Assembly: GCA_937920515.1 (NCBI GenBank)
Contig: CALEUG010000015.1
Location: 251-64,250 of the forward strand
Direction of reading: 5' to 3'
DNA length: 64,000 nucleotides
Source of the DNA: an uncultured bacterium
Lineage (GTDB): Bacteria; Acidobacteriota; Aminicenantia; Aminicenantales; Saccharicenantaceae
Of the stretch, positions 1 to 64,000 are shown piece after piece. The stretch's first letter is position 1, and every line of letters starts with the position of its first letter. The translations under genes were made by a program, and so were the position numbers. Under the pieces are notes generated by a model. The model searched no databases. It worked only from the letters and a program-made list of their open reading frames with translations, and had not been told where the DNA came from.

Positions 1-546
1 ATTCACAAAGAAACTAAGATTATTAACGCCAGCTATATGAGCTATCTGGGAAAAAGTATTGAAGGCAAGGATGTTTATATGAAAGGGTTTGGGATGACAA
101 ACGTCCTGCCCGCAGATTTGAAGATAGATTTATCTAAAGAAACAGGTATCACAGTTAGTGTGACCTTTACAGTATTCATTTTAGCGAGAGATGATATTAT
201 GTGGAAGCAAGAAGACGCAATAATTGGTCATAATAACTATGAAAATGTACTCAGGCATGAGCTAACACATGTTTATGACATTCTTCTAATGGTGTCTTTG
301 GCCCTGAACAAAATTGAGGCCCTGTGGAAGGCAGGAAATATTTCTGAGGAGGATGCCAGAAAATTAGTCTATAAAGCCTTCATAAGGGCATCTAAAGCTT
401 CGAGCAGCCTTAGAGATAACTGGGGAGTAGAATGGTTTAAGTGGCTCTCCAATTGGTTTGAAGAACTGAACCCAGAACATAATTATTCAGCTTTTTGGGA
501 ATGGCTGCTAACACCATATATTTATTTTCTTATGAAATGCAATTAA
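1..546 (+). CDS. Partial CDS, open at the window 5' edge. AT-rich C-terminal domain with an HExxH (HELTH) zinc-metallopeptidase-like motif. It may be the polymorphic-toxin C-terminal domain of an upstream Rhs/YD-repeat protein.
   Basis: The frame is open from nt 1 with no stop before the ATG at 37. The translated HELTHVYD motif is present. The low GC contrasts with the GC-rich Rhs-core fragments downstream. Confidence 0.3.
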   Translation: MHKETKIINASYMSYLGKSIEGKDVYMKGFGMTNVLPADLKIDLSKETGITVSVTFTVFILARDDIMWKQEDAIIGHNNYENVLRHELTHVYDILLMVSLALNKIEALWKAGNISEEDARKLVYKAFIRASKASSSLRDNWGVEWFKWLSNWFEELNPEHNYSAFWEWLLTPYIYFLMKCN

Positions 547-550
547 TCCA

Positions 551-1018
551 ATGACTATAAGAATAAAGAAAAAAACGTTCATATTTATAATAGCGTTAGC
601 GTTAGTTATTGGTGCTTTTGCATATATGGGCATATTGGAAATTCTGGATAAAACTCTTGTCAGGAGAGCAGAGTTATTGAAAGTGGGGATGACAGAGAGT
701 GATGTTGTAAATCTTTTGGGAAAACCCCTGGAGTTTGAGCTTATAGACATAAAAGTGGCAGAAGATAGAGGACTGCCCAAGGCTATTTTGAATCGAATTG
801 AAAAATATAACCAGGAAATAAAATGGTGGGCATATTACGTGCCGGGATACCTAGTCAATCCACCGTTTCTTTTCCATCCAGGGCCTTACAGGACAATTGT
901 TGTTGTCTTTATTGATCATAATGGACATGTGGTTCACTCAAGTATTGGTATAACAATTAGAAGAATAAAGCCTTTTGAATTACTAATGAAAGATCTCGAT
1001 GTAAATCGGAATTATTAA
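551..1018 (+). CDS. Hypothetical membrane-anchored protein. Its position fits an immunity protein for the upstream toxin-like domain.
   Basis: 155-aa ORF starting 5 nt after the preceding stop. It has an N-terminal hydrophobic segment (FIFIIALALVIGAFAYMGIL) and is AT-rich. Confidence 0.3.
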   Translation: MTIRIKKKTFIFIIALALVIGAFAYMGILEILDKTLVRRAELLKVGMTESDVVNLLGKPLEFELIDIKVAEDRGLPKAILNRIEKYNQEIKWWAYYVPGYLVNPPFLFHPGPYRTIVVVFIDHNGHVVHSSIGITIRRIKPFELLMKDLDVNRNY

Positions 1019-1119
1019 TAAAGGGTCTAAAAATAGGAAAAAGTTTGCTTTATAATTTTATCTAGGCTGTTTGAGTTCCAAGAATTTTGGAATAGATATT
1101 GTGGATTGATATGATAGCT

Positions 1120-1245
1120 ATGGGGCATGCCTGCGAGAGTATATCTACATAGGGGCGAAGATGGTGGCTGAGTACCAGCCAACTACGGACAAGTATTACT
1201 ACTACACCACCGACCAGATTAACTCCACCCGGGTGGTAGCTTGTC
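1120..1245 (+). repeat. Rhs/YD-repeat core-end fragment, copy 1 (orphan; truncated shortly after the conserved YYYTTDQINSTRVV motif)
   Basis: Translation in one frame gives YIYIGAKMVAEYQPTTDKYYYYTTDQINSTRVVACQL... followed by a stop. This is the RHS repeat-associated core signature (YD repeats, xYYHxDHLGSxRxx-type motif). It is near-identical to 2193-2330. Confidence 0.6.
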
Positions 1246-1454
1246 AGCTGATGACTGGATACGGGTTATCTTTAGATGGGCACCAGAAACCATCGATTGA
1301 TACTGATTGATGTCAAGAAGATACTGAGTATGGGTTATTTATTTACACGATGGTGTTGGCGAAACCTGCCTTGGGGTAAACATCCGTAGGGCAGGGTGTC
1401 ATTTATTTTCCTTATGGTTGGAATTGTTTTTGTAATTTCTGTATAATAAAAATA

Positions 1455-1667
1455 GTGGGAAATAAAATCTGGGTAAAAAAATACCATTCTTTTAAGGACG
1501 CCGAGACAGAAGAGCCTTATTACTATGCTTCCATGACACCAGAGGAAAGATTATCGATAGTGCAGCTTCTGAGGGAAGAGTACTGGAAATTTAAGGGGCC
1601 CAGGGGAAATGAAAGTAGAAAAAGATTATCTCGAGTTTTTAAGGTTGTTAAACAAGCGCAGGGTTAA
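1455..1667 (+). CDS. Small hypothetical protein (70 aa). Its 3' end overlaps the start of the downstream nucleotidyltransferase gene in another frame.
   Basis: The ORF sits between the two Rhs-fragment copies. It overlaps the next ORF by 59 nt, an arrangement typical of coupled two-gene modules. Confidence 0.3.
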   Translation: MGNKIWVKKYHSFKDAETEEPYYYASMTPEERLSIVQLLREEYWKFKGPRGNESRKRLSRVFKVVKQAQG

Positions 1668-2073
1668 ATACTGCATTATCGGTTCTTATGCGGTAGCTTT
1701 TTATGGTCATCCGAGATATACCAAGGATATCGATATTCTTATCGAAAGAGACCTGGCCAACGCCAGGAGATTATTAAAGGCGCTTGTTGAATTCGGGTTC
1801 GGCTCACTCGATTTGAAAGCAGAGGAATTCACCTCGCCAGAGAGCATAATTCAGCTTGGCTATGAGCCCGTGCGTATTGATATTGTAACTTCTATTAGGG
1901 GCGTCAATTTTAAAAAGATATGGGCGAAGCGGCAAAAAGGACGCTATGGTGACATTAAGGTTAACTTTATAGGCCTTCAAGATCTTAAGAGGTTGAAAAG
2001 AAAATTTGGGCGGGTTATTGATAAGTCTGACCTGGAATTTCTGGAGAAGATAGCCAAGGCAAAAAAAGAATAA
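1609..2073 (+). CDS. Nucleotidyltransferase-fold protein (MNT/AbiEii-like minimal NTase)
   Basis: The motif GSYAVAFYGHPRYTKDIDILI matches the G[SG]x9-13DxD polymerase-beta-type nucleotidyltransferase signature. The protein is 154 aa. Confidence 0.5.
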   Translation: MKVEKDYLEFLRLLNKRRVKYCIIGSYAVAFYGHPRYTKDIDILIERDLANARRLLKALVEFGFGSLDLKAEEFTSPESIIQLGYEPVRIDIVTSIRGVNFKKIWAKRQKGRYGDIKVNFIGLQDLKRLKRKFGRVIDKSDLEFLEKIAKAKKE

Positions 2074-2192
2074 TGAGCTTGGATCGGTAATAGTATCAGA
2101 AGAATCAGGTTTAATTTAAAAAAAGACAGGGGACAATGCCAGGAAGGGATGACATAATATTTTCAGACGCTTCTGGCTGAATAAGATGGATA

Positions 2193-2330
2193 TGGGGAAT
2201 GCCTGCGAGAGTATATCTACATAGGGGCGAAGATGGTGGCTGAGTACCAGCCGGACAGGCTTAAATTACAGACGGGCAATTATTACTACTACACCACCGA
2301 CCAGATTGACTCCACCCGGGTGGTTCTGGA
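2193..2330 (+). repeat. Rhs/YD-repeat core-end fragment, copy 2 (orphan, truncated)
   Basis: Translation gives YIYIGAKMVAEYQPDRLKLQTGNYYYYTTDQIDSTRVVLDITTQ followed by a stop. It is about 90% identical at nucleotide level to 1120-1245. Confidence 0.6.
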
Positions 2331-2509
2331 TATAACAACGCAATAGGCTGGCAGGCGCTTTTTATCGCCATCGGTGGCCCGGAGAGATGTACAGGAAGCG
2401 ACCTATATTTTAAGGCAGAATAAATAGGTCAGGTCAAAATAATCGTGATTGACAAATTGCATAAATAAGCATAGTATGTCGATAAATAGTCGACAAACTA
2501 TGCAGAAAT

Positions 2510-3169
2510 ATGAATACGCTTGAGCTCCGGAGCCGCATTCAGACTGAGATATTTGACTACCAGACTCTAACCAGCGCCCTTGGCAGTCTGTCATCTCCCA
2601 GGGATAAGATTACAGAACTGCTGAGGAGTGGGATAATTATAAGGGTTAAGAAGGGGCTTTACGTATTTGGCGAAAAGTATCGTAAGCATGCCTATTCCAG
2701 GGAACTGCTGGCCAACCTCATATATGGCCCATCCTATCTCTCTCTTGATTATGCCCTGGCCTATTACGGACTCATACCGGAAAAGGTTGAAGTCCTGACC
2801 TCGGTTACCCCCAATCGGTCTCGCCGATTTGCCACGCCGGTTGGGCTTTTCACTTATAGGCAGATTCCGCATGGTGCTTACATAAATGGTCTGACCAGGG
2901 TTGAGGCCGATAATAACCAGGCCTATCTTATTGCCATTCCAGAGAAGGCTCTGGCTGATAAGGTTGCTTCCCTGCGCGGGCTCGTATTCAATTCCACCAG
3001 GGAAGTCGCTCGCTTTCTCGAGGAAGATTTGAGGATTGATCTGGAGGCGCTGCGTTCTTTTTCAGTGGCCAAACTTGAAGAATTTGCCGCCGGGTATCGT
3101 TCCCGCAAGCTGAAATACCTGGCCGCCATGGTAAAAAAACTGGCCGCAAACCGGGAGAGAATAAAATGA
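2510..3169 (+). CDS. abiEi: Type IV toxin-antitoxin / abortive-infection AbiEi-family antitoxin (transcriptional regulator)
   Basis: 219 aa. It lies immediately upstream of an AbiEii-like NTase and overlaps it by 4 nt (ATGA). Size and operon position match AbiEi. Confidence 0.65.
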   Translation: MNTLELRSRIQTEIFDYQTLTSALGSLSSPRDKITELLRSGIIIRVKKGLYVFGEKYRKHAYSRELLANLIYGPSYLSLDYALAYYGLIPEKVEVLTSVTPNRSRRFATPVGLFTYRQIPHGAYINGLTRVEADNNQAYLIAIPEKALADKVASLRGLVFNSTREVARFLEEDLRIDLEALRSFSVAKLEEFAAGYRSRKLKYLAAMVKKLAANRERIK

Positions 3170-4032
3170 ATGAAGCCGTCAGGCAAATGCTGGGGGGGTA
3201 TGAAATTAAATCCCCGGCCGATGCGCTCTGGGCCTTGCGCGAAATAATTCAGCAGGTGGCCCTTCTCGGGCTCTGGAGAAGCAAGTTTTTTGAGAGGGCT
3301 GCGTTTTATGGGGGATCGGCCCTGAGGATAATTTATGGGATAGAACGGTTTTCCGAGGACCTGGATTTCTCCCTCCTTGAGGCGGACCCGGCTTTCTCCC
3401 TGACCTATTATGGCCAGGCCCTGAAGAGGGAGCTGCTTTCATTTGGGTTTTCTGTTGAAGTTGAAAGCAGAACAAAAAAGGAGAAAACAACCGTTCAGTC
3501 GGCTTTCCTTAAAACCGATACCCATGAGCAGATGATCTCTGTGGGAATTAAACCTGAACTTTTTAAGCAGATTCCTCGCAACCAGGTGCTAAAAATAAAG
3601 CTCGAGGTCGAGGTGACCCCGCCACCCGGATTCTCAACTGAGATGCGCTATCTTCTAAAACCGATTCCCTTTTCCGTAAGGACCTTTACCCTGCCGGACA
3701 TGTTCGCGGGCAAGATGCACGCGGTTCTCTGCCGTCAATGGAAAAGCCGGCTCAAGGGCCGGGACTGGTATGACCTGGTCTGGTTTAGCGCTCATCACCC
3801 AGAGTTGAGATTATCGCATTTAGAGCAGAGGATGCGCCAGAGCGGTCACTGGAAGGAACCAGATCCCCTGACAGAGCAGACTTTTCGAGAATTGCTGATT
3901 GGCAGAGTAAAATCGGTGGATGTGGAGCAAATCAAGAGTGAGGTTGAGCCCTTCGTTAGCAATCCGGCTGCCCTGGAAGTCTGGTCATGTGAATTTTTTC
4001 TCGATATCGTAAAGCGTATTAAGGTTATCTGA
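3166..4032 (+). CDS. abiEii: AbiEii/AbiGii-family nucleotidyltransferase toxin (DUF1814)
   Basis: The motif FYGGSALRIIYGIERFSEDLDFSL is the hallmark GGTAL...RxSEDxDF of AbiEii. The protein is 288 aa. Confidence 0.8.
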   Translation: MNEAVRQMLGGYEIKSPADALWALREIIQQVALLGLWRSKFFERAAFYGGSALRIIYGIERFSEDLDFSLLEADPAFSLTYYGQALKRELLSFGFSVEVESRTKKEKTTVQSAFLKTDTHEQMISVGIKPELFKQIPRNQVLKIKLEVEVTPPPGFSTEMRYLLKPIPFSVRTFTLPDMFAGKMHAVLCRQWKSRLKGRDWYDLVWFSAHHPELRLSHLEQRMRQSGHWKEPDPLTEQTFRELLIGRVKSVDVEQIKSEVEPFVSNPAALEVWSCEFFLDIVKRIKVI

Positions 4033-4140
4033 TGGTCTTCAGATAATGACATTGAATTCAGCAAGGAATGAGCCAGGCCTTTGATTGGCTATCAGGACTG
4101 CCTGCCCGGGGAAATAACAAGGAAAGGCCACACTTCAGAA

Positions 4141-5405
4141 TCAGAAAAAGTAATAGGCGGCCAAGAGCAGGCGCAGGTTGGTCACAGTTCGCTCGAAACT
4201 GACCCGCCCCCGGGTGTCGCGCGGGCCATAGGCGGCCGAGGTCAGCTCGATTTCCTGGGCTAAGCGAACCTTGCCGGCATTAAAAATAATACGCGGGGCG
4301 AGGCGGAAAAGATAATCGATGGTATCGCCGCGGCTGTAAACTGAGCCGACGATTTCTTTCCTGGCGCCATAATTCTTACTGTACCCGGCGAATATTCCGG
4401 CCTGCCACTTAATTCCGTTGGTCTGCAGCTCGATCCAGGCCGAGCCGGTGTTGACCGGAGTATATGTCCAGTTAAGGGCCGGAGCGCTCCCGATTTCTGA
4501 CACCGCGTAACCGCCGAGCATCGTCAGGTGATGAAGATTCCCGCCGTAAACCAGCTGGGTTTTTATGGTCAGCGGGGTGGTTTTTAGGCGGGCAAAAGCA
4601 TAACCTGCAACCGAGGTGATGGCCTCACCGGCCTTATAGCCGGTGGCTGTGCTCAGGCGCGGCACTATCTGCAGGGAGTTTATTCCTGCCCCCAGCCAGA
4701 AATTCTTATCGGCCCAGGCGGCCTTGAAATTCAATTCGGGAAAGGCGGCGTTGCGGAAATAGACGGTACTGACGCCATCCGGTCCGGTGGAGGCAAAATC
4801 CCGCTGGGAAAGGGCGGTTAAAGAGAAGGACAGCCGTTTTTCTGTCCAGGTGAAGCGCAACTGGGGAGCCCGGGAGAACGGCTCAAAGGGCGCCCCGGTG
4901 TTGAAGGAGACAACTTCCGGGAAGCTTTCGGTTATGAACATCGGGTGCCAGAACTGGCCGATGAGGATTTCGCTTTTCGTCCAGTTCAGCTTGAGGCAGG
5001 CGTGCCTCAACCTGAAGCCGTTAATGTCAGCGTCGGAGTGGCCGAAGAATTCGGCCTCAACATAACCCGTGGGCTTCGCTCCGAGTGCCCTGGGTCCTGT
5101 AATCTTCAGGGCCAGCCTGGTCTGGATGGACAGGATGTGAAAGGTATCCTGGGCATTAAGGTCATTGCCGTTGGGATCCAGGGCCCGGTCCTTGGGATAA
5201 AGCAGAAAATGACCTTCCCTGATGCTCGTGGTCTGGCGGGTGTCGTAAAAGATATCTGTCTTGATAAACCCGCTGAAATTCAGGGTGATTTTATCTTCGT
5301 CCCGGGTCTGGCCGGGCAGACCGGCGGACAATATCAGGAAAACATATAAACCAAGAATTGCCGCAGCGGCTGACCTGACTTTATTGTTTAATTTCCTTTT
5401 ACCCA
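4141..5405 (-). CDS. Outer-membrane beta-barrel protein (porin-like). The likely true start is MGKRKLNN at 5405.
   Basis: It has a signal peptide (AAAAILGLYVFLILSAGLPGQ) and a C-terminal aromatic end (…AAYYFF), with alternating beta-strand-like composition. The ORF track extends upstream of the probable start. Confidence 0.5.
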
Positions 5406-6009
5406 TAGTGCCTGTATTTATAGCAAAATGCATGGGACAAGTCCATGCCGGTTCAGAATGCCAGGGGAATATTCGGGTTAAAAGATATAAAGATAGGCTC
5501 ATCAGACATTTTTGTGGGTAAAAACAGGATTTCTTAAGGCATCGGGTGAGGTCTTAAGCTAAAACAGACAGCCAAGAACCCGGCTCGTCAATTATACGAT
5601 TAACAAAGCAATAAAGAAGGCCCGGGTTGGATTGCCTCCGAGAAGCGCTCAGTGCCGGCAGCTTTATCTGGACTGTGAGAATAACAATTATCCGGGTTCG
5701 CCCATTAAAATCCCGGAAGCCCCTAAAGATAAAGTACTTGGCAATCAGATTAAAACGCGAGCTATAAAATAAAGAAATTACGAGGGTAGACCCGGTGTTT
5801 ATATTTTCGTTATTAACAACACCCGTGGCTCTCATTCCGCACAGAACTTGCCCGGTCAGCCGGCGCACCTTAAAAGGATGATTTTTTTTGAGGATTGGAA
5901 TGGTAATTTTATCCCGGCTCCGGAATTCGTTTAAGCTTGCATCCCCGCCGTGAAAAGAGGCCGGAAGCGCGTCACAATCTTCTGAGGGTTTTTCTGATAT
6001 TTATTCTGC

Positions 6010-8697
6010 TCAGAGTGCTTTCTGGATTTCCACCAGGGTTGATTGCGGGTCCTGGCGAATTTCAAAATCGCGCTTCTTGAAGACCGCAATCATCCTGGGA
6101 TTATCAGTGGTGGTGTAGGCGATGATTTTTTTCACTCCCCAGGCCCTGGCTATTTCAGTGCAGTAATCGGTCAGTATCCCGCCCAGCCCTTTATTCTGCC
6201 AGTCGTCCTGGACCAGGACCGCATACTCGGCCACCGTCCGCGTCGGGTCGGCCGTCAGGCGGCCGACACCCAGGATTCGGCGCTTGTTCCCGTCCTGGAG
6301 CTCGGCCACGATGGCCATCTCCCGGTCGTAATCGATGTAGCAATAACGGGAGGCCACTTCGTGCGATTGCCAGAAGAAGAAATAGCGGAAGCGCGAATAG
6401 ATTGTTTCCCTGGAGCAGCTGCCGAGAAGCTCAAACCAGAGCGGCTCGTCTTCGGGCCGGATGGGCCGCAGGGTGATTTCGGTGCCGTCGCGCATCCTGG
6501 CCTTCCTGATGAACTCTTCCGGGTAAGGCCGCAGCACCAGGTGCTCGTAGGGCTGTACCTTTTCCGGCGCCACTGCCCGGTCGGCGATTATCCGGGCATC
6601 CAGGGCCACGACCTCTTCCGGGCTGACCAGCAGCGGGTTGATGTCTATCTCTTTGATTTCCGGGTAATCGGCCACCAGGTAAGAAAACCTGATGATGATT
6701 TCGATCAGCCGGTCGATGTTGACCGGAGGTTTCCCGCGATAACCCTTGAGCAGAGGCCAGCTCTTGAGCTGTTCCAGTGCCCTTCTGGCCAGGCGCTCGT
6801 TAAGCGGGGGGAAGCAGATGGACCGGTCCTTGAGCACCTCAGCCGCCGTCCCGCCCAGCCCGACCATGATCACCGCGCCGAAGGTAGGGTCCTTCTTGCT
6901 GCCGATGATCATCTCCAGGGCGTCCCGGGCTTTGACCATCTTCTGGACGACCACGCCCTCAATCCGGGCTTCCGGCCTCCTTTCTTTTACATTTTGCATC
7001 ATCCGGTCGTAGGCTGCTTCCACCATGTGGTCGTCTTCAAGGTCCAGGACGACACCGCCGACGTCTGACTTATGGGTGATATCGGGCGAGTGAATCTTCA
7101 GGACCACCGGGTAACCGATCTCCCGGCTGAGCCTGACCGCTTCTTCCCTGGTTCTGGCCAGGCGGGGCAAAGTGGTGGGAATGCCGTAGGCATCGATAAT
7201 CTTCTTGGAGGTTTCTTCGCTCAGAAATTCAGGCCCGTCGGTCAGCCAGGGTAGAACCTTCTGCCGTATCTTTTCTCTTTCAACTGGAAATTCCACCGAA
7301 ATCTCCCGCGGCGTTTCGTAGAGGTTTTCCAGGTTGCGGGCATAGTTTACCAGGATCATGAAAGCCCGCACCGCCTGCTCGGGCGTTCTGTAGGTCGGGA
7401 TGCCGGCTTCGTTCAGGAGGCGGTTGGCCTCGCTCATGCTGGGTCCACCGAGAAAAGCGGCCAGGACGGGTTTTGTGGATTCGGCGGCTATGGGCAGGAG
7501 TTCCTTGGCGATTCCCGGGGGATTGGTCATGGCCTGGGGAGTTATGATAAGCAGCACGGCATCGACGCCCTCATCCTGCAGGGCGGCCCTGACGGCCTTG
7601 GCCACGGTCTTGCTTTTGGCATCTCCCAGGACGTCGACCGGGTTGCCGTGAGACCAGGCCGGGGGCAGGTTCTGGTTTAAGAATTCAATGGTCTGCGGGC
7701 TGAGCTCGGCCAGCCGGCCGCCGGCTTCAATCAGGGCATCGGAGGCCATGACCCCGGGTCCCCCGGCGTTGGTAACTATGGCCAGCCGCGGGCCCTTCGG
7801 TATCCTGTGACGGCCGATGAGCTCGGCCACGTCAAACATTTCGCCGATTTCAAACACCCTGGCCAGGCCGGCCCGCTGAAAAGCGGCTTCATAGATGGCG
7901 TCTTCTGCGGCCATGGCCCCGGTATGAGATGAAGCGGCTTCGGCCGATTCCGGGAAACGGCCGGCTTTGTAGGCGATTATGGGCTTGGTCCGGGCGTAGG
8001 CTCGGGCTGCCGACATGAAGCGCCTGGGGCTGGAGATGGATTCTATGTACATCAGGATCGACCGGGTGTTTTCGTCCTCGCCAAAGTAATCAATGAGGTC
8101 GCCAAAATCTATGTCCAGGGCGTTGCCGATGGAGACGAAATAGGAAAAGCCGATTTTCTCTTCCAGTGACCAGTCAAGGATAGAGGTGCAGAGGGCCCCC
8201 GACTGGGAGATAAAAGCTATGTGCCCGTTAAGCGGCATGTCAGCCGCAAAGCTGGCGTTGAGGTTGAGCCCGGGCGAGATAACTCCCAGACAGTTGGGTC
8301 CCAGTATGCGCATCCCCGGGAATTTTTTCTTTTCGGCCAGGATCTGTTCTTCCAATGCCCGGCCCTCGGGCCCGGTTTCCCGGAAGCCGGCCGAGATGAT
8401 GATTATGCCCATGATTCCAGCCTGGCCGCACTCAGCCACAATTTTTGGCACCTGAGGGGCGGGAGTGCAGATTACCGCCAGGTCCGGGGTGCGGGGCAGG
8501 CTGGCCACGCCGGTAAAACAGGGGATGCCCATGACGGCTTCCACCGCGGGGTTCACCGGGTAGACCACGCCACGGTAGCCGCCGGTAATAAGGTTGGACA
8601 GGATCTTGCCGCCGACGCTTTTGGGGTTAGGGGTAACGCCAACCAGTGCGATTCGCTGCGGTTTGAATATCTTATCCAGGGTTTCCAGTTCTTCCAT
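6010..8697 (-). CDS. pat: Pat/YfiQ-type protein lysine acetyltransferase: an ADP-forming acyl-CoA-synthetase-like N-terminal region fused to a C-terminal GNAT domain
   Basis: 895 aa. It carries the N-terminal CoA-binding motif (RIALVGVTPNPKSVGGKIL…PVNP), a succinyl-CoA-synthetase-like/ATP-grasp middle region and a C-terminal GNAT (…AVLVQDDWQNKGLGG…). Confidence 0.75.
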   Translation of the reverse strand: MEELETLDKIFKPQRIALVGVTPNPKSVGGKILSNLITGGYRGVVYPVNPAVEAVMGIPCFTGVASLPRTPDLAVICTPAPQVPKIVAECGQAGIMGIIIISAGFRETGPEGRALEEQILAEKKKFPGMRILGPNCLGVISPGLNLNASFAADMPLNGHIAFISQSGALCTSILDWSLEEKIGFSYFVSIGNALDIDFGDLIDYFGEDENTRSILMYIESISSPRRFMSAARAYARTKPIIAYKAGRFPESAEAASSHTGAMAAEDAIYEAAFQRAGLARVFEIGEMFDVAELIGRHRIPKGPRLAIVTNAGGPGVMASDALIEAGGRLAELSPQTIEFLNQNLPPAWSHGNPVDVLGDAKSKTVAKAVRAALQDEGVDAVLLIITPQAMTNPPGIAKELLPIAAESTKPVLAAFLGGPSMSEANRLLNEAGIPTYRTPEQAVRAFMILVNYARNLENLYETPREISVEFPVEREKIRQKVLPWLTDGPEFLSEETSKKIIDAYGIPTTLPRLARTREEAVRLSREIGYPVVLKIHSPDITHKSDVGGVVLDLEDDHMVEAAYDRMMQNVKERRPEARIEGVVVQKMVKARDALEMIIGSKKDPTFGAVIMVGLGGTAAEVLKDRSICFPPLNERLARRALEQLKSWPLLKGYRGKPPVNIDRLIEIIIRFSYLVADYPEIKEIDINPLLVSPEEVVALDARIIADRAVAPEKVQPYEHLVLRPYPEEFIRKARMRDGTEITLRPIRPEDEPLWFELLGSCSRETIYSRFRYFFFWQSHEVASRYCYIDYDREMAIVAELQDGNKRRILGVGRLTADPTRTVAEYAVLVQDDWQNKGLGGILTDYCTEIARAWGVKKIIAYTTTDNPRMIAVFKKRDFEIRQDPQSTLVEIQKAL

Positions 8698-8780
8698 CTC
8701 GGGGCTCCGGAATTATTCGCTTTGCTTTAAGATTAAAATTCCCTTTGGGGCTGCTCCGGGCAGGAGACCGTAAAGGGCAA

Positions 8781-10733
8781 TCACAATTTTAATTTAAATC
8801 CGGTGGAAATTGTAGTGCCCGGCGAACCGTAGCCGTAAACGAGCTCATAGCGGCTGTTTAACAGGTTCTGGACATGGAGGAAAAGGGCAAGCGACTGCTT
8901 GAGGTCATAGCTCAGGAGCAAACTGGCTATGTTTGCCGCTTTGAGCTTTACGGTCCGGGGCGGATAGGAAGAATAATCGACATCCAGCCGGGAACCGATA
9001 TGGTTGAGCTCGGCCGTTAGAGTTATTGATTTATGCGACAGGTTAAAGCGGACGTAGAAGCTTTGCTCCGGCCGGCGAAGAAGCGGGCTTTCCAAAACCA
9101 GGTCCCGGGCCTTGAGGTGAGTCCAGCCCGTGCTGATGTTCCCGTTCTTAAACGGCCTGGCTTCCAGTGAAGCTTCCAGGCCGCGGCTTAGAGCCCGGCC
9201 GACATTCTGGTAGCCAGAGCCGAAATAAAACTGGATTAAGTTCCGAAAGCGGGTTTCAAAATAGGTCAGCGATATGGCCAGCCTGTCGCCAAATTCCTTC
9301 TCTATCCCCGCATCCCAGCCGAGGTTTCTTTCCGGATGCAGGTCCGGGTTACCGATTGGCCCGAAATAATCAGCCGGGGCGAAAAGCTGGTAGAGGGAAG
9401 GGGCTTTAAAGCCGCTGCCGAGCGTGCTTTTCAGCCTGGCCCCGATTTCAGGCAGGTCCAGGCAGGCTGCCGCCCTGAAGGTCAGGGCCTGGCCGAAGCG
9501 CCGGTGATGGTCGGAGCGAAGACCTGCGGTCAACGACAGCCTTTCCCAGGGTTTCCACTGGTCCTGTAAGTAGAGGCCGAGCAGAGAGGCGGTTTTTTGC
9601 GGAAAGCTGCTTTCGTAGTCACCCCACGGGCTGAAATACAGGTAAGAAGAGCTGCCGTATTCCTGGCGATAGTCGGCCCCGAGAACGAGGGTGTGGTTCG
9701 CAGCCAGGAAAAAATTGTTCTGCCAGTCAATCTTAAAAAGCCGGCTGCTGTACAGGGCCCGCTCGCCTTCGCCCGGGTGAACTTCGTCGGCCGGGTTGTC
9801 GTTCTCCCGGCGGCCGGCTTCCAGGCCGAAGACCAGTTTTGGCTGCCAGCGGTGCTGGAAGAGAAAGGCGTCAAGCTCCAGGCGGTTAAAAATAAAGCGA
9901 GATTTCTGGAGAGAATTGGGGTCGTCTCCATAAGGCCCGCCGAAGGCGTCAAGCTCGGCCCGGCCGATGAGCCCGCGGGTCTGCCAGTTGAGGCGAAAGG
10001 ATGGCGAGAGCCGGTAGCTCAACTTCAGGGCCAGGCTCTGCTGGCTGTAGCCGTCAGCCTCGCTGTTTCCTGGATAGCGGCTGTCGGCCTGGGAAATACC
10101 GGCCGTGGCGAAGGTGTTGAATTCGGCCAGCAAGGAGAAATCTCTGAAGACCCGGGCCACCTTGAAATTTCCCTGCCCGGTCCGAAAAGTTCCGAAAAGC
10201 CCGGAAAGGCTGACCTCATTCTTTTCGGGGTCGGCCGTTATCAGGTTTACCACCCCGGCCAGGGCATCAGAGCCGTAAAGGGTGCTCTGGGGGCCGCGCA
10301 GAACTTCCACCCGGTCAACCAGGGCCAGGTTGAACAGGTTAAAATTAAAAGAGCGGGAAGGTGAGACGGGGTCGTTGAGCTCTAAGCCGTCAACCATGAA
10401 GACCGCATGTTCTGAATTGGCGCCACGGATGAAAAGAGAGCCAGACCCGCCGGCCAGGCCGGTTTGAATGAAAAAGAGTCCGGGGATACCTGCCAGTAGA
10501 ATTTCTGGCCTGACAGTCGCCCCCGGCGGTAGCTTTTCGGTTCGGACCAGGCTTATGGCCGAGGCCGTTTCCCTGACCGGGGTTTCCAGTCGGGTGGCCG
10601 TCACCACTATCTCGTGTTGAATTTTTGGCGGCTGGTTCTGGTCATTTAGCAGCGCGCTGGCCGGGCGCTCACCAAAAAGAAACAGGCAAAGAAAGCACAG
10701 GGTTGAAAGTTGGGCAGAAAGGTTTCTTTTCAT
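8781..10733 (-). CDS. btuB: TonB-dependent outer-membrane receptor, probably the cobalamin receptor (BtuB-like)
   Basis: A signal peptide, a TonB box/plug (VVTATRLETPVRETASAISLV) and a 650-aa beta-barrel are present. A cobalamin riboswitch lies in its 5' UTR. Confidence 0.8.
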   Translation of the reverse strand: MKRNLSAQLSTLCFLCLFLFGERPASALLNDQNQPPKIQHEIVVTATRLETPVRETASAISLVRTEKLPPGATVRPEILLAGIPGLFFIQTGLAGGSGSLFIRGANSEHAVFMVDGLELNDPVSPSRSFNFNLFNLALVDRVEVLRGPQSTLYGSDALAGVVNLITADPEKNEVSLSGLFGTFRTGQGNFKVARVFRDFSLLAEFNTFATAGISQADSRYPGNSEADGYSQQSLALKLSYRLSPSFRLNWQTRGLIGRAELDAFGGPYGDDPNSLQKSRFIFNRLELDAFLFQHRWQPKLVFGLEAGRRENDNPADEVHPGEGERALYSSRLFKIDWQNNFFLAANHTLVLGADYRQEYGSSSYLYFSPWGDYESSFPQKTASLLGLYLQDQWKPWERLSLTAGLRSDHHRRFGQALTFRAAACLDLPEIGARLKSTLGSGFKAPSLYQLFAPADYFGPIGNPDLHPERNLGWDAGIEKEFGDRLAISLTYFETRFRNLIQFYFGSGYQNVGRALSRGLEASLEARPFKNGNISTGWTHLKARDLVLESPLLRRPEQSFYVRFNLSHKSITLTAELNHIGSRLDVDYSSYPPRTVKLKAANIASLLLSYDLKQSLALFLHVQNLLNSRYELVYGYGSPGTTISTGFKLKL

Positions 10734-10789
10734 TCATTTTCCTTTCCCCCCGCTTGAAAAAGCTTCTGAGCCGCTCCTCTTTTCTTCCG

Positions 10790-10960
10790 CCCGAAGAAAA
10801 CAGGGGCTGCCGGGTTGAAGGCAGGTATCCTGACTCCCGGGTCTTCCTCCTCCCTAACCTTCCCACCCGCAGGGGCAGTGGCTTTTTGAGGGATTCGTCG
10901 CCGGTTACAGTAGCGGGGGCTGTGTCCGCCTCTCACGGACTTCCCTGCTTCTTAAACCCT
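10790..10960 (-). ncRNA. Cobalamin (AdoCbl) riboswitch in the 5' leader of the TonB-dependent receptor gene
   Basis: The minus-strand RNA reads GGGAAGUCCGUGAGAGGCGGAC…CCCGCUACUGUAACCGG…GCCACUGCCCCUGCGGGUGGGAAGG…GUCAGGAUACCUGCC. This contains the B12-box GCCACUG, the GGGAAG…GGUGNNA…CCCGC core and the CAGGAUACCUGCC 3' element. Confidence 0.75.
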
Positions 10961-11036
10961 GAAACATAATTTATCAAATTTGAGCGCCCTGTCAATTCTG
11001 GCAGAAAAATTGTGGGTCATGAGGTCCGGGGTGATT

Positions 11037-12231
11037 TTACTGAATCTTTCTCGTCCTGCCGGCAAATATCTCCGGATAATTCTTTACCTTGATCCTTTTT
11101 ATCACCGGCCAACCTTCCTGGTCTTCTGAAATGAAATATATGAACCCATTGCTTATCAGCTTCGGCTTTGCCGGGAACTTAACGGATAGCAAATAGTTGC
11201 CCTCTTCACTATAAATGTCTGCTTCATATACTTTCTGTTTGCGCTCTTTTCGAGATATGGTTACTACGTATAACCTGTTCGATTCATCTAAAAGCAATGC
11301 ATTGAAAAGAGGTGCAGGATTTCCACGATTAACACCATTTCTTGTCCGTTGACTGGATGTCTCTAAGTTCGCGCCTCTCGAAATAGGGGGACCATTAATT
11401 GTTCTGACCAGATTCCCGGAATAATCGTAAAAATTGATAACATATTGCAAGTTGTGAGCTATCCACACGCCGTTTCTGGAAGGACAGATGATAAAAGACG
11501 GGAGGTTTTCGGGGTTAATAACACCTCCAACCACCCCCCCCTTCTTTACTGAACCTCAAGGTCCAGAGGCCGTGATCCTTGGGTCCCTGAAGGATATATT
11601 TTATTCTTCCCTGTCTATCTAACGCGGAGATTTGTCCAATTTTACCTGATTCTGTACTTAATTAGGTCACACCTATTATTCCATCATCATTGTTGGCGGC
11701 GAAATTGCTGGCCAGAAATGCTTCCAATGGAAATTGAGTTAAGAATTCACCATCCTTTGAATATATTATTATTTTTCTTCCTTGGTCGTTGATTAATATC
11801 TTGTCTTTTGTCAACTGCATTCCAAGTATCATTGTAAACTCGCCTGGCCCCTGACCGGTTGATCCAATTTCTCTGATTAAATTGCCATTGGCGTCCCATT
11901 CGGTAATTTTATCCTGTTCCAGCGCATAATATTTACCCCATTCGCTGAGAAAAAAATCCCGGATGGTTTTGGTTCCTGATTGCGACGCGTTTATAAAAAT
12001 CTCTTCATTACCGTCAAATAATAATTCTAAATCTGCAGGCCGTATGAATTGTCGTAACTTAAAAAAACCAATTCCTATAAGAACAGCAACCAAAACGACC
12101 GCAAAAGATAATGCTTGCCTTCCCCGCATCTTGAATCTTATTTCAGGTGGAGCAATCTCAAAGCAGAATATCTTATACCATTGGAGGCACAACCTCGCAG
12201 TATGAACCCCACCAGGCTCCGCCGTACTCAC
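11037..12231 (-). pseudogene. Disrupted 6-bladed beta-propeller (NHL-repeat / BF3164-like) membrane-anchored protein. It is split by an in-frame TAA at 11662-11664 and by a frameshift at a G8/C8 homopolymer (11534-11541).
   Basis: The upstream part (11662-12231) has an N-terminal TM segment and NHL-like GSTGQGPGEF motifs. The reading frame stays open past the TAA until the poly-G tract, where the downstream ORF (11037-11534) continues in another frame with the same repeat flavour. Confidence 0.45.
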
Positions 12232-12451
12232 AGAAAATGCCTCTTATCGGTCCTCCCGAATAATACCTGTAATAACCACAGACCTCATGCCCGCCGCAAT
12301 TTCCGAAAGTTTCGCAGAAAAGCAAGGTCCCGTCTCCGCATATAAAATTAAGGCCGCAGCTTAAGGCAGGCCGGCTGACCGTAAGAAAAAAGCCTGCAAT
12401 GAGAGAGATGGCGATAAGAATTAAAGTTGCCAATCGCTTAAAGTTTAACAT
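12173..12451 (-). CDS. Small peptide (92 aa) with a signal-peptide-like N-terminus and 7 cysteines
   Basis: The N-terminal hydrophobic segment is MLNFKRLATLILIAISLIAGFFLTV. The mature region has 7 Cys and many Gly/aromatic residues (…CGLNFICGDGTLLFCETFGNCGGHEVCGYYRYY…). It lies between two beta-propeller lipoprotein genes. Confidence 0.4.
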   Translation of the reverse strand: MLNFKRLATLILIAISLIAGFFLTVSRPALSCGLNFICGDGTLLFCETFGNCGGHEVCGYYRYYSGGPIRGIFCEYGGAWWGSYCEVVPPMV

Positions 12452-12475
12452 GTTAAACCCCCTTAAAAAATTTAT

Positions 12476-13570
12476 TCATATATCAGCCTCAAAAATTAAC
12501 GGCTGCCTGTTTTCTGGGTTAGTAGCCAGGCCAAACATTCTTCCGACAGGCAAGATAACAAAGCAATCTATGTAAGAGGTAATATCTTGGTCATTAAGAA
12601 TTATCTTAAGCGTTCCGAGGAAATCGGCCTTAAGGTTGAATAATAGAAATTTCTCATAACCAAGGTAGTAGATAGTCCCTTTATAGATTCCAATCCCTCT
12701 GTTCATTCTGACCAACCGAATCTCATTTGGTTTATTCTGTTTTTCAGGCGTGTCAGCCATAATTTCTTTCTGGCGGTCCAGGGCGCGATTAATTTCAGGT
12801 ATATCTGATAGAGCGAGATCTCTTTTGAATATCTCCCTTCCGGTTATCCGATCAAAGGCAAATACTATCGGCAGGCAGGTATAAGCGCCATAGATAACTC
12901 GATCGTCACCAGACAGCTCAACCAGGTTAAAATGCAGATGGGCTATGGATGAGGAACATCTTATGGCTTTTCCGAAAGAACGGATTTGAGTGAAATCATA
13001 ATCAAATATGGAAATAATAGGTTCCTCGTTCATCTCAGCGATAGACCGGGTAACCTTTTTTGCCGGCACAATCAATTGATTTTCCTGACCAATAATGAGA
13101 GCGGGAAGGAAATAGTTTCCTTTTTTTGATATCACTTTTATAAAGGAGCCAAAGCGATTGAATATTTTTATCTCTGCACCAGAGTTGTTTATAACGGCCA
13201 ATATCTTATCGTTGGCGGTAACAACCACGGGGTAATACAGATCTGTTTCTCTCTGACCTATACCTCCAATTATTCTTTTAAGTTTTCCCACCCTATCAAT
13301 TTCCAGGATCCTGTGCCTTTTAGAATCGATCAGATATGCTGTAAGATCTTCAGTCATATGGAAGAGCTTTGTCTGAAAAAATGTCCTGGCAATTTCGAAT
13401 TCCGTCTCAAGCTTCTGCAAATCCAAAAATGTTCTGGCTGTGATTACCTTTTCGGATGAATTCCGATCAGCTGACAAGGGATTTTTCTGGTGGCAGGAAA
13501 TAATAGCACAGAATAATAATATGAAAGGCGCAGCTGCCTTAAAAAAGGCCGATGTTCTGCGTATTATCAT
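12476..13570 (-). CDS. 6-bladed beta-propeller lipoprotein (NHL/TolB-like, BF3164-like family)
   Basis: It has a lipoprotein signal (…FILLFCAIISC). The 364-aa repeat-rich body resembles 11037-12231. It is AT-rich. Confidence 0.5.
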   Translation of the reverse strand: MIIRRTSAFFKAAAPFILLFCAIISCHQKNPLSADRNSSEKVITARTFLDLQKLETEFEIARTFFQTKLFHMTEDLTAYLIDSKRHRILEIDRVGKLKRIIGGIGQRETDLYYPVVVTANDKILAVINNSGAEIKIFNRFGSFIKVISKKGNYFLPALIIGQENQLIVPAKKVTRSIAEMNEEPIISIFDYDFTQIRSFGKAIRCSSSIAHLHFNLVELSGDDRVIYGAYTCLPIVFAFDRITGREIFKRDLALSDIPEINRALDRQKEIMADTPEKQNKPNEIRLVRMNRGIGIYKGTIYYLGYEKFLLFNLKADFLGTLKIILNDQDITSYIDCFVILPVGRMFGLATNPENRQPLIFEADI

Positions 13571-14277
13571 TTCATTTTCCTTTTGAAATTTTTAATTTTC
13601 TCAGTTATTTCTTTAATTATTCTTTCTTCTGTTAATCCCGGGTACTCAGTCCAGATGACCACTCTATCATTATCAATAAGAACAGACCAGGGATCACACT
13701 TTAAATTTTCCTCTGTTATATAAATGTTATCTTCGGGCATGAAGTTTTGAATTAAATACGTATCGAAATTCAATACCTGGTAGCTTTTAATCATTTTGAT
13801 ATCATCAGTAGAAAAAGGCTCCATGAAAAAAATTCCTGTGAACATGTTATCAATTGAATTCATGTAAATTTTCTGGAGAGTTTCAAGACGGTTCATATGT
13901 TTGCAGGTCCGGCAGTAAGAATATGAAGAAAAGAAAGTGAGAATATTTAATTTTTTTAGGGTGTCTGATAAGGACTTTTTTTGCCCGTTTATTTCATAAA
14001 GCGTAAAGTCAGGTATAATTTGCTTTTCAAAAAATGGGGGATGCCAGAAAGGCGGGGTCTTACTGATTTCATCTATATCAAGGTATCTTTCTATTAGTTG
14101 TCTTAGCAGGTCTGGCTGGAGAAGCTCGTTTTCCTTGAAAATGATTTCTTGCTCAGGGCCGACAAGCATGGTGGCGCCACAGCAGCCATTCAGGTTATGC
14201 TTTTTGATAAATTGGGTTATTTCAGCGTTAAAAATACAGCCCTGCTCGCCTGGAAGCAGGGCCTGGGTGAAGGGCAA
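13567..14277 (-). CDS. Thioredoxin-fold protein of the TlpA/redoxin family with a CRTC active-site motif. The true start is probably internal, around MLVGPEQ.
   Basis: The sequence DFTLYEINGQKKSLSDTLKKLNILTFFSSYSYCRTCKHM matches the TlpA-like pattern (x-FW-ATWC-xxC). It overlaps the upstream gene by 4 nt. Confidence 0.5.
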   Translation of the reverse strand: MPFTQALLPGEQGCIFNAEITQFIKKHNLNGCCGATMLVGPEQEIIFKENELLQPDLLRQLIERYLDIDEISKTPPFWHPPFFEKQIIPDFTLYEINGQKKSLSDTLKKLNILTFFSSYSYCRTCKHMNRLETLQKIYMNSIDNMFTGIFFMEPFSTDDIKMIKSYQVLNFDTYLIQNFMPEDNIYITEENLKCDPWSVLIDNDRVVIWTEYPGLTEERIIKEITEKIKNFKRKMK

Positions 14278-14753
14278 GGAAAGGAGGGGATTAAGAGAAG
14301 GAGGCTTTAAGGTTTAACCTCTGGTCAAGCCTTAAAATTCCTCTTATTCTCATCTTTGCTCACTTAGATTAACATTCTGGCTGGGGATTTGGTTGCGCGG
14401 TGTAATCCGGAAAGTTTTTTGATTAAGACAGGGGTTAAAATTAAAGATATAAACGCGAAATAAAAAGAGTCTATTTTTCTCTGATTTTCGACTTTTCCCC
14501 TTACTGACAACATAACTATTTTACCATAACAATAATTTTTTTGCAAGAAATTTTTTACAGTTTTTAAAATTTTGCTGAAATTTCTTGTCCGTCGCTGTTA
14601 TAAGGGGAAAAAAGAGGCTCCGGATGCAAATTTTCGGGCTGAAGACTTTAATTTTGCGCCCTTCCGGGGTTAAAATAGCCATGTCTGGCGGAATAAACGC
14701 CTGATAGCGGCTGAAAAACTCAGGCAAACGTCGGTTTTGCGGGAGAAAGGCCC

Positions 14754-16169
14754 ATGAATAAGGAAAATTTCAGAAAATATGGCTATCAACTCGTAGACTG
14801 GGTGGCCGATTACCTGGAAAACGCCGAAAAGTACCCGGTCATGTCTGTGGTTCAACCGGGAGAAATCAAGGCCAGGCTGCCGGTTTCGCCCCCGGCCCAC
14901 GCCGAGGAAATGGACCGGATACTGGAAGATTTTAACAGCATTATCATGCCCGGTATTACCCACTGGCAGCATCCTGGCTGGTTTGCCTACTTTCCGGCCA
15001 ATAACAGCCCGGCCTCCATACTGGGGGAGCTGCTGGCCGCTGGACTGGGAACTCAGGGCATGGTCTGGCAGACTTCTCCGGCTGCCACCGAGCTGGAAGA
15101 AGTGGTCATGGACTGGCTGCGCCAGATGATAGGGTTGCCCGAGGGCTATGCCGGCGTCATCCAGGATACCGCCTCCACGGCTACCCTGTGCGCCCTGCTG
15201 GCTGCCCGGGAAAAAATCTCCGGTTTCAGGATAAATTACGAAGGCTTCGAAGGAGCCCTCCGGGTTTATGCCTCCCGGGAAGCGCATTCCAGCGTTGACA
15301 AGGGGGTTAAAATTGCCGGCTTTGGCAAAAAGAATCTGGTTCATATTCCGGTTGATGATGAATTTGCCCTGATTCCCGGCGAACTGGAGCGGGCCATTGA
15401 GAACGACCTTAAGGCCGGGCTTAAACCGGCCTGCGTGGTGGCCACCGTCGGCACCACCTCTTCCGGGGCGGTTGACCCTCTGAAACCCATCGGAGAAATC
15501 TGCCGCAGGTACGGCCTCTGGCTGCACGTCGATGCCGCCTATGCCGGAACGGCGGCCATTCTGCCCGAGAAGCGCTGGGTCCTGGAAGGCGCCGGGCTGG
15601 CCGATTCGCTGGTCTTTAACCCGCACAAGTGGATGCTGACCAACTTTGACTGCTCGGCCTTCTTTGTTAAGGAGCCGGAGGTCCTGACCCGCACCTTTGA
15701 AATTCATCCGGAATATCTCAAGACCGGCGTCGATGCCGTGGTCAAGAATTACCGAGACTGGGGAATTCAACTCGGGCGCCGGTTCCGGGCCCTGAAGCTG
15801 TGGTTTGTGCTGCGGAGCTACGGGGTGGAGGGGATCAAGAAAATAATCCGCCGCCATATTCACCTGGCCGAGCTCTTCCGCGATGAACTGCAGCAGGACC
15901 GGCGGTTTGAAATCCTGGCCCCGGTTTACTTCAGCCTGGTCTGCTTCAGGTTGAACGACGGGCGGCCGGAAGCCGGGCTTAACGAACTCAACCGGAAGCT
16001 GCTGGAAGCGGTTAACTCAACCGGCAGGCTATTCATGACCCATACCACGCTCAACGGAAAATATACTCTGCGGCTGGTGGTCGGGCAGAGAACAACCGAG
16101 GAAAGACACGTCCGCCTGGCCCTGGAGATAATAAAGCAGAAGGCCGGGGAGCTGCTTCTGTCTTCTTGA
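14754..16169 (+). CDS. PLP-dependent aromatic-L-amino-acid decarboxylase (group II decarboxylase; tyrosine/DOPA/tryptophan decarboxylase family)
   Basis: 471 aa. It has the PLP-lysine motif NPHKWMLTNFDCSAFF and the WQHPGWFAYFP/HVDAAYAG signatures of group II decarboxylases. Confidence 0.8.
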   Translation: MNKENFRKYGYQLVDWVADYLENAEKYPVMSVVQPGEIKARLPVSPPAHAEEMDRILEDFNSIIMPGITHWQHPGWFAYFPANNSPASILGELLAAGLGTQGMVWQTSPAATELEEVVMDWLRQMIGLPEGYAGVIQDTASTATLCALLAAREKISGFRINYEGFEGALRVYASREAHSSVDKGVKIAGFGKKNLVHIPVDDEFALIPGELERAIENDLKAGLKPACVVATVGTTSSGAVDPLKPIGEICRRYGLWLHVDAAYAGTAAILPEKRWVLEGAGLADSLVFNPHKWMLTNFDCSAFFVKEPEVLTRTFEIHPEYLKTGVDAVVKNYRDWGIQLGRRFRALKLWFVLRSYGVEGIKKIIRRHIHLAELFRDELQQDRRFEILAPVYFSLVCFRLNDGRPEAGLNELNRKLLEAVNSTGRLFMTHTTLNGKYTLRLVVGQRTTEERHVRLALEIIKQKAGELLLSS

Positions 16170-16535
16170 GAACCCCGGGCAGAGATAAGTTTATTATCTT
16201 AATTTTTTAAATTTGAAGGGGCAGCGGCTGCGGTAATTTCGACTCTGCACTTATCTGGACCCGGTTTTTTTTATCGACTTTCGCTCGCAGCAAAAAGACC
16301 CGGGTAAAAAGACCCTGTGGTTTCAGCACCTTAAAAAGTTCCAATCTGTTAAAGAATTGCTGATTTGAATCTTAAATTCACATCACGGAAATTTTCGATG
16401 AAATATTTACCTTCAGCTTAAAGATAGCAGAGTGAACGGCAGAAACCGAAAAGAGGCAGCGGCGCACTTCTCATTTATAAGAATATATCTGGTTTGCTTG
16501 TTCTGCCGATTGCCTGAGCGCCTGGTCCCGGTTGC

Positions 16536-18725
16536 CTATTTATCTGCTGGGCGGGCGCTCCAGCGGTATTCGCCCTTCGGGTCGGGGATTCTGAGATAAT
16601 AACCCCAGCCGCCAGCACCCTGCAGGACTTTTATCAGCACTTTGTTCCAGCCGGCCTTCAGGCTAACCTTAACCCTGTCCTGGTCGGGATAAGCCCCGCG
16701 GTAGGTCGGGTTGGTGTGGACCAGCAGGTCGTTGACCCAGAGCCTGACGCCGTCATCGCTTCCCAGGAGCAGAACGGCTTCGCGGTCTTCGGGCGAATAA
16801 AGATAAGTCAGGCCGTAAGCAACGGCCTGCTCGTTGGGCTGCAGGAGCTGGCTCAGGGCCACGTAGCCACCGGCCGGGGCTTTAACCTGTTTCCAGGTTA
16901 CCGGCAGTCCGCCCTTGCCCTGGTAGGAGCGGTTAAACCTTGTTTCCCGCTCCGGCGGATAGACAGTGGTCAGGTGGTTCATGTCGGGCGCGTCAAAGGG
17001 TCCTATCAAGTACCAGTCCAGGGCGAAATTCTGATTGGCCGGGATAAGGTTTACTCCAGCGATGGCCAGGTCGTAACCCGTCGACCTCACGTCTTTTCCG
17101 GTCACTTCCAGCCAGAAAACGCTTTCTTCCGGAGATAGCTCCCGGGCTTTGATGGTCAGGGTTTCTATCACTGCTTCCTGGCCATAGCCGTTGACCCTGG
17201 CCAGTGTCTGGTATTCCGGCTCGGGCGGAGCTGCTGGCTCGAGCTGTTTCTGCTTTTCCTGTTCCTCTTTCTTCTTTTCTTCTTCTGTTTTTTCTTCCTC
17301 TATCTCTTCCTGTGTTTCTTCCGCCTTCAGTTTTTCTTCCGGGCTGACCGTTACTTCCGCTTTCGGAATTTCTTTCAGGATGGACCAGTTGCCGAGCCCG
17401 GGCCCCTTCAGGTAATAAACCTGGATATCGTAAATATCATGCAGGCTGGCCTTCAGGCTGAGCCTGGCCCGGAAGCCCGGGCTGGCCCCCTCAGAGGTTA
17501 TGGCCTGGTACCTCTGTCCGCCCTGGTCATAATAAGAGGTAAGAACCTGAGCCAGGGCCGGAGCGCTAATTCTGGCGCCGCTGACATTGTCCTGATAGGT
17601 TGTTTCGTTACCTTCAATATTGTTGATTTTCACCCAGAGCGGCAGGGTAAAGTTATCCCTGGTTTCCAGGGCAAAGGGCAGGCGCCTGTCGACCGGGGGG
17701 AAAGGAGGAAAGGGCTTATGCGGCTCGGTCTGGTACCAGTATGCCACCGAGCTGTAGAAATCAGAACGGTCGTTGGCGTGGCCGTGCTCTATGGTAACCA
17801 TTATCGACCGGGAGAAGGGGATGGGGTCGGTCAGGTGGAATCTATAAACTGTGGCCTTGGCTCCCTCCTGGAAATCTTCTTCCTGGATTGAACAGCCATA
17901 ATAAAGGTTGTTGCCTTCCCTCATTCCCCAGGCGTCGGAAAAATAGTCCTCGCTTCCGGTGCCGTGAAGGGAAGGAAATTCTTCCCCGTCCACATATATC
18001 ATGTCGTCGCCTTCACCCCACCAGCCCATCGACCTCTGCAGGACGCTCAGGTTGCAACCAACGTAGTGCCCCCGGCCGACTGCATCCAGGATGAGGTAAT
18101 TTTTCCCGGGCTCGCAGGGAAATTCCTGGCGGTACTGGGCGTGAAAGTAGGGAACGTCGGGCTTGAGGTCATCGAGTTCCCGGTAATCTATGTAGTAATA
18201 AAAAGAGCCCACGGGACGGCTGCCTTCGTTGGTCACGGTGATGCGGGCTGACCAGCGGAAAGGCATGTACCAGTAACAGTTGAGGGCCCGGCCCTCGGAA
18301 GAACGGACGATGGGTATCGATACCAGGTTGCGGTTGAGACCATGCCCGACGGCAAAAAAATCGCCCACGGGGACTTCAACCGAAGGCGTGTCCTCTCCGT
18401 CCCAGAACATTCTCAGAACCAGCTTGCGCCCGTAAAAAGCTTCGGCTGAAATGGTAAACCAGAGGTGATGAATGGCTGCCGGCCCCTTGATTTCGGCCAG
18501 GACTGCGGTCTGGCCCGGGGCAATGCTGATGGCGTCGCGGTTGCCACCGGTCGGGTCAAAAGAAGAAATCCTTTTGCTGCGGTAATTCTGTTTTTCGCCC
18601 AGCGAGGAGAGGATATTCTGGGCATAAGCCACGGTGAATATCAACAGAAGTATAAAGAATATACAGAAGATATGGTTTTTTAGACTTCTTCCCGGCGTTT
18701 TTCTCGCACGGCTTAAAATTTTCAT
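16536..18725 (-). CDS. Secreted DUF2961 / glycoside hydrolase family 172 protein with a Glu/Lys-rich charged linker and a C-terminal extra domain
   Basis: A signal peptide is present. The DUF2961 hallmarks (GRGHYVGCN…WWGEGDD…HGTGSEDYF) are in the N-terminal half. A low-complexity EEKLKAEETQEEIEEEKTEEEKKKEEQEKQKQ linker follows, then about 230 aa of C-terminal domain. Confidence 0.7.
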   Translation of the reverse strand: MKILSRARKTPGRSLKNHIFCIFFILLLIFTVAYAQNILSSLGEKQNYRSKRISSFDPTGGNRDAISIAPGQTAVLAEIKGPAAIHHLWFTISAEAFYGRKLVLRMFWDGEDTPSVEVPVGDFFAVGHGLNRNLVSIPIVRSSEGRALNCYWYMPFRWSARITVTNEGSRPVGSFYYYIDYRELDDLKPDVPYFHAQYRQEFPCEPGKNYLILDAVGRGHYVGCNLSVLQRSMGWWGEGDDMIYVDGEEFPSLHGTGSEDYFSDAWGMREGNNLYYGCSIQEEDFQEGAKATVYRFHLTDPIPFSRSIMVTIEHGHANDRSDFYSSVAYWYQTEPHKPFPPFPPVDRRLPFALETRDNFTLPLWVKINNIEGNETTYQDNVSGARISAPALAQVLTSYYDQGGQRYQAITSEGASPGFRARLSLKASLHDIYDIQVYYLKGPGLGNWSILKEIPKAEVTVSPEEKLKAEETQEEIEEEKTEEEKKKEEQEKQKQLEPAAPPEPEYQTLARVNGYGQEAVIETLTIKARELSPEESVFWLEVTGKDVRSTGYDLAIAGVNLIPANQNFALDWYLIGPFDAPDMNHLTTVYPPERETRFNRSYQGKGGLPVTWKQVKAPAGGYVALSQLLQPNEQAVAYGLTYLYSPEDREAVLLLGSDDGVRLWVNDLLVHTNPTYRGAYPDQDRVKVSLKAGWNKVLIKVLQGAGGWGYYLRIPDPKGEYRWSARPADK

Positions 18726-19103
18726 CGGGCAACCTCTTTTTGAGGAATTTATGTCACCAAATTATAACTTTTTTTATTCTGGTAAATCCACAGGACAAGA
18801 GCAGCAGGTGGCCGGGGGCTTAAAATAATTATCATAAGAAGCCAATCGGGATAAGCGCCTGCCCGTCAGGAGCTGAGGCGGCCCAACTGCTTTTTGGTGC
18901 GGGGCAACTGACAACATCAAGACCGGGATTATTCTTTCCCGGATCCAGTTCAGGCTGGCCCGGCAGGACAGGTTCCCGGAAATAAAAATTTTGTGAATTT
19001 CAGCCTGGCCCCGAACACGATTTTGTTTGATAAATCAGGGAATTGCTTAAAAGTTTCCCCTCTTTAATTTTTCTGATCGCAGAAAGCGGTAAAGGCCGGC
19101 CAG

Positions 19104-20069
19104 CTAATCTCTAACGCAGGTCAGCCACTTTTCAAACTTAGGATTTTGACCGGTAACAACCTTCCTGTACTCTTCGGCTATCCTGGTGGTAATCGGCCCG
19201 GGAAGCCCGTCACCCAGGACATAGATCGGACCATCAACCTGGTTTTCGGAAAAGTCGGCCACCTTAACGATGGAAGTGACCTCCACGGCCGTTCCGCAGA
19301 AGAAGGCTTCGTCAGCCTGGAAAAGGTCTTCCCTGGTAATCGGAGCCACCCTGGTCCGGTAACCCAGATCGGCGGCAATCTCCAGCAGGCTGGTCCTGGT
19401 AATTCCCTCCAGGATTGATTCCGAGCGGTCGTTGGTATGGAGGACCCCGTCCTTTATCACGAACAGGTTCTCTCCCGGTCCTTCAGCCACCCGGCCCTCC
19501 AGGTTGAGGAAAATGGCTTCATCATAACCCCTTTCCCTGGCCTCGGTGCCGTTGATCATCGACTGGACGTAAACCCCGCCCAGCTTGGCAGAAAGGTCGA
19601 GCTGCGAGTTGTGAATCCGGCGCCTGGGAACGATGCAGGCATTGACACCCTGCCTGGCTTTCTCGCCGAGGTAGGCGCCCCATTCCCAGGCCCCGACCAG
19701 CATTTCTACCGGAGAGAACTTTGGCACCAGGCCCAGGTTGCCGTATGAATAAAAAAGCAGCGGCCTGATGTAGGCGCTGTCCAGCTGGTTTTCGCGCACG
19801 ATCAGCCGGCAGGCTTCTATGACCTCTTCTTTGGTGAAGGGGACTTTCATTTTGATGACCTGGGCCGAGTGAAAAAAGCGGTCGATGTGTTCTTTGAGGC
19901 GGAAAATGGCCGGGCCCCGGGAGGTGGGATAGGCCCTGATGCCTTCAAAGGTGCAGGTTCCGTAATGCAGGGCGTGCATCATGGGATGCAGAATACCTTC
20001 TGACCAGTCATACAGCCTGCCCATGTACCAGTATTTTTTGGCATTCTTGAAGTGGGTATTAGGAAACAT
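19104..20069 (-). CDS. ilvE: Branched-chain-amino-acid aminotransferase (class IV PLP)
   Basis: 321 aa. The N-terminus (…WSEGILHPMMHALHYGTCTFEGIRAYP…) and overall length match BCAT. Confidence 0.8.
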   Translation of the reverse strand: MFPNTHFKNAKKYWYMGRLYDWSEGILHPMMHALHYGTCTFEGIRAYPTSRGPAIFRLKEHIDRFFHSAQVIKMKVPFTKEEVIEACRLIVRENQLDSAYIRPLLFYSYGNLGLVPKFSPVEMLVGAWEWGAYLGEKARQGVNACIVPRRRIHNSQLDLSAKLGGVYVQSMINGTEARERGYDEAIFLNLEGRVAEGPGENLFVIKDGVLHTNDRSESILEGITRTSLLEIAADLGYRTRVAPITREDLFQADEAFFCGTAVEVTSIVKVADFSENQVDGPIYVLGDGLPGPITTRIAEEYRKVVTGQNPKFEKWLTCVRD

Positions 20070-20301
20070 GAAAGACTCCTTTTTCCGGATTGGTTATTGT
20101 TAAAAAACACGCCGGTCCGGCGCTAAAAAAAGGATCAACCACTGGTTCTTTTAGTTCGGTTATCACGAATAAGACCTTAAGCTTTGAGAATTATTATTAA
20201 CATAAAAGCAAAAAAAAGAAAAGCAAAAAATTTATCCGCGCCGGCCAGGCAAGTTCGAAACAACCACATAGAGGGACGCGATTAGAAGACAGGTTTTTAC
20301 A

Positions 20302-20330
20302 CCGGGCCGGGCTCAGGCCCGGGTTTTATC
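20302..20330 (+). terminator. Rho-independent-terminator-like hairpin (CCGGGCC-GGGCUCA-GGCCCGG followed by GUUUUAU)
   Basis: A perfect 7-bp GC stem is followed by a T-run on the plus strand only. No annotated plus-strand gene ends here. Confidence 0.3.
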
Positions 20331-20477
20331 CTGGCGACGGCAGAAGGACAGGAGGGCTCAAGACAGCAAAATCTGATAAACTGAATTAATAAGTAAAATC
20401 AGTAAGACATGATTGATATGAATTGACAGCGGGTCATAAAGTCCAGAGAGCCATTGAAGGCCGGAATCTACAAACTA

Positions 20478-21365
20478 TCAGCGCTCTATCGAGCTGGCGG
20501 TGCCCGGACGACGGATTGCTTTCCAGGCCTGCCGGGAGTTCTTTTTACCCTTGATCAGCGTGGCCGTGCCACTGAGCTGATCACCTTCGGCCCGGCCGCT
20601 GAAGACCAGCTCGGTGTCTTCCGTTCCGGGCAGGATTACCGAAAATTTCACCTCAGCACCTTCTATTTTGGTTTCGGGAATATGTATGACCTGGTCACCC
20701 AGGTAGAGCTTTCCCGTAAAAAACTGATAGGCCTGGTTAACTTCCAGGCGGCAGTCCGTTTTCTTCTGGTTGAGGTTCAGGCTCCAGTCCCAGCTGCCGG
20801 AAATGTTAGCCGGGACAATCCACAGGAAGACGGTATGGACGTAAAGATCCACCGGCACGTAGGTCATGCGGTCGGCCTGCCATTCGTCCATATCAAACTG
20901 GTGGGAAATGATGCGCGTTCCGGGCTTAAGGTTTAAGATCGTGGGCCGCAAGCGGATGTTGACATCGGGCAGGAGATACATGGTGACCACTGTGGCCTCG
21001 CTGAAATCGGCCTCGAAGATGTCGGCCCGCCTGAATTCCACCAGGTTATCCACGCCGGCTATCCTGGCGTTCTCCCGGCTTTCCCGGATTCTTTCGGGGT
21101 CGATGTCAATCCCCACCGCCCTGATTCCGGCCCGGCGGGCGGCCTCGATGACAATCCGGCCGTCGCCGCAACCCAGGTCGTACAGGATGTCACCTTTTTT
21201 GAGCTCGGCGAATCTCAACATATCTTCTATGACCTCATAGGGCGTCGGGACGAAGGGCACGTCCAGGCGGACTTCCTGGGCCAGCAGGTTCTGGCTCGTG
21301 GCCGGGCTGGCCAGAAGCACAGTCAATCCAAGCAAAATCACCAGGCTCTTTTTGATTTTCCCCAT
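20478..21365 (-). CDS. Secreted class I SAM-dependent methyltransferase with a C-terminal domain of unknown function
   Basis: A signal peptide (MGKIKKSLVILLGLTVLLASPATSQ) and SAM-binding motif I (ILYDLGCGDGRIVIEAA) are present. The start was reassigned to the internal Met because of the signal peptide. Confidence 0.6.
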   Translation of the reverse strand: MGKIKKSLVILLGLTVLLASPATSQNLLAQEVRLDVPFVPTPYEVIEDMLRFAELKKGDILYDLGCGDGRIVIEAARRAGIRAVGIDIDPERIRESRENARIAGVDNLVEFRRADIFEADFSEATVVTMYLLPDVNIRLRPTILNLKPGTRIISHQFDMDEWQADRMTYVPVDLYVHTVFLWIVPANISGSWDWSLNLNQKKTDCRLEVNQAYQFFTGKLYLGDQVIHIPETKIEGAEVKFSVILPGTEDTELVFSGRAEGDQLSGTATLIKGKKNSRQAWKAIRRPGTASSIER

Positions 21366-21637
21366 GGTGTCTCCTTGAGCAAAATTTAGTGGTATGGCCA
21401 CCTGATTTAGGTATCACAAAACGAAGATTGCTGTCAAAAATTAATTATTGCAAAAGAGTAATTGCCGCCTTTTTGCCAGGCGGGATCGTCCTCTGGATAT
21501 ATCAAAAGACCGGGGAGCGACCGATATTGTTCGGGAGTTAAGGTTGCGGGCCAGGCCAGAAAAAAATTCTTGACCCCAGGGCGACCTTAAAGTAGATTTT
21601 TGTCATCTGTAATAAGGCGCATTCAGGCGGGCGAAAA

Positions 21638-23005
21638 ATGGATGTTCCTGACAGAAGCGAACCGGAACTGAAGAAGACCCTGGGTCCGGTTTCGCTCAGC
21701 AACATCGTGGTGGCCAACATGATTGGCGCGGGCATTTTCACCACTTCCGGCTTGCTGCTGCGCGACCTGGGCCACCCGCTGTTGATGCTGACCCTCTGGG
21801 CGGCCGGGGGACTGATTGCTCTCTGCGGGGCTTTGAGCTACGGCGAGCTGGGAGCTGCTTTTCCCCGGGCCGGCGGGGAATATTATTTTCTGTCGCGCCT
21901 CTTCCATCCGCTGGTGGGATTTCTCAGCGGCTGGGTTTCCTTCTTTGTGGGCTTTTCGGCCCCGATTGCCGCCTCGGCTGTCGGTTTCAGCGAATACCTG
22001 GTTAGGGCTTTCCCGGTCCTGGACGAGCCCCTGAACCTGGGGGTAACCATCCTGCCTGTAGTTGTCAAAAAAGCTATTGCCATCCTGATAATTCTGCTTT
22101 TCACCCTGGTTCACGTCCAGGGACTGAAGCCCGGAGCCCGGGTCCAGAACATTCTGACTACCGGCAAGGTGGGGCTAATTATCTTCCTGGTCGTTATCGG
22201 TTTTGCCAGCAGCCGGGGGAGCTGGAGTCATTTCGCCGCCGGGGACTGGTTGCCGGCCGGGTTTTCCTCGCTCAAGGTAGTCGGGCTATCGCTGATGTGG
22301 ATCATGTTTGCCTACAGCGGCTGGAACGCCTCGGCCTACCTGGGTTCGGAAATAAAAAATCCGCGCCGCGACCTGCCGCTGTCGCTGCTCCTGGGGACCG
22401 GTGTGGTCATACTGCTTTACCTGGGCCTCAATCTTCTGTTTGTCTATGCCATTCCGCCGGCTGAAATGAAAGGAATAATTTCGGTGGGCGGGCTGGCTGC
22501 CGGCAAGCTCCTGGGGGCCGGCTGGGAAAAATTTCTGTCGATAATGATCGCCTTCGCCCTTTTCTCCTCCCTGAGCGCTTTTATCATCATCGGCCCGAGA
22601 GTTTATTACGCCATGGCCTCGGACAGGCTATTTTTTCCTTTTGCCGCCCGGGTTCACCCGGTCAGCCGGGTGCCGGCCCTTTCCATCTGGCTTCAGGGAG
22701 CAATTGCCGCGGTCATAGTCGTCTCAGGGACTTTTGAGCATATTTTAACCTACATGGGCTTTTCTCTCGGAATTTTTCCCCTACTGGCCGTGCTGGGGGT
22801 TTTCAAGCTGAGAAAAAACCATCCTGGTAACCTGAAGCTCCCGGGTTTTCCTCTGGTCCAGATAGTCTATTTGCTGGCGGGTGTCAGCATCCTGGCTCTG
22901 GGGTTGATGCAGAGCCCCGGGCCTTCGGCCGTGGCCATTCTGACCGTCCTGGCCGGGCTGCCGGCCTATCTCTTTTTCAAAAAGAAATACAACGAAGGAC
23001 GGTAG
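21638..23005 (+). CDS. APC-superfamily amino acid permease
   Basis: 455 aa with about 12 predicted TM segments. The N-terminal motif is SLSNIVVANMIGAGIFTTSG. Confidence 0.8.
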   Translation: MDVPDRSEPELKKTLGPVSLSNIVVANMIGAGIFTTSGLLLRDLGHPLLMLTLWAAGGLIALCGALSYGELGAAFPRAGGEYYFLSRLFHPLVGFLSGWVSFFVGFSAPIAASAVGFSEYLVRAFPVLDEPLNLGVTILPVVVKKAIAILIILLFTLVHVQGLKPGARVQNILTTGKVGLIIFLVVIGFASSRGSWSHFAAGDWLPAGFSSLKVVGLSLMWIMFAYSGWNASAYLGSEIKNPRRDLPLSLLLGTGVVILLYLGLNLLFVYAIPPAEMKGIISVGGLAAGKLLGAGWEKFLSIMIAFALFSSLSAFIIIGPRVYYAMASDRLFFPFAARVHPVSRVPALSIWLQGAIAAVIVVSGTFEHILTYMGFSLGIFPLLAVLGVFKLRKNHPGNLKLPGFPLVQIVYLLAGVSILALGLMQSPGPSAVAILTVLAGLPAYLFFKKKYNEGR

Positions 23006-23421
23006 CCTCCGTCTGCTGCGCCTGGAGTAAGACTGGCTGGCCGGGGTTGGCGGGTCTATCAGGACGGAGCTTTGTTCAGCGGTTTGAGTTCATATCCCTG
23101 ATATATGAATAATCATTCATATATTGGGACATCTATCTTAATTTTAAGCTCGGTGCTCGGGCACCGGTTATTGTCAAAGAATAATTTATTGATCATCTTG
23201 ATGATTATCCCCTGTGTTTCCGGCCTGGAAAGCTTTTCCCGCAGGACAATGTTTTTATCCGGCCAGGCAGCGGGTCGTAAAAGAATAAACACCGCGGAGC
23301 GATAAATTGGCAATAAAGGTCGCCAGGCAAATGCAGAAAACTATCGATACACAGAAATGCCTTGCGCGCCCCTGGGCAGGTTGGAGGTGTGAAGATGAGC
23401 CGGTGACGCGACAGCGGCGGC

Positions 23422-23859
23422 TCAGTAGGTTACAATTCTCGGCAGCTTTTTAGCCCTTTCTATCCAGTAGCGCACCATCCTGAGGGCCGGGACGCGGCGC
23501 ACCAGCTTTTTCTCCTGGTTGATTTCCAGGAGTTTCTGGTGAAGGTTCTGGGCATTTCTCTGGGCCAATTCCACCACGGTATCCACCCCGGCCATTTCCA
23601 GCAGGTCGCTGTATTCTTCTCCGATGCCTCTGATCCGCATCAGGTCAGCCCGGTTGACCCACTTCAGAATCTGGGCCTCGCTGAGTCCGGTCTTCTCGGC
23701 CAGTTCCTTGCGTCCGGCCGGAGAGGCTGCCGCCCTGAGCAGTTGCTTGACATTGTAAACCCCGGCTTCTTTCAGCTTATCCATGAAAACCTCGCCGATT
23801 CCTTCAATGGCCTTAAGCAAAGTCATGGGCATACTCCTTGGTTGGATTTTGCTGAGCAA
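23422..23859 (-). CDS. DUF4332-type helix-hairpin-helix domain protein
   Basis: Repeated HhH-like motifs (IEGIGEVFMDKLKEAGV…, IRGIGEEYSDLLEMAGV…) are present. Confidence 0.45.
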   Translation of the reverse strand: MLSKIQPRSMPMTLLKAIEGIGEVFMDKLKEAGVYNVKQLLRAAASPAGRKELAEKTGLSEAQILKWVNRADLMRIRGIGEEYSDLLEMAGVDTVVELAQRNAQNLHQKLLEINQEKKLVRRVPALRMVRYWIERAKKLPRIVTY

Positions 23860-24106
23860 AACTATTTTATAAAAGTCTTTTCAAAAAATTCAAATTTTTT
23901 ATCATAAAAATATAAATGGCGGGGTCTTCTGACCGGCAGCCGGGAAACAGGGATTCCTGGTTTTTGCGGAGGGAAAATCAGGCTTGATTCCGACCGGGAG
24001 TTCTGGCCGTGGTCAAAAAATTATTCTATGGAATCTGATTTTCTTTTACGAGACGGCTAAAGCGAAAGCAGGAAGCAAGGCCGGGCGGAAGCCAGGATAA
24101 ATGTCT

Positions 24107-25042
24107 TCAAGCCGGCTCAAAATAATCCCGGTCAAGATGTCTGACTATTTTGACTTTCTTTTGTTCCAGAAGCCTCTGAAGATTCAGGCTGAGTTCCTCC
24201 CGGGTCAATCCCATTGAGCGCTCCAGGTCTTCCAGGCTGACCGGGCGCCTGCGGACTGTAGAAAGTATCGCCTGGGCAATATTTTCTGGAGCCTTTTCCT
24301 GCCCTTTCTTCCTGAAGCTGGCCACCACCTCCGCTTTTTCTCCAAAATATTCCTTGATTCTCTGCATCTCCTCCGGCGACAGGGGGTGGGCCCGGCTTTC
24401 GGCCGGGGGCCTGACCACGGTGTTGAGTTGAATTTTATCGGGGTTTATTTTTTCCACCGCGGCTTTCAGCTTTTTCAGGTGGGCCGGCGAGTCATTAAGG
24501 CCTTTGACCAGAAGGATTTCCAGCCAGAGCTGTCCCTTGAATTGCCGGCGGAATTTGACCAGCCCTTCGACTATCTTTTCGGCTCGAAGCGACGGATTGG
24601 GTCTGTTGACTTTTTCAAACGCCTTCTGGCTGGCGGCATCGAGCGAGGGCACCACCACGTCGGCTGCGGCCAGCTCTTTTCTGACTTCCGGTCGGGAAAG
24701 CAGGGTGCTGTTGGTCAGCACGGCCACCGGAACTCCGGTCAGCTTTTTGATTTTTCTGATGAGCCGGCCGATTGATTTATTGAGGGTTGGTTCCCCCGAG
24801 CCGGAGAAGGTGATGAAATCAACCCGGGTTCCGGTTTTCAGAAATTCTCTTACTTCTTCCAGGATTTGCTTTTCCGAAAAGAATTTTTGGCGCCTGGTGG
24901 TGGTCTTTTTGGTCCGGCCTAACTGGCAATAAACGCAGCTCAGACTGCAGGTTTTGAAAGGTAATAAATCCACCCCGAGCGAATAGCCCAGCCGCCGCGA
25001 AGGCACCGGTCCGTACAGGTGGGGGAAACTCATGTCACTCAT
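24107..25042 (-). CDS. Radical SAM protein (family with N-terminal YGPVPSRRLG motif and a C-terminal wHTH-like tail)
   Basis: The CSLSCVYC (CxxxCxxC) motif is preceded by HLYGPVPSRRLGYSLGVDL. The protein is 311 aa. Confidence 0.7.
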   Translation of the reverse strand: MSDMSFPHLYGPVPSRRLGYSLGVDLLPFKTCSLSCVYCQLGRTKKTTTRRQKFFSEKQILEEVREFLKTGTRVDFITFSGSGEPTLNKSIGRLIRKIKKLTGVPVAVLTNSTLLSRPEVRKELAAADVVVPSLDAASQKAFEKVNRPNPSLRAEKIVEGLVKFRRQFKGQLWLEILLVKGLNDSPAHLKKLKAAVEKINPDKIQLNTVVRPPAESRAHPLSPEEMQRIKEYFGEKAEVVASFRKKGQEKAPENIAQAILSTVRRRPVSLEDLERSMGLTREELSLNLQRLLEQKKVKIVRHLDRDYFEPA

Positions 25043-25442
25043 CTGTTTTCCCCATTTTATAAATTATCTCTTCAACCTGCCAGTTTTTGTCAACCCAGAG
25101 CAGGTGGACCTTGAGCCCGGGAAAGTTCTGGCTGATTTTGTCTCCGGCCAGAAATAGCTGCTCAACCTGCTTTTCCTCAGGCAGGGGGTTTACGGCGCAA
25201 TCGTGGTGGGCCACGATGGCCACGGCTTCAGAGCGGTGCTTTTCTGTGGAAACGGCCAGGCAACTCTGGATGGCAGTCAACATGAATTCCGGTTCTCCGG
25301 CGGCCAGGATTTTTACCGGTCCGGGGGCGGTTATAACATCCACGCAATCAACCTGATAGAGGTTTTTCAGCCAGCGGTTGACGCAATCCTGAACCCGCCC
25401 GTCCATGCAGTTGATGGCGGTGACAAAGCTTTTTTCAGACAT
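25035..25442 (-). CDS. Small beta-class carbonic-anhydrase-like protein (zinc ligands CxDxR … HxxC)
   Basis: AINCMDGR and VAHHDCAVNP resemble the beta-CA Cys-Asp-Arg and His-x-x-Cys zinc-site motifs. At 135 aa it is shorter than typical beta-CAs. It overlaps the radical SAM gene by 8 nt. Confidence 0.35.
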   Translation of the reverse strand: MSEKSFVTAINCMDGRVQDCVNRWLKNLYQVDCVDVITAPGPVKILAAGEPEFMLTAIQSCLAVSTEKHRSEAVAIVAHHDCAVNPLPEEKQVEQLFLAGDKISQNFPGLKVHLLWVDKNWQVEEIIYKMGKTDE

Positions 25443-25987
25443 TCATCCTCTCCGGGCGCATTCTCCGGTCGGTCATGGCCGGAGGAGAAAATTATGGAGG
25501 ACCGGTCATATCCCGAGTGAGGGAATATAAATCACCGGCCGGCCTGTGTCAATTTGTCGCTTCTTGCAGGTTTTGACATTCCCTGTCTCCTTGAGATTGT
25601 CGGACTCTGGCTGCCAACCGGGTTTCGGGTCGGGGAGAATCGGTTGCTATCTCTATTATCTGTGCCTTCAGTCCCGGCCCTGGCTTTTTTGCCGGTGTGT
25701 TTTTCTGCTCAATCTGGATATTAAAGGCCCGGGAAAGTTATAGGACATTTGTTGGTTGACATCTTGAAGGCCTGGATTGATAATGCGACCGATAAATCTT
25801 TTTGCCCCCGATGCCCGGAAGTCAGTTCCCCGCAAGGGGAACGATACCGACTGGAATTAGAATCGGGCTTTATTATTTCAGAGGCGCGGAGTTCCCGGGG
25901 ATAAGATATTGGAGGGATTGATGGCAGCTATCAATCTCACCCGGGCTGACGATAAAAAATTACATTATCTGGAGCAGGAGGCGATCG

Positions 25988-26440
25988 ATGAGCAAGAGGT
26001 CAGACCAGATTTTTGTTTTATTGGCACTGATGATTTCGTCGCTCGTTTTGGCTGGCTGCCGGGAGCTGGACAAGGGGCCGGGGGCTACGGCTGAGGTTAT
26101 AAAGGTGCTGGAGCTACAGAAAGAAGCGTGGAACCGGGGAGACCTGGAAGGTTATATGGCCGGCTACTGGAAGTCTGACGAACTTACCTTCCAGTCCGGC
26201 TCTAACAGGGTCCGGAGCTGGGAGGCTTTGATGGAACGTTACAGTAAGAGCTATTCCGGAGACCGGATGGGACGGCTTGATTTCTCCGACCTGGAAGTAA
26301 AAGCTCTTGGTGCCAACTATGCCCTGGTTCTGGGCAGGTGGAGCGTGGAGATTCAGGGAGAAAAGAAAGGCGGGGTGTTTACCTTAATCCTGAAGAAGTT
26401 TCCCGAAGGCTGGCGCATCATCCACGACCACACTTCCTGA
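25988..26440 (+). CDS. Lipoprotein with NTF2-like/SnoaL-like fold (DUF4440-like)
   Basis: A lipobox (LVLAGC) is present. The motif …LQKEAWNRGDLEGYMAGYW… is typical of DUF4440/YybH-like proteins. Confidence 0.5.
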   Translation: MSKRSDQIFVLLALMISSLVLAGCRELDKGPGATAEVIKVLELQKEAWNRGDLEGYMAGYWKSDELTFQSGSNRVRSWEALMERYSKSYSGDRMGRLDFSDLEVKALGANYALVLGRWSVEIQGEKKGGVFTLILKKFPEGWRIIHDHTS

Positions 26441-26719
26441 GTCGGGGATTCTGTCCGGGTCTCTTACCGGTCTTCTGCTCGACATGATTTAGAGTGAAAG
26501 AGCATCTGGTATTTAATGTTCTTAATATCCGGGCTCGCCTTCCGGGTTGTCGCGGCCAAGAATTATGATTCCGCAAAAGGAAATTCAGATTCCAGAATAA
26601 CCTGGCCGGAGATTATTGGCTGGTATGAAGAGAGCTTGGGATTCTTTTGATTGGCCGGCGCGGCTTAATAGCCCTATACTTCTGGAAACGGTATCGTCTC
26701 TCCCTTTCTGTTCTGTTGC

Positions 26720-26953
26720 CTACTTTTTATTCCTGTAAATCTCTATAAATTTCTCCAGCGAGCGGTTGTAGGTTTTTTCAATGTCATCAGGGAAAAAGCA
26801 GGCAGGAAGCTCACGGTGGCTCCAGTGATAGGCCAGGCACTCGCAGCAGATTCCCTTGCGCTCGCAGGGTTCCCAGGAGCAGTTGCATCTTTTCAGGTTT
26901 TTTTCAACCCGGCATTCCGCCATTCGCCCTCCTTTTATATTTATATGAGTCAC
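26720..26953 (-). CDS. Small Cys-rich protein (77 aa, 9 Cys; probable zinc-binding)
   Basis: The Cys spacing is CRVEKNLKRCNCSWEPCERKGICCECLAYHW. It is AT-rich and adjacent to the R-M pair. Confidence 0.3.
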   Translation of the reverse strand: MTHINIKGGRMAECRVEKNLKRCNCSWEPCERKGICCECLAYHWSHRELPACFFPDDIEKTYNRSLEKFIEIYRNKK

Positions 26954-26991
26954 GAGTTTAAATAAACGTGGGAACTAAAACTTCTATTAGC

Positions 26992-27951
26992 CTATTCAAT
27001 AAAACTCTTATCTAAATTAATTAATTTCTTGGATGACCGTTCTGCTTCGAATTCTTCTATTCTTCGCTGGGCTAACAACAAATAATCTTTGTTAATTTCG
27101 TAGCCCACATAATGACGACCTGATTTTAAAGCTGCAATGGCTGTTTGTCCACTTCCGATAAAGGGATCAAGGACCACTTCGTTTACAAATGTATAAAGCT
27201 GGATAAGTCTATATGGGAGTTCAATTGGAAATGGAGCAGGATGCCCAATTTTAGTGGCTGATTCTGCCGGGAAGCTCCAAACGCTCTTGGTAAATTCTAA
27301 GAACTCTTCTTTAGATATGGAGCTCTTCCTGTTTGGCTGAGGTTTTCTAGTGAATGATTTCTTTGAAAAAACAAGTATATATTCATGAATATCACGCAGT
27401 ATCGGATTCTTTGCTGATTTCCAGGTTCCCCAAGCAGTTGACGGACTGACACTTGAGCCTTTATTCCATATTATTTCGCCTCTCATAAGAAAGCCTATCT
27501 CTATCATATCCTGGATGATAAAAATATGAAGCGGAAGATAGGGCTTTCTCCCAAGGTTTGCGATATTTATACAGGCTCTTCCTCCAGGTACGAGCACTCT
27601 ATGAACTTCTTTCCAGACCTGAGAAAGAAAGGTTCTGTATTCATGGAGGGTTAGATTCTGATCGTATTCTTTGCCGACATTATATGGCGGCGAAGTAACC
27701 ATTAAATGTATGCTATTATCTGGAAGCTCCTCCATCTTCTCGCTCGATTTAAGAAATATTCTGTCAAGTTTTGAGGATTCCAAATAATTTTCAAAATATT
27801 CTACCGGCTCTTCTTTGGGCATATCATCATAAAGGCGGCTATTATAAAATTTGCTAGAATCATGATTTATTCTTCCAGGCGAGCCGAAAGCACTTGTTTC
27901 TGTGCCCCCGTTCTTTCTCCTGGTACCTGATAATTTCAGTCTTCTTTCCAT
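26992..27951 (-). CDS. Type II DNA methyltransferase, beta-class (N4-cytosine or N6-adenine)
   Basis: Motif IV SPPY (VTSPPYNVGKEY) precedes motif I (DPFIGSGQTAIAA), which is the beta-class order. The gene is AT-rich. Confidence 0.8.
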   Translation of the reverse strand: MERRLKLSGTRRKNGGTETSAFGSPGRINHDSSKFYNSRLYDDMPKEEPVEYFENYLESSKLDRIFLKSSEKMEELPDNSIHLMVTSPPYNVGKEYDQNLTLHEYRTFLSQVWKEVHRVLVPGGRACINIANLGRKPYLPLHIFIIQDMIEIGFLMRGEIIWNKGSSVSPSTAWGTWKSAKNPILRDIHEYILVFSKKSFTRKPQPNRKSSISKEEFLEFTKSVWSFPAESATKIGHPAPFPIELPYRLIQLYTFVNEVVLDPFIGSGQTAIAALKSGRHYVGYEINKDYLLLAQRRIEEFEAERSSKKLINLDKSFIE

Positions 27952-28580
27952 AGCTCAACCCACCTCTTATAAGGACTTATGTTTATAGAATGCTTTTTCC
28001 ATTCAATAGGAATATATTTAGACCCGCTTTTGTTTATAAGGCGAATCATAGCATCCTGAGATAGTTCCACTCCGCGAGGATTTGTCCCTGCTTTTGGTAA
28101 CTTGATATAATTTTCTCTTCCAATTTCTTCGAAAATATCTATTTGATTAACCAGAGGTATATAGAACAATCCTCCTCGGTCTCCCCAATTTATCTGCACT
28201 AAAATCATATCACAACTTGGGCGATAACCTCTTTGGAATTCTTGTGCTTTTTGCGAATCAACTGTCCAGATGAGTTTAATCCCCGATAGCCGTTTACCAG
28301 TTATAGTTTTAATTGAAATGGGAATATTAAATAGTTTAACATCGGCCTCTGGGTTGGTTATGGGTAAGTTAGTATCAACGTTTTCTTCTCCAAATTTATA
28401 AATTAGCAGGGCTATAATTATTTTTTCCCTTGTAGAACCGGCTTCCATTCCCGTTCGGCCAGCTCTTGAACTTTCAATCTCTGCCAATTGAAAAAGATAA
28501 GGAAGACGATTCTGTATCTTTATTATTATACTTTGATCTTCAAAGAGTTGATTTAGTGGATGTGTCAACTTCTTCTCCAC
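27936..28580 (-). CDS. Putative Type II restriction endonuclease partner of the methyltransferase
   Basis: 214-aa AT-rich ORF that overlaps the MTase start by 16 nt. No recognisable general-purpose domain was found. Confidence 0.4.
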   Translation of the reverse strand: MEKKLTHPLNQLFEDQSIIIKIQNRLPYLFQLAEIESSRAGRTGMEAGSTREKIIIALLIYKFGEENVDTNLPITNPEADVKLFNIPISIKTITGKRLSGIKLIWTVDSQKAQEFQRGYRPSCDMILVQINWGDRGGLFYIPLVNQIDIFEEIGRENYIKLPKAGTNPRGVELSQDAMIRLINKSGSKYIPIEWKKHSINISPYKRWVELWKED

Positions 28581-28850
28581 ATTTTAATGACGTTAAGGAA
28601 TTAAGAAAATACTCATTTTTCCGTAGATTAACCTTACCAGCCTTCATAATTATATTTTATTTATTGAATTATTACTATATTAGCACTGTCCGATAACGTT
28701 TTATTGCTGGCGGCATGACCATTTGTGGGGCGGCGGGTTAGTTTGTCCTGGATGCCTGGATGATTGAGCGGGAGCGAGGGCCGGTTGCCCGGAAGCCTGA
28801 TTTGGGCTATCATTAATGGCTGAAAATTAACCACTTGGGCGAGAAGGAAA

Positions 28851-29261
28851 ATGGCCAGAAAGAAAGCCGCTCAGAAATTAGAATACGGAGAGAAAGAGGC
28901 CAGGGCCGGGCTTAAAACCCGGTTGCCTGAGCTCCGGACCTTTCCCAACCAGTTTCCCGATTACGAAATCACCATTGAAATTCCGGAATATACCTCGGTT
29001 TGCCCGAAGACCGGGCTGCCTGACTACGGCAAGATTACCCTGTGGTACGTTCCGGACAAAAAGGTTATAGAGCTAAAATCCCTGAAGATGTACATCCTGG
29101 CTTACCGCAACCTGGGGATATTTTATGAAAACGCTGTCAACCGCATCCTGGAAGATGTGATCAGAGCCTGCAAGCCGAAGAAAGCCCTGGTCAGAGGAGA
29201 ATTCACCCCGCGGGGCGGCCTGAAATCCACGGTCGAAGCCCGCTACCCGCGCGGGGAATGA
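28851..29261 (+). CDS. queF: NADPH-dependent 7-cyano-7-deazaguanine (preQ0) reductase
   Basis: 136 aa. The catalytic Cys context (EYTSVCPKTGLPDYG) and the QueF motif region (ELKSLKMYILAYRN) are present. Confidence 0.85.
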   Translation: MARKKAAQKLEYGEKEARAGLKTRLPELRTFPNQFPDYEITIEIPEYTSVCPKTGLPDYGKITLWYVPDKKVIELKSLKMYILAYRNLGIFYENAVNRILEDVIRACKPKKALVRGEFTPRGGLKSTVEARYPRGE

Positions 29262-29302
29262 GGTTTTGCCTGCCTGATTGAGTCCGGGATCAGAACAAAG
29301 AG

Positions 29303-30436
29303 ATGAGCAGAAATAATTTATACTCAACTGGCTGGAAAGGCCACAAGGACTCGATCGGTTTTTTTGAGCGCCTGGATTCTGGCGAACTGAACCGGCCAGC
29401 TCTTAATGCCACTCAGCCCCACGATTCAGCTGATACCGCTCCGGTCTCCCGGCCAGCTGGCCAAGACAGGGCGGGGGTAGCCCGGGCGAAATCGACAGGA
29501 AGCCAGGCGCCCTCCTTCGGACTGACGGACCTGCTGATGCTCCTGACCACCATGGTCTGGGGAGCCAATGTTTCGGTTATCAAGGGGTCGTTTGCCGAGC
29601 TTCCTCCGCACGCCTTCAACCTGGCCCGGTTTTTGTTTTCGGCCCTGATTTATGCCGTAATCATCTGGCGCAGCCGGGAAGGTTTTGCCATCAGCCGCCG
29701 GGACCTGCCGCGGGTGATATTCCTGGCCCTGACCGGTATCACCCTCTACCAGGTATTTTTCATCACCGGTCTCAGCCGGACCCCGGCTTCCCTGGTTTCC
29801 ATGGCCAATGCCATGACCCCGATTTTTATTGCTGTCCTGAGCATGGCTTTCGGCCTGGAGCGGCTGCGCTGGACCGGCTGGCTGGGAATCGTTCTTTCGG
29901 TGGCCGGCTTTTATGGAATAATTCTGGGACGGCCCAACGGCTTCAACCTTAAAGGGGCTGAAGTCTCCGGAGTCTTCCTGATTCTGCTGGCCGGCATGAT
30001 GTGGGCTTTTTACACAATTTTTGCCCGGCCGGTGCTGAAGAAAATTTCGCCAACCAAACTGGCCGGCCTGACCAACATCATCGGGACGGTCTTTTACCTT
30101 CCCTTTGCCTGGAAAGAATTTTCCCGGGCCGATTTTTCCCGGGTGACGGCGGGCGGCTGGCTTGGACTGGTCTATTCAGGCTCTTTAGCCCTGGTCTTCG
30201 GGTTTATCGTCTGGTATAAATCGGTGGAAAGGGTGGGCGGAGCCAGGACCGGAGTTTACAGCAACCTGACCCCGGTCTTCGGCGTGCTGACCGCGGTGAT
30301 TTTCCTGGGAGACCGGATAAGCTGGCTTCAGATTTTTAGCGCTCTGATAATTTTCTTCGGGGTTTACCTTACCCGAAACGGCCACCAGCTTTTCCGCAGA
30401 AAAGTCCAGGGGCAGAGTCTGGAATGTGAAACTTAG
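29303..30436 (+). CDS. DMT/EamA-family transporter (10 TM). The true start is probably internal, around 29540.
   Basis: It has two EamA-like halves and about 10 hydrophobic helices. It sits between queF and queE. Confidence 0.7.
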   Translation: MSRNNLYSTGWKGHKDSIGFFERLDSGELNRPALNATQPHDSADTAPVSRPAGQDRAGVARAKSTGSQAPSFGLTDLLMLLTTMVWGANVSVIKGSFAELPPHAFNLARFLFSALIYAVIIWRSREGFAISRRDLPRVIFLALTGITLYQVFFITGLSRTPASLVSMANAMTPIFIAVLSMAFGLERLRWTGWLGIVLSVAGFYGIILGRPNGFNLKGAEVSGVFLILLAGMMWAFYTIFARPVLKKISPTKLAGLTNIIGTVFYLPFAWKEFSRADFSRVTAGGWLGLVYSGSLALVFGFIVWYKSVERVGGARTGVYSNLTPVFGVLTAVIFLGDRISWLQIFSALIIFFGVYLTRNGHQLFRRKVQGQSLECET

Positions 30437-30743
30437 AATGATTGCTTCCCGGGCCGACCTGTCCTCAGCGGCTCATTATTATTTGAGCATCGGGGCCATA
30501 TAAAACCTCACCAATATCCTCTACAGATGTTAATGAGTTCTATCGTAAATCGTCAGCTGTCCCCGAAAAATTATTTTCTGGCCTTTCTTGCTTTATGAGC
30601 ATAATAAATCAGGTCTGCAGACAGAAGCAACGGGGCGATTAAAATGTCAGTCACGGACCTGAATCGTCGATAGTAGACTGCCTGTAAATACAGAACAGAT
30701 GTATCTGGTAAAAACCCGCGTCAGAAAAAATGTTACGGAGATT

Positions 30744-31373
30744 TTATTTTATTCCATAAATTTTATGGAGCTGGCAGGACAGCCTGATATTTGACAGACC
30801 TTCCTGGACTGCCTGGATATAAAGCTTCCAGCCTTTTTTATAACTCCAGAGAACGTTGGATTGAGGCTGGAGCAGGAGCGGAATTCTGGCCGGGAACTTC
30901 TCCCTTACTCCCCGGATTTCTTCCAGTCCCAGGCTTCTGGTGACCACCAGCTTGACCTCAGAGGCCAGGCGGCGGCAATCTGAGCTGATTTTATAATCCG
31001 GCGGCTTGGGCGAGACCGTCAGCCAGTCCGCTTTAACTGGCACGGCAAGGGTCCCGTTGGTTTCTATATGAATCCTGAATCCGGCCCGTTTCAGCAGGCT
31101 AACCAGGGGTCTTATGTTCTGCAGCAGGGGCTCTCCGCCCGTCAGGCAGACCCAGTCTGTCTTATACTTTTTATCCAGGGCAGCAATTTTCTCCAGGATT
31201 GCTTCCGGCTGCAGCTCCCTTCCGCCCTCCCAGGCATACTTCGTGTCGCAGAAGGAGCAGCGCAGATTGCAGCCCGAAAAACGAATGAAAACGGTCGGCT
31301 GTCCCTGACGCAGACCTTCCCCGGCCGCCGAGAAGAAAATCTCGCTAATCTTCAGTGTAGGTGGCTGCGGCAT
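30744..31373 (-). CDS. queE: 7-carboxy-7-deazaguanine synthase (radical SAM)
   Basis: The radical SAM/QueE motif GEGLRQGQPTVFIRFSGCNLRCSFCDTKYAW is present. The protein is 209 aa. Confidence 0.85.
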   Translation of the reverse strand: MPQPPTLKISEIFFSAAGEGLRQGQPTVFIRFSGCNLRCSFCDTKYAWEGGRELQPEAILEKIAALDKKYKTDWVCLTGGEPLLQNIRPLVSLLKRAGFRIHIETNGTLAVPVKADWLTVSPKPPDYKISSDCRRLASEVKLVVTRSLGLEEIRGVREKFPARIPLLLQPQSNVLWSYKKGWKLYIQAVQEGLSNIRLSCQLHKIYGIK

Positions 31374-31689
31374 CCTCCGACTCCCAGACGGTGACCGCCG
31401 TCACCGGGTAGAACTCTTTCATCCTGTTAAATATTTCGCGGGCCAGGTTTTCAGCCGAAGGGTTAAAATCAAAGGCTTCATTCAGCAGGGTGTGGTCCGG
31501 CAGGATTTCTGCCAGCTTCTTTTTTATCTCTGTGAAGTCAATTCCGATGCCGGTTTTGTCCAGATCCCTGACCGCTATTTCCACTTCCACCTGGAAGGTA
31601 TGTCCATGGAGCTTTTCGCATTTTCCTCTGTATTCCCGCAGGTAATGGGCGGCGGAAAACTTATCACGGACCTTGAGTTTCCAGCTCAT
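31345..31689 (-). CDS. queD: 6-carboxy-5,6,7,8-tetrahydropterin synthase
   Basis: 114 aa with the PTPS-family zinc-binding motif CEKLHGHTFQVEV. Confidence 0.85.
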   Translation of the reverse strand: MSWKLKVRDKFSAAHYLREYRGKCEKLHGHTFQVEVEIAVRDLDKTGIGIDFTEIKKKLAEILPDHTLLNEAFDFNPSAENLAREIFNRMKEFYPVTAVTVWESEDAAATYTED

Positions 31690-32432
31690 ATTTTTCCCTC
31701 CTTTTTAAGGCGCACCAGAAGATGGTCTTTGTGGCCGGCTTCCTTCCAGGCTCTGGCCCGGAGCAGGCAGGCAGAACAGCGGTTGCAGGGCACTTCCTGA
31801 CCGGAGTAGCAGGTTATGGAGCAGGAATAATCAGCGCTCAGCTTCAGGCCCAGCCTGATTATTTCAGATTTTCTCATATTGATAAATGGTGTTATTATCC
31901 TGAATTTTCTGCGGCCGAACCTGGCCCCCGTCCCTTCGTTGATGACCCTGTTCATGGTCCGGACAAAACTGGCGGTGGTATCAGGATAATCGGGTGAGTC
32001 GATGACGTTAAATCCGCAAACAATATCATAAACTCCCAGACTTTCACCCAGAGCGGCCGCCATCGAGATGAATATTCCGTTACGAAAGGGGACATAGGTG
32101 GCCGGCAACCCTTCTTTTATTTCATCATCTTTATAGAATTCTGGAACCGATATATTTTTGTCGGTCAGGGCAGAACCACCGACCTGCCTGAGGTCCACCC
32201 TGATGATTTTTGGCACCAGACCCAGCCGGCGGCAGGTTTTCCTGGCCAGCCTTATCTCCACCCGGTGTCGCTGTCCGTAGTCAAATATTACCGGTTGCAC
32301 CCGGCCGTACCGCTTCAGCGCCCAGTGCAGGGCGGTGGTCGAATCAATTCCTCCGGAAAACAGCACCAGACAGGCCTCACCTTTTAAAACCATGGCGGTG
32401 GAAATGGTACCTGGTTGAGGGTTTCTTTTCAT
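31686..32432 (-). CDS. queC: 7-cyano-7-deazaguanine synthase
   Basis: The PP-loop LVLFSGGIDSTTAL and C-terminal Cys cluster (CNRCSAC) are present. Confidence 0.85.
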   Translation of the reverse strand: MKRNPQPGTISTAMVLKGEACLVLFSGGIDSTTALHWALKRYGRVQPVIFDYGQRHRVEIRLARKTCRRLGLVPKIIRVDLRQVGGSALTDKNISVPEFYKDDEIKEGLPATYVPFRNGIFISMAAALGESLGVYDIVCGFNVIDSPDYPDTTASFVRTMNRVINEGTGARFGRRKFRIITPFINMRKSEIIRLGLKLSADYSCSITCYSGQEVPCNRCSACLLRARAWKEAGHKDHLLVRLKKEGKI

Positions 32433-32610
32433 GGCTGATTAACCCCAACGGGTAAATCATACCCCAGACCAGCCCGCCTCTCAACCCTGGAATTTAATTA
32501 GGGAAGGCGGGCTGGCAATTGACAAAAGTGCGAGCAAAATCTATTTTTTTGATGAAGAAAAATTTAAGTTCATATTCAACCGGCAACTGACATTCAGGCT
32601 GGAGGCGAAG

Positions 32611-33318
32611 ATGAGAAAGACGGTCTTTTTTCTCATTTTAATACTTTGCCTGTTGCTGAGCTCCTCCGTGGCAGCCGAGTTTAAGAGAATCCTCGGGCCG
32701 ATGTTTTCCAGCTATTCTCGTCCCTGGCCCGGTCCTTTTTCTGGAGATTACCCTGTCGCCCTGGATTATGGCAGCACCTGGAGTCCCTTCAAAAACAGCC
32801 GGTTTTCTTTTTTTGGCGGCCTGGGCCTGGAGTTCCCCCTGTCGCGGTCGCTGGAAGTTGGAGTCGAGGTTCTATACAAAGAGGCCGGCGGGCAGTACCG
32901 ATTAGAAACCGGGCTCTTTGATTCCTACCGTTATGAGTTCCAATCGAGGGAGGTTTCTTTTCCTCTCCTGCTTGAAGCCCATTTCAGGAAAAAATCGCGC
33001 CCGTATTTTCTGGCAGGGGTGGAGCCCTCTTTTATCCTGTCTCACCGTTACCAGCTTTTCTACAGGTCCGAAGCCAGCCGGGTATTCATGAAGGTTGAGG
33101 AAGCGGATATAAAAGGCTATACCGGCCGGGCAGACCTGGCCCTGGTCCTGGGGCTCGGGTTCGAGGCCGCGGTGAAAAGGAGAAAGGTGGCGGTCGAATG
33201 CCGATACCACCTCGGGCTTCCGGACCTGGGCCGGGGGCTGCTGCCAGGGCCGGAGGGAAATGCAGTCCGGGTCCGCAGCCGCCAGCTTCTCCTGGTCATC
33301 AGCTATGTGATCAAATAG
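32611..33318 (+). CDS. Outer-membrane beta-barrel domain protein (OmpA-N/OMP_b-brl-like)
   Basis: A signal peptide, a 235-aa body and alternating hydrophobic beta-strand patterns are present. Confidence 0.45.
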   Translation: MRKTVFFLILILCLLLSSSVAAEFKRILGPMFSSYSRPWPGPFSGDYPVALDYGSTWSPFKNSRFSFFGGLGLEFPLSRSLEVGVEVLYKEAGGQYRLETGLFDSYRYEFQSREVSFPLLLEAHFRKKSRPYFLAGVEPSFILSHRYQLFYRSEASRVFMKVEEADIKGYTGRADLALVLGLGFEAAVKRRKVAVECRYHLGLPDLGRGLLPGPEGNAVRVRSRQLLLVISYVIK

Positions 33319-33397
33319 CGGGTTGACAATTCTCCATCCTGACCGGCGGCCGGAGTTAATTGACATAACCCGTCTTAGATGTTAACTTTTATATTCC

Positions 33398-34177
33398 ATG
33401 AACCTGGAAAACCTGGAACTTCAGCTGGAACGGCAGGAGAAAAAAAGCCGTTTAATCCTGAGGGACGACCTTTATGACCTTCCCGTCCTCAGGGACATCC
33501 TGGGAAAAGCCGCTTCCAGGAAAATCCGGGTGTCCCTGCTGGACAGCGGCCGCTTTGCCCCCGATGAGCTGGAGCGGCTGGCGGATTTTCCTTTTTCTTT
33601 CTATACTTCCGACGTTTCCCGCTCCGATTTTCAGGTTTTAAGCCAGATCAATCTCGGCCTGAAGCGCCGGGGCTGCCGTCTTTTTTACTTCCTGCAGGGT
33701 GAACTTCAGGAGGACTCCGGGTTCTGGAATAATGTCGGGTTGTTTGAGGCGATTTATGTTTCTGGCCGGGAAAAAGACAGGCCCCTGGGACTGCTGGCTG
33801 GCCTGGCTGAGGAGGTCAGCCATGGCCGGACCTCACTTGTCTATTATCATCATAAAAAACTGGAAGAAAACCTGGCCCGGGTCTGTCTGAAGAATTGCTG
33901 GCTTCACGTTTCCAACAAGAACTTTGAAGAAGAGGCGGAAATTATGATTCTGGACCTGCTGAGAGAAATAAAAAAATATGGAGGTAGCCCGGTGATCCAT
34001 GTCGACCGCGGCCAGTCCTATCAGTTTTTGAAACGGCTGGCGGATGCCGGGGCTTTCCTGGTATTCAACCTGCCGCCGCTGGAGCCGGCCTCGAGGATAT
34101 TTTCTCTATCAGAAAGCTGGCGGAAGAAAAAATTGCCGGAAAAGGCTTTTTATCTATACAGAGAAATCATGGCCTGA
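33398..34177 (+). CDS. Hypothetical protein (259 aa) immediately upstream of the V-ATPase operon
   Basis: The ORF has a plausible start. No motif was recognised. Confidence 0.3.
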   Translation: MNLENLELQLERQEKKSRLILRDDLYDLPVLRDILGKAASRKIRVSLLDSGRFAPDELERLADFPFSFYTSDVSRSDFQVLSQINLGLKRRGCRLFYFLQGELQEDSGFWNNVGLFEAIYVSGREKDRPLGLLAGLAEEVSHGRTSLVYYHHKKLEENLARVCLKNCWLHVSNKNFEEEAEIMILDLLREIKKYGGSPVIHVDRGQSYQFLKRLADAGAFLVFNLPPLEPASRIFSLSESWRKKKLPEKAFYLYREIMA

Positions 34178-34283
34178 CGAACAGACGGCCAGACCGGCCG
34201 GCTTCGAAATCAGGATAAAAAAGGTTCAAATAATTTTCGGCTTAGATATAATATGATTTTTGAAATCAAAGGCGGATGAAGCC

Positions 34284-34663
34284 ATGAATGAAAAAGAATT
34301 AAAAACGGAAACCCCGGCCCGGGATGAAGCCTGGCAGGCTCTGCAGCTGGTCAGAGAAGCTGAGGAACGGGCCCGGCAGATGGTGGAAGAGGCCCGGACG
34401 CGGACTGCCCCTGACCTGTTAAGGCGGGCGGCAGAAGAGGCGGAAGAAGCCAGGAAGAGGATCCTGGCTGAAGCCAGAAAGCAGGCTGAACAGTTGAAAA
34501 AAGAAATAGTGGACAGGGCTCGGGCCGAGGCCGGAACGATAAGCCAGCAGGCGGAAGCCGAGAAGGCCATGATATTGAAGGCTGCCGAAAATAACTTCGA
34601 GCAGGCCGTGACCCGGGCGGTCGCCAGATTGCTGGAGCTGGTGGAGACAAGGAAGGTTGACTG

Positions 34664-34664
<1 letters not shown>
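34284..34664 (+). CDS. A/V-type ATPase peripheral-stalk subunit (H/G-like; Ala/Glu/Arg-rich coiled coil)
   Basis: The composition is coiled-coil-like (AEEAEEARKRILAEARKQAEQLKKE). Its position as first gene of the operon matches the subunit G/H gene. Confidence 0.5.
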
Positions 34665-37091
<2,427 letters not shown>

Positions 37092-37108
37092 TAGTAATCA
37101 GGAAGACG

Positions 37109-37525
37109 ATGAGTCTGGAAAAAATCCTGGAGAAAATCGAGCAGGAAGCCCGACAGGAGTCGGATCGGATTCTGTCCGAAGCCCGGGAGAAAGCCGGGCA
37201 ATTAAAAAAAGAAGCCGAGCAAAAAGCCCGCGAACAGGCTGCGGCCATTCTGCGCCAGGCTGAGGGAGAAGGCCGCCTTGAGGCCAGCCGGATTGTGACC
37301 CAGGCCCAGCTGCAGAAAAGAATGGAGCTGCTCCGGACCAGGCGAGCCCTGATCAATAAAGTCCTGGCTGCGGCTCTGGAGAAAGAGGAATTGAAAAAAG
37401 TCAGGCTGAAAAAGGAAATCGTTTCCAGGGAAGGTCTCAAGCAGGAAGTCCTGCCTTCGGGAAAATGGCTCGAGGAACTTTCCCAGGAAGTGGAAAACGA
37501 TATCCTCGAGTGTTTAAAAATCTGA
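37109..37525 (+). CDS. A/V-type ATPase subunit E
   Basis: 138 aa with the subunit E-like N-terminus MSLEKILEKIEQEARQE, in operon position. Confidence 0.65.
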   Translation: MSLEKILEKIEQEARQESDRILSEAREKAGQLKKEAEQKAREQAAAILRQAEGEGRLEASRIVTQAQLQKRMELLRTRRALINKVLAAALEKEELKKVRLKKEIVSREGLKQEVLPSGKWLEELSQEVENDILECLKI

Positions 37526-37526
37526 G

Positions 37527-38315
37527 ATGACGACCAGAGTTGCTGCCCTGAATTATGCCTTTGCCGTAGGACGGGTCCGGGCCCTGGAAAACTTCCTGAT
37601 TCCTTACCAGGTTTTCCGGGATGCAGCCGAAGCTGAAACGGCCGAGAGGGCCCTGGAGCTGATTTCCGACGCCGGCAAGTTCGGGGAAGACCTGCTGCTG
37701 GTTGAAAGTGCTGACCAGCTGGACCGGGTTTTGCTCAAGGAAAGAATGGCCCTGGATTTTAACCTGGAAGAGCTTTTCCTGGAAAGGCCGCTCTACCAGG
37801 CTTACCTGGCTGCCGAAAGCCCGGCCGAGATGTCTGCCAGGCTGGAAGCGACCGAAAATCTTTTTATCCGGGATTACTTCCGCCTGCGCCTGGACCTGGC
37901 CAACCTGAAGCTCTTTCTGCGCTGCCGTTACCTGGAATTGCCCGAAGAGCGGCTGAATGAGAATTTTCTTCCTGGCGGCAGACTGGAAAAGAAATTGCTC
38001 CTGGAGCATTATCAGGAAGGTTTTGATGAGGTTTACCAGCAGCTCAGGTCCGGCCGGTTCGGGGAGCTGTGGAAGCTGGCCACGGAATATCTCGTTTCCA
38101 GGGAAAGCTTTATTGTGCTGGAGAGGGAAATAGAAAACCTGTCCATGAATTATTTGAAGCAGGCCAGGCAGATAACTTTCGGGCCCGAGCCGCTTTTTGC
38201 CTATGGCCTGGCCCGACGCCATGAGCTGAAGCTCGTGCGGATAGTTCTGGCCGGAAAACTCCTGCAGCTTCCGGCCTCATTCTTGAAAGAAAGGATAAGT
38301 CAGACCTATGTCTGA
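37527..38315 (+). CDS. A/V-type ATPase subunit C
   Basis: 262 aa, in operon position between E and F. Confidence 0.6.
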   Translation: MTTRVAALNYAFAVGRVRALENFLIPYQVFRDAAEAETAERALELISDAGKFGEDLLLVESADQLDRVLLKERMALDFNLEELFLERPLYQAYLAAESPAEMSARLEATENLFIRDYFRLRLDLANLKLFLRCRYLELPEERLNENFLPGGRLEKKLLLEHYQEGFDEVYQQLRSGRFGELWKLATEYLVSRESFIVLEREIENLSMNYLKQARQITFGPEPLFAYGLARRHELKLVRIVLAGKLLQLPASFLKERISQTYV

Positions 38316-38658
38316 AGCCGGAAGGATAGCCGTAATCGGAGACCGGGATTTCTGTGCTCCGTTTAAAGTCCTGGGCCTCAGCGTGCTGACTCCCGACAAC
38401 CCGGACGAGGCCCGGGCCCTGCTGGCCCAGGTGGTCCAGGAAAAATACGCCATCTGCCTGATCCAGGAAACCTGGCTGGAGGTTCTGAAACCAGAAGTGG
38501 CCGGGCTCAGTCATAGATTGGCCCCGGTCTGTGTCGGTTTTTCCGACTTCCGGGCCAGCTCGGAATCGGTGGAAAACCTGATGAAGGAGCTTTCAATCAA
38601 AGCCATTGGTTCGGATGCACTCTTTACCAGAGGAAGGAAAGAAAATGAGACAAGGTAA
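38308..38658 (+). CDS. A/V-type ATPase subunit F
   Basis: 116 aa. The N-terminal IAVIGDRDFCAPFKVLG matches the subunit F family. Confidence 0.7.
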   Translation: MSEAGRIAVIGDRDFCAPFKVLGLSVLTPDNPDEARALLAQVVQEKYAICLIQETWLEVLKPEVAGLSHRLAPVCVGFSDFRASSESVENLMKELSIKAIGSDALFTRGRKENETR

Positions 38659-40390
38659 GATAATCCGCGTGGCCGGTCCCCTGGTGGTGGCGGCCGAGTG
38701 TCTCGGCGCCAAGATGTACGACATGGTTAAGGTCGGGCACCTGGGGTTGATCGGAGAAATAATTGAACTCAATAACGACCAGGCCTATATCCAGGTCTAC
38801 GAAGACACCACCGGTGTTGGTCCGGGAGAGCCGGTGGTGCTCACTGAAAAACCTCTGTCGGTTGAATTAGGGCCCGGGATTCTGGGTTCAATCTACGACG
38901 GCATCCAGCGTCCGCTGGACATCATCAGGGCCAGGCACGGCGACTTCGTTTCGCGGGGAATCGAGGTTCCGGCTCTCGACCGGGAACGCCGCTGGCCTTT
39001 TGAACCGGCAAAAAAAGCCGGCGACAGGGTCCTGGCCGGAGATATCATCGGCTACGTCCAGGAAACTCCGCTCATCCAGCACCGGATCATGGTGCCGGAA
39101 AACGGAGACGGCGAAATCACGGAGATAAGGGAAGGCGAATTTCTGGTGACCGACGTGGTCTGCCGGATTAAGAAGGAATCGGGCGAAATTAAAGAGCTGA
39201 ACCTGTTCCAGGTCTGGCCGGTCCGAAAGCAGCGCCCGGTTAAAGAAAGACTGATGCCCTTTGAGCCCCTGATCACCGGCCAGAGAATTCTTGACACCCT
39301 GTTTCCACTGGCCAAGGGAGGAACGGCCTGCGTCCCCGGTCCTTTCGGCAGCGGCAAGACCGTGGTCCAGCACCAGCTGGCCAAGTGGTCCGACGCCCAG
39401 ATTATAGTCTACGTGGCCTGCGGGGAAAGGGGCAACGAGGTGGCCGACCTGCTTTTGAGCTTCCCGGAACTCAAGGACCCCAACACCGGGCGGCCGCTAC
39501 TGGAAAGAACGGTCATCATTGCCAACACTTCCAACATGCCGGTAGCAGCGCGCGAGGCCTCCATCTACACCGGAATGACCATTGCCGAGTATTTCCGCGA
39601 CATGGGCTACTCGGTGGCCCTGATGGCCGACTCTTCTTCCCGCTGGGCCGAGGCTCTGAGAGAAATCGGTGGACGCATGGAAGAAATGCCGGGCGACGAA
39701 GGTTATCCGGCCTATCTGGCCAGCCGCCTGGCCGAATTTTACGAACGGGCAGGAAAAGTCGTCTGTGCGGGCTCGGAGGAAAGGATCGGGGCCCTGAGCG
39801 TTATCGGCGCGGTCAGCCCGCCTGGAGGCGACCTGTCCGACCCGGTGGTCCAGGCCACTCTCAAGGTGGTTAAGGTCTTCTGGGCCCTGGACGACCGGCT
39901 GGCCAACATGAGGCATTTTCCGGCCATCAACTGGTTGCAGAGCTATTCCCTTTACCGCGATTCGCTTAAAAAATACCTGGCCGAAAAGGTGGCCGAGGAT
40001 TTTGTGGAACTCAGCCAGGAGGCCATGAAGCTGCTGGAGCTGGAGGCCGAACTCCAGGAAATTGCCAGGCTGATAGGCCTGGAATCTCTTTCTTACAGGG
40101 AAAGGTTGATCCTGGAAACTGCCCGCTCCATCCGTGAGGATTTCCTGCACCAGAATGCCTTCCATCCGCAGGACACCTACACCTCGATGCGCAAGCAGTA
40201 CCTGATGCTGAGGACCATCCTGCACTTCCATCACCGGGCCAGCGAGGCCCTGGAGGCCGGAAAGGAATTCAACGACATAGTCTCCCTGGAAGTCCGCGAC
40301 CGGATTTCCAAGATGAAATATCTGCCGGAGGATGAAGAAGCCCTGCTTCAGGTGGAAAAAGAAGTGGACGCTTCTTTCAAAGCACTTTAG
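38645..40390 (+). CDS. A/V-type ATPase catalytic subunit A
   Basis: The P-loop GPFGSGKT, Walker B and the characteristic non-homologous insert are present. The start was set at [12 protein letters not shown]. Confidence 0.9.
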
Positions 40391-40406
40391 TTTTAAGGTG
40401 AGTCCC

Positions 40407-41813
40407 ATGCACAAAGAATACCTGACAGTTTCCAACATAGTCGGGCCGCTGGTTATCGTGGAGAAGATTGCCGGGGTCAAATACAACGAGCTGGTGGAGA
40501 TAGAAGACTCTCGCGGTCACCTGCGCCGCGGAACGGTGCTGGAGGTTTCCACCGACCAGGCCGTGGTCCAGGTGTTCGAGGGAACGGTTGGCCTGGACAT
40601 CGATAAGTCCCGGGTCCGTTTCCTGGGTCGTTCCCAGCAGCTGCCGGTATCGGAAGAAATCATCGGCCGGGTGTTTGACGGCTCCGGTCGGCCACGTGAT
40701 AACGGTCCCCGGATCATCGCCCGCAAGCGACTGGACATCAACGGTAGCCCCATCAACCCCGATGCCCGTGATTATCCCTCGGAATTCATCCAGACCGGAA
40801 TTTCCTCCATCGACGGCATGAACCCGCTGGTCCGCGGCCAGAAGCTGCCAATTTTTTCCGGCTCCGGCCTGCCCCACCCGCGGATTGCGGCCCAGATTGC
40901 CCGCCAGGCCAGGGTCCTGGGCAAGGAAGAAAAATTCGCGGTGGTCTTTGCGGCCATGGGCATCACCTTTGAAGAAGCCAGCTTCTTCATTGAAGATTTC
41001 CGCAACACCGGGGCCCTGGAGAGGGCGGTTCTGTTCCTGAACCTGGCCAACGAGCCGGCCATCGAAAGAATCGCCACCCCACGCCTGGCCCTGACCTGCG
41101 CCGAGTACCTGGCCTTCGAACTGGACATGCATGTGCTGGTCATCCTGGTCGACATGACCTTCTACGCCGAGGCCCTGCGCGAAATCTCGGCCGCCAGGAA
41201 GGAAATCCCGGGCCGGCGCGGTTATCCCGGTTATCTCTATACCGACCTGGCCACCATGTACGAGAGGGCCGGCCGGATCAAGGGCAAACCAGGCTCCATC
41301 ACCATGATTCCCATCCTGACCATGCCCGAAGACGACAAGACCCACCCCATTCCTGACCTGACCGGTTATATTACCGAGGGCCAGGTTATTCTCAGCCGGG
41401 AGCTGCATCGCAAGGGAATCTACCCGCCGATAGACGTCCTGCCCAGCCTGTCGCGTTTAAAAGATAAAGGAATAGGCGCCGGCAAAACCAGGGAAGACCA
41501 CGCCGACGTTCTGAACCAGCTTTTTGCCTGCTACGCCCGCGGCAAGGAAGCCCGGGAACTGTCCCTGATCCTGGGTGAGGCGGCCCTCAGCGACCTGGAC
41601 CGGCTGTACCTGAAGTTTGCCGACCTGTTTGAAACGGAGTTTGTCCGGCAGGGCGAATTCGAAGCCCGGACCATCGAGGAGACCATAGAACTCGGCTGGA
41701 AGCTGATGCGCCAGCTTCCGAAGAAAGAACTGAAAAGAATCCGGCCGGAATACCTGGAAAAATATTATTCGCCAGCCGGGCCCGCTGGAGGCGAGAAGTC
41801 AAATGAAACTTAA
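40407..41813 (+). CDS. A/V-type ATPase subunit B
   Basis: The N-terminus [16 protein letters not shown]… matches regulatory subunit B. The ORF-track N-terminal extension is rejected. Confidence 0.9.
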
Positions 41814-42414
41814 GGTGAACCCCAACCGGATGGAGCTGTTGCGGCTCCGCCGTCGTCTGGTCCTGGCCGAACGGGGACATAAGTTGCTCAAGGACAAGCT
41901 GGAAGAGCTGATGCGCCAGCTGCTGGAAACCTCGCGGCGACTGGTAGAGCTGCACGAAAAGATCGACCGGGAATTCGAGATTATTACCGGGGCTACCGCT
42001 GCCGTCCGAGTGGCCCAGCCGTCTTCCGAAATCTCAGAACTCCTGGAAGAGGGCAACCTGGAATTTTCCGTGGAGAAGGGCCGGCTGCTTAATCTAACCG
42101 TTCCCGAGTTTCAGCTGGTCAATTTTCAGCCGGGAACCTATGATCTGTTTCTGACCGAAAGCGAGCTGGACGTGGCCGTAAAACATTTTAAGAAAATTCT
42201 GCCAGAACTCCTGGAGTTCTGCAGCCTCTGGAAAAAACTGGAACTCCTGGCTCATGAAATTGAAGTGACCAGGAGAAGGGTCAATGCCCTGGAATACATT
42301 TTAATCCCCAGCCTCCAGGAAACCATCCACTCCATCTCCTCCCGCCTGGAGGAAATCGAACGTTCCTACCAGGTTCAGCTGATGCGGGTGAAGGAGATTG
42401 TCCGCCACCACTGA
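41803..42414 (+). CDS. A/V-type ATPase subunit D (central stalk)
   Basis: 203 aa with the subunit D N-terminus [19 protein letters not shown]. Confidence 0.8.
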
Positions 42415-42469
42415 TAGTGGTCTAAAATTACTTTACACAAAAAAAAGTATAAAAAAGCTGAAAAAGTAT

Positions 42470-42504
42470 TGACATCCAGTAAAAAAGCTGTATATATACA
42501 ATTG
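42470..42504 (+). promoter_or_regulatory. Near-consensus sigma70-type promoter (TTGACA, 17 nt spacer, TATATA) in an AT-rich spacer upstream of the ATP-grasp/GNAT/KamA cluster
   Basis: The sequence ttgacatccagtaaaaaagctgtatatatac is read directly. It lies about 95 nt upstream of the ATG at 42600. Confidence 0.5.
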
Positions 42505-42599
42505 AAAATGAAAAACAAAAATGAAACTGAAAGCGGCGATTAAAAAATTTCCGGGGGAAGGTATTTAAATATTTTTTAGTGAAGGGTGAAGAAAAGAAA

Positions 42600-43718
42600 A
42601 TGAAAATCGCTTTGCTTTTCAGTTCCAAGCAGGGCATGGCCAGGACGCTGGGACCGGTTCTCTTTGAAGACCGGGTGGAAGAAGGGGAAGAGCCCCCACC
42701 TGATTTGCTGGCTGAATGTGACAGCGATGAAACCATCATTGCCGTTCAGCAAGCCCTCCAGAAGTTTCACCAGGTGGTTCTGATTGAATCGGACGAGCAG
42801 GCCTACCTGCGCCTGATGGCAGAAAAGCCGGACCTGGTTTTCAACATAGCTGAAAGACTTTTCGGGCCAAATCGCGAATCCCACATTCCGACCATCTGCG
42901 AGATGCTGAATATTCCCTACACCGGCTCCGATCCGCTGACGCTGGGCCTCTGTCTGGATAAGTCCAGAGCCAAGGAAATTCTGAGTTACCACCGCATCCC
43001 CAACCCCCACTTCAGAGTGATAGAGAGAGTTGGTGATATTCCATCCAGGCTGAAATACCCGCTGATAGTTAAACCGCTTTATGAAGGTTCCAGCAAAGGT
43101 ATCAGGAATAACTCGGTGGTCAGCAACCGTCGCGAACTCAAAGCCAGGATTGAAGAAATCCGGAGGTTGTACGACCAGCCGGCCATAGTCGAAAAGTTCT
43201 TGACCGGCCGGGAATTCACGGTCGGGGTTCTGGGCAATTATCCCGACCTGGAAATACTGCCGATCGTGGAGATCGACCATTCCCAGCTTCCGGCCGGGGC
43301 CAGACCGATCTATTCCTACGAAGCCAAGTGGGTCTGGGACACCCCTGACCGGCCGCTGGAAATCTTCTGCTGCCCGGCCGACATCTCGGATGAATTGAAA
43401 ACCGCGATTGAGAAAAACGTCAGGAATACCTGCCGGGTGCTGAGAATACGCGACTGGGCCCGGATCGATGTCAGGCTGGACGAGCAGGGTGTGCCCAACA
43501 TCCTGGAAATAAATCCGCTGCCGGGCATCCTGCCCAATCCTGAAGAGAATTCCTGCCTGCCCAAGGCGGCCCGGGCGGCCGGTTATACCTACGACCAGCT
43601 CATCAACCGGGTGGTCTGGGAAGCCGGAAAGAGATACGGCCTGCCGGTTGATTTTTACCGCGAAGCAGTCAGGCCGGCGGTCGGTTCCCTGGGTCTCGGA
43701 GGAGCCGATGGCCACTAA
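42600..43718 (+). CDS. D-alanine-D-alanine-ligase-like ATP-grasp enzyme (paralog 1)
   Basis: The Ddl-family N-domain (…ESHIPTICEMLNIPYTGSDPLTLGLCLDKSRAKE…) and ATP-grasp body (YPLIVKPLYEGSSKGI…) are present. Confidence 0.7.
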   Translation: MKIALLFSSKQGMARTLGPVLFEDRVEEGEEPPPDLLAECDSDETIIAVQQALQKFHQVVLIESDEQAYLRLMAEKPDLVFNIAERLFGPNRESHIPTICEMLNIPYTGSDPLTLGLCLDKSRAKEILSYHRIPNPHFRVIERVGDIPSRLKYPLIVKPLYEGSSKGIRNNSVVSNRRELKARIEEIRRLYDQPAIVEKFLTGREFTVGVLGNYPDLEILPIVEIDHSQLPAGARPIYSYEAKWVWDTPDRPLEIFCCPADISDELKTAIEKNVRNTCRVLRIRDWARIDVRLDEQGVPNILEINPLPGILPNPEENSCLPKAARAAGYTYDQLINRVVWEAGKRYGLPVDFYREAVRPAVGSLGLGGADGH

Positions 43719-44739
43719 CGGTCCTAAAGTCGGAGTGGCTTTCAACACCTACGAGCCTTTCATCTACCGCCCGGAGAAAGTTTCCGAGGACTCGGTGGCC
43801 AGGGTGGCCGAAGTCGTCTGCGAAACCCTGGTCAAAGCCGGCGTTGATGCCAGCATCATTCCTCTGCAGAGAAGCATGTTTACTTTTCTGCGACGGCTAA
43901 AAGAGTTGAACGTGGAGGTGGTGGTCAACCTGTGCGAGGGCTTCTTCGGCAATCCCCAGTGGGAAGCTAACGTGGCCGCGGTCATGGAAATGCTGCACAT
44001 TCCCTTTACCGGGAACAGTTCGCGGACTCTGGCCCTCTGTCAGGACAAACACCAGGCCAAGGCCATCCTGAGTTCTTTTAACCTGCCGGTGGCCGCCAGC
44101 CAGCTGATAACTTCGGCCGAGGAGATGGTTGACCTTAAATTCCCGGTGATCGTCAAGCCCAACTCCGAGGATGCCAGCATAGGCGTCCATCCGGAATCGG
44201 TGGTTTATGACCATGACTCCCTGGCCGCCAGGGTGGAAAAGATAGTCAGGACCTACAACCAGCCGGCCATAGTTGAAGAGTATATCGATGGCCGCGAGTT
44301 TAACGTGGCCGTCCTGGAAGACGGGGAGCCCGGGGCCCTGCCCGTTTCCGAAATAGATTTTTCTAAAATGCCGGAGGGCTATCCCCATATCTGCAGTTAT
44401 GAAGCCAAGTGGTATCCTGACCACATCCTGTATAAATCGACTCCGCCCATCTGCCCGGCCAGAATAAGCAAAGAGCTGAGCCGGTCGCTTCAGGAGCTGG
44501 CCGTCAGCGCTTTCAAGGCCATGGGTTGCCGCGATTATGCCCGGGTGGATTTCCGGATGAACAAAGCGGGGGAGGTCTTCATACTGGAGGTCAACCCCAA
44601 CCCGGACATCAGCCTGGATGCCGGTTATGCCCGGGCTTTAAATGCGGCCGGCATAGATTACGCGGATTTCTGGAAGCTGCTGATAGAAAATGCCAGGAAA
44701 AGGAAAGAAGGCAATGGTAAGGCCAATGGCAAGAGCTGA
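43708..44739 (+). CDS. D-alanine-D-alanine-ligase-like ATP-grasp enzyme (paralog 2)
   Basis: Its architecture is the same as paralog 1 (…LHIPFTGNSSRTLALCQDKHQAKA…FPVIVKPNSEDASIGV…). The start overlaps the upstream stop (ATGGCCACTAA). Confidence 0.7.
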   Translation: MATNGPKVGVAFNTYEPFIYRPEKVSEDSVARVAEVVCETLVKAGVDASIIPLQRSMFTFLRRLKELNVEVVVNLCEGFFGNPQWEANVAAVMEMLHIPFTGNSSRTLALCQDKHQAKAILSSFNLPVAASQLITSAEEMVDLKFPVIVKPNSEDASIGVHPESVVYDHDSLAARVEKIVRTYNQPAIVEEYIDGREFNVAVLEDGEPGALPVSEIDFSKMPEGYPHICSYEAKWYPDHILYKSTPPICPARISKELSRSLQELAVSAFKAMGCRDYARVDFRMNKAGEVFILEVNPNPDISLDAGYARALNAAGIDYADFWKLLIENARKRKEGNGKANGKS

Positions 44740-45196
44740 CCGCCAGCCGGTGCTCGAGCTGGTCCGGGCCACCGGCTTTTTCACGCCGGCCGAAATACAG
44801 GTGGCTGAGGAATTGATAGATATTTATCTTGATAATCCAGGACAGCGCGACTATTACACAGTGGTGGTGGAAAATGAAAAGGGACAGGTGGCTGGCTATA
44901 TGACCTATGGACCGACACCCCTGGCCGAAGGCACCTGGGACCTTTACTGGATTGCTGTGGCCCCGGAAGCCCAGGGCCGTGGCTACGGGCAGCAGCTGGT
45001 GGGCTGGCTGGAAGATGAAGTGAAGAGAAACAACGGTCGCCTGATTCTGATAGAAACTTCTTCCCAGCCGAAGTATCAACCAACCAGGAAATTCTACGAG
45101 AAACTGGGATATACCGAAGTGGCCCGCATCCGGGATTTTTATCGTCCCGGAGACGACCGGGTGATCTTCGGAAAATATTTTCGCTCAAAGGAGTGA
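44714..45196 (+). CDS. GNAT-family N-acetyltransferase
   Basis: About 160 aa. The acetyl-CoA-binding motif region (…APEAQGRGYGQQLVGWLE…) is present. It overlaps the upstream gene. Confidence 0.7.
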   Translation: MVRPMARADRQPVLELVRATGFFTPAEIQVAEELIDIYLDNPGQRDYYTVVVENEKGQVAGYMTYGPTPLAEGTWDLYWIAVAPEAQGRGYGQQLVGWLEDEVKRNNGRLILIETSSQPKYQPTRKFYEKLGYTEVARIRDFYRPGDDRVIFGKYFRSKE

Positions 45197-45208
45197 GAAA
45201 AGGAGACA

Positions 45209-46312
45209 ATGGAAGACTGGCAACGAATCTTAGGCGACAGCCTGCGCACGCCCGAAGACATCGCCGAGCACTTCGGCCTGGACCTGGAAGAGGTCAGGAA
45301 AATTGGCCGGGCCTTCAAGATCCAGATTACTCCTTACTATGCGAGCCTGATCAAGAAAAAGGGTGACCCCATCTATAAACAGGTGGTGCCAGACCTGGCT
45401 GAACTGGCCGAGAATTCCGGCCAGGAGGACCCGCTGGAAGAAGACCTGGATTCCCCGGTCCCCAGCATTGTCCACCGCTACCCCGACCGGGTGCTGTTCC
45501 TGGTTTCTCACAGCTGTGCTTCTTACTGCCGTTTCTGCACCAGGAAGAGGAAAGTTGGCGACCCGGGCAAGATTCATCCCCGCTACATCGAAGACGGCAT
45601 CAACTACATCAGGGACCACCCCGAGGTTCGCGACGTGATCATTTCCGGCGGAGACCCGCTCATCCTGAGCGACGAAAAGCTGGAAGCCATCCTGAGCCAG
45701 GTGCGCTCCATTCCCCACGTGGAAATCGTGCGGCTCGGCAGCCGGGTGCCCTGTTTCCTGCCACAGAGAATTACCGGGAAACTGCTCAACATGCTCAAGA
45801 AGTACCACCCTCTTTATCTGAACGTCCATTTTAATCATCCCGATGAAATCACGCCGGAAGCGGCCCGGGCCCTTAACCTGCTGGCCGATGCCGGCATTCC
45901 CCTCGGCAACCAGACCGTCCTGCTCAAGGGCATCAACGATGACGTCCTGGTTATGAGAAGGTTGATGCAGAAGCTGCTGACGGTCAGAGTGCGTCCCTAT
46001 TACATTTACCAGGCGGACTACGTGAAGGGTACCGACCATTTCCGGACCACCGTGGAGAAGGGCCTGGAAATTTACCAGGGATTGAGAGGCTGGACTTCGG
46101 GCCTGGCCGTGCCCCAGTACGTCATCGATGCTCCTGGCGGCGGCGGCAAAATCCCGCTGATTCCCGAGTACGTGCAGTCAATCTCGGACGAGAAGGTGGT
46201 CCTCAGGAACTATGCCGGTGAGGTCTATGTCTATCCGCAGGTGAAGAGTCCGAAGAAGAGACGGCCACGGGTGCAGCCTCCGTGTTATGCTGCCCCCAGC
46301 CAGCAGCTCTGA
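45209..46312 (+). CDS. KamA-family radical SAM lysine 2,3-aminomutase (short KamA/EpmB-like form)
   Basis: The CASYCRFC (CxxxCxxC) cluster, the KamA N-terminal motif (…AFKIQITPYYASLI…) and the PLP-binding region (…NQTVLLKGIND…) are present. The protein is 367 aa. Confidence 0.8.
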   Translation: MEDWQRILGDSLRTPEDIAEHFGLDLEEVRKIGRAFKIQITPYYASLIKKKGDPIYKQVVPDLAELAENSGQEDPLEEDLDSPVPSIVHRYPDRVLFLVSHSCASYCRFCTRKRKVGDPGKIHPRYIEDGINYIRDHPEVRDVIISGGDPLILSDEKLEAILSQVRSIPHVEIVRLGSRVPCFLPQRITGKLLNMLKKYHPLYLNVHFNHPDEITPEAARALNLLADAGIPLGNQTVLLKGINDDVLVMRRLMQKLLTVRVRPYYIYQADYVKGTDHFRTTVEKGLEIYQGLRGWTSGLAVPQYVIDAPGGGGKIPLIPEYVQSISDEKVVLRNYAGEVYVYPQVKSPKKRRPRVQPPCYAAPSQQL

Positions 46313-46708
46313 GCACCCGGCGAACAGGCTTTTATCGGACGGAAGTTCCGGTCCGGTGGACCGGGTTTTCCATTGAGCCTTTCCTGGCATAGCGGCCGGT
46401 TAGATTCCCCTGAATATGTTGGCCGCCCTGTGGAAACAGGAGAGAAAAACACCGGGGAAGCCCCGTTTACTGCCCGGGTCATCGTGGTATGTCCGACCCG
46501 GTTATTTCTGCCTGTTGTTTTCTCTTCGTTTGCCCTCTGATTTGTCGGCTGCTATCCCGGGGGCACAAGAGCCACGGTCAGGTTCCAGAGCCCGGCGCTC
46601 TGGACTTGCTCGGCTTAGGCCTCTTGTTTGTTTGCCAGCCTGCCGGCTGGAAAATAACGGCCACAGGACAGAATCCCGGGTCTAATTTAACCAGGACTGG
46701 CGCGGGTG

Positions 46709-48943
46709 TCACCTCTGGACCTGCTGCAGGTAACCGGCCAGCCCCACCTGCTGCAGGATGGCCAGGGCTTCCTCGTTCGTCACCCCTTTTTTCAGGCGCA
46801 GCGCTTCCAGTATCCTGATTATGGACAGGGCGACTTCGGCCGTCTGGCCGGCCACGGACTGTTTATCCCTGAGAAATTCAATGGAATCGTAGAGGACGGC
46901 GTTGGCTTCCCCGTAGCTTATTTCCTGGCGACGTCCGTATTTTTTTATCCATTCCGGCTGACGCAGGCAGTCATTGACGTGGGACTGAATCAGGAAGGTG
47001 GCCCGGCCGATGAGCTTGAGGTTGCTGGGGCTGACGTTGGTCATGGTGTTGCCGATGACCCGGCCCAGCCTGGCCATGACCGCGGTGGAATGGGCATTGA
47101 GCACCATCTTCAGGCCGACATTCTGTTTCAACAGGAACGGGTCATTCTCCCGGCCGAGGTTGAGCCAGACCTGAACGGGAGCAGGCTGAGCCTGGTTTAA
47201 GAATGTTCGGTAGTGGTCGTTGATTTTATTTTTCAGGGCCACGATTTGCTTTTCGTTAAGGTCGTTAAGGCCGACCATAACCAGCCTGGCCTGCCTTTCC
47301 AGAAACAACCTGACAAAGCGGCTGAAGGCCGAGTTCGGGTCCAGCAGTTTGTTTTCCTCCGGCGACAGGGAGACCACCACCCCCAGGTCCCCGGGCTGAG
47401 GTCCTCGTTTCTCCAGGTTGAAGGCAGCAAAGGAAAAATCGTAGAGCTCCTGCTGGTTGTTGCCGGCCTTCTTCAGGCTTTCCAGGGCGGCCCGGCGGAG
47501 ATAGGGGTCGTCCACTTCTTCTTCAAAATGCGGCCGGTAGAAATCTTCCCGGAGACCCCGGAAAGGACGCCCCAGGAAATTCAACCAGGCCTGCCTTCTG
47601 CTGGCAGCCGGTGTCCAGACCTGGATCCAGCAGCGGCGGATAGGTTCCTCCACTGTGTCCAGCGGAAAGAGCCTGAAGGTCGGGCTGCGCTCGGTGCTAT
47701 CTATGAATACCGTGATCAGGGCTTTCTCCGCAAAGTAAGTGGAGAAATGATTTCCGGCGTAAGTGTCAGCTTCGAGTGCGGTCCACTCTGCTATCCCGGG
47801 CACGGCGTTTTTTATCCTGGACAGGATCCGGCTGAAGTCCCGGAGGGTTTCCACCAGGTCATACCGGCGGGTAAAACCGATTCTCTGGAGCTCTTTGCCG
47901 CTCAGAAACCCGGACAGAAGGTCATAAACCGCAGCCTGCAGGGCTGCTCCCAGCACGTAGGTTTCGATAGTGGTGGCCTGCATCCGGGTTGAACCGGTTA
48001 TGGCCATTGGCCCGGTGGTCAGGTTGATCCTGGTAATGCCCGGTTCTTCCAGGACCGACCGGCTGCGGTCAAACGGCCTCAACCGGTCGTCGGGGTTGTT
48101 GTAGACAAAATACAGCTTCTGGCGGCTCTGCTCGGGGCTGTAGCCGGGGGCTTCCTTCCACTGTTCCAGGGCGGCCAGGATGGTTCCGATTACCGATGAA
48201 GTCTCCCCGCCCTCGGTAACGCAGATGACCAGGTCACCCTTTTCCACCCCGTGGTCCAGAAGCTGGAGCCGGCCAATGAGCTGCAGGTCTTCAAAGCCTT
48301 CCAGAGAAGAAATCAGGGCCCGGTCGGCCCCGGTCATCTCGCCGATGAGTTTTTCGGCAAGGTCAGATCCCAGATTCTTTTCGACCTTGAGCCAGATGGC
48401 TTTATCCTGGCACAGTGAATTCCAGAACGGACGCCAGAAGGTGCTTTCCATCTGTTTGGCCAGGCGCCCGGTGGCCCCGCAGCCGTAAATGTAAATTTTC
48501 CGGCCGGAAAGGATGGTATTCTTGATTTCCGAGGAAAGGCGCAGCAGGTCCCGGGGGGAATCCGCCAGCTCTTCCAGCCGGTTGACTATATCTTCGTCGA
48601 CTGAAAACAGCATGTGCAGGGCGGCCGGAATGTCAGTCTTGATTCTTTCGCTCAGATTCCAGGTCCGGGGATGGCGCTGCTCGGTCAGCAGGGTATGGAG
48701 CTGAAACTGGGTCTTGTTTTGAACGTAATCGAGAGACTCGGCCGGAACTTCCAGGCCCAGGAGCTGCAGCAACCCGGACTGAGCAGACACCGGTTCCTGG
48801 CCCTGCCGGGCCAGGAGGGTCAGAATTACTACTAATATAGTAGGAATTAGGAGGATTCCGGTCATCCGGACCGGCCACGACCTGTCATTTATTCTTATTC
48901 TGTTTTTCATTTTCCAGTGGCTTTCCGTATTGATGGGTGTCAT
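46709..48943 (-). CDS. Membrane-anchored protein with two MurQ/GckR-like SIS domains (glucokinase-regulator-like duplication)
   Basis: It has an N-terminal TM segment. The first SIS module (IYIYGCGATGRLA…TGSTRMQATTIETYVLGAAL) and the second (…NVGLKMVLNAHSTAVMARLGRVIGNTMTNVSPSNLKLIGRATFLI, close to the MurQ C-terminal signature) are both present. Confidence 0.5.
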   Translation of the reverse strand: MTPINTESHWKMKNRIRINDRSWPVRMTGILLIPTILVVILTLLARQGQEPVSAQSGLLQLLGLEVPAESLDYVQNKTQFQLHTLLTEQRHPRTWNLSERIKTDIPAALHMLFSVDEDIVNRLEELADSPRDLLRLSSEIKNTILSGRKIYIYGCGATGRLAKQMESTFWRPFWNSLCQDKAIWLKVEKNLGSDLAEKLIGEMTGADRALISSLEGFEDLQLIGRLQLLDHGVEKGDLVICVTEGGETSSVIGTILAALEQWKEAPGYSPEQSRQKLYFVYNNPDDRLRPFDRSRSVLEEPGITRINLTTGPMAITGSTRMQATTIETYVLGAALQAAVYDLLSGFLSGKELQRIGFTRRYDLVETLRDFSRILSRIKNAVPGIAEWTALEADTYAGNHFSTYFAEKALITVFIDSTERSPTFRLFPLDTVEEPIRRCWIQVWTPAASRRQAWLNFLGRPFRGLREDFYRPHFEEEVDDPYLRRAALESLKKAGNNQQELYDFSFAAFNLEKRGPQPGDLGVVVSLSPEENKLLDPNSAFSRFVRLFLERQARLVMVGLNDLNEKQIVALKNKINDHYRTFLNQAQPAPVQVWLNLGRENDPFLLKQNVGLKMVLNAHSTAVMARLGRVIGNTMTNVSPSNLKLIGRATFLIQSHVNDCLRQPEWIKKYGRRQEISYGEANAVLYDSIEFLRDKQSVAGQTAEVALSIIRILEALRLKKGVTNEEALAILQQVGLAGYLQQVQR

Positions 48944-49529
48944 CCAGGATGTCAGACTGTTGCCATTCTCTTACCCAGTCTTCCACCAGGAAGACCTGGA
49001 GGCCGCCGGACGAGGTGGAGCAGACCACCCGGTTCAGGCCGGCGTTTATTATCATTTTTTTGCAGATGAAGCAGGGAAAGGCATCGATTTCCTGGCCGGT
49101 CCTCGGGTCGCGACCGTAGATGAACATATCGCCACCCAGCAGGCTGACCCCGGCCCGGGCGGCGTTGATGATGGCGTTCTGCTCGGCGTGGACCGAACGG
49201 CAGAGCTCGTAGCGCTGGCCGTGCGGTATGTTCAACCTGTCGCGCAGACAGAAGCCGTGTTCCAGGCTGTCCCTGGTCTTCCTGGGGGCTCCCACGTATC
49301 CGGTGGAGATAATCTGGTCGTCGCGGACGATGAGAGCCCCGATCGAGCGGCGGAAGCAGGTGCTGCGGCCCGAGACTTCCCGGGCAATGCCCAGGTAGTA
49401 TTCGTCCTTGGAGACTCGAAGCTCCGCCCGGTTTCCGCCCTGAGGCTTTGTGCCCTCTGATTTTTTCTTCCGGCTGCTCATTTTTCTTTTTATCTTTCTT
49501 TTCATCCCAGCTCCTCCAGTTTTTTCCAC
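48885..49529 (-). CDS. dCMP/cytidine deaminase (ComEB-like) with a Lys/Arg-rich N-terminal extension
   Basis: The zinc motif is HAEQNAI…PCFICKKMIINAG. The N-terminal approximately 40 aa are highly basic (KRKIKRKMSSRKKKSEGTK). Confidence 0.75.
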   Translation of the reverse strand: MEKTGGAGMKRKIKRKMSSRKKKSEGTKPQGGNRAELRVSKDEYYLGIAREVSGRSTCFRRSIGALIVRDDQIISTGYVGAPRKTRDSLEHGFCLRDRLNIPHGQRYELCRSVHAEQNAIINAARAGVSLLGGDMFIYGRDPRTGQEIDAFPCFICKKMIINAGLNRVVCSTSSGGLQVFLVEDWVREWQQSDILDDTHQYGKPLENEKQNKNK

Positions 49530-50056
49530 AGGTCCTGGAGTGAGCCGTCGTTGATGATGACCAGGTCGGCCAGCCCCAGGCAGATTTCCAGTTGCTGACC
49601 GCTTTCCCGGGTGCTCTTTTCCTGTTCTTCCTTCCGGCGGAATTCTTCCAGGGTGGAAGCTGATTCGTTTCGTCCCCTCTTCCTGGTCCTTTCAAAACGG
49701 AGCTCAAGCGGGGCATCCACTGCCACCAGGATGAAATCACCCAGGCTGCGCAGGAAGGCCACCTCGGCCGCGTTGCGGATGCTGTCTATAACCGTCGGGC
49801 CCTGTATTCTGGTGGCCACCCGGCGGGCCAGGATATCAGGCCCGAATCTTTCCCGCAGCTCGTTGCCGCAGGAGATCAGGTTGTCGCGGCTGGCCTCCAG
49901 GCCCCTGGCCTGCAACTCCTCGCGGATAACATCCGACAGGGAAACGTAACCGTAGCCTTTTTTCCTCAGGAAACCGGCCACCTCTCCCTTGCCGGCGCCG
50001 TTGGTTCCGGTCAGGCCAATTAGCCTGTAATCCGTCAGTTTCTTTTTCTCCAGCAT
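49502..50056 (-). CDS. P-loop nucleoside/nucleotide kinase-like protein (CoaE/dNMP-kinase-like fold)
   Basis: The Walker A motif is GLTGTNGAGKG, in a protein of about 184 aa. The start was set at MLEKKKLT. The longer ORF-track version overlaps tatC and is rejected. Confidence 0.5.
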   Translation of the reverse strand: MLEKKKLTDYRLIGLTGTNGAGKGEVAGFLRKKGYGYVSLSDVIREELQARGLEASRDNLISCGNELRERFGPDILARRVATRIQGPTVIDSIRNAAEVAFLRSLGDFILVAVDAPLELRFERTRKRGRNESASTLEEFRRKEEQEKSTRESGQQLEICLGLADLVIINDGSLQDLWKKLEELG

Positions 50057-50121
50057 GGTTACCGGGCTAAACCCTGAAAAATAAAAATATATCCCAATTT
50101 TCGGAAAATTCAAAGGAGAGG

Positions 50122-50883
50122 TTATCCGGCCAGGTTGTCGGGCCCGGCCGCTTCCTGCTCTTCTTTCTTTCTCCGCCTTTCCTTGTTCCTCCCGACCACC
50201 ATGGCGATCAGAATGCTGATTCCGTAAAGGGCAATCATCGGCACGGCCACGATGCTCTGGGTGATCATGTCGGGAGTGGGGGTGATAACGGCGGCAATGA
50301 CAAAAGCGGCCAGGACCGCATACTGGAAATTCTTGATCATCCAGCGCGAGGTCAGGACCCCTATCTTTGAAAGGAAATAAACCAGGGTGGGCAGCTCGAA
50401 AACCAGGGCGATTCCCAGCAGAACTTTCAGGGCAAAGCTGAAGTACTGGTCGACCGTGATGACCGGCTGGAAATCGCGTCCCAGGGTCAGGAAGAAACGG
50501 CAGGCCCAGGGAAAAACTATGAAATAACCAAAAATCGCTCCCAGGGAGAAGAAAAAGGTGGTGAAAAAGACGAAGGGAATGACATATCTTTTTTCTTTCT
50601 GGTACAGCCCGGGAGAGACGAACATCCACAGCTGGTAAAAAACAAAAGGCGAGGTGATAAACAGAGCCGCCAGAAAAGACACCTTGAGGTAGAGCATGAA
50701 GGGCGCGGTCAGGGTGGTGAAGGCCAGTTTGGTCCCCTCCGGAAGGTACTGGGTGACCGGCCTGGCCAGGATGGCATACAGCTGGCGGCTGAAAATCCAG
50801 GAGGGAATGACGGCCACAATGATGGCCAGAAAAGAATAGAAGAGCCTCTGGCGCAGGTCCTCGAGATGTTCAAGGAAGGTCAT
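50122..50883 (-). CDS. tatC: Twin-arginine translocase subunit TatC
   Basis: Six TM segments and the N-terminal motif MTFLEHLEDLRQRL are present. The start was chosen to avoid overlap with tatA. Confidence 0.85.
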   Translation of the reverse strand: MTFLEHLEDLRQRLFYSFLAIIVAVIPSWIFSRQLYAILARPVTQYLPEGTKLAFTTLTAPFMLYLKVSFLAALFITSPFVFYQLWMFVSPGLYQKEKRYVIPFVFFTTFFFSLGAIFGYFIVFPWACRFFLTLGRDFQPVITVDQYFSFALKVLLGIALVFELPTLVYFLSKIGVLTSRWMIKNFQYAVLAAFVIAAVITPTPDMITQSIVAVPMIALYGISILIAMVVGRNKERRRKKEEQEAAGPDNLAG

Positions 50884-50887
50884 CTCG

Positions 50888-51193
50888 TCAGGTGACTTTC
50901 TGGCCTTCCTCGGGCTCATCGGTTTTCAGGTCCTTTTTGATGTTGTCCTCAAACTGGTTCAGGTCGTCCTTGAACTCAGTCAGGCTGGTTTTGACTTCGT
51001 TGATTTCGGACTTGATTTCGCTGGCGTTGATTTCTTCCTCCACCTTGCTGCGAAGCTCGTCGGAGGCCTTCTTGAACTCTCTTATGGCCCGGCCGACCGA
51101 CTTGCCTACTTCGGGCAGTTTTTTCGGCCCGAATACCAGCAGGGCGATGATGAAAATAACGATTAATTCTGGAACGCCGATTGATCCGAACAT
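50888..51193 (-). CDS. tatA: Twin-arginine translocase TatA/E-family protein
   Basis: The N-terminus [28 protein letters not shown] matches TatA/E. Confidence 0.8.
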
Positions 51194-51311
51194 TTTTCCG
51201 CCAGTTAAACTATAGCCTTTAACCGGGGGGCAGTCAAGCCAGATGCGTCTTTACTTTAAGATAGCCCTCTGGTAAGATTTATTGTCTGTAAACAGGCTTA
51301 ACGGATAAATT

Positions 51312-52901
51312 ATGAACCGGACTTCAAAAAGGCTTTCACTCCTTGTGGTTTTATTTCCCCTGCTTTTCCTGGTCTGCCGTTCTTCGGTGGCCATCGACCC
51401 CTGGCAGCAGGGCGTGAATAAAGTAATAAAACTCACCAGCCTGGTCCAGAAAGAGTATCACCAGGAAAAAGACGCCCGCAAGCTCACCTTCTCGGCCATC
51501 AGGGGCATGCTGGATACCCTTGACCCGCATTCCTACTTTCTGGACCCGGAAGGAGCCCGGACTTTTACCGAGGATTACACCGGCAAGTATTATGGACTGG
51601 GCATCCAGATCCAGAAGCAGGAAGACCGGCTGGTGGTGATAGCTCCGATCGAAGGCACCCCGGCCTGGCGGCTGGGAATTCAGCCCGGCGATGTCATCAC
51701 CCATATTGAGGGGGAAAGCACCAGGCCCCTGAGCAGCACCGAGGCCATGCTGAAACTTCGGGGAGAAAAAGGCACCAGGGTCACCATAACCATCCAGAGA
51801 GAAGGCCTGGATAAGCCCTTTAACCTGACCATCACCCGCGAGGAAATTCCGCTGAAGAGCGTTCCCTATGCTTTCCTGCTGGATGAAAAGAAGAAAACAG
51901 GTTACATCTTTGTCCGCAATTTCGGTCGCAACACCGTGGACGAGCTGGAAGAAAAGCTGGAGGAGCTGTCGGCCAAAGGGATGGAAAGCCTGATCCTGGA
52001 TCTGCGGGGAAACACCGGAGGCCCGGTTTTCCAGGCGGTCGACATGGCCGACCTCTTCCTGCCGCGCGGCACGAAGATAGTGGCCATGAGGGGTCGCAAT
52101 CCCGCCTACAACCGGGATTTCTTTGCCAGCCAGGATAACCAGTATGAAGACCTGCCCCTGGTTATTCTTATCAACCAGGGAACAGCCAGCGCCTCGGAGA
52201 TAGTGGCCGGGGCCATCATGGACAACGACCGGGGTCTGATCGTGGGCGAAGATTCCTGGGGCAAGGGGCTGGTGCAGACAGTATTTCCGCTGGCGGCCGA
52301 CATGGCCGTGGCCATTACCACGGCCAAGTATCTTACCCCCAGCGGCCGGGAAATTCAGAGGGATTATTCTCACCTCGAAGATTATCTCCTGGCCAGGAGA
52401 GCTCCGGAAGATAAAAGAGAAATCAAATACACGGCCAAAGGCCGGAAGGTCCTCGGCCAGGGCGGAATAAGTCCGGACTATGAAGTCAAGACCAGCTACA
52501 AGCCCCTGACGGTGGAATTCCTGATCAGGGGAGCCTTTTTCAGTTACGGCCGGAAGTTCAGCCTCCACCAGACCCGGCTCTCTGCCGGTTTCGTCTTTCC
52601 CCAGGAATTGAAAAACGGGGTGGCCCCTGCCGGGCGGCGGATTTTCGATGAGAGCTTTGAAGTCGGGCCGGAAGTGATAAAGGATTTCCTGGAATTTATC
52701 GGGACGACTGGCATCAAATACGACCTGAGCAAGCTCGGCGAGGCCGAGGCTGAAATCAAGAACGAACTGAAGCGCGAGATTTTTTCTGCCGTATTCAGCC
52801 TGGAAGAGGGAATAAGGGTCTTCAGGCAGACCGACCCGGTGGTGCTTAAAGCCATGGAGGTCATGCCCGAGGCCATCAGGTTCGTCCGGAACAACCGCTG
52901 A
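51312..52901 (+). CDS. ctpA: Carboxyl-terminal processing protease (S41 family, CtpA/Prc-like)
   Basis: A signal peptide, a PDZ region and the S41 catalytic motifs (LILDLRGNTGG, …GTASASEI…) are present. Confidence 0.8.
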   Translation: MNRTSKRLSLLVVLFPLLFLVCRSSVAIDPWQQGVNKVIKLTSLVQKEYHQEKDARKLTFSAIRGMLDTLDPHSYFLDPEGARTFTEDYTGKYYGLGIQIQKQEDRLVVIAPIEGTPAWRLGIQPGDVITHIEGESTRPLSSTEAMLKLRGEKGTRVTITIQREGLDKPFNLTITREEIPLKSVPYAFLLDEKKKTGYIFVRNFGRNTVDELEEKLEELSAKGMESLILDLRGNTGGPVFQAVDMADLFLPRGTKIVAMRGRNPAYNRDFFASQDNQYEDLPLVILINQGTASASEIVAGAIMDNDRGLIVGEDSWGKGLVQTVFPLAADMAVAITTAKYLTPSGREIQRDYSHLEDYLLARRAPEDKREIKYTAKGRKVLGQGGISPDYEVKTSYKPLTVEFLIRGAFFSYGRKFSLHQTRLSAGFVFPQELKNGVAPAGRRIFDESFEVGPEVIKDFLEFIGTTGIKYDLSKLGEAEAEIKNELKREIFSAVFSLEEGIRVFRQTDPVVLKAMEVMPEAIRFVRNNR

Positions 52902-52949
52902 CCGGGCTTCGGCTCGGCCATCCGGACAGAATACGCTAAGGAGTCAGCG

Positions 52950-53405
52950 ATGAAACTGGCCATAGCCTCCGACCATGCCGGGTACGAATTAAAAAAGGAA
53001 GTTATCAATTATCTCCAGTCGCAGGGTGTAGCTTTTACCGATTTTGGCTGTGGCGCCGGGGAAAGCGTGGATTACGTCGATTACGGGGCGGAAGCCGTCC
53101 GCCGGGTGGCCAGCGGAGAGTTCGACCGGGCCATCCTGTTCTGCGGCACCGGACTGGGCATGGCCGTGGTGGCCAACAAATTCCCGGGCATCATCGCCAC
53201 GCCCTGCTGGGATGAGTTCACGGCCACCGTCAGCCGGACCCACAACAATTCCAACTGCCTGGCTCTGGGGGGCCGGGTGCTGACTCCGGAACTGGCCATC
53301 AAGATTGTCAGGATATGGCTGGAGAAAGATTTTGAGGGCGGCCGCCACGAGCGCCGGGTAAAGAAGATATTTGCCCTGGAAGAAGAACTGCGCAAGCTGA
53401 AATAG
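52950..53405 (+). CDS. rpiB: Ribose-5-phosphate isomerase B
   Basis: 151 aa with the N-terminus MKLAIASDHAGYELK. Confidence 0.85.
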   Translation: MKLAIASDHAGYELKKEVINYLQSQGVAFTDFGCGAGESVDYVDYGAEAVRRVASGEFDRAILFCGTGLGMAVVANKFPGIIATPCWDEFTATVSRTHNNSNCLALGGRVLTPELAIKIVRIWLEKDFEGGRHERRVKKIFALEEELRKLK

Positions 53406-53489
53406 GGAAGAGACCGTTGGCCCCGGCCGACTCCGTTTCAGAAATAAAAAAGAAGTTGTCAAGAAGCTTATAATAAAAGGAGCAGGTAG

Positions 53490-54941
53490 ATGACAGACTT
53501 TGCCGATAAGATTTCCACCTGGTGCGACCGGATCGAGAGAAACAACGTCTGGCGCCAGAAAAAATGTTTTAACCTTATTCCCTCGGAAAACACCCCGTCG
53601 CTTCTGGTCAAGCTGGCCGAAATTGCCGACCCCTCGGGCCGCTATGCCGAACACCGGACGATGAAGGGCCAGGAGATTTATTTTTACCAGGGGACAGATT
53701 TCATCCGGGACGTGGAAATAGAAGCCAGGAAAGAGCTGTGCCGTTATTTCGGCTGCAGCGACGTCGAGCTCCGGCCAATAAGCGGCCAGATGGCCAACGA
53801 GGTGGTTTTCAAGGGGCTGGTTAAGTTTGTCAACCGGAAGAGAGTGGCCGGTCAGCCTTTCCGCCGGCTGAGGCTGGTCATGAATAATGACCTTAACAAG
53901 GGTGGGCACCTCAGTTCTCAGCCGATGGGGGCGCTTTTCAACCTGGTGGAAGAAGACCCGGCTACCGGCAAAGAAAACGTGGTCAACATTCCGGTCCGTT
54001 CGGATAACCCTTACAAGGCCGACTTAGACCGGCTGGCCGTACTGCTGAAAGTCCACCGGCCGGAACTGGTGGTCTTCGGCAAAAGCATGTTCATCTACCG
54101 GGAGCCGGTCAGGTTCGTTTATGATTTGGTGAGAGACTGGCCGGACCGTCCGGTCCTGATGTATGATATGGCCCATGTTCTCGGCCTGTACGGCACTTTC
54201 CAGGCTCCGTTTGAGGAAGGAGCCGACCTGGTGACCGGAAGCACCCACAAGACCTTCTTCGGCACCCAGCGCGGCCTGGTGGCCGGAAATTTCCCGGAGG
54301 GCAGTCCCTTCAAGCAGCTCTGGGCCGATATCCAGGGCAGGGCTTTTCCCGGTTCAACTTCCAACCACCACCTGGGAACGCTGCTGGGCCTGCTGCTTTC
54401 AGCTATTGAGATGAATGAATTCAGGGAAGAATACCAGGCCCAGGTTCGGAAAAATGCCAGGGCTTTTGCCCGCTACCTCAAGGACTTCGGCCTCCCGGTG
54501 GAAGGCGAAGAAGCGGACGGATTTACCGAAACCCACCAGGTGCTGATCAGGGTTAAGAAGTTTGGAAACGGGCAGGAAATCGCCCGTCGCCTGGAAAACA
54601 ACAACATCCTGACCAATTACCAGGCCCTGCCCGATGACGCCACCTTCCTGGAATCCTCGGGAATAAGAATGGGAGTGCAGGAGATGACCAGGTTCGGGAT
54701 GAAGGAAAAGGATTTTGAAATCCTGGCCGGACTGGTGGCCGACGTGGTTATCAGAAACAGGCCAGCGGGAGAGGAAGTCAGCCGCTACCGCCAGAATTTC
54801 CTGGAGATGCAGTTCTGCCTGCAGGAGAAACAGGCGCTGGAGCTGGCCGGCCGGCTGCTGTTGAGCATCTTGCCTTCTCCGGCGCTGGCGGTTAGTCTGG
54901 CCGAGAGCCTGGCCAGGAAAGCCAGAGAATTGACGGATTAA
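53490..54941 (+). CDS. Divergent serine hydroxymethyltransferase-family PLP enzyme (GlyA-like fold)
   Basis: NLIPSENTPS…RYAEH…GGHLSSQ parallel the GlyA motifs LIASENFTS…KYAEG…GGHLTHG. At 483 aa it has substantial divergence. Confidence 0.55.
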   Translation: MTDFADKISTWCDRIERNNVWRQKKCFNLIPSENTPSLLVKLAEIADPSGRYAEHRTMKGQEIYFYQGTDFIRDVEIEARKELCRYFGCSDVELRPISGQMANEVVFKGLVKFVNRKRVAGQPFRRLRLVMNNDLNKGGHLSSQPMGALFNLVEEDPATGKENVVNIPVRSDNPYKADLDRLAVLLKVHRPELVVFGKSMFIYREPVRFVYDLVRDWPDRPVLMYDMAHVLGLYGTFQAPFEEGADLVTGSTHKTFFGTQRGLVAGNFPEGSPFKQLWADIQGRAFPGSTSNHHLGTLLGLLLSAIEMNEFREEYQAQVRKNARAFARYLKDFGLPVEGEEADGFTETHQVLIRVKKFGNGQEIARRLENNNILTNYQALPDDATFLESSGIRMGVQEMTRFGMKEKDFEILAGLVADVVIRNRPAGEEVSRYRQNFLEMQFCLQEKQALELAGRLLLSILPSPALAVSLAESLARKARELTD

Positions 54942-54951
54942 AGGAGGCCCG

Positions 54952-56229
54952 ATGAAAATCCTGTTGGTGGGGGCGGGCGGCCGGGAACATGCCCTGGCCT
55001 GGAAAATAGTTCAGAGCCCGCATTGTCAGAAACTGTACTGCGCCCCGGGAAATGGCGGGATGGCCAGGATTGCCGAAGTGGTGCCGATCGAGGACACCAA
55101 CATTTCCCTGCTGGCCCGGTTTGCCGAGGAAAAGAAGATTGACCTGACGGTGGTTGGACCGGAGGTCCCCCTGGCTCTGGGAATAGTGGACGAATTCGAA
55201 CGGCGCGGGTTGAAGATTTACGGGCCCAATAAAAAGGCGGCCGAGATTGAAAAAAGCAAGGTCTTTGCCAAGGAATTCATGGAGCGCCACCGCATTCCGA
55301 CCGGAAGGTTCCGGGTGGCCAGCAGGGCCGAGGAAGCGCTCAGGATATTAAATTCCGGAGAGTTTGAATTTCCCTTAGTGGTCAAGGCCGACGGGCTGGC
55401 CGCGGGCAAGGGGGTTGTGGTCTGTGCCAATGTCAAGCGGGCCGAGGATGCCATCAACGAGATTATGGTCAAGAAGAAATTCGGTCCGTCGGGCGAACGG
55501 GTGGTGATAGAAGAATTCTTAAAAGGGCGCGAGCTGTCCTTCATCGTCCTGACCGACGGGACCAGGGTTCAACCCCTGGTTACCACCATGGACCACAAGG
55601 CCGCATACGACGGCGACAAGGGGCCGAATACAGGGGGCATGGGGGCCATTTCTCCTTCGCCTTTTATTTCGGAAAAGCTGTATGCCCAGATAATGGACAC
55701 CATCATCTTCCCGACGGTTACCAGGCTGCTGGAGGAGGGACGGCGATTCAAGGGCACGCTGTATGCCGGGTTGATGCTGACTTCTGAAGGCCCCAAAGTC
55801 CTGGAGTACAACTGCCGCTTTGGCGACCCGGAAACCCAGGTCCAGATGCTGAGGATGGAAAGCGACCTGGTGGAAGTCCTGATGTCAGCTGTAACCGAGG
55901 ACCTGCTGAAAGATGAGATCAAGTGGAGTTCAAAAGTTTCCGGCTGTGTCGTCCTGGCCTCGGGAGGATACCCGGGAAGCTACGAGAAAGGCAAGCTGAT
56001 CAGGGGTCTGGAAGAAGCGGAGAAAGTGCCCGGCCTGGTGATTTTTCACGCCGGCACCAGCCTGGCCAACGGCCAGTATTACACCAACGGCGGACGGGTG
56101 CTCAACGTCTGCGCCAGCGAGGAAACACTTCAGCAGACCATGAAAAAAATATATGACAGCATTCCGCTGATTAATTTCGACGGGATGTTTTACCGTAAAG
56201 ATATCGGAGCCATAAAGGAGGTAAGATGA
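54952..56229 (+). CDS. purD: Phosphoribosylamine-glycine ligase
   Basis: The N-terminus MKILLVGAGGREHALAWK and an ATP-grasp body are present. The protein is 425 aa. Confidence 0.9.
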   Translation: MKILLVGAGGREHALAWKIVQSPHCQKLYCAPGNGGMARIAEVVPIEDTNISLLARFAEEKKIDLTVVGPEVPLALGIVDEFERRGLKIYGPNKKAAEIEKSKVFAKEFMERHRIPTGRFRVASRAEEALRILNSGEFEFPLVVKADGLAAGKGVVVCANVKRAEDAINEIMVKKKFGPSGERVVIEEFLKGRELSFIVLTDGTRVQPLVTTMDHKAAYDGDKGPNTGGMGAISPSPFISEKLYAQIMDTIIFPTVTRLLEEGRRFKGTLYAGLMLTSEGPKVLEYNCRFGDPETQVQMLRMESDLVEVLMSAVTEDLLKDEIKWSSKVSGCVVLASGGYPGSYEKGKLIRGLEEAEKVPGLVIFHAGTSLANGQYYTNGGRVLNVCASEETLQQTMKKIYDSIPLINFDGMFYRKDIGAIKEVR

Positions 56230-56717
56230 AAGTCACGATTTTTCTGGGCAGCGATTCCGATTTTGAAATGGTGAAGGAAGCGCTGGATATACTGAAAGAA
56301 TTCAAAGTGCCATTCAATTTAGAAGTAACCTCGGCCCACCGCTCGCCGGAAAGAACGGTCAGGTTGATAAGAGAAGCCGAAGAGCAGGGAACCGGGGTTT
56401 TCATCGCCGTAGCCGGTAAAGCCGCCCATCTTCCCGGGGTGGTGGCCGCCCATACCATATACCCGGTAATCGGCGTTCCGGTGGAAAGCCAGGCCCTGGC
56501 CGGGCTCGATGCTCTCCTGTCAATAGTCCAGATGCCCAGGGGCATTCCGGTGGCCACGGTGGCCCTGGGGAAAACGGGTGGGGCTAATGCCGCCCTTCTG
56601 GCTGTCTCCATCCTGGCGGTTTCAGACCAGGAGCTCCAGGCCAGGCTCCGTTCCTACCGCCAGAAAATGGCCGAAAAGGTGGAGGAGAGCTCCAGAAAGC
56701 TCAAAGAGAAATTATGA
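56226..56717 (+). CDS. purE: N5-carboxyaminoimidazole ribonucleotide mutase
   Basis: 163 aa with the motif FLGSDSD…AHRSP…AGKAAHLPGVVAA. Confidence 0.85.
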   Translation: MKVTIFLGSDSDFEMVKEALDILKEFKVPFNLEVTSAHRSPERTVRLIREAEEQGTGVFIAVAGKAAHLPGVVAAHTIYPVIGVPVESQALAGLDALLSIVQMPRGIPVATVALGKTGGANAALLAVSILAVSDQELQARLRSYRQKMAEKVEESSRKLKEKL

Positions 56718-57961
56718 CCTCGGTCTTCATCCACAACTTCGGCTGCCGGGTTAACCAGGCCGAAGCCTTTGACTGGTCCTGTCAACTGGGGGAAGCTGGA
56801 ATATCCGTTGCCCGCGACTGGCGCCAGGCTGAATGGGTGGTGGTCAATTCCTGTGCGCTGACGGCCAGGGCCGAAGCCGACGTCAGGCAGTTCCTGAAAA
56901 GAATTGAGAGAGAATCGCCCGGGACCAGGATCGTGGTCACCGGCTGCCTGACCGAAAAAACCCGGGAAGAGCTGGCCCGTCACAGCTCTGTCTTCCGTGT
57001 CATTCCAAATTTCAGGAAGGACAGCCTGGTTTCCGAACTGCTGGAGCTGGCCGGCACCGGGCAGGCGCAACCGGAAAAAAGATTATTCCGGTCAAGAGCC
57101 CTGGTCAAAGTTCAGGACGGTTGTGATGCCCGTTGCACTTTTTGCCTAATTCCCTCGCTCCGGGGTAAGAGCCGGAGCCGGCCACTGGATAAGGTGGTGG
57201 AGTGCGCCACGGCCGCCGTGGAACGGGGCTATAACGAGATTGTCCTGGCCGGCATTCACCTCTGCGCCTACGGGCGAGACCTGGAGCCGCAGAAATCGCT
57301 GCTCGACCTGCTGCAGGCCCTGGCCGCCATAACAGGTCTCAGGACGATCAGGCTGAGTTCTCTTGACCCCCGTCTTCTGCCGCGGCCGCTGCTCGAATTC
57401 CTGGTGGCGGAAGAAAAAATATGTCCCCATTTCCACCTTTCACTGCAGCATGCCTCCGAGCAGGTGCTCAGAAGGATGGGCCGGAAGAGCACCCCGGCTG
57501 AGTACCTGGAGATTCTGAATTTCCTGAGGGCGGGCCGGCCGGAAGTTAGCCTGGGCGCGGATATCATAGTGGGCTTCCCCGGGGAAGAGGAGGCAGACTT
57601 TGTCTTTCTGAGAGATTTTTTAAGGGAATCAGCGCTGAATTATTTCCATGTTTTTTCTTTTTCCCCGAGGTCGGGGACACCGGCTGCCGGGTGGAGGCAG
57701 GTTCCGGAAAACATCAAGAAAAAGAGGTCGGAAGAATTAAGGAAACTCTCCCGGGAGAAAAACCTGGCTTTTAAGAAGATGTTTATCGGTCGGGTACTCA
57801 ACGGAATCGTGATAAAGAAAAAGGAGTCCGGGTTTGAAGTGCTGACCGGAAATTATCTAAAGGTAATGGTGGAAGGGCGACAGGATTTAAGGCCTGGCCA
57901 ACCGGTCCGGGTCAGGATAACAGAGGCCGGGCCGGCGATGTCGCAGGGGGAAGTCGCCTGA
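56714..57961 (+). CDS. MiaB/RimO-family radical SAM methylthiotransferase (MtaB-like)
   Basis: The UPF0004 N-domain (FGCRVNQAE), the radical SAM cluster (CDARCTFC) and a TRAM-like C-terminus are present. Confidence 0.75.
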   Translation: MTSVFIHNFGCRVNQAEAFDWSCQLGEAGISVARDWRQAEWVVVNSCALTARAEADVRQFLKRIERESPGTRIVVTGCLTEKTREELARHSSVFRVIPNFRKDSLVSELLELAGTGQAQPEKRLFRSRALVKVQDGCDARCTFCLIPSLRGKSRSRPLDKVVECATAAVERGYNEIVLAGIHLCAYGRDLEPQKSLLDLLQALAAITGLRTIRLSSLDPRLLPRPLLEFLVAEEKICPHFHLSLQHASEQVLRRMGRKSTPAEYLEILNFLRAGRPEVSLGADIIVGFPGEEEADFVFLRDFLRESALNYFHVFSFSPRSGTPAAGWRQVPENIKKKRSEELRKLSREKNLAFKKMFIGRVLNGIVIKKKESGFEVLTGNYLKVMVEGRQDLRPGQPVRVRITEAGPAMSQGEVA

Positions 57962-59739
57962 TGGGCAGGATAAGAGTCCTGGCGCCGGAAGTGGCCAGCA
58001 AGATTGCGGCCGGGGAGGTGGTGGAGCGGCCGGTGTCTGTGGTTAAAGAGCTGGTGGAAAACTCCCTTGATGCCGGGGCCTCTGAAATCAGGGTGGAGCT
58101 ACAGGACGGGGGAAAGAAGCTGATCCGGGTTCAGGATAACGGCTGCGGGATGACCCAGGAAGATGCGGCTTTATGTTTCAAACGCCATGCCACCAGCAAG
58201 ATAGCCACCGAGGCTGACCTGGAAAGAATTGCCACTCTTGGCTTCCGGGGAGAAGCCCTGGCCAGCATTGCGGCGGTTTCCAGGGTAACCCTGAAGACCG
58301 GTGACGGTTCGGGAGAAAAAGGTTTCCAGGTGGAAAGAGAGGGCGAAAAACTTCTTCGCTTTATAGAAAGTGCCTTTCCCCGAGGAACTCTGGTTGAAGT
58401 CAGGGACCTGTTTTTTAACCTGCCGGCCCGACGCAAATTTCTCCGGTCTGACCGGTCAGAGCTTAGCCTGGTGGCCAGTTACCTCACCACCACCGCTCTG
58501 GCTTTTCCGGAAGTAAAATTTATTCTCCTGCATAACCAGAAAGAACTGATCAACTGCCCGGCCGTCTCAGCCTTGAAGGAACGTGTTTACCAGTTGTTCG
58601 GAAAGCAAGTCCTGGATAGGTTGATGGACCTCGAATACGAGGAAGAAAATTACAGAATATCCGGCTTGAGTTCCAGGCCCTTTTCTGGTCGGCTCGACCG
58701 ACAGCACCAGTTTTTCTTCGTCAACCGCCGGCCGGTTAAAGACCGGATGTTGAGCGTTGCTTTCTCCCAGGCCTGCCTGGGGATGCTGGAAAAACAGAAA
58801 AATCCAGAAGGCTTTATCTTCCTGGAAATTCCTTATGAGCAGGTTGACGTCAACGTCCACCCGGCCAAATCCGAGGTAAGGTTCCGGGAACCGCAAAAGG
58901 TTTTCCGGTTAATTTTGAGGGCGGTGGAAATGGCTGCCCGCGAGGAAAGCCTGGTCAAGCCGATAATGGTGGGCCGGGAAAAAGAAGAGGAAGAAACCCC
59001 TGGTTCGGCCAGGTTAACTGGCCGGACAATCAGGCCGGGGGATAGGGTTTCCAGCAGCGTTTTTCCCGGAGCCGTTGCCGAACAGAAAGAACCGCTGCTG
59101 GTAGTTCCCGCGGAAAGGGCTCCCGCTAAAGCCAGGGCTATGGCCGAAATCAGCCCCGGGGGCCAGAAATCGCAGGTTGTGGTGCTCGGCCAGTATCTTG
59201 ACTCCTATATAATCGCCGTAACGCATGAAGCGGTTTTTATCATCGACCAGCACAACGCCCACGAGCGGATACTGTTTGAAAAATTCAGACAGCTGGAGAA
59301 AGACCGGGCCTGGGTTTCAAAGCAGGCACTTTTTCCCCGGGTGCTGGAGCTTACACCAAAACAGCAGGTTAATTACCAGAACAGGCAGCCGGAACTGGAT
59401 ACTCTGGGTTTCAGGCTGGAACCGATGGGCGGGCTGAGTTTTGCCCTGAAAGAATTTCCGGACGTTTTCCGGGAAGAAGAAGCTGCGGACATCCTGGCCT
59501 CGCTCCTGGAAGACGAAGAGGAAGGAAAATTCCAGAACCGGCGGGAAAAAATGATAGCCACCATGGCCTGCAGGGCGGCGGTCAAGGCCGGTCAGCCTCT
59601 AACCAGGGAAGAAATGGAATTCCTGGCATCCGAGCTCTTTTCTACCGGCAATCCCCAACTCTGTCCACACGGCCGACCGGTGGTCATAAGGCTTGACCGT
59701 TCCCGGATAGAAAGGACCCTCGGGCGTGAGCCGGAATGA
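57961..59739 (+). CDS. mutL: DNA mismatch repair protein MutL
   Basis: The GHKL ATPase N-terminus (AAGEVVERPVSVVKELVENSLDAGA) and a C-terminal dimerisation/endonuclease region are present. Confidence 0.9.
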   Translation: MGRIRVLAPEVASKIAAGEVVERPVSVVKELVENSLDAGASEIRVELQDGGKKLIRVQDNGCGMTQEDAALCFKRHATSKIATEADLERIATLGFRGEALASIAAVSRVTLKTGDGSGEKGFQVEREGEKLLRFIESAFPRGTLVEVRDLFFNLPARRKFLRSDRSELSLVASYLTTTALAFPEVKFILLHNQKELINCPAVSALKERVYQLFGKQVLDRLMDLEYEEENYRISGLSSRPFSGRLDRQHQFFFVNRRPVKDRMLSVAFSQACLGMLEKQKNPEGFIFLEIPYEQVDVNVHPAKSEVRFREPQKVFRLILRAVEMAAREESLVKPIMVGREKEEEETPGSARLTGRTIRPGDRVSSSVFPGAVAEQKEPLLVVPAERAPAKARAMAEISPGGQKSQVVVLGQYLDSYIIAVTHEAVFIIDQHNAHERILFEKFRQLEKDRAWVSKQALFPRVLELTPKQQVNYQNRQPELDTLGFRLEPMGGLSFALKEFPDVFREEEAADILASLLEDEEEGKFQNRREKMIATMACRAAVKAGQPLTREEMEFLASELFSTGNPQLCPHGRPVVIRLDRSRIERTLGREPE

Positions 59740-59855
59740 GCGCCGTTTTCACCGTCCCCTGTTAAATTGACAATTTAAGGTCCTTTCTGTTAACATTTTA
59801 GCTCACAACCAGGGCTGGCAGGCCCTGTTGCTCTTTGTTTTTTCTGACCCGGAAA

Positions 59856-59930
59856 CGGGGAGTGGCGCAGCCTGGTTAGCGCGCCTGCCTTGGGAGCAGG
59901 AGGTCGTCGGTTCAAATCCGATCTCCCCGA
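59856..59930 (+). tRNA. tRNA-Pro (anticodon UGG)
   Basis: A manual cloverleaf was built: 7-bp acceptor CGGGGAG/CUCCCCG, anticodon loop CUUGGGA and T-loop UUCAAAU. CCA is not encoded. Confidence 0.8.
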
Positions 59931-59952
59931 TTTTCTGATAGGTAGAAGCCGT

Positions 59953-60026
59953 GCGCCTGTAGCTCAGCAGGATAGAGCAGCTGCCTTCTAAGCAGCGGGT
60001 CGGGGGTTCGAATCCCTCCAGGCGCG
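59953..60026 (+). tRNA. tRNA-Arg (anticodon UCU)
   Basis: A manual cloverleaf was built: acceptor GCGCCUG/CAGGCGC, anticodon loop CUUCUAA and T-loop UUCGAAU. Confidence 0.8.
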
Positions 60027-60536
60027 TTTTTTATTTTCCCCTGTTTGTTGTTTACAGTTATTCCAGTCATCCCGGGATAAGGTTGACTCCGGCCGCAAAC
60101 TTCTTTTAAGTTAGATATTTCAATCTTACCGGTTCTTTCTGGTTCTGTGGATAATACAGGAAAATGAAAGCAAAACCTGATCCAATCGATTGTCCTGTTA
60201 GTCAGTTCGGGAAACCTTCCTCTGCAGGAGTTTTTTGCCTTCCGCTCCCGGGCAGCCAGAATGGAAAGCAGTTAAATAAGGCCTGGCGTTTGACGGGCCG
60301 GGAATGACCTGGTTTTTATCTGAAACTTTGTTAAGCGGGCGCCAGGCAAGAAATGCCTGCCTGTTATGCCCGGGGATGGCCAGGACCTCAGAACAGCCTT
60401 CCTGAAGTTGAGAGAAACGGGAAGGCCGCTAAATCAAACGATAACATCAAAAAAAGAGAAACAGCTGGACCTGACAGGTTAACGAAAAGGCTGGTGTTTA
60501 ATTATTTCAAAAGGCTTGCCCAGGCATAAGGAAGTA

Positions 60537-61652
60537 TCAGCTCCGGGCCAGCTGGTATCTTTCCCGGAGGACGTCAACGCAGGCGTCAACAGCCGGAGGG
60601 TCATAGGTCAGGCCGCGGTTAACCGTTATTTCCTGGATGACCTCTTGAGGGCTGAAGGCCGAGCGGTAAGGGCGGTGGGAGAGCATGGCTTCCACCACGT
60701 CGGCCACGGCCAGGATCCTGGCCATGGGGTGAATCTGGCCGTTCTTTAATCCCTGCGGATATCCCGAGCCGTCCATGCGCTCGTGGTGCTGGTAGATAAT
60801 ATCAGCCACCGGCCAGGGGAATTCGATGGTCCTGATGATTTCATAGCCCACCCGGGGATGGTTTTTGATCAGGCTGAATTCATGTTCGTTCAGGCGGCCG
60901 GGCTTGTTCAGGATTTCCGCCGGGACCGAGATTTTTCCCAGGTCGTGGACCAGGGCGGCCAGCCTGATTTCATCAATCTGCTCTGACGGCAGAAGTAACC
61001 TGGTGGCAATGGAGCGGGCCAGGTCGGAAACCCGGCGCTGGTGCCCGGCGGTATAGGGGTCTCTGGATTCCACCGTCAGGGAGATGGCCTGAATGGTTGC
61101 TGACATGGTCTTCCGGAGCTTTTCCAGTGTTTGGTTAAGTTCTTCCTCGGCCTTCTTCCTGGAGGTAATATCCCTCAGTATGGTCAGGGTCTGGTCCGGG
61201 TTTTCCTTGAGCCGGGAAGTGCTGGCCTCCACGTACCTGAGTTCGCCACTTCTCGTAATGAGACGAAATTCAACCAGCCGGGAATCTGAAGGAAGGCCTG
61301 GTTTGGCCAGGGCAGTCTTCCTGGCTGAAAACAGGTGCCGGTCTTCCGGGTGAACCAGCTTCAAGAAATTAAAAGAGTTAGAAAGAATTTCCTTCCCGGA
61401 ATAACCGGTGAGGTTTTCAAAGGCCTGGTTAACGAATTCAAAACCGCGTGAAGAAACGACGTAGATACTGTCCCGGGTGTTGTCGATTATGGCCTTGATT
61501 ATTTCTTGGCTGTTATTCTTGATGTCATCAGCGGTCATAACACCATATTCTCCCGCTTCCAACCTTTTAGTCGGCCAAGAGTGACAGAAGTTGAAAATTT
61601 TGTTGACCATCTTGAAAAAATTATCCTGCCGGATTAATATCTGTAAACGCAA
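60537..61652 (-). CDS. PAS-sensor HD-GYP domain phosphodiesterase (c-di-GMP signalling)
   Basis: HDLGKISVP…HHERMDGSGYP is the HD-GYP signature. An N-terminal PAS-like region is present. Confidence 0.75.
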   Translation of the reverse strand: MRLQILIRQDNFFKMVNKIFNFCHSWPTKRLEAGEYGVMTADDIKNNSQEIIKAIIDNTRDSIYVVSSRGFEFVNQAFENLTGYSGKEILSNSFNFLKLVHPEDRHLFSARKTALAKPGLPSDSRLVEFRLITRSGELRYVEASTSRLKENPDQTLTILRDITSRKKAEEELNQTLEKLRKTMSATIQAISLTVESRDPYTAGHQRRVSDLARSIATRLLLPSEQIDEIRLAALVHDLGKISVPAEILNKPGRLNEHEFSLIKNHPRVGYEIIRTIEFPWPVADIIYQHHERMDGSGYPQGLKNGQIHPMARILAVADVVEAMLSHRPYRSAFSPQEVIQEITVNRGLTYDPPAVDACVDVLRERYQLARS

Positions 61653-61884
61653 CGGTTAAAAAAATGGCGCAGAAGGGTTGATGCTATTGTAAGCAGGGAT
61701 TGTTCGAAGGTAGCCCCTATATGCCTCTTCAGGGGTGAGACAAAAAATGTTATTTTCACCCCCGGAATAGTCCTGGTCGAGGATTGACCGGGCAGGACAT
61801 CAAGCAGAAACTTGGTGGGCAATGGTAAAGGGCGAAATTTCCTTTGACAAATTTTGTCTTTGATGGTAGAAAGGTTTTTATAAA

Positions 61885-63621
61885 ATGGCTTCCAAACTCG
61901 GTGACATCCTGCTCAGGGAAAAAATTATTGATGCCGACCAGCTGAAGCAGGCTCTTGCCTATCAGAAGAAGAACAACCTGCCAGTCAGCTCAGCCCTGGT
62001 GGCCCTGGGATTTGTAACCGAGGAGGAAATTGCCCAGGCCCTGAGCCGGCAGCTGGGCTATCCCTACATTGACCTTGAACAGTTTGAAGTTTTTCCTGAA
62101 GTCATCAGCCTGATTCCCGCCGACGTGGCCAAGAAATATATGGTCATGCCCATCCACAAGATTAAGTCCTTCCTGACCCTGGCCATGGTCGACCCCACTG
62201 ATCTGGAAGTCATCGAAGATATAAGGTTCCGGACGTCGCTGAGCATCCAGCCGGTTATTTCAACCGAAACCGGGGTTATGAACGCCATCAATAAATATTA
62301 TGGTGTCAGCGACGCCCTGAAGGTTAAGAAACTCATCGAGGATATAGAGCTGGCCGATGAGGGCCGGGTCAATGTCATAGAGGAAACGGAACTTCGCGAG
62401 GATTATGACGTCACCGAACTGGAACAGGCCAGCAACGAGGCTCCCATCATCACTCTGGTCAACCAGACCTTTATCGACGCCATAAAAAAGGGGGCCAGCG
62501 ACGTTCATTTCGAGCCCTACGAGCAGCAGTTCCGCATCCGCTACAGGATAGACGGCGACCTCTACGAGATTGCCGACCTGCCGATGAAGTTCAAAAACCC
62601 GGTCCTGTCCAGGGTCAAGATCCTGGCCAACATGGACATCGCCGAAAAACGCCTGCCCCAGGACGGCCGTATCAAGATGCGGGTCAAGCTGGAAAACGGC
62701 AAGAAAAAGGAAGTGGACATGCGGGTCAGCTCGCTGCCCACCATGTTCGGCGAGAAAATCGTGGCCCGTATCCTGGACAAGGAAATGCTGCGGCTGGACC
62801 TGACCCAGTTAGGCTTTGAGCCGGAATCCCTGGAAATATTCCAGGAAGCCATCCACCGGCCGTGGGGCATCATCCTGGTCACCGGGCCAACCGGAAGCGG
62901 CAAGACCAACACCCTGTATTCGGCCATCTCCACCCTGAATACCCCCGATGTCAATATCATGACGGCCGAAGACCCGGTGGAATTCTACATTCCGGGGATC
63001 AACCAGGTGCAGATCAAGGAAGAAATCGGGCTGACTTTTGCCAGCGCCCTGAGGTCTTTCCTGCGCCAGGACCCGGACATTATGCTGGTCGGGGAAATCC
63101 GGGACTATGACACCATTGACGTGGCCATCAAGGCCGCCCTGACCGGCCACCTGGTTTTCTCCACCGTTCACACCAACGACGCTCCCAGCACCGTCAGCCG
63201 TTTGATAAACATGAACGTCGAACCCTTCCTGATAGCCGACTCGGTTATCCTGATTGTGGCCCAGAGGCTGGTGCGCCGCCTCTGCAAAAAATGCTGTGAA
63301 CCTCACGATCTGCCCAAGAGGGCCCTGCTGGACATGGGCTTCGGGGAAAACGAGGTGGACGACCTGCATATCTTCAAGGCCCGGGGCTGCGAGGCCTGCA
63401 ACAATACCGGCTATAAAGGCCGGACCGCTTTGTTTGAAGTCATGAAGATAACTGACGAAATAAAAGAGATGATACTCAACCGGTCGACCACCAGGGAAAT
63501 CAAGCGCCGGGCGATAGAGAATGGCATGATCACCCTGAGGAGGAGCGGCCTGATAAAAATCAAGAACGGCATTACCTCGGTTGAGGAAGTCCTGAGAGAA
63601 ACTGTCAGGGATTGGGATTAG
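61885..63621 (+). CDS. pilB: Type IV pilus / type II secretion assembly ATPase (PilB/GspE family)
   Basis: The N-terminal T2SSE_N domain, Walker A (VTGPTGSGKT) and the tetracysteine motif (CKKCC…CEAC) are present. Confidence 0.85.
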   Translation: MASKLGDILLREKIIDADQLKQALAYQKKNNLPVSSALVALGFVTEEEIAQALSRQLGYPYIDLEQFEVFPEVISLIPADVAKKYMVMPIHKIKSFLTLAMVDPTDLEVIEDIRFRTSLSIQPVISTETGVMNAINKYYGVSDALKVKKLIEDIELADEGRVNVIEETELREDYDVTELEQASNEAPIITLVNQTFIDAIKKGASDVHFEPYEQQFRIRYRIDGDLYEIADLPMKFKNPVLSRVKILANMDIAEKRLPQDGRIKMRVKLENGKKKEVDMRVSSLPTMFGEKIVARILDKEMLRLDLTQLGFEPESLEIFQEAIHRPWGIILVTGPTGSGKTNTLYSAISTLNTPDVNIMTAEDPVEFYIPGINQVQIKEEIGLTFASALRSFLRQDPDIMLVGEIRDYDTIDVAIKAALTGHLVFSTVHTNDAPSTVSRLINMNVEPFLIADSVILIVAQRLVRRLCKKCCEPHDLPKRALLDMGFGENEVDDLHIFKARGCEACNNTGYKGRTALFEVMKITDEIKEMILNRSTTREIKRRAIENGMITLRRSGLIKIKNGITSVEEVLRETVRDWD

Positions 63622-63631
63622 GAGGCATAAA

Positions 63632-64000
63632 TGGCAAAACCGATCTATGAACTGTTGAAAATTGCGGTGGAAGAGGATGCCAGCGACCTGCACATCACGG
63701 CCTACGTTCCGCCGCGGATCAGGGTCCACGGCAGGCTGAAAAATATTGACCATCCACCCCTGCAGCCGGGCGAAACCCAGGACCTGATTTACAGCATCCT
63801 CAACGACAAGCAGAAAAAAATCTTTGAAGAGAAGATGGAACTGGACCTGTCGTTCGGAATCAAGGAGCTGGGTCGGTTCCGGGTTAACGTTTTCAGGCAA
63901 AAAGGTTCGGTGGCCGCGGCTTTCAGGCGTTTCCTTCCGACCATGTGGAGCTTTGCCCAGCTGGGCATTCCCCAGCGGGTGGCTCAGCTCTGCTACCTGC
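63632..64000 (+). CDS. pilT: Twitching-motility ATPase PilT (partial; runs off the 3' end of the window)
   Basis: The N-terminus MAKPIYELLKIAVEEDASDLHI matches the PilT family. The frame is open to the window end. Confidence 0.8.

Follow-up and report, generated by a model that had tools for sequence, protein, structure and literature searches.

Arrays of alternative toxin cassettes are reportedly found in the Neisseria maf islands, in which each MafB-CT and immunity unit carries a short conserved 5′ piece and some islands are said to lack a full-length toxin gene; the scaffold there is MafB, not Rhs. To our knowledge, no toxin-antitoxin (TA) modules have been reported between maf cassettes. 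Among Rhs systems, rhs orphan (rhs-CT/rhsI) cassettes have been described downstream of rhs-main in Salmonella Typhimurium STM0291/STM0292, where toxins are exchanged or lost through homologous recombination within the shared rhs stretch (Koskiniemi et al. 2014, PMC3967940).

The locus described here lies at the beginning of a 64,000-nt stretch of DNA (the whole of it is called the window below), whose closest relatives are Ca. Saccharicenans genomes with 87–94% nucleotide identity. Positions 1–2400 would be the downstream end of an Rhs orphan toxin-cassette array in a Candidatus Saccharicenans-like (Aminicenantota) genome. Two repeated fragments in this region, named heads A and B, are very probably toxin-less cassette stubs at the decayed downstream end of the array. 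The features of the locus are the following:

1–546, + strand: 3′ part of a cassette ORF, putative C-terminal toxin domain (extension by contig L001; ortholog P0001)
551–1018, + strand: putative immunity gene with an N-terminal TM helix and a BamE-like domain (weak BamE match, E 0.008; paralogs)
1099–1237, + strand: head A, a truncated cassette head with the last YD repeat (frame 1110–1310; head alignment)
1238–1454, + strand: spacer, unique with respect to relatives L002–L004, with a promoter-like TTGGAA-18-TATAAT at 1418–1447 (promoter scan)
1455–1667, + strand: small ORF of 70 aa, antitoxin-like partner of the nucleotidyltransferase (NTase) (conserved pairing)
1609–2073, + strand: minimal NTase (DUF2204, distantly AbiEii-like), putative toxin (Pfam, PADLOC)
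2166–2324, + strand: head B, the conserved truncated head that closes the array (frame 2185–2346; synteny with L003)
2325–2509, + strand: spacer with an abiE promoter/operator-like TTGACA-17-TAGTAT at 2449–2477 (promoter scan; conservation)
2510–3169, + strand: abiEi, type IV TA antitoxin/regulator (PADLOC AbiEi 8.7e-68; NCBIfam TAA_AbiEi 6.9e-11)
3166–4032, + strand: abiEii, NTase toxin (Pfam AbiEii 9.9e-32; PADLOC 7.1e-107)

Heads A (1099–1237) and B (compared over 2171–2324) share ~90% identity, with a 15-nt indel. Repeat search and MAFFT alignment resolved two direct-repeat blocks, 1099–1180 against 2171–2252 (82 nt, 90%) and 1185–1237 against 2272–2324 (53 nt, 94%), separated by a short variable stretch that holds the 15-nt (5-codon) indel. 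An exact 41-mer (1140–1180 and 2212–2252) and an exact 27-mer (1194–1220 and 2281–2307) each occur twice in the 64-kb window, and the number expected from 100 dinucleotide shuffles was 0.00. The original prediction had placed two near-identical repeats of ~130 bp at 1120–1245 and 2193–2330: the repeats are real, while their left edges were ~20 nt off. It had also stated that both fragments end early, and this is the case: frame A (1110–1310) reads YDSYGACLREYIYIGAKMVAEYQPTTDKYYYYTTDQINSTRVV, followed by 23 unrelated codons and a TGA (1308–1310), and frame B (2185–2346) reads DGYGECLREYIYIGAKMVAEYQPDRLKLQTGNYYYYTTDQIDSTRVV, followed by 6 unrelated codons and a TAG. In-frame stops also lie directly 5′ of the two frames (TGA at 1107–1109 for A, TAA at 2182–2184 for B), the second being a TAT>TAA change that abolishes the upstream extension of frame B. 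The Rhs sequence encoded by A and B is limited to ~45 codons from the last YD repeat. No inverted repeats flanking A or B emerged from the repeat search, and Rfam gave no match in positions 1–2400. The A/B junctions are not an assembly artefact, because an independent Logan assembly (ERR9287621) contains three contigs that match positions −77..1148, 1208..2228, and 2295..13169 at 100%, 100%, and 99.9%, respectively; the breaks between these contigs fall only within the exact repeat blocks.

To place the heads within a cassette, the intact cassettes of the relatives are informative. Each of them would start with a head of ~140 nt for the last YD repeat; next would come ~260 nt of coding sequence for the Rhs-associated core (TIGR03696), then a C-terminal toxin, which is variable, and finally one or more immunity genes. 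Their sequences read ...YIYIGAKMVAEYQP..YYYYTTDQINSTRVVTDDEGNVV...DPYGG..., and TIGR03696 begins at residue 40–44 of the orphan ORFs. This start lies ~14 residues past ...STRVV, therefore A and B correspond to the last YD repeat, ~110–155 residues before the core end. The fragments had originally been taken for the canonical end of the core, and this did not hold: they lie upstream of TIGR03696, their homology stops ~14 codons short of its start, and the entire core domain is absent. Judged from sequence comparison, A and B are the 5′ edge, or head, of the homology block common to the cassettes.

Consistent with this position, neither A nor B alone matched TIGR03696 (not even at E<1) or RHS_repeat, and no match passed the Pfam and NCBIfam thresholds. 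Both fragments align with the heads of at least seven intact TIGR03696 cassettes at 79–93% nucleotide identity over their full length (two copies over a shorter stretch), and with a full-length Rhs gene of a related genome (L095) at 79–84%. Among the features of an orphan cassette, the 5′-truncated conserved rhs coding sequence is present in A and B, and the TIGR03696 core, the C-terminal toxin, and the immunity gene are absent. The motif RFLSP (2356–2370) was considered as a second core remnant and was dropped: past the A and B breaks, similarity to core DNA does not exceed that of shuffled sequence. The expected loss of the orphan toxins is borne out by these cassette pieces without toxin and without core remnant downstream.

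The window would open inside one intact cassette, formed by the HExxH toxin (1–546) and its immunity gene (551–1018). As first described, the ORF 1–546 is open at the window edge, AT-rich (GC 36–40%), and carries HELTH, which occupies codons 86–90 (nt 256–270). Contig L001 adds 77 nt 5′ of the window, reading ...NRLNKYFFANNNPISYFEFSGLW up to the edge; an Rhs core end with the cleavage-site motif (...NNNPISYFEFSGLW) lies within these 77 nt and is directly joined to the toxin domain AIIHKETK. The ortholog P0001 (273 aa, 92% identical to the ORF ending at 546) matches TIGR03696 with an E of 2.5e-15, but at model positions 20–76 only, therefore its core is 5′-truncated. The prediction of a toxin domain at 1–546 is supported by this direct succession to the core end. 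The HExxH domain family is rare, HExxHxxD is kept in most members, and no Pfam or PADLOC match was obtained. In the AF2 model of the domain (pLDDT 81), HELTH sits at the start of a predicted helix (80–110) that comes after a five-strand sheet, i.e. the zincin-type arrangement of an HExxH on a helix following a beta-sheet.

The ORF 551–1018 begins 4 nt past the toxin stop and has the N-terminal hydrophobic helix expected of the small membrane/immunity ORF that had been proposed. In L003, the two other HExxH toxin cassettes are followed by paralogs of it with 25% identity and an identical architecture: toxin and immunity co-vary, as each of three paralogous HExxH domains has a paralogous TM plus BamE-like ORF behind it. 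The ORF 551–1018 is thus a putative cognate immunity gene of 1–546, and from these relationships we infer that the product of 1–546 would be toxic and that of 551–1018 protective.

Collinearity with L003 delimits what happened next to this cassette. Positions 1–1237 correspond to L003 10277–11514 at 94%, and homology ends at 1237; in the relatives, the ortholog of the left flank of head A belongs to the head of an intact DUF5675 cassette. The following 0.93 kb (1238–2165) has no counterpart in L002–L004 and stands in place of L003 11515–14867 (3.35 kb), where two DUF5675 cassettes lie, each with immunity-like ORFs. Collinearity is found again at 2166–5448 (L003 14868–18128, 87%, continuing into abiE) and at 6014–8678 (L003 18158–20822, 90%). 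Together with L001 and P0001, this synteny supports the earlier reading of the region as the downstream part of an Rhs polymorphic toxin/immunity cassette array.

This 0.93-kb segment carries the overlapping small-ORF/NTase pair (1455–2073) of the original prediction, in place of the toxin cassettes of the relatives. The NTase matches Pfam DUF2204 (5e-6) and AbiEii (3e-5) and PADLOC AbiEii (5e-5), and has at least 219 relatives in metagenomes. The small ORF lies directly 5′ of the NTase gene in 79/80 metagenome loci, with the genes overlapping in the loci inspected, and the pair is a putative TA system. Positions 1403–2057 align at 72% with 5104–5762 of L010, an independent contig. The promoter scan placed the promoter-like sites close to the two heads at non-equivalent positions. 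The idea that the heads supply a shared promoter was dropped on this ground.

At the other end, 2510–4032 holds the two neighbouring genes that define AbiE, one for AbiEi (wHTH antitoxin) and one for AbiEii (DUF1814 NTase). The spacer 2325–2509 is 86% identical to L003 15022–15196, and its part 2450–2502 is kept (83%) in L092, where the abiE genes are lost. Head B and abiE are the terminus of the array; the position of abiE directly after the terminal head is conserved in three relatives, and a fourth has lost abiE. The gene identity originally given to abiEi/abiEii is correct, but their description as occupants of a vacated slot is not, since head B plus abiE is the conserved end of the array in relatives. 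Array length reaches at least nine cassettes in L003/L006; in L092/L093 the same flanking genes enclose one lone head and the abiE promoter remnant only. In L003, a 410-nt direct repeat (97%) brackets the array. The GC content of the array is 35–44%, against 55–63% in the flanking housekeeping genes.

Then, we compared the heads block by block. Over the 62-nt first block, A matches B at 61/62 positions and its positional ortholog at 55/62; over the 53-nt second block, A matches its ortholog at 52/53, and B matches its own ortholog at 42/53 and other heads at 51/53. These mosaic identities suggest recombination between heads. Homology is lost after the identical ...CCCGGGTGGT in A, B, and the terminal fragment of L003. 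The head alignment showed that left boundaries vary from cassette to cassette, which fits homology-driven or illegitimate events, not site-specific ones. The NTase pair of L010 is also flanked by truncated heads, and their truncation points differ (~+22 and ~+33 nt), therefore the shared A/B breakpoint could reflect an ancestral duplication and not a recent crossover. No recombinase Pfam family is on record in the arrays of L002–L006, and IS-, MITE-, or integron-type features (inverted repeats, transposase/integrase, fixed boundaries) are absent from the heads and arrays.

On these sequence relationships, we infer that the replacement at the A cassette arose by recombination of the RecA type between heads; its direction may have been either the entry of the NTase pair or the entry of the DUF5675 cassettes. 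Head A would head the next cassette after the intact one, with core, toxin, and immunity gene replaced by the 0.93 kb with the TA-like pair. Head B would be the last head of the array; it breaks off at the nucleotide where A does and adjoins abiEi/abiEii. Both would be recombination scars that may have no function of their own, although they would remain substrates of homologous recombination because they share the exact 41- and 27-nt blocks. The same head recombination would swap, delete, and homogenise cassettes in such arrays. A and B are then an ordinary by-product of cassette recombination and no new type of element.

A different reading takes head-TA-head units as selected mobile cassettes, excised as circles by head × head recombination and re-integrated at any head, whose TA modules (NTase pair, AbiE) would stabilise an otherwise silent orphan array against deletion, by analogy with integron arrays. 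Two successive units (1099–2073 and 2166–4032) do have the same layout, i.e. truncated head, promoter spacer, small antitoxin-like gene, and NTase-fold toxin. The succession of head, NTase pair, and head recurs in L010 (NTase 80% aa identity), whose head-plus-spacer repeat (141 nt at 86% and 54 nt at 74%) has a period of ~1011 nt, and the shared 3′ truncation point of A and B would be expected from Campbell-type integration of a circle with one head. However, Rhs heads accompany only 1/80 loci with relatives of the NTase pair, the truncation points of L010 and of the window differ, L092 has lost abiE and the entire array with no visible consequence, and neither circles nor excision products were seen; we consider this reading unlikely. 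A related idea is that truncated heads act as homology handles through which non-toxin cargo (NTase-type TA) enters, duplicates, and leaves, the captured TA stabilising an orphan-only array. It is put forward because of the two consecutive head-spacer-antitoxin-NTase units and the same layout in L010, and it appears distinctly doubtful.

The original prediction also expected a multi-kb YD-repeat gene ending at 546, so that 1–546 would be the C-terminus of the main rhs of the locus, and A and B orphan slots directly downstream. A gene of this kind does exist in the clade: L095 encodes a 2120-aa Rhs protein with DUF6531, RHS_repeat (5e-23), YD_repeat_2x (1.5e-13), and TIGR03696, with choice-of-anchor-D/HYDIN-like Ig domains inserted ahead of the last YD repeats and the same head directly upstream of the core at 1847–1929, followed by an orphan array ending in a truncated head. 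However, it lies at a different locus from the array of the window, where synteny contradicts a main gene. In L003, collinear with 1–1237 at 94%, the orthologous ORF has ≤289 aa, matches TIGR03696 from model position 20 only, and comes after an unrelated membrane ORF of 188 aa. The orthologs in three relatives measure 273–289 aa, have a 5′-truncated core, and occupy the seventh or a later place of an orphan array starting directly after an aminotransferase gene; in L002 and L006 no long rhs lies at this start. The 64-kb window holds no other YD repeat or core sequence besides heads A and B, and a full-length Rhs (multi-kb YD/RHS repeat shell) is absent both from it and from the syntenic locus of the relatives. 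Synteny with the 87–94% relatives thus argues for an array of orphans only, with no main rhs gene at this locus, and the main-gene reading is highly improbable.

A "shell-less mini-Rhs" family was suggested by the homologs of a 588-aa ORF of L003, all ≤583 aa, and by the first gene of L091 (≤664 aa), and was dropped once the 2120-aa Rhs of L095 was found. As the 588-aa ORF aligns with L095 residues 1513–1941 (44.5% identity, E 2e-108), the short Rhs-core proteins are 5′-truncated long-head copies. When head plus core served as the query, all homologs had ≤241 aa, which is uninformative on long proteins; the AF2 model of P0012 (583 aa), aimed at the region upstream of the head, reached a pLDDT of 38.

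Lastly, an origin of A and B outside Rhs (from an IS/MITE or another repeat family) or as an assembly artefact is next to inconceivable: alone they stay below all Pfam and NCBIfam thresholds, but they align in full length with the heads of intact TIGR03696 cassettes and with the L095 Rhs gene, occur in only two copies in the 64 kb, without flanking inverted repeats, and have all their junctions reproduced at 100% identity by an independent assembly.

Read as toxin-less stubs of an orphan array, A and B extend the Rhs main/orphan architecture, and the turnover that recombination drives in it, to Aminicenantota, an uncultured phylum for which no mention of Rhs was found in the literature searched. 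One locus is seen in five states: a full array (L003/L006), a shorter one (L002), the NTase-substituted tail of the window, the L010 variant, and the lone head (L092). This series could record how arrays grow, decay, and acquire unrelated TA or defence genes. A rare HExxH putative toxin family is also flagged, with no structural relatives found by PDB fold search. The current understanding of Rhs systems is unchanged by these findings.

As for known systems, the genes at 2510–4032 are an ordinary type IV AbiE with the usual 4-nt overlap, notable only for their position after the terminal head. With respect to the Rhs/TccC/teneurin YD-shell (PDB 8h8a, 6h6e, 4o9x, 5kis), a sequence-profile comparison matches the cassette core to the C-terminal end of the shell (E between 1e-12 and 1e-10), whereas the window lacks the shell of the full-length proteins. 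The closest likeness is to the Rhs orphans of Enterobacteria, in which a 5′-truncated conserved rhs piece precedes a variable toxin and an immunity gene (PMC3967940). Unlike those, the array described here belongs to a candidate phylum, has at least nine cassettes in L003/L006, and has no rhs-main at the locus of the relatives; in the window, A and B lack core, toxin, and immunity gene, and TA modules lie between and after them. The shared recombination stretch measures 522 bp at 95% in Salmonella (PMC3967940) and ~400 nt at 82–97% here.

The two near-identical repeats of the original prediction are real. A repeat search and a MAFFT alignment showed that copy A (1099-1237) and copy B (2166-2324) share a block of 82 nt (1099-1180 vs 2171-2252, 90% identity) and one of 53 nt (1185-1237 vs 2272-2324, 94% identity), with a brief variable segment, including a 15-nt indel, between them. 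An exact 41-mer and an exact 27-mer inside the repeats each have exactly two occurrences in the whole 64 kb, whereas shuffled sequences predict none. Each copy lies in a short frame directly preceded by an in-frame stop:

1110-1310, + strand: frame A, YDSYGACLREYIYIGAKMVAEYQPTTDKYYYYTTDQINSTRVV, then 23 unrelated codons and a stop
2185-2346, + strand: frame B, DGYGECLREYIYIGAKMVAEYQPDRLKLQTGNYYYYTTDQIDSTRVV, then 6 codons and a stop

An independent Logan assembly (ERR9287621) has three contigs that match the window over -77 to 1148 (100% identity), 1208 to 2228 (100%) and 2295 to 13169 (99.9%), and they are interrupted solely within the exact repeat blocks, which rules out an assembly artefact as the source of this arrangement.

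Searched singly against Pfam and NCBIfam, neither fragment reached any model. In the intact cassettes of relatives, TIGR03696 (Rhs_assc_core) begins at residue 40-44, about 14 residues past ...STRVV, and in a 2,120-aa Rhs protein of a related locus (L095) the same head sits before the core at residues 1847-1929. For these reasons A and B, predicted to be the canonical core end, instead encode the last YD repeat, some 110-155 residues ahead of the core's end, and represent the 5' edge (the head) of a ~400-nt homology block common to the cassettes. Both window heads are without the entire core, toxin and immunity gene, and beyond their break points the similarity to core DNA does not exceed that of shuffled sequence.

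A homolog search with the ORF at 1-546 returned only P0001, a Candidatus Saccharicenans protein with 92% identity, annotated by NCBI as RHS repeat-associated core domain-containing protein. Its contigs (L002, L003 and L004) carry a long array of ~300-aa ORFs, which start with MVAEYQP..YYYYTTDQINSTRVVTDDEGNVVYSAVHDPYGG..., continue with the Rhs core and end in differing toxin domains (DUF5715, DUF5675, DUF6765-like, HExxH), with small ORFs after each. The blastn matches of the window to L003 are collinear:

1-1237: L003 10277-11514, 94%
2166-5448: L003 14868-18128, 87%
6014-8678: L003 18158-20822, 90%

On the basis of this collinearity, head A is the head of a cassette that the relatives keep intact (304 aa, DUF5675), and head B, the terminal head of the array, is orthologous to the truncated fragment that ends theirs (L003 14602-15021, which leaves the frame after ...YYYYTTDQINS). 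In the relatives, this fragment lies directly 5' of abiEi/abiEii, a porin-like gene and an 895-aa acetyl-CoA synthetase-type gene. The intervening 0.93 kb (1238-2165) has no blastn counterpart in L002-L004; it stands in place of 3.35 kb of L003 (11515-14867) with two DUF5675 cassettes and three immunity-like ORFs, and the exchange relative to L003 may have gone either way.

GC content is 35-44% in the array and NTase pair, ~50% in abiE and 55-63% in the flanking housekeeping genes (1-2400 vs 4200-9900), a shift that marks a sharp island boundary. Elsewhere in the window, a Cobalamin riboswitch (RF00174, 10803-10976, - strand, 107.5 bits, E 1e-26) lies directly upstream of a TonB-dependent receptor ORF (8781-10733, - strand), seemingly a standard uptake gene under B12 control. 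Adjacent tRNA-Pro(TGG) and tRNA-Arg(TCT) genes (59856-60027, + strand) are distant from the array and have no apparent relation to it.

Between the heads lies a two-gene module:

1455-1667, + strand: small ORF, upstream partner in the module
1609-2073, + strand: minimal nucleotidyltransferase (NTase), DUF2204, distantly AbiEii-like

In 79 of 80 metagenome loci (L010-L089), the small ORF directly precedes the NTase gene, and the pair looks like an uncharacterised putative TA family, distant kin of AbiE. The module is widespread in sediment and subsurface metagenomes, with at least 219 relatives. Among the 80 loci, only the nearest one, L010 (80% aa identity), has Rhs heads; there, the pair lies between truncated heads in a head-plus-spacer repeat of ~1011-nt period, with truncation points that differ from those of the window. 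Since the NTase modules of the window and L010 share 72% nucleotide identity, vs 87-94% for the window and L003 flanks, the head-NTase pair-head layout predates the window/L003 split. The abiEi/abiEii genes are bona fide (PADLOC 8.7e-68 and 7.1e-107); rather than filling a vacated slot, as had been proposed, they form the conserved 3' flank of the terminal head.

The assignment of 1-546 as an Rhs C-terminal toxin domain was supported by L001, a Logan contig that adds 77 nt upstream of the window (...NRLNKYFFANNNPISYFEFSGLW/AIIHKETK): NRLNKYFFANNNPISYFEFSGLW is the motif at the end of the Rhs core in a variant form, with the toxin domain directly after it. P0001 matches TIGR03696 from model position 20 onward only, and the L003 ortholog has a longest possible ORF of 289 aa, with an unrelated 188-aa membrane ORF upstream. 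These features, together with synteny, argue that the ORF with its stop at 546 is an orphan whose core is truncated at the 5' end, and against its being the tail of a multi-kb gene. Its toxin domain is rare (seven matches at E<=1e-3 in a search of 1.84 billion representative proteins), and the family (P0001, P0066-P0071) conserves HExxHxxD; several members are fused to Rhs cores. The AF2 model is confident (pLDDT 81), with a five-strand sheet followed by long helices and HELTH at the start of the first of these; the fold search (Foldseek, PDB) found no relative, and Pfam gave only Peptidase_M76 (E 0.15). A metallopeptidase-like activity is plausible but unproven. The ORF at 551-1018 has a TM helix and a weak BamE-like region, and paralogs of the same architecture follow both other HExxH toxin cassettes in L003. 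Such co-variation is as expected of cognate immunity genes, making 551-1018 a putative immunity gene, in agreement with the predicted toxin plus immunity layout.

A large rhs gene of the kind predicted upstream exists in the clade but, by synteny with the relatives, probably not at this locus. In L002 and L006 (an upstream extension of the L003 contig), a conserved block (uvrA, mntP, acpS, AMP-binding enzyme, small ORF, aminotransferase) is directly followed by the array, which starts with a 315-aa orphan in L006 and in L002 with a head at ~4760-4915 and then a called 155-aa DUF5715 ORF; these relatives have no main rhs gene here. At L095 (GCA_014360015.1, JACIYJ010000010.1), an orphan array is headed by the 2,120-aa protein (415-6777), with a signal peptide, DUF6531, RHS_repeat (5e-23), YD_repeat_2x, choice-of-anchor-D/HYDIN-like Ig inserts and TIGR03696. 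Since L095 carries this full-length Rhs, the clade does possess classical multi-kb Rhs genes. The Ig domains (~1130-1340) and ~450 more residues separate its main YD-repeat region from the last two YD repeats and the core, an insertion site unusual for Rhs; the protein's precomputed Pfam record gave no family.

Querying with the 588-aa ORF of L003 recovered no protein longer than 583 aa, and the first gene of the related locus L091 has at most 664 aa. The protein word-index search apparently favours subjects near the query length; it missed the 2,120-aa Rhs, which was found via genomic context alone. A shell-less "mini-Rhs" family was rejected, as the 588-aa ORF aligns to residues 1513-1941 of the L095 Rhs (44.5% identity, E 2e-108); short proteins of this type are 5'-truncated "long-head" copies. 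One of them, the 583-aa P0012 of a metagenome contig, is directly followed by a split Transposase_mut (IS256-family) gene (L090 2982-4194); thus, IS elements are also present in such arrays.

The heads show mosaic identities. In the first 62-nt block A matches B at 61/62 positions and its positional ortholog at only 55/62, and in the second, of 53 nt, A matches that ortholog at 52/53; there, B matches its own ortholog at only 42/53 and other heads at 51/53. Homology is lost past the same ...CCCGGGTGGT in A, B and the L003 terminal fragment. The left boundaries of heads vary between cassettes, which counts against an integron-like site-specific mechanism. The L003 array is bracketed by a 410-nt direct repeat with 97% identity (920-1328 and 14603-15012), one copy inside the 588-aa long-head ORF and the other inside the terminal truncated fragment; ordinary heads are much less similar among themselves (82-93%). 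In L092 (7882-8514, GCA_014360005.1) and L093 (Logan SRR25293830), the flanking genes are kept, but all that separates the aminotransferase from the porin-like gene is a lone head (an 88-aa ORF truncated later than A/B, after DPYGG) and a remnant, 83% identical, of the abiE promoter/operator region. These loci are a collapsed form that lost the cassettes and the abiE genes. Taken together, the mosaic blocks, shared breakpoint, varying left boundaries, 410-nt repeat and collapsed loci indicate an array that expands, is homogenised and collapses via its repeated heads.

Cassette anatomy, synteny, breakpoints and mosaic identities are direct observations. In known Rhs systems, homologous recombination within the conserved head/core exchanges or removes cassettes; orphans form a silent reserve, whose immunity genes may remain protective, and to our knowledge export is limited to cassettes fused with a full-length shell gene. 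Because core and toxin are absent, A and B would be dead ends for toxin switching. Via their exact 41- and 27-nt blocks they could still be recombination substrates, and might excise or exchange the NTase pair. It is tempting to speculate that the putative TA modules are bona fide array cassettes stabilising the array.

Overall, the original prediction needed three corrections and was not overturned. A literature search found no paper naming both Aminicenantes and Rhs, and this array places an Rhs main/orphan-type system in an uncultured phylum. The array is explained by known biology: its nearest known counterparts are enterobacterial Rhs main/orphan arrays and, in layout, Neisseria maf islands. 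Its minor peculiarities are an orphan-only locus (by synteny), toxin-less heads and embedded NTase-type putative TA modules.

What the first reader, a model, noticed from the sequence alone, without database searches (positions are those of the whole stretch)
11037..14277. AT-rich island: beta-propeller lipoproteins, a signal-peptide-bearing peptide with 7 Cys and a TlpA-like CxxC redoxin
This roughly 3.3 kb minus-strand block has about 38-40% GC against about 58% in the flanks, which suggests horizontal acquisition. It encodes two paralogous 6-bladed beta-propeller (NHL-like) membrane/lipoproteins, one of them disrupted. A 92-aa precursor with a signal-peptide-like N-terminus and a Gly/aromatic-rich region with 7 Cys lies between them. 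A thioredoxin-fold protein with a CRTC motif follows and is translationally coupled to the intact propeller gene. A disulfide-rich secreted peptide together with a dedicated thiol-disulfide oxidoreductase and propeller lipoproteins looks like a self-contained extracytoplasmic peptide system (bacteriocin-like, signalling or surface-modulating). I do not recognise it as any characterised module.
Basis: inference. Interest (0 to 1): 0.7.

Follow-up and report, generated by a model that had tools for sequence, protein, structure and literature searches.

The report
Decaying Cys-peptide, propeller, thioredoxin cassette
The AT-rich block is a real, rare four-gene cell-envelope cassette of uncultured Saccharicenans bacteria (a secreted 8-cysteine mini-protein, two membrane-tethered NHL propellers and a double thioredoxin-like protein), but the copy in this window is a broken remnant and the cassette's function is unknown.

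Summary
Window 11037-14750 has 40% GC against about 54-60% around it. On the minus strand it encodes a thioredoxin-like ORF, an intact NHL propeller lipoprotein, a 92-aa Cys-rich peptide and a disrupted DUF5128 propeller. The four-gene order recurs in about ten lineages: at this same site in all sampled Ca. Saccharicenans, and in unrelated contexts elsewhere. It is always lower in GC than its flanks. The peptide has eight conserved Cys with fixed spacing, and its predicted five-strand beta fold matches no solved structure. The first gene is a tandem TlpA/ResA-like protein with a signal peptide.

The window's copy is decaying. A 486-bp deletion between 13-bp repeats removed the promoter-proximal DNA and the first ~104 codons of the redoxin, including the signal peptide. 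Propeller B carries a nonsense codon and a frameshift. The peptide has lost one Cys (C76Y). Relatives 97% identical are intact.

No transporter, immunity or modification genes are present, and there is no phage or plasmid match. The most likely reading is an accessory, mobile envelope module in which the redoxin services the disulfide-rich mini-protein bound by the propellers. It parallels the uncharacterised Bacteroidales NVEALA/DUF5128 cassettes and the Trx-NHL proteins NHLRC2 and SOQ1. Function is inferred, not shown.

The parts
14201..14213 (-). Deletion junction. A single copy of the 13-bp repeat AATTTATCAAAAA remains. Intact relatives have two copies 486 bp apart, which bracket the promoter-proximal DNA and codons 1 to ~104 of the redoxin gene.
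13567..14213 (-). 5'-truncated remnant of the tandem TlpA/ResA-like redoxin gene, corresponding to codons ~105-319 of a 319-aa protein. It retains the end of domain 1 (CCGAT, 14184-14170) and all of domain 2, with CRTC (13914-13903) and KCDPW (13701-13687). It has no start codon context and no signal peptide.
12476..13570 (-). Propeller A, an intact 364-aa NHL-type beta-propeller. It has a lipobox (FILLFCAIISC, Cys26) and one invariant mature Cys (C205). It has no Pfam or NCBIfam family. Its start overlaps the redoxin stop (ATGA).
13121..13127 (-). A7 tract (minus strand) inside propeller A. The homologous tract differs in length, in frame versus out of frame, between near-identical sequences in two lineages (A7/A6 and A9/A8). 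It is a candidate slippage or phase-variation site.
12173..12451 (-). 92-aa precursor of a Cys-rich mini-protein. It has an N-terminal hydrophobic helix (aa 4-25) followed by a ~55-aa five-strand beta domain. Family Cys pattern: C-x5-C-x7-C-x5-C-x5-C-x15-C-x-C-x8-C.
12224..12226 (-). Codon 76, TAC (Tyr). The other 10 distinct family sequences have Cys here, so the window's peptide has an odd, unpaired Cys count.
11037..12129 (-). Propeller B pseudogene (DUF5128/NHL propeller, 365 aa when intact, with an N-terminal membrane anchor).
11662..11664 (-). In-frame TAA in propeller B. Relatives have TTA (Leu) here.
11534..11541 (-). G8 run (minus strand) carrying a +1 insertion relative to intact relatives, which shifts the frame of propeller B.
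14228..14546 (-). Retained upstream region, probably flank rather than cassette. It holds a promoter-like site (14546-14518), a conserved CU-rich motif and a terminator hairpin (14263-14238). This is a candidate small RNA or leader.

Best explanation
The block is the local copy of a rare, accessory, compositionally foreign four-gene envelope cassette.

The intact cassette encodes:
1. An exported tandem TlpA/ResA-like protein. Domain 1 lacks the CxxC motif; domain 2 has CxxC plus a conserved Cys beside the putative cis-Pro.
2. NHL propeller A.
3. A small secreted or membrane-anchored beta-rich protein with eight conserved Cys.
4. NHL/DUF5128 propeller B.

In each of the five intact lineages checked, one propeller has a lipobox and the other a plain hydrophobic N-terminus.

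Inferred mechanism. All four products act outside the cytoplasm. The two tethered propellers form a binding platform, or an enzyme, for the mini-protein. The dedicated redoxin forms, shuffles or reduces the mini-protein's disulfides. Functionally this would be a split version of the Trx-like + NHL + small beta-domain arrangement of NHLRC2 and SOQ1. It would also be a counterpart of the Bacteroidales NVEALA/DUF5128 cassettes.

Behaviour of the module. It looks like dispensable, contingency-type surface or envelope gene sets. It evolves faster than its flanks, occurs in different genomic contexts, is often found frameshifted at a homopolymer tract, and is lost by decay.

State in this window. 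The cassette is a relic. The redoxin is decapitated by a repeat-mediated 486-bp deletion, propeller B is a pseudogene, and the peptide has lost a conserved Cys. Only propeller A looks intact.

Shown: anatomy, conservation, fold assignments and lesions. Inferred: export, physical association, the redox relationship and any biological role.
For: Conserved gene order and sizes:
- Every full-length locus has the same order (redoxin 317-321 aa, or 376 aa in L007; propeller A 364-375 aa; peptide 89-92 aa; propeller B 357-371 aa). Where the redoxin/propeller A junction was read, the two ORFs overlap.
- The cassette sits at the same site in all sampled Saccharicenans and in other contexts in L007, L016 and JGI 3300042731.

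Composition and divergence:
- GC is below the flanks in every locus that has substantial flanking sequence.
- Module proteins are 42-52% identical between lineages whose flanking proteins are 70-88% identical. The L007 module is closer to the window's than the syntenic L001 module is.

Peptide:
- 11 distinct sequences, 7 invariant Cys plus an 8th missing only in the window.
- The mature part is 65-76% conserved between the Saccharicenans, L007 and L016 lineages (41% to the most distant member, P0007). The N-terminal region is 16-48% conserved.
- The AF2 model has pLDDT 79, with one helix and five strands.

Redoxin:
- The AF2 model shows two beta-alpha-beta Trx-like halves, with CxxC at the N-terminus of a helix.
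- Foldseek top hits are ResA, SdbA, TlpA, Etrx, StoA and DsbE, at E about 1e-6 and TM about 0.7.
- Intact homologues have N-terminal hydrophobic signals. The window's remnant has none.

Propellers:
- NHL matches at E=3.6e-10 and 5e-13; DUF5128 hits.
- Lipobox and membrane-anchor patterns.

Lesions:
-.
- Relatives 97% identical in DNA are intact and are seen on 18-46 contigs. The degraded alleles are on one contig only.

Homopolymer polymorphism.

Analogues:
- A Phocaeicola plasmid cassette with an NVEALA Cys-rich protein, two DUF5128 propellers and a CYPC protein.
- The SOQ1 lumenal Trx-like + NHL + beta-stranded C-terminal domain, with proposed disulfide exchange (bioRxiv 10.1101/2021.03.16.435614).
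- NHLRC2 (PMC6107167).

Other low-GC patches of the window are accessory defence genes, an R-M system and an AbiE-like pair.
Against: - No experiment or expression data exist for any member.
- Export is inferred from hydrophobic N-termini and a regex lipobox, not from SignalP or LipoP.
- Physical interaction between the peptide, the propellers and the redoxin is untested. No multimer model could be run.
- The redoxin model has only moderate confidence (pLDDT 65, 3-sequence alignment), and sequence searches against Trx families stay below curated thresholds.
- The peptide and the redoxin show no detectable homology to their Bacteroidales counterparts, and the CYPC protein there has no demonstrable Trx fold. 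That parallel is one of organisation only, apart from the DUF5128 propeller.
- The homopolymer differences could be assembly or sequencing errors.
- The high conservation of the mature peptide is also compatible with a diffusible ligand.
Confidence: 0.45

Rival explanations
1. Secreted antimicrobial or signalling peptide system. The 8-Cys peptide is the exported effector, the redoxin matures its disulfides, and the propellers act as immunity, receptor or export-assisting proteins.
For: - The product is small and disulfide-rich with an N-terminal signal-like sequence.
- It has a dedicated redoxin.
- The module is accessory, low in GC, patchily distributed and fast-evolving.
- Inactivated copies are frequent, as with dispensable antagonism loci.
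Against: - None of the loci examined has an ABC or other exporter, a peptidase, a small membrane immunity protein or a RiPP-modifying enzyme.
- A Sec-type signal delivers only to the periplasm of a diderm, and TonB receptors are present.
- The mature peptide is the most conserved element of the cassette, the opposite of typical toxin diversification.
- There are no hits to PADLOC, PHROGs, Pfam or NCBIfam bacteriocin families.
Confidence: 0.15
2. The window's cassette is still functional in reduced form. Propeller A and the 7-Cys peptide work together, and the redoxin remnant is translated from the fused TTG or the internal ATG (14169). The lesions would then be adaptive remodelling or reversible phase-off states.
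For: - Propeller A and the peptide ORFs are intact and have Shine-Dalgarno-like sequences.
- dN/dS against the intact relative is below 1 for all genes, 0.26-0.58.
- The propeller B frameshift lies in a G8 run that could slip back.
Against: - The deletion removed about 160 bp upstream of the redoxin gene, probably including the operon's promoter (inferred), together with the redoxin's signal peptide, so any product would stay cytoplasmic.
- Propeller B also has a TAA substitution upstream of the G-run, which slippage cannot repair.
- The lost Cys is invariant in the other 10 distinct sequences.
- The dN/dS values rest on 7-35 substitutions per gene and mostly reflect history before the lesions.
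Confidence: 0.12
3. The lesions are artefacts of metagenome assembly or binning, such as collapse at the 13-bp repeat or homopolymer and consensus errors. The genome would really carry an intact cassette.
For: - The source is evidently a MAG-type contig.
- Homopolymer indels are a known error class.
- The deletion endpoints are short repeats, where assemblers can mis-join.
- The degraded alleles are recorded on a single 179-kb contig.
Against: - There are four independent lesions of three different kinds within 3.2 kb: a deletion, a substitution to a stop, an indel and a missense change of an invariant Cys. The rest of the region aligns cleanly at 97% identity, with no other indel in the cassette.
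- The same fragment sequences are listed under NCBI, ENA and Logan sources, which suggests that independent assemblies reproduce them. This last point is an inference.
Confidence: 0.08
4. A periplasmic quinoprotein-type or other redox enzyme. The Cys-rich peptide would be a cofactor-bearing small subunit, a propeller the large subunit and the redoxin a MauD-like assembly factor, as in methylamine dehydrogenase or QHNDH. It might act on the amine made by the neighbouring PLP decarboxylase.
For: - The composition superficially resembles the mau cluster (own knowledge): a propeller subunit, a small Cys-rich subunit with a signal peptide, and a thioredoxin-like MauD.
- In Saccharicenans an aromatic-amino-acid-type decarboxylase is the divergent neighbour.
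Against: - The only candidate Trp (W81) is not invariant, being absent in P0007, and the second Trp is absent in several members.
- No MauG-like haem protein, MauE or radical-SAM QhpD is present in any locus.
- The decarboxylase linkage is absent in L007 and L016.
- The propellers match NHL repeats, not the MADH heavy chain.
Confidence: 0.04

Closest known systems
Bacteroidales NVEALA / DUF5128 ('6-bladed beta-propeller', BF3164-like) cassettes, for example Phocaeicola vulgatus plasmid pPvulCL10_1 (NZ_CP096966.1, 15.7-19.9 kb)
   Same: The parts list is the same: a ~100-aa protein with an N-terminal hydrophobic segment and a Cys-rich C-terminal part, two tandem DUF5128 propellers, and a small protein with a CxxC motif (CYPC) between them. 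Propeller B is detectably homologous to these propellers (hhalign 95.7% probability, E=1e-8). Those cassettes are likewise uncharacterised; a full-text search for NVEALA or DUF5128 found no study.
   Different: The window's peptide has no NVEALA motif and no detectable similarity to PF14055 proteins. The redoxin is a 319-aa tandem Trx-like protein unrelated in sequence to the 176-aa CYPC protein, whose Trx fold is itself unproven. Propeller A is outside DUF5128. Gene order differs, and the host phylum is Aminicenantota, not Bacteroidota.
NHLRC2 (animals) and SOQ1 lumenal region (plants): Trx-like + six-bladed NHL propeller + C-terminal beta-stranded domain
   Same: These proteins show the same functional coupling of a thioredoxin-like CxxC domain with an NHL propeller and a small beta-stranded Cys-containing domain. 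In SOQ1 the redox motif lies at the Trx-NHL interface, and disulfide exchange with the beta-stranded C-terminal domain is proposed (bioRxiv 10.1101/2021.03.16.435614; NHLRC2 structure PMC6107167).
   Different: There the three parts are domains of one polypeptide; here they are four separate genes, with two propellers and a tandem Trx. The SOQ1 C-terminal domain is nDsbD-like with few Cys, whereas this peptide has eight Cys and no detectable fold relative. No specific sequence relationship to NHLRC2 or SOQ1 was found. The resemblance is one of function and architecture, not family membership.
Extracytoplasmic TlpA/ResA/StoA/Etrx-type thiol-disulfide oxidoreductases
   Same: The fold is the same: the AF2 model's best PDB matches are ResA, SdbA, TlpA, Etrx1/2, StoA and DsbE. 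CxxC sits at the N-terminus of a helix. Intact members have an export signal. Like StoA, ResA and TlpA, it would serve a dedicated client (own knowledge of those proteins).
   Different: It is a tandem of two Trx-like domains, the first without CxxC but with conserved Cys92 and a vicinal Cys-Cys. The CxxC dipeptide is not conserved (RT, LS, PE, ST, SN). It scores below the Pfam and NCBIfam thresholds for AhpC-TSA, Redoxin and ResA. No CcdA/DsbD partner is encoded nearby.
E. coli AssT-DsbL-DsbI: a periplasmic beta-propeller enzyme with its own dedicated Dsb pair (own knowledge)
   Same: It is a precedent for a beta-propeller protein encoded next to a private thiol-disulfide oxidoreductase that services it.
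   Different: AssT is an arylsulfotransferase propeller from a different family. The only Arylsulfotrans match seen was a weak, sub-threshold one for the Phocaeicola DUF5128 propeller, not for the cassette's own proteins. That system has no small Cys-rich protein, and DsbL/DsbI are DsbA/DsbB-like rather than TlpA-like.

Membership tests
TlpA/ResA-like extracytoplasmic thioredoxin-fold oxidoreductase | Thioredoxin fold (beta-alpha-beta-alpha-beta-beta-alpha core) | tested here: met
   The AF2 model of the full-length homologue P0006 (44% identical to the window's remnant) shows two such halves. Foldseek top hits are ResA, SdbA, TlpA, Etrx and StoA at E about 1e-6 and TM about 0.7. Model confidence is moderate (pLDDT 65).
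TlpA/ResA-like extracytoplasmic thioredoxin-fold oxidoreductase | CxxC active site at the start of helix alpha-1 | tested here: met
   CRTC lies at aa 122-125 of the window ORF. Both Cys are invariant in all homologues, and the motif sits immediately before helix 210-223 in the model.
TlpA/ResA-like extracytoplasmic thioredoxin-fold oxidoreductase | Score above the curated family thresholds (Pfam AhpC-TSA/Redoxin, NCBIfam ResA) | tested here: not met
   AhpC-TSA scores 17-21 bits against a cut-off of 26. Redoxin scores 14.9 against 26.6. ResA NF002854 scores 14.8 against 170.
TlpA/ResA-like extracytoplasmic thioredoxin-fold oxidoreductase | Export signal or membrane anchor placing it outside the cytoplasm | tested here: not met
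   The window's copy has no hydrophobic N-terminus (maximum Kyte-Doolittle 15-residue average 0.83), because the 5' end is deleted. Intact homologues have one (1.75-2.27), and L010 has a lipobox. No SignalP run was possible.
NHL-repeat / DUF5128 six-bladed beta-propeller | Significant match to NHL propellers or PF17170 | tested here: met
   Propeller B scores 33-42 bits on PF17170 against a cut-off of 22.9, and E=5e-13 to the Thin NHL domain. Propeller A has no Pfam hit but matches Thin at E=3.6e-10 and Brat at E=1.4e-7.
NHL-repeat / DUF5128 six-bladed beta-propeller | Six blades forming a closed propeller | not tested
A blade-HMM self-search found only one clear repeat per protein. Six blades are inferred from the family name and the ~330-aa domain size only.
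Bacteroidales NVEALA/DUF5128 cassette | Small protein carrying the NVEALA domain (PF14055) | tested here: not met
   There is no PF14055 hit for the window, L010 or L007 peptides. hhalign of the peptide family against a bona fide NVEALA protein gives probability 0.25%.
Bacteroidales NVEALA/DUF5128 cassette | Tandem DUF5128 propellers adjacent to the small protein | tested here: inconclusive
   Propeller B is a DUF5128 member and homologous. Propeller A is not detectably so (11% probability).
Bacteriocin / RiPP gene cluster | Leader peptide with a processing site, plus a dedicated transporter, immunity protein or modifying enzyme in the locus | tested here: not met
   No such genes lie within or next to the cassette in any of the contexts examined. 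No family hits were found.
TTQ/CTQ quinoprotein amine dehydrogenase (mau/qhp-type) | Invariant Trp (and Cys or Trp partner) for the cofactor; MauG or radical-SAM maturase | tested here: not met
   W81 is replaced in P0007 and W80 is variable. No haem or radical-SAM gene is present in any locus.
Genomic island / mobile element | Deviant composition and presence in unrelated genomic contexts | tested here: met
   The module is 10-17 GC points below its flanks in 6 loci. It sits in different contexts in L007 and L016 compared with Saccharicenans.
Genomic island / mobile element | Integrase or transposase, tRNA target, or flanking direct or inverted repeats | tested here: not met
   The nearest tRNAs are about 45 kb away. 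No convincing terminal repeats were found. No mobility genes lie in the flanks. There is no phage or plasmid DNA match.
Phase-variable contingency locus | Coding homopolymer whose length differs, in frame versus out of frame, among near-identical sequences | tested here: inconclusive
   The same poly-A site in propeller A is A7 (window and P0019, in frame) versus A6 (L008), and A9 (L016 and L017) versus A8 (L009). Sequencing error cannot be excluded without reads.

The most novel reading that the evidence does not exclude
The intact cassette would be a previously undescribed, horizontally mobile envelope system. A new disulfide-knotted beta mini-protein fold would be held by two membrane-tethered NHL propellers and serviced by a private tandem thioredoxin. 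This would be a prokaryotic, split-gene counterpart of the enigmatic Trx-NHL proteins NHLRC2 and SOQ1. It would be switched on and off by homopolymer slippage, and it would point to the function of the abundant but unstudied NVEALA/DUF5128 cassettes of gut Bacteroidales.
Probability: 0.25. Interest if true: 0.65.

Novelty: new variant of a known kind. Interest (0 to 1): 0.45.

Why it matters
- Three of the four protein families (the peptide, propeller A and the tandem redoxin) have no curated family. Each has only a handful of members among billions of predicted proteins. Yet they are strictly co-inherited, so they define a discrete functional unit that nobody has studied.
- The cassette's composition links two open problems. 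One is what the very common Bacteroidales '6-bladed beta-propeller / NVEALA' gene arrays do. The other is what substrate-level role the conserved Trx-like + NHL pairing (NHLRC2, SOQ1) plays.
- A small four-gene bacterial version with a candidate client protein would be an experimentally tractable model for both.
- For this particular window the practical message is a caution. The locus is a decaying copy and should be annotated as pseudogenes, not mined as a working peptide system.

Tried and rejected
1. Lipoprotein status of the peptide. The invariant Ser/Thr-Cys after the hydrophobic segment suggested a lipobox, but the PROSITE-type pattern fails in most members because of charged residues upstream. 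This is left open; signal peptidase I cleavage or a signal anchor is equally possible.
2. TTQ/CTQ small-subunit idea. Rejected: there is no invariant Trp and no maturase gene.
3. Functional link to the adjacent cobalamin riboswitch and BtuB-like receptor, including a BtuG-like propeller idea. Rejected: the riboswitch has its own promoter-like site and lies downstream of the cassette, and the linkage is absent in L007 and L016.
4. Prophage, plasmid, IS or defence-system origin. No DNA or profile matches.
5. Known RNA family in the long upstream leader. Nothing credible in Rfam.
7. AFDB50 fold search. The library was not available.
8. Counting propeller blades with a blade HMM. Uninformative.
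9. Sequence-only proof of the Trx fold for the CxxC domain. PDB profile search gave only E=0.24 to a thioredoxin, plus spurious kringle hits. The fold assignment rests on the AF2 model.
10. dN/dS as evidence of relaxed selection. There are too few substitutions.
11. Finding an 'empty site' in a relative lacking the cassette.

Full report
**1. The observation**

- A sliding GC profile shows a sharp trough from about 11000 to 14750. GC there is 0.32-0.45, against 0.55-0.63 on either side.
- Over 11037-14277, GC is 0.401, against 0.537 for the rest of the window. GC3 of the three intact-looking ORFs is 0.41-0.50, against 0.67-0.71 for the flanking TonB receptor, decarboxylase and GH172 genes.
- The first two ORFs overlap in ATGA at 13567-13570.
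- The peptide has Cys at positions 32, 38, 46, 52, 58, 74 and 85.

**2. What the proteins are**

Library scans give little.

- Only the upstream fragment of the broken gene passes a threshold, for DUF5128, the '6-bladed beta-propeller' family (PF17170, 34.9 bits against a cut-off of 22.9).
- The first ORF gets only sub-threshold AhpC-TSA, Redoxin and ResA hits.
- The 364-aa protein and the peptide get nothing.

Family profiles built from homologues are clearer.

- Propeller A matches solved NHL propellers: Thin at E=3.6e-10 and Brat at 1.4e-7.
- Propeller B does too: Thin at 5e-13, and TRIM71 and TRIM2/3 at about 1e-8.
- The two families align to each other over 87 columns (hhalign 92% probability, E=7e-7). 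They are distant paralogues sharing NHL blades.
- I could not verify the blade count.

For the redoxin:

- An AF2 model of a full-length homologue (P0006; pLDDT 65, pTM 0.57) shows two consecutive Trx-like beta-alpha-beta units, with CxxC at the N-terminus of a helix.
- Its best PDB matches are all extracytoplasmic TlpA-type proteins: ResA, SdbA, TlpA, Etrx1/2, StoA and DsbE, at E about 1e-6 and target-normalised TM about 0.7.
- The 'TlpA-like' call is therefore supported at fold level but not at curated-family level.

**3. The cassette elsewhere**

The peptide has homologues.

- A word-indexed search of 5.8 billion clusters found three besides itself.
- An exhaustive profile search of 1.8 billion representatives added one distant member, P0007, and nothing else credible.
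- Genome and metagenome scans with the motif [FW]C[EQ]TFG[NDY]C added more loci.
- In all I have 11 distinct peptide sequences.

In the loci that span the whole cassette the gene order is the same: tandem redoxin (317-321 aa, or 376 aa in L007), propeller A (364-375 aa), peptide (89-92 aa), propeller B (357-371 aa). Where I read the junction, the redoxin and propeller A ORFs overlap.

Record titles identify the window's relatives as Candidatus Saccharicenans, phylum Aminicenantota, formerly OP8.

- In all sampled Saccharicenans lineages the cassette lies at the same place. It sits between a divergent PLP-dependent decarboxylase and a cobalamin riboswitch plus TonB-dependent receptor.
- In L007, L016/L009 and the JGI contig carrying P0007 it lies in unrelated contexts.

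The propeller A and tandem-redoxin families are as rare as the peptide, with 5 and 2 hits respectively. Public annotations call the proteins 'hypothetical', 'peroxiredoxin family' or '6-bladed beta-propeller'. The peptide is usually not annotated.

**4. Conserved features**

Peptide:

- Seven Cys are invariant. An eighth, at position 76, is present in every sequence except the window's.
- The spacing is C-x5-C-x7-C-x5-C-x5-C-x15-C-x-C-x8-C. Blocks such as FCETFG, CGYYRYY, GGPIRG and WGSYCE are conserved.
- The mature part is 65-76% identical between lineages (41% to the most distant member, P0007), while the propellers and redoxin are only 42-59% identical. The N-terminal 31 residues are 16-48% identical, as expected of a signal or anchor.
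- The AF2 model (pLDDT 79) predicts a helix at aa 4-25 followed by five beta-strands between aa 31 and 84.

Redoxin:

- Domain 1 has FDPxNLxHR where CxxC would be, plus conserved Cys92 and a vicinal Cys-Cys (CCGAT).
- Domain 2 has FFSSxSxCxxC and LKCDPW. The xx dipeptide varies: RT, LS, PE, ST, SN.
- Intact members start with a hydrophobic signal.

Propellers:

- Propeller A has one invariant mature Cys, C205.
- In Saccharicenans, A has a lipobox and B an uncleaved-looking membrane anchor. In L007 and L016 the roles are swapped.
- In all five intact lineages checked, therefore, one propeller is lipid-anchored and the other helix-anchored.

**5. The window's copy is a relic**

The closest relatives (L019-L023) are 97.1% identical in DNA to window 14213-8700. 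They carry four intact genes. Against them the window shows four lesions.

- (a) A 486-bp deletion. Its endpoints are two copies of AATTTATCAAAAA, and one copy remains at 14201-14213. The deletion removes about 160 bp upstream of the redoxin gene and its first ~104 codons. The '236-aa ORF' is therefore non-coding upstream DNA, including a terminator-like hairpin, read through into codon ~105. The remnant has no export signal.
- (b) TTA to TAA at 11664-11662 in propeller B.
- (c) A +1 G in the run at 11534-11541.
- (d) TGC to TAC at codon 76 of the peptide.

No other indel separates the two cassettes. The degraded fragments are recorded for one 179-kb contig only. The intact alleles are recorded on 18-46 contigs.

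Four lesions of three different kinds in 3.2 kb argue for genuine decay rather than assembly error. Only the reads can settle this.

**6. Instability is a family trait**

- Propeller A is split in L008, L009, L011 and an NCBI Saccharicenans MAG.
- In two separate lineages the frameshift lies in the same poly-A tract. One lineage has A7 in frame (window, P0019) versus A6 (L008). The other has A9 (L016, L017) versus A8 (L009).
- In the L010 lineage the tract is interrupted.
- This is what slipped-strand phase variation looks like, but homopolymer sequencing error is an alternative.

**7. Origin**

- The cassette is 10-17 GC points below its flanks in all six loci that have substantial flanking sequence.
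- Between the window and the L001 lineage, the cassette proteins are 42-52% identical and the flanking proteins 70-88% identical. The L007 cassette, from a different context, is closer to the window's than the syntenic L001 cassette is.
- The window's other low-GC patches are a ThaI-type restriction-modification pair and an AbiE-like pair.
- These points favour foreign origin and horizontal exchange or allelic replacement.
- The insertion predates the split of the sampled Saccharicenans lineages. No integrase, transposase, tRNA or terminal repeat marks the borders. There is no phage or plasmid match.
- L018, a uniformly low-GC contig, holds a distant and heavily frameshifted version.

**8. Mechanism**

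Shown: four co-inherited genes, with predicted extracytoplasmic targeting of all four intact products, a TlpA-like fold with CxxC, NHL propellers, and an 8-Cys beta mini-protein.

Inferred: the redoxin's client is the mini-protein (four disulfides), possibly together with propeller A's lone Cys. The propellers, tethered to the membranes, bind or process the mini-protein.

Two precedents make this coupling plausible.

[quoted passage not shown] In SOQ1 the redox motif sits at the Trx-NHL interface, and a small beta-stranded C-terminal domain is proposed to exchange disulfides with it.
- In Bacteroidales, a Phocaeicola plasmid carries an NVEALA protein (Cys-rich C-terminal part), a DUF5128 propeller, a CYPC protein and a second DUF5128 propeller in a row. 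Only the DUF5128 propeller is homologous to the window's cassette. The peptide and redoxin are not, and the CYPC protein's fold is unproven.

Rivals:

- The bacteriocin or signal reading lacks any transporter, immunity or modification gene, and sits badly with the high conservation of the mature peptide.
- A quinoprotein-dehydrogenase reading fails on the missing invariant Trp and the missing maturases.
- A link to B12 uptake fails because the riboswitch has its own promoter-like site (10995-10968), and the association is lineage-specific.

**9. Verdict**

Its description is accurate apart from missing that the redoxin is truncated and that 7 Cys is a defect.

The interpretation as a self-contained extracytoplasmic module is supported by neighbourhood conservation. 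'Bacteriocin-like' is not specifically supported.

The cassette as a family is a new variant of a known but uncharacterised kind of gene array (small Cys-rich protein + DUF5128 propellers + CxxC protein). Three of its protein families are unclassified, and the peptide fold has no detectable relative. The copy in this window is a pseudogenised relic, which lowers the value of this locus itself.

Noticed in passing
window 10803-10976 (-), 8781-10733 (-), 10995-10968 (-): A cobalamin riboswitch (Rfam RF00174, 107.5 bits) lies immediately downstream of the cassette. It has its own strong promoter-like site (TTGACA-16-TAAATT with TG) and controls a TonB-dependent (BtuB-like) receptor. The linkage to the cassette is specific to Saccharicenans.
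   Followed up: partly
window ~14228-14546 (-): A candidate ~290-nt small RNA or 5' leader lies between the decarboxylase and the cassette. It has a promoter-like site TTGCAA-17-TAAAAT (14546-14518), a CU-rich anti-Shine-Dalgarno-like motif CCCCTCCTTTCCTTGC (about 14290-14270) that is 87% conserved even in the distant L001 lineage, and a terminator hairpin (14263-14238) with a T-run. RNAalifold pairs the motif with a conserved 5' AAGGGGAA. Only four sequences were available, and there is no Rfam match.
   Followed up: partly
window 26992-28580 (-): A second low-GC patch (0.39-0.40) encodes a ThaI-type restriction endonuclease (PF15514, E=7e-92) and an N6/N4 DNA methylase, i.e. a horizontally acquired R-M system.
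   Followed up: partly
window 1-3200 (+): A third low-GC patch (0.37-0.46) holds an AbiEii/DUF2204-like nucleotidyltransferase (1609-2073), an AbiEi-like antitoxin (2510-3169) and two ORFs with no family.
   Followed up: partly
window 8700-18800 vs L019: Identity to the nearest relative is mosaic: 97% across the cassette, riboswitch and receptor, 91% across the decarboxylase and 85% across the GH172/DUF2961 gene. This suggests recombination breakpoints near the cassette's upstream edge.
   Followed up: no
window 12173-12451 vs L019 7120-7398: The peptide gene is more diverged from the 97%-identical relative than its neighbours are. It has 24 substitutions in 276 bp and dS 0.22, against dS 0.02-0.07 in the other genes.
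   Followed up: no
L007 1078-3623, L016 3156-5701 vs window/L010/L001: The anchor types are swapped between lineages. Propeller A has a lipobox and propeller B a membrane helix in Saccharicenans, and the reverse holds in L007 and L016. Each of the five intact lineages checked keeps one of each.
   Followed up: partly
L018 (FWPU01001338.1) 4095-8243 and 8652-8885: A distant version of the cassette (28-42% identity) lies in a uniformly low-GC contig and is broken by many frameshifts. Downstream is another 77-aa signal-bearing Cys-rich ORF (about 11 Cys) and a further propeller fragment.
   Followed up: no
L016 157-624 and 900-1460: A LAGLIDADG-type homing-endonuclease-like ORF and a GC-rich stretch, possibly an rRNA intron region, lie just upstream of the cassette in this unrelated context. 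A third NHL-like lipoprotein lies at 7910-9034.
   Followed up: no
L001 ~7880-7911: A T10 run sits between a TTGACA and a TATAAT immediately upstream of the redoxin gene. If this is the promoter, spacer-length slippage could give phase-variable transcription.
   Followed up: no
window 14754-16169 (+), 16536-18725 (-): The flanking core genes are an aromatic-amino-acid-type PLP decarboxylase (PF00282, E=9e-115), divergent from the cassette, and a 729-aa GH172/DUF2961 protein with a Glu/Lys-rich low-complexity insert.
   Followed up: no

What the first reader, a model, noticed from the sequence alone, without database searches (positions are those of the whole stretch)
42470..46312. Uncharacterised four-gene cluster: two Ddl-like ATP-grasp ligases, a GNAT and a KamA-family lysine 2,3-aminomutase
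The four genes are tightly coupled, with overlapping start and stop codons. They are driven by a near-consensus promoter (TTGACA-17-TATATA at 42470-42504) in a short AT-rich spacer after the V-ATPase operon. A KamA-type aminomutase with a GNAT is the AblA/AblB logic for N-epsilon-acetyl-beta-lysine, a compatible solute. Two D-Ala-D-Ala-ligase-family ATP-grasp enzymes, which are amide-bond-forming and PylC-like in fold, do not belong to that pathway. The combination suggests ribosome-independent assembly of a beta-lysine-containing di/tri-peptide or an N-acylated beta-amino-acid derivative, such as a novel osmolyte, siderophore-like compound or antimetabolite. I do not recognise this gene combination as a characterised pathway.
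Basis: inference. Interest (0 to 1): 0.75.

Follow-up and report, generated by a model that had tools for sequence, protein, structure and literature searches.

The report
Conserved beta-lysine peptide-ligase gene cassette
This is a real four-gene operon (two ligases derived from D-Ala-D-Ala ligase, an acetyltransferase and a lysine 2,3-aminomutase) that recurs almost unchanged in bacteria labelled as more than ten phyla. I found no described product; it most likely makes a small acetylated beta-lysine-containing peptide.

Summary
Four co-oriented genes lie at 42600-46312: ATP-grasp ligase AG1, ATP-grasp ligase AG2, a 160-aa GNAT and a 367-aa KamA-family radical-SAM enzyme. A conserved sigma-70-type promoter precedes them and a terminator-like hairpin follows.

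KamA is about 55% identical to the crystallised Clostridium lysine 2,3-aminomutase and keeps every catalytic and lysine-binding residue. It is not EpmB-like.

Both ligases keep all Ddl catalytic residues but fail every Ddl family cut-off. They have changed substrate-site residues and are not next to murein genes.

AG1-AG2-GNAT-KamA occurs in that order in 64 of 72 informative related loci, with unrelated flanks. Desulfovibrionaceae, including the genetically tractable O. alaskensis G20, carry KamA-AG1-AG2-GNAT behind a sigma-54 promoter. Many bacteria fuse AG2 and the GNAT into one protein.

The searchable open-access literature describes no such pathway.

Best reading (confidence 0.5): lysine is converted to beta-lysine, two ATP-dependent amide ligations follow, and an amine is N-acetylated. 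The product would be a small soluble beta-lysine peptide or amide, possibly a stress solute. The product itself is inferred, not shown.

The parts
42469..42496 (+). Sigma-70-type promoter: -35 TTGACA (42469-42474), 16-nt spacer, -10 TATATA (42491-42496), with TG at 42489-42490
   Evidence: Sequence. The -35 hexamer and GCTGTATATATACAATTG are invariant in 15 relatives while the spacer varies; more distant L042 and L048 have TTGACA-16-TATATT. Not called by the consensus scan, whose rule needs T at -10 position 6.
42526..42541 (+). Conserved 16-nt block ACTGAAAGCGGCGATT in the roughly 100-nt leader; function unknown
   Evidence: Conserved in 12 of 12 aligned leaders with one R position. No Rfam match. 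No significant RNA fold: z=0.62, only 3 predicted pairs and no covariation. An overlapping short ORF is not conserved, since L015 and L017 lack the ATG.
42600..43718 (+). AG1: Ddl-derived ATP-grasp carboxylate-amine ligase, 372 aa
   Evidence: Pfam Dala_Dala_lig_C 5e-35. Below all Ddl cut-offs. Best PDB sequence and fold matches are Ddl. Catalytic residues K121, K158, E198, E205, K243, R288, D290, E303 and N305 are invariant; H63 is replaced by E85 and Y216 by W244. Forms a monophyletic orthologue group.
43708..44739 (+). AG2: second, distinct Ddl-derived ATP-grasp ligase, 343 aa; its start overlaps the AG1 stop
   Evidence: Pfam 3e-34. 36% identical to AG1. Catalytic residues invariant. Substitutions relative to DdlB: S150 to A, G276 to D, S281/L282 to A/G, Y216 to W. 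Monophyletic. Naturally fused to the GNAT in 23 of the best 150 cluster representatives.
44714..45196 (+). GNAT N-acetyltransferase, 160 aa (alternative starts at 44690 and 44726)
   Evidence: Pfam Acetyltransf_1 9e-15. Not AblB: 19 bits against 205. PDB 2r7h E=2e-38; that sequence is 99% identical to a protein cluster holding ABB39838.1 of O. alaskensis G20. Family motifs are conserved across 64 orthologues.
45209..46312 (+). KamA-family radical-SAM, PLP-dependent lysine 2,3-aminomutase, 367 aa; short form without the clostridial Zn-binding C-terminal domain
   Evidence: TIGR00238 306 bits against 199; AblA 479 against 525; EpmB 234 against 369. PDB 2a5h E=4e-123, about 55% identity. C103/C107/C110, R112, D270, D307 and K314 are kept in 67 of 67 orthologues.
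46347..46374 (+). Terminator-like GC-rich hairpin followed by a T-run, 35 nt after the KamA stop
   Evidence: Consensus scan: 8-bp stem with 6 GC pairs. The count of such sites in the region is not above shuffles, so the support comes from position only.

Best explanation
The region is a self-contained biosynthetic operon, one member of a widespread, uncharacterised AG1-AG2-GNAT-KamA cassette.

Proposed steps:
1. KamA converts L-lysine to beta-lysine (3,6-diaminohexanoate). This step is well supported by homology.
2. The two non-redundant Ddl-derived ATP-grasp ligases each form one amide bond through an acyl-phosphate intermediate at the cost of ATP. The reaction type is supported by the conserved catalytic residues. 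The substrates are inferred. Extra invariant acidic residues at the donor site suggest a diamino-acid donor such as beta-lysine.
3. The GNAT works in close association with AG2 and acetylates a free amine of the substrate or product using acetyl-CoA. This step is inferred.

The predicted output is a small, soluble, N-acetylated beta-lysine-containing di- or tri-peptide-like amide, made without ribosome or NRPS. Because the cassette carries no exporter, immunity gene or regulator and sits among housekeeping genes, the product is most likely kept in the cytoplasm. [quoted passage not shown] This functional assignment is the weakest step.
For: Gene content and domains.

KamA is a lysine aminomutase. 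It matches 2a5h at E=4e-123 with about 55% identity. The CxxxCxxC motif, R112, D270 and D307 (equivalent to LAM D293 and D330) and the PLP lysine K314 are kept in 67 of 67 cassette orthologues.

Both ligases keep every Ddl ATP, Mg and catalytic residue, but have invariant H63-to-E and Y216-to-W changes and altered acceptor loops. Both fall below all Ddl cut-offs. They form two ancient monophyletic groups.

Synteny:
- 64 of 72 informative loci have the same order, in MAGs labelled Aminicenantes, KSB1, Caldithrix, Neomarinimicrobiota, Ignavibacteriota, Bacteroidota, Verrucomicrobiota, Kiritimatiellaeota, Lentisphaerae, Planctomycetota and Desulfuromonadaceae.
- The permuted order KamA-AG1-AG2-GNAT occurs in Desulfovibrionaceae and in a MAG labelled Desulfobacterales; a MAG labelled Woeseia has a related but imperfect version.
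- Flanks are not conserved across phyla and no transporter or regulator recurs.

Fusion evidence: 23 of the best 150 GNAT cluster representatives are AG2::GNAT fusions. Three of the four fusion contexts examined place them inside KamA-AG1-AG2::GNAT or AG1-AG2::GNAT-KamA clusters.

HDAC-type amidohydrolase genes abut the cassette's GNAT in two Desulfovibrio species and in the MAG labelled Woeseia. This fits acetylation of a primary alkylamine.

From my own knowledge of the literature: GNAT plus ATP-grasp chemistry makes known N-acetyl-peptide solutes (Ngg/AsnO for NAGGN; NAT8L plus RIMKLA/B for NAAG), and KamA plus a GNAT makes N-epsilon-acetyl-beta-lysine.
Against: - No product has been observed. 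The substrates of AG1, AG2 and the GNAT are unknown.
- Five of 72 informative loci lack an adjacent kamA (four of them, L024, L026, L050 and L064, were inspected). One of those is followed by an IS200-type transposase. The ligase-GNAT trio might therefore not strictly need beta-lysine.
- Many carriers come from freshwater, groundwater or digester metagenomes, and no salt-responsive element such as a Na+ or c-di-AMP riboswitch is present.
- In the three Desulfovibrionaceae loci examined the operon sits behind a sigma-54 promoter next to an enhancer-binding protein gene. That fits many signals, not specifically osmotic stress.
- Ddl-type enzymes classically serve cell-wall synthesis.
- The donor and acceptor-site arguments rest on sequence alignment to DdlB, not on a ligand-bound model.
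Confidence: 0.5

Rival explanations
1. Homo-oligomer of beta-lysine. The two ligases iteratively or sequentially join beta-lysines, for example through epsilon-amine to carboxyl links as in the streptothricin side chain. The result would be a short polycation acting like a polyamine or a nitrogen store. The GNAT, and where present the HDAC-type deacetylase, would tune its charge as SpeG and acetylpolyamine amidohydrolase do for polyamines.
For: - Both AG1 and AG2 carry the same invariant extra acidic residue at the donor site (H63 to E), and AG1 has further acidic residues at the positions of V18 and S19. This fits a diamino-acid donor in both enzymes.
- Acetylpolyamine-amidohydrolase-family (Hist_deacetyl) genes lie next to the cassette in three loci.
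- No second amino-acid-supplying gene is in the cassette.
Against: - Two clearly different ligases with different acceptor loops are conserved since before the cassette spread. This points to two different bonds rather than iteration.
- No polymer-handling or export gene is present.
- The argument is purely sequence-based.
Confidence: 0.15
2. Modification of a macromolecule. The ligases would attach beta-lysine, or a beta-lysine dipeptide, to a peptidoglycan precursor, another envelope polymer, or a protein. This would be an EF-P-like or RimK-like modification using ATP-grasp chemistry instead of EpmA.
For: - The closest relatives of the ligases by sequence and fold are cell-wall Ddl and VanA enzymes.
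- Beta-lysine is used for EF-P modification in other bacteria (own knowledge).
- The GNAT's best NCBIfam hit, well below cut-off, is RimI.
Against: - No mur, efp or epmA gene, or other candidate target gene, is linked in the window or recurs among 117 neighbours from other phyla.
- KamA is LAM/AblA-like, not EpmB-like.
- The residues that hold the D-Ala2 carboxylate in Ddl are changed.
- Carriers include lineages with ordinary mDAP-type walls, such as Desulfovibrio (own knowledge).
Confidence: 0.15
3. Secreted bioactive compound: an antimetabolite dipeptide or tripeptide, or a siderophore-like compound. It would be made by L-amino-acid-ligase-type enzymes as in rhizocticin, bacilysin or tabtoxin, with the GNAT giving self-protection and a deacetylase releasing the active form.
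For: - An L-amino-acid ligase (3vot) is among the PDB hits.
- The tabtoxin-resistance GNAT 1ghe is a weak hit.
- An acetylate-then-deacetylate logic is known for phosphinothricin tripeptide (own knowledge).
- A permease pair is inserted in the D. psychrotolerans cluster.
Against: - No exporter, immunity gene or regulator recurs.
- Flanks are housekeeping genes.
- Sequence conservation is high across phyla (AG1 53-93% identity). In my judgement this looks more like primary or physiological metabolism than a mobile secondary-metabolite cluster, but that is a judgement, not a test.
Confidence: 0.08
4. [quoted passage not shown]
For: KamA's best-scoring family is AblA. KamA together with a GNAT is the AblAB logic.
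Against: - The GNAT fails the AblB model (19 bits against 205) and is 160 aa against a 266-position AblB profile.
- The ligases co-occur with the GNAT and KamA in 64 of 72 loci, and AG2 is fused to the GNAT in many lineages.
- The ligases fail all Ddl cut-offs.
Confidence: 0.07
5. Lysine catabolism or fermentation, with KamA as the first step.
For: Clostridial KamA, the closest solved homologue, starts lysine fermentation (own knowledge).
Against: No kamDE, kdd, kce or kal genes appear in the window genes scanned or in related loci. Two ATP-consuming ligases make no sense in a fermentative pathway.
Confidence: 0.02

Closest known systems
AblA/AblB pathway for N-epsilon-acetyl-beta-lysine (methanogens, green sulfur bacteria; B. 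subtilis YodP-KamA)
   Same: A LAM-type radical-SAM lysine 2,3-aminomutase is encoded next to a GNAT. AblA is the best-scoring NCBIfam family for the window's KamA.
   Different: KamA is below the AblA cut-off (479 against 525). The GNAT is a different, short family (19 bits against 205 for AblB). Two obligatorily linked ATP-grasp ligases are added, one of them often fused to the GNAT.
Ngg/AsnO pathway for N-acetylglutaminylglutamine amide; mammalian NAT8L plus RIMKLA/B for N-acetylaspartylglutamate (own knowledge)
   Same: A GNAT and ATP-grasp ligase(s), fused in Ngg, build a small N-acetylated peptide solute without ribosome or NRPS. AG2::GNAT fusions here mirror that architecture.
   Different: The ATP-grasp domains here are Ddl-type rather than RimK or cyanophycin-synthetase type. 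The domain order is ligase then GNAT. A beta-amino-acid-forming radical-SAM enzyme is part of the unit. No amidotransferase is present. No Ngg family appears among the 14 NCBIfam hits listed for the GNAT.
D-alanine--D-alanine ligase and Van ligases (Ddl, VanA, VanG)
   Same: Closest relatives by sequence and fold. All ATP, Mg and catalytic residues are conserved.
   Different: Below every Ddl and Van family cut-off. H63 is replaced by E and Y216 by W, and the S281/L282 loop is altered. No murein gene context was seen.
PylB/PylC/PylD (pyrrolysine biosynthesis)
   Same: The logic of a radical-SAM lysine mutase followed by an ATP-grasp ligase that joins the rearranged amino acid to another amine (own knowledge).
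   Different: KamA is a PLP-dependent 2,3-aminomutase, not a PylB-type methylornithine synthase. No PylC chain is among the PDB sequence hits at E<=1e-3, and the top 50 fold matches are all Ddl or VanA. No PylD is present.
L-amino-acid ligases acting in tandem (RizA/RizB; BacD/YwfE; BL00235)
   Same: Stand-alone ATP-grasp enzymes that build di- and tri-peptides stepwise. BL00235 (3vot) is a weak PDB hit.
   Different: Those belong to strain-specific antibiotic clusters with export or resistance functions. This cassette is widely distributed among housekeeping genes and is tied to beta-lysine formation and acetylation.

Membership tests
KamA family radical-SAM / lysine 2,3-aminomutase | Family HMM score above the curated cut-off (TIGR00238) | tested here: met
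   305.9 bits against a cut-off of 199.2; Pfam LAM_C plus Radical_SAM.
KamA family radical-SAM / lysine 2,3-aminomutase | CxxxCxxC cluster motif, PLP-binding Lys, carboxylate-binding Arg, and the two Asp residues that bind the lysine epsilon-amine (LAM D293, D330; roles from own knowledge of the 2a5h structure) | tested here: met
   C103/C107/C110, K314, R112, D270 and D307 are present in the window protein and in 67 of 67 cassette orthologues.
AblA (N-epsilon-acetyl-beta-lysine pathway aminomutase, TIGR03820) | Equivalog HMM score above cut-off | tested here: not met
   479.3 bits against a cut-off of 525.4. It is the best-scoring family but falls below the threshold.
AblB beta-lysine N-acetyltransferase (TIGR03827) | Equivalog HMM score above cut-off, against a 266-position profile | tested here: not met
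   19.1 bits against a cut-off of 205.1. The protein is 160 aa and only profile positions 180-216 of 266 match.
EpmB / EF-P beta-lysylation | EpmB equivalog score above cut-off, and an epmA or efp partner | tested here: not met
   234 bits against a cut-off of 369.3. No epmA or efp among the window genes scanned or the recurrent neighbours. The rest of the genome was not available.
D-alanine--D-alanine ligase (Ddl) | Family HMM scores above cut-off (NF002378, TIGR01205) | tested here: not met
   AG1 scores 174.5 and 141.8 bits; AG2 scores 163.8 and 144.5 bits. The cut-offs are 243 and 245.65.
D-alanine--D-alanine ligase (Ddl) | ATP-grasp catalytic set (DdlB K97, K144, E180, E187, K215, R255, D257, E270, N272) | tested here: met
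   Invariant or nearly so in 82 AG1 and 67 AG2 orthologues. The DdlB reference sequence was verified against 1iov.
D-alanine--D-alanine ligase (Ddl) | D-Ala subsite residues (H63, S150, Y216, S281/L282) and murein gene context | tested here: not met
   H63 is replaced by E in both ligases and Y216 by W in both. In AG2, S150 is replaced by A, S281/L282 by A/G and G276 by D. In AG1, L282 is replaced by C and the loop carries an insertion. No mur genes nearby.
PylC (pyrrolysine ligase) | Closer to PylC than to Ddl by sequence or structure | tested here: not met
   No PylC chain among the 36 or 39 PDB sequence hits at E<=1e-3. The Foldseek top 50 for the AG1 model are all Ddl or VanA.
GNAT acetyltransferase superfamily | Pfam GNAT domains above cut-off and an acetyl-CoA-binding Q/R-x-x-G-x-G/A motif | tested here: met
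   Acetyltransf_1 scores 55.4 bits against 20.7. The motif QGRGYGQQ is present, with its core G-x-G conserved in at least 90% of 64 orthologues. Solved homologue 2r7h, E=2e-38.
Ngg-type bifunctional GNAT/ATP-grasp N-acetyl-dipeptide synthase | Sequence membership in the Ngg family | tested here: not met
   No Ngg family among the 14 NCBIfam hits listed in full for the GNAT. For the ligases only the best 25 of 41 and 56 hits were shown, and all of those were Ddl or Van. The resemblance lies in architecture and logic only.
Known anti-phage defence systems (PADLOC) | Any component matching a defence-system model | tested here: not met
   No hit for any of the four proteins or for the downstream 744-aa protein.

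The most novel reading that the evidence does not exclude
The cassette makes a metabolite class that has not been described: an N-acetylated hetero- or homo-oligopeptide built on beta-lysine by two dedicated Ddl-derived ligases. It would be produced by mostly anaerobic bacteria of more than ten phyla, including Aminicenantes, the FCB and PVC groups and Desulfobacterota. It would serve as a new kind of compatible solute or polyamine-like cation, under sigma-54 control in sulfate reducers.
Probability: 0.5. Interest if true: 0.75.

Novelty: new variant of a known kind. Interest (0 to 1): 0.62.

Why it matters
If the prediction holds, a four-gene unit present in hundreds of species, many of them uncultured lineages such as Aminicenantes, encodes an unknown beta-amino-acid peptide. 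That would extend the short list of beta-lysine uses, which so far covers an osmolyte, EF-P modification, antibiotics and fermentation.

It would also show Ddl-type ligases recruited away from the cell wall for small-molecule synthesis.

The question is directly testable:
- The cassette exists in Oleidesulfovibrio alaskensis G20. That strain has a mapped transposon mutant library (PMC4045070) and a solved structure of the cassette's GNAT (2r7h).
- The operon is only 3.8 kb, small enough for heterologous expression.

Tried and rejected
- **Riboswitch or leader RNA.** No Rfam hit lies in 41800-47000 apart from one chance lncRNA match downstream of kamA at E=0.45. The leader folds no better than shuffles (z=0.62). 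The alignment fold gives 3 pairs and no covariation. Rejected.
- **Leader peptide.** A short ORF overlaps the conserved leader block, but L015 and L017 lack its ATG. Rejected.
- **Additional conserved partner genes.** All-against-all clustering of ORFs from 80 loci and a Pfam census of 117 neighbours outside the Saccharicenans group found none. RecG, DegP/PDZ and M24 peptidase recur only within single lineages.
- **V-ATPase linkage.** The adjacency holds only in the Saccharicenans group.
- **Defence system.** No PADLOC hits.
- **PylC-likeness.** Not supported.
- **LysX regulon in G20.** The paper names no cassette gene. The sigma-54 regulome paper for D. vulgaris mentions no such genes.
- **Literature.** Only three open-access papers contain both 'aminomutase' and 'ATP-grasp', and none is relevant. 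No paper names Dde_3040-3044. The 2009 Iyer/Aravind amidoligase survey (PMC3268129), which may mention such neighbourhoods, is not held.
- **Replacement enzyme in loci without kamA.** None was found. One such locus has an IS200-type transposase after the GNAT.
- **PspF link in Desulfobacterales.** The only sigma-54-like site there belongs to pspA. Rejected.

Full report
**1. What is in the window**

Four co-oriented ORFs fill 42600-46312.

| Gene | Coordinates | Length | Domain evidence |
|---|---|---|---|
| AG1 | 42600-43718 | 372 aa | Pfam Dala_Dala_lig_C, E=5e-35 |
| AG2 | 43708-44739 | 343 aa | Pfam Dala_Dala_lig_C, E=3e-34 |
| GNAT | 44714-45196 | 160 aa | Acetyltransf_1, E=9e-15 |
| KamA | 45209-46312 | 367 aa | LAM_C plus Radical_SAM; TIGR00238 306 bits against 199 |

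- The AG2 ATG overlaps the AG1 stop by 11 nt.
- The GNAT start overlaps the AG2 end by 26 nt.
- KamA follows the GNAT after 12 nt that contain AAGGAG.
- A public gene call for an identical contig uses the same starts.
- The V-type ATPase operon ends at 42414.
- Closest relatives are MAGs labelled Candidatus Saccharicenans, of the Aminicenantes/Acidobacteriota.

**2. Promoter, leader and terminator**

- TTGACA lies at 42469-42474.
- TATATA follows after 16 nt (or 18), preceded by TG.
- The consensus scan does not list the site because of its rule for -10 position 6.
- In 15 relatives, TTGACA and GCTGTATATATACAATTG are invariant while the spacer and surroundings vary. Two more distant relatives have TTGACA-16-TATATT. 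I take this as a real sigma-70-type promoter.
- The leader of about 100 nt holds a conserved 16-nt block, ACTGAAAGCRGCGATT, at 42526-42541. It has no Rfam match, no significant fold and no covariation. Its role is unexplained.
- A GC-rich hairpin with a T-run lies at 46347-46374 and could terminate the operon.

**3. The aminomutase**

- KamA matches the Clostridium subterminale lysine 2,3-aminomutase structure 2a5h at E=4e-123, with about 55% identity over 343 residues.
- These residues are kept in the window protein and in all 67 cassette orthologues examined:
  - the radical-SAM cysteines C103, C107 and C110;
  - R112;
  - the PLP lysine K314;
  - D270 and D307, which align with LAM D293 and D330.
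- From my knowledge of the 2a5h structure, D293 and D330 hold the lysine epsilon-ammonium. From the glutamate 2,3-aminomutase literature, those positions are replaced in that enzyme.
- NCBIfam ranks the families as follows:

| Family | Score (bits) | Cut-off (bits) |
|---|---|---|
| AblA | 479 | 525 |
| Glutamate 2,3-aminomutase | 436 | 650 |
| Arginine 2,3-aminomutase | 373 | 600 |
| EpmB | 234 | 369 |

- The enzyme is therefore a LAM/AblA-type lysine aminomutase, not an EF-P-modification EpmB.
- It is a short form. The Zn-ligand Cys268 of LAM is Asp here, and the C-terminal CxCxxC region is missing.

**4. The two ligases**

- Both are closest to Ddl by sequence: 36 and 39 PDB hits, with best E-values of 3e-28 and 5e-23.
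- The AlphaFold model of AG1 (pLDDT 76) finds only Ddl and VanA among its top 50 Foldseek matches.
- No PylC chain appears in any of these lists.
- Both fail every Ddl and Van family cut-off, for example 174 and 164 bits against 243.
- I mapped them onto E. coli DdlB. I recalled its sequence from memory and verified it as identical to 1iov.
- Across 82 AG1 and 67 AG2 orthologues, the ATP, Mg and catalytic residues K97, K144, E180, E187, K215, R255, D257, E270 and N272 are invariant or nearly so. Both proteins should therefore be active acyl-phosphate-forming ligases.
- E15, the ligand of the donor's amine, is retained.
- The substrate-site positions differ from Ddl in family-specific, conserved ways:
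  - H63 is replaced by E in both ligases.
  - Y216 is replaced by W in both.
  - S150 is replaced by A in AG2, as are G276 by D and S281/L282 by A/G.
  - L282 is replaced by C in AG1, with a loop insertion and acidic residues at the positions of V18 and S19.
- The extra acidic donor-site residues fit a diamino-acid donor such as beta-lysine. This is inference from alignment only.
- AG1 and AG2 are 36% identical to each other.
- Each forms a monophyletic group in a neighbour-joining tree rooted on DdlB. They are therefore two old, non-redundant enzymes.

**5. The acetyltransferase**

- The GNAT is not AblB: 19 bits against a cut-off of 205.
- It belongs to a tight family with a solved but functionally unassigned structure, 2r7h ('putative D-alanine N-acetyltransferase'), at E=2e-38.
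- The aligned 2r7h sequence is 99% identical to the representative of a protein cluster that holds ABB39838.1 of Oleidesulfovibrio alaskensis G20.
- A search of 1.84 billion cluster representatives gives 196 at E<=1e-30.
- Of the best 150 representatives, 23 are proteins of 487-624 aa in which an AG2-type ligase domain is fused N-terminally to this GNAT. In every one of them the AG2 score exceeds the AG1 score.

**6. Conservation of the unit**

- A scan of one genome per GTDB species with AG1 found 346 loci encoding a relative. The best 80 were fetched.
- Of the 72 loci with enough sequence, the outcome was:

| Arrangement | Loci |
|---|---|
| AG1-AG2-GNAT-KamA in this order | 64 |
| No adjacent kamA | 5 |
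| No detectable GNAT | 1 |
| Frameshift-type artefact | 1 |
| AG1 alone | 1 |

- The MAG labels of the carriers are:
  - Aminicenantes and other Acidobacteriota;
  - KSB1;
  - Caldithrix;
  - Neomarinimicrobiota;
  - Ignavibacteriota;
  - Bacteroidota;
  - Verrucomicrobiota;
  - Kiritimatiellaeota;
  - Lentisphaerae, including a MAG labelled Victivallis vadensis;
  - Planctomycetota;
  - Desulfuromonadaceae.
- Flanking genes are not conserved between phyla. A Pfam census of 117 neighbours shows no recurrent transporter, regulator, murein, efp or lysine-fermentation gene.
- In O. alaskensis, D. mangrovi and D. psychrotolerans the order is KamA-AG1-AG2-GNAT, and a MAG labelled Desulfobacterales has the same order. 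In D. psychrotolerans a permease pair sits between AG2 and the GNAT.
- The fusion form occurs in both orders: KamA-AG1-AG2::GNAT and AG1-AG2::GNAT-KamA.
- The invariant core is therefore AG1, AG2 and the GNAT, with kamA at either end.

**7. Regulation and accessory genes elsewhere**

- In the three Desulfovibrionaceae loci a sigma-54 enhancer-binding protein gene precedes the cassette.
- The only exact TGGCA-N6-TTGC match in each locus of 14.5-16.5 kb lies just downstream of that gene. In D. mangrovi and D. psychrotolerans it lies ahead of kamA. In G20 it falls 23 nt inside the called kamA start, so the true start is probably further downstream.
- Expression there is therefore probably conditional.
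- HDAC/acetylpolyamine-amidohydrolase-family genes abut the cassette's GNAT in D. mangrovi, D. psychrotolerans and a MAG labelled Woeseia. In the two Desulfovibrio species this gene carries its own additional GNAT domain.
- That suggests the acetyl group sits on a primary alkylamine and can be removed.

**8. Interpretation**

- Shown by homology: a lysine 2,3-aminomutase, two active but non-Ddl carboxylate-amine ligases and an acetyl-CoA-type GNAT, inherited and often fused as one unit.
- Inferred: beta-lysine is a building block, two amide bonds are made, and one amine is acetylated. The result would be a small N-acetylated beta-lysine peptide or amide.
- The lack of export or immunity genes, the housekeeping surroundings and the high cross-phylum conservation (AG1 53-93% identity) favour a cytoplasmic physiological metabolite.
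- Known analogues, from my own knowledge, are N-epsilon-acetyl-beta-lysine (AblAB), NAGGN (the Ngg GNAT/ATP-grasp fusion plus AsnO) and NAAG. These make a compatible-solute-type role the leading guess.
- No salt-specific signal was found, so I give the whole model 0.5.
- The rivals are a beta-lysine homo-oligomer or polyamine analogue, modification of peptidoglycan or a protein, a secreted antimetabolite, plain AblAB, and lysine catabolism. They are listed with their tests.

**9. Literature**

- None of ten full-text searches found a description of this gene combination.
- Only three open-access papers contain both 'aminomutase' and 'ATP-grasp', and all are irrelevant.
- Papers read:
  - The Pelobacter carbinolicus genome paper annotates only ablA and ablB (PMC3543383).
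  - The Na+ riboswitch paper links ablA to osmotic control elsewhere (PMC9337991).
  - The G20 mutant-library paper identifies Dde_3039 as a cutC paralogue (PMC4045070). A PFL-like gene lies two genes upstream of kamA in the O. alaskensis-type metagenome contig L082.
- On that basis I infer, without direct verification, that the G20 cassette is about Dde_3040-3044.
- A 2009 computational survey of amidoligases could not be read and may have noted such neighbourhoods.

**10. Verdict**

- The cassette is real, widespread and, as far as I could determine, uncharacterised.
- It is a new variant of known GNAT/ATP-grasp/aminomutase small-molecule pathways rather than a new kind of system.

Noticed in passing
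window 42526-42541: A 16-nt block, ACTGAAAGCRGCGATT, in the operon leader is conserved in 12 of 12 aligned relatives. It has no predicted RNA structure and no Rfam match. It may be a protein-binding operator or another sequence-level signal.
   Followed up: partly
L082 4488-4502; L084 4457-4471; L089 1153-1167: In three Desulfovibrionaceae loci the cassette follows a sigma-54 enhancer-binding protein gene. The only exact TGGCA-N6-TTGC match in each locus lies just after that gene. In L082 it falls 23 nt inside the called kamA start, so the true start is probably further downstream.
   Followed up: partly
L084 8629-10386; L089 7530-9416; L090 5505-7001: Hist_deacetyl (acetylpolyamine-amidohydrolase-type) genes lie directly beside the cassette's GNAT in D. 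mangrovi, D. psychrotolerans and a MAG labelled Woeseia. In the two Desulfovibrio species the gene also carries its own GNAT domain. In L090 the AG2 gene looks fragmented.
   Followed up: partly
L089 4901-6944: In D. psychrotolerans a permease pair (ArsP_1 plus DUF1980) is inserted between AG2 and the GNAT. It could be a transporter for the product or unrelated.
   Followed up: no
L080 8068-10244; L050 9670-10605: An Ignavibacteriota locus carries two tandem AG2 copies. An Aminicenantes locus without kamA has an IS200-type transposase right after the GNAT.
   Followed up: no
window 46709-48943 (-): A 744-aa protein with no Pfam or PADLOC match lies convergent to the operon. Its family recurs downstream of the cassette in many Aminicenantes loci (cluster 3 of the ORF clustering, which also picked up some antisense ORFs).
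   Followed up: partly
window 10803-10976 (-) and 8781-10733 (-): A cobalamin riboswitch (107.5 bits) lies upstream of a TonB-dependent receptor gene.
   Followed up: no
window 6010-8697 (-): An 895-aa Pat-like protein combines ADP-forming acyl-CoA-synthetase-type domains (CoA_binding, Succ_CoA_lig, ATP-grasp_5) with a C-terminal GNAT domain.
   Followed up: no
window 1-2000, 12001-14000, 26001-28000: Three stretches have low G+C (0.39, 0.39 and 0.44, against about 0.52-0.58 elsewhere). The second holds a 364-aa ORF with no Pfam match (12476-13570). The third holds a DNA methylase gene (26992-27951). They may be horizontally acquired.
   Followed up: no
window 42576-43748 (-), 45230-46039 (-): Long antisense ORFs of 390 and 269 aa overlap AG1 and KamA. 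I read them as shadow ORFs of the coding strand, not genes. The same effect misled a greedy longest-ORF caller in several related loci.
   Followed up: yes
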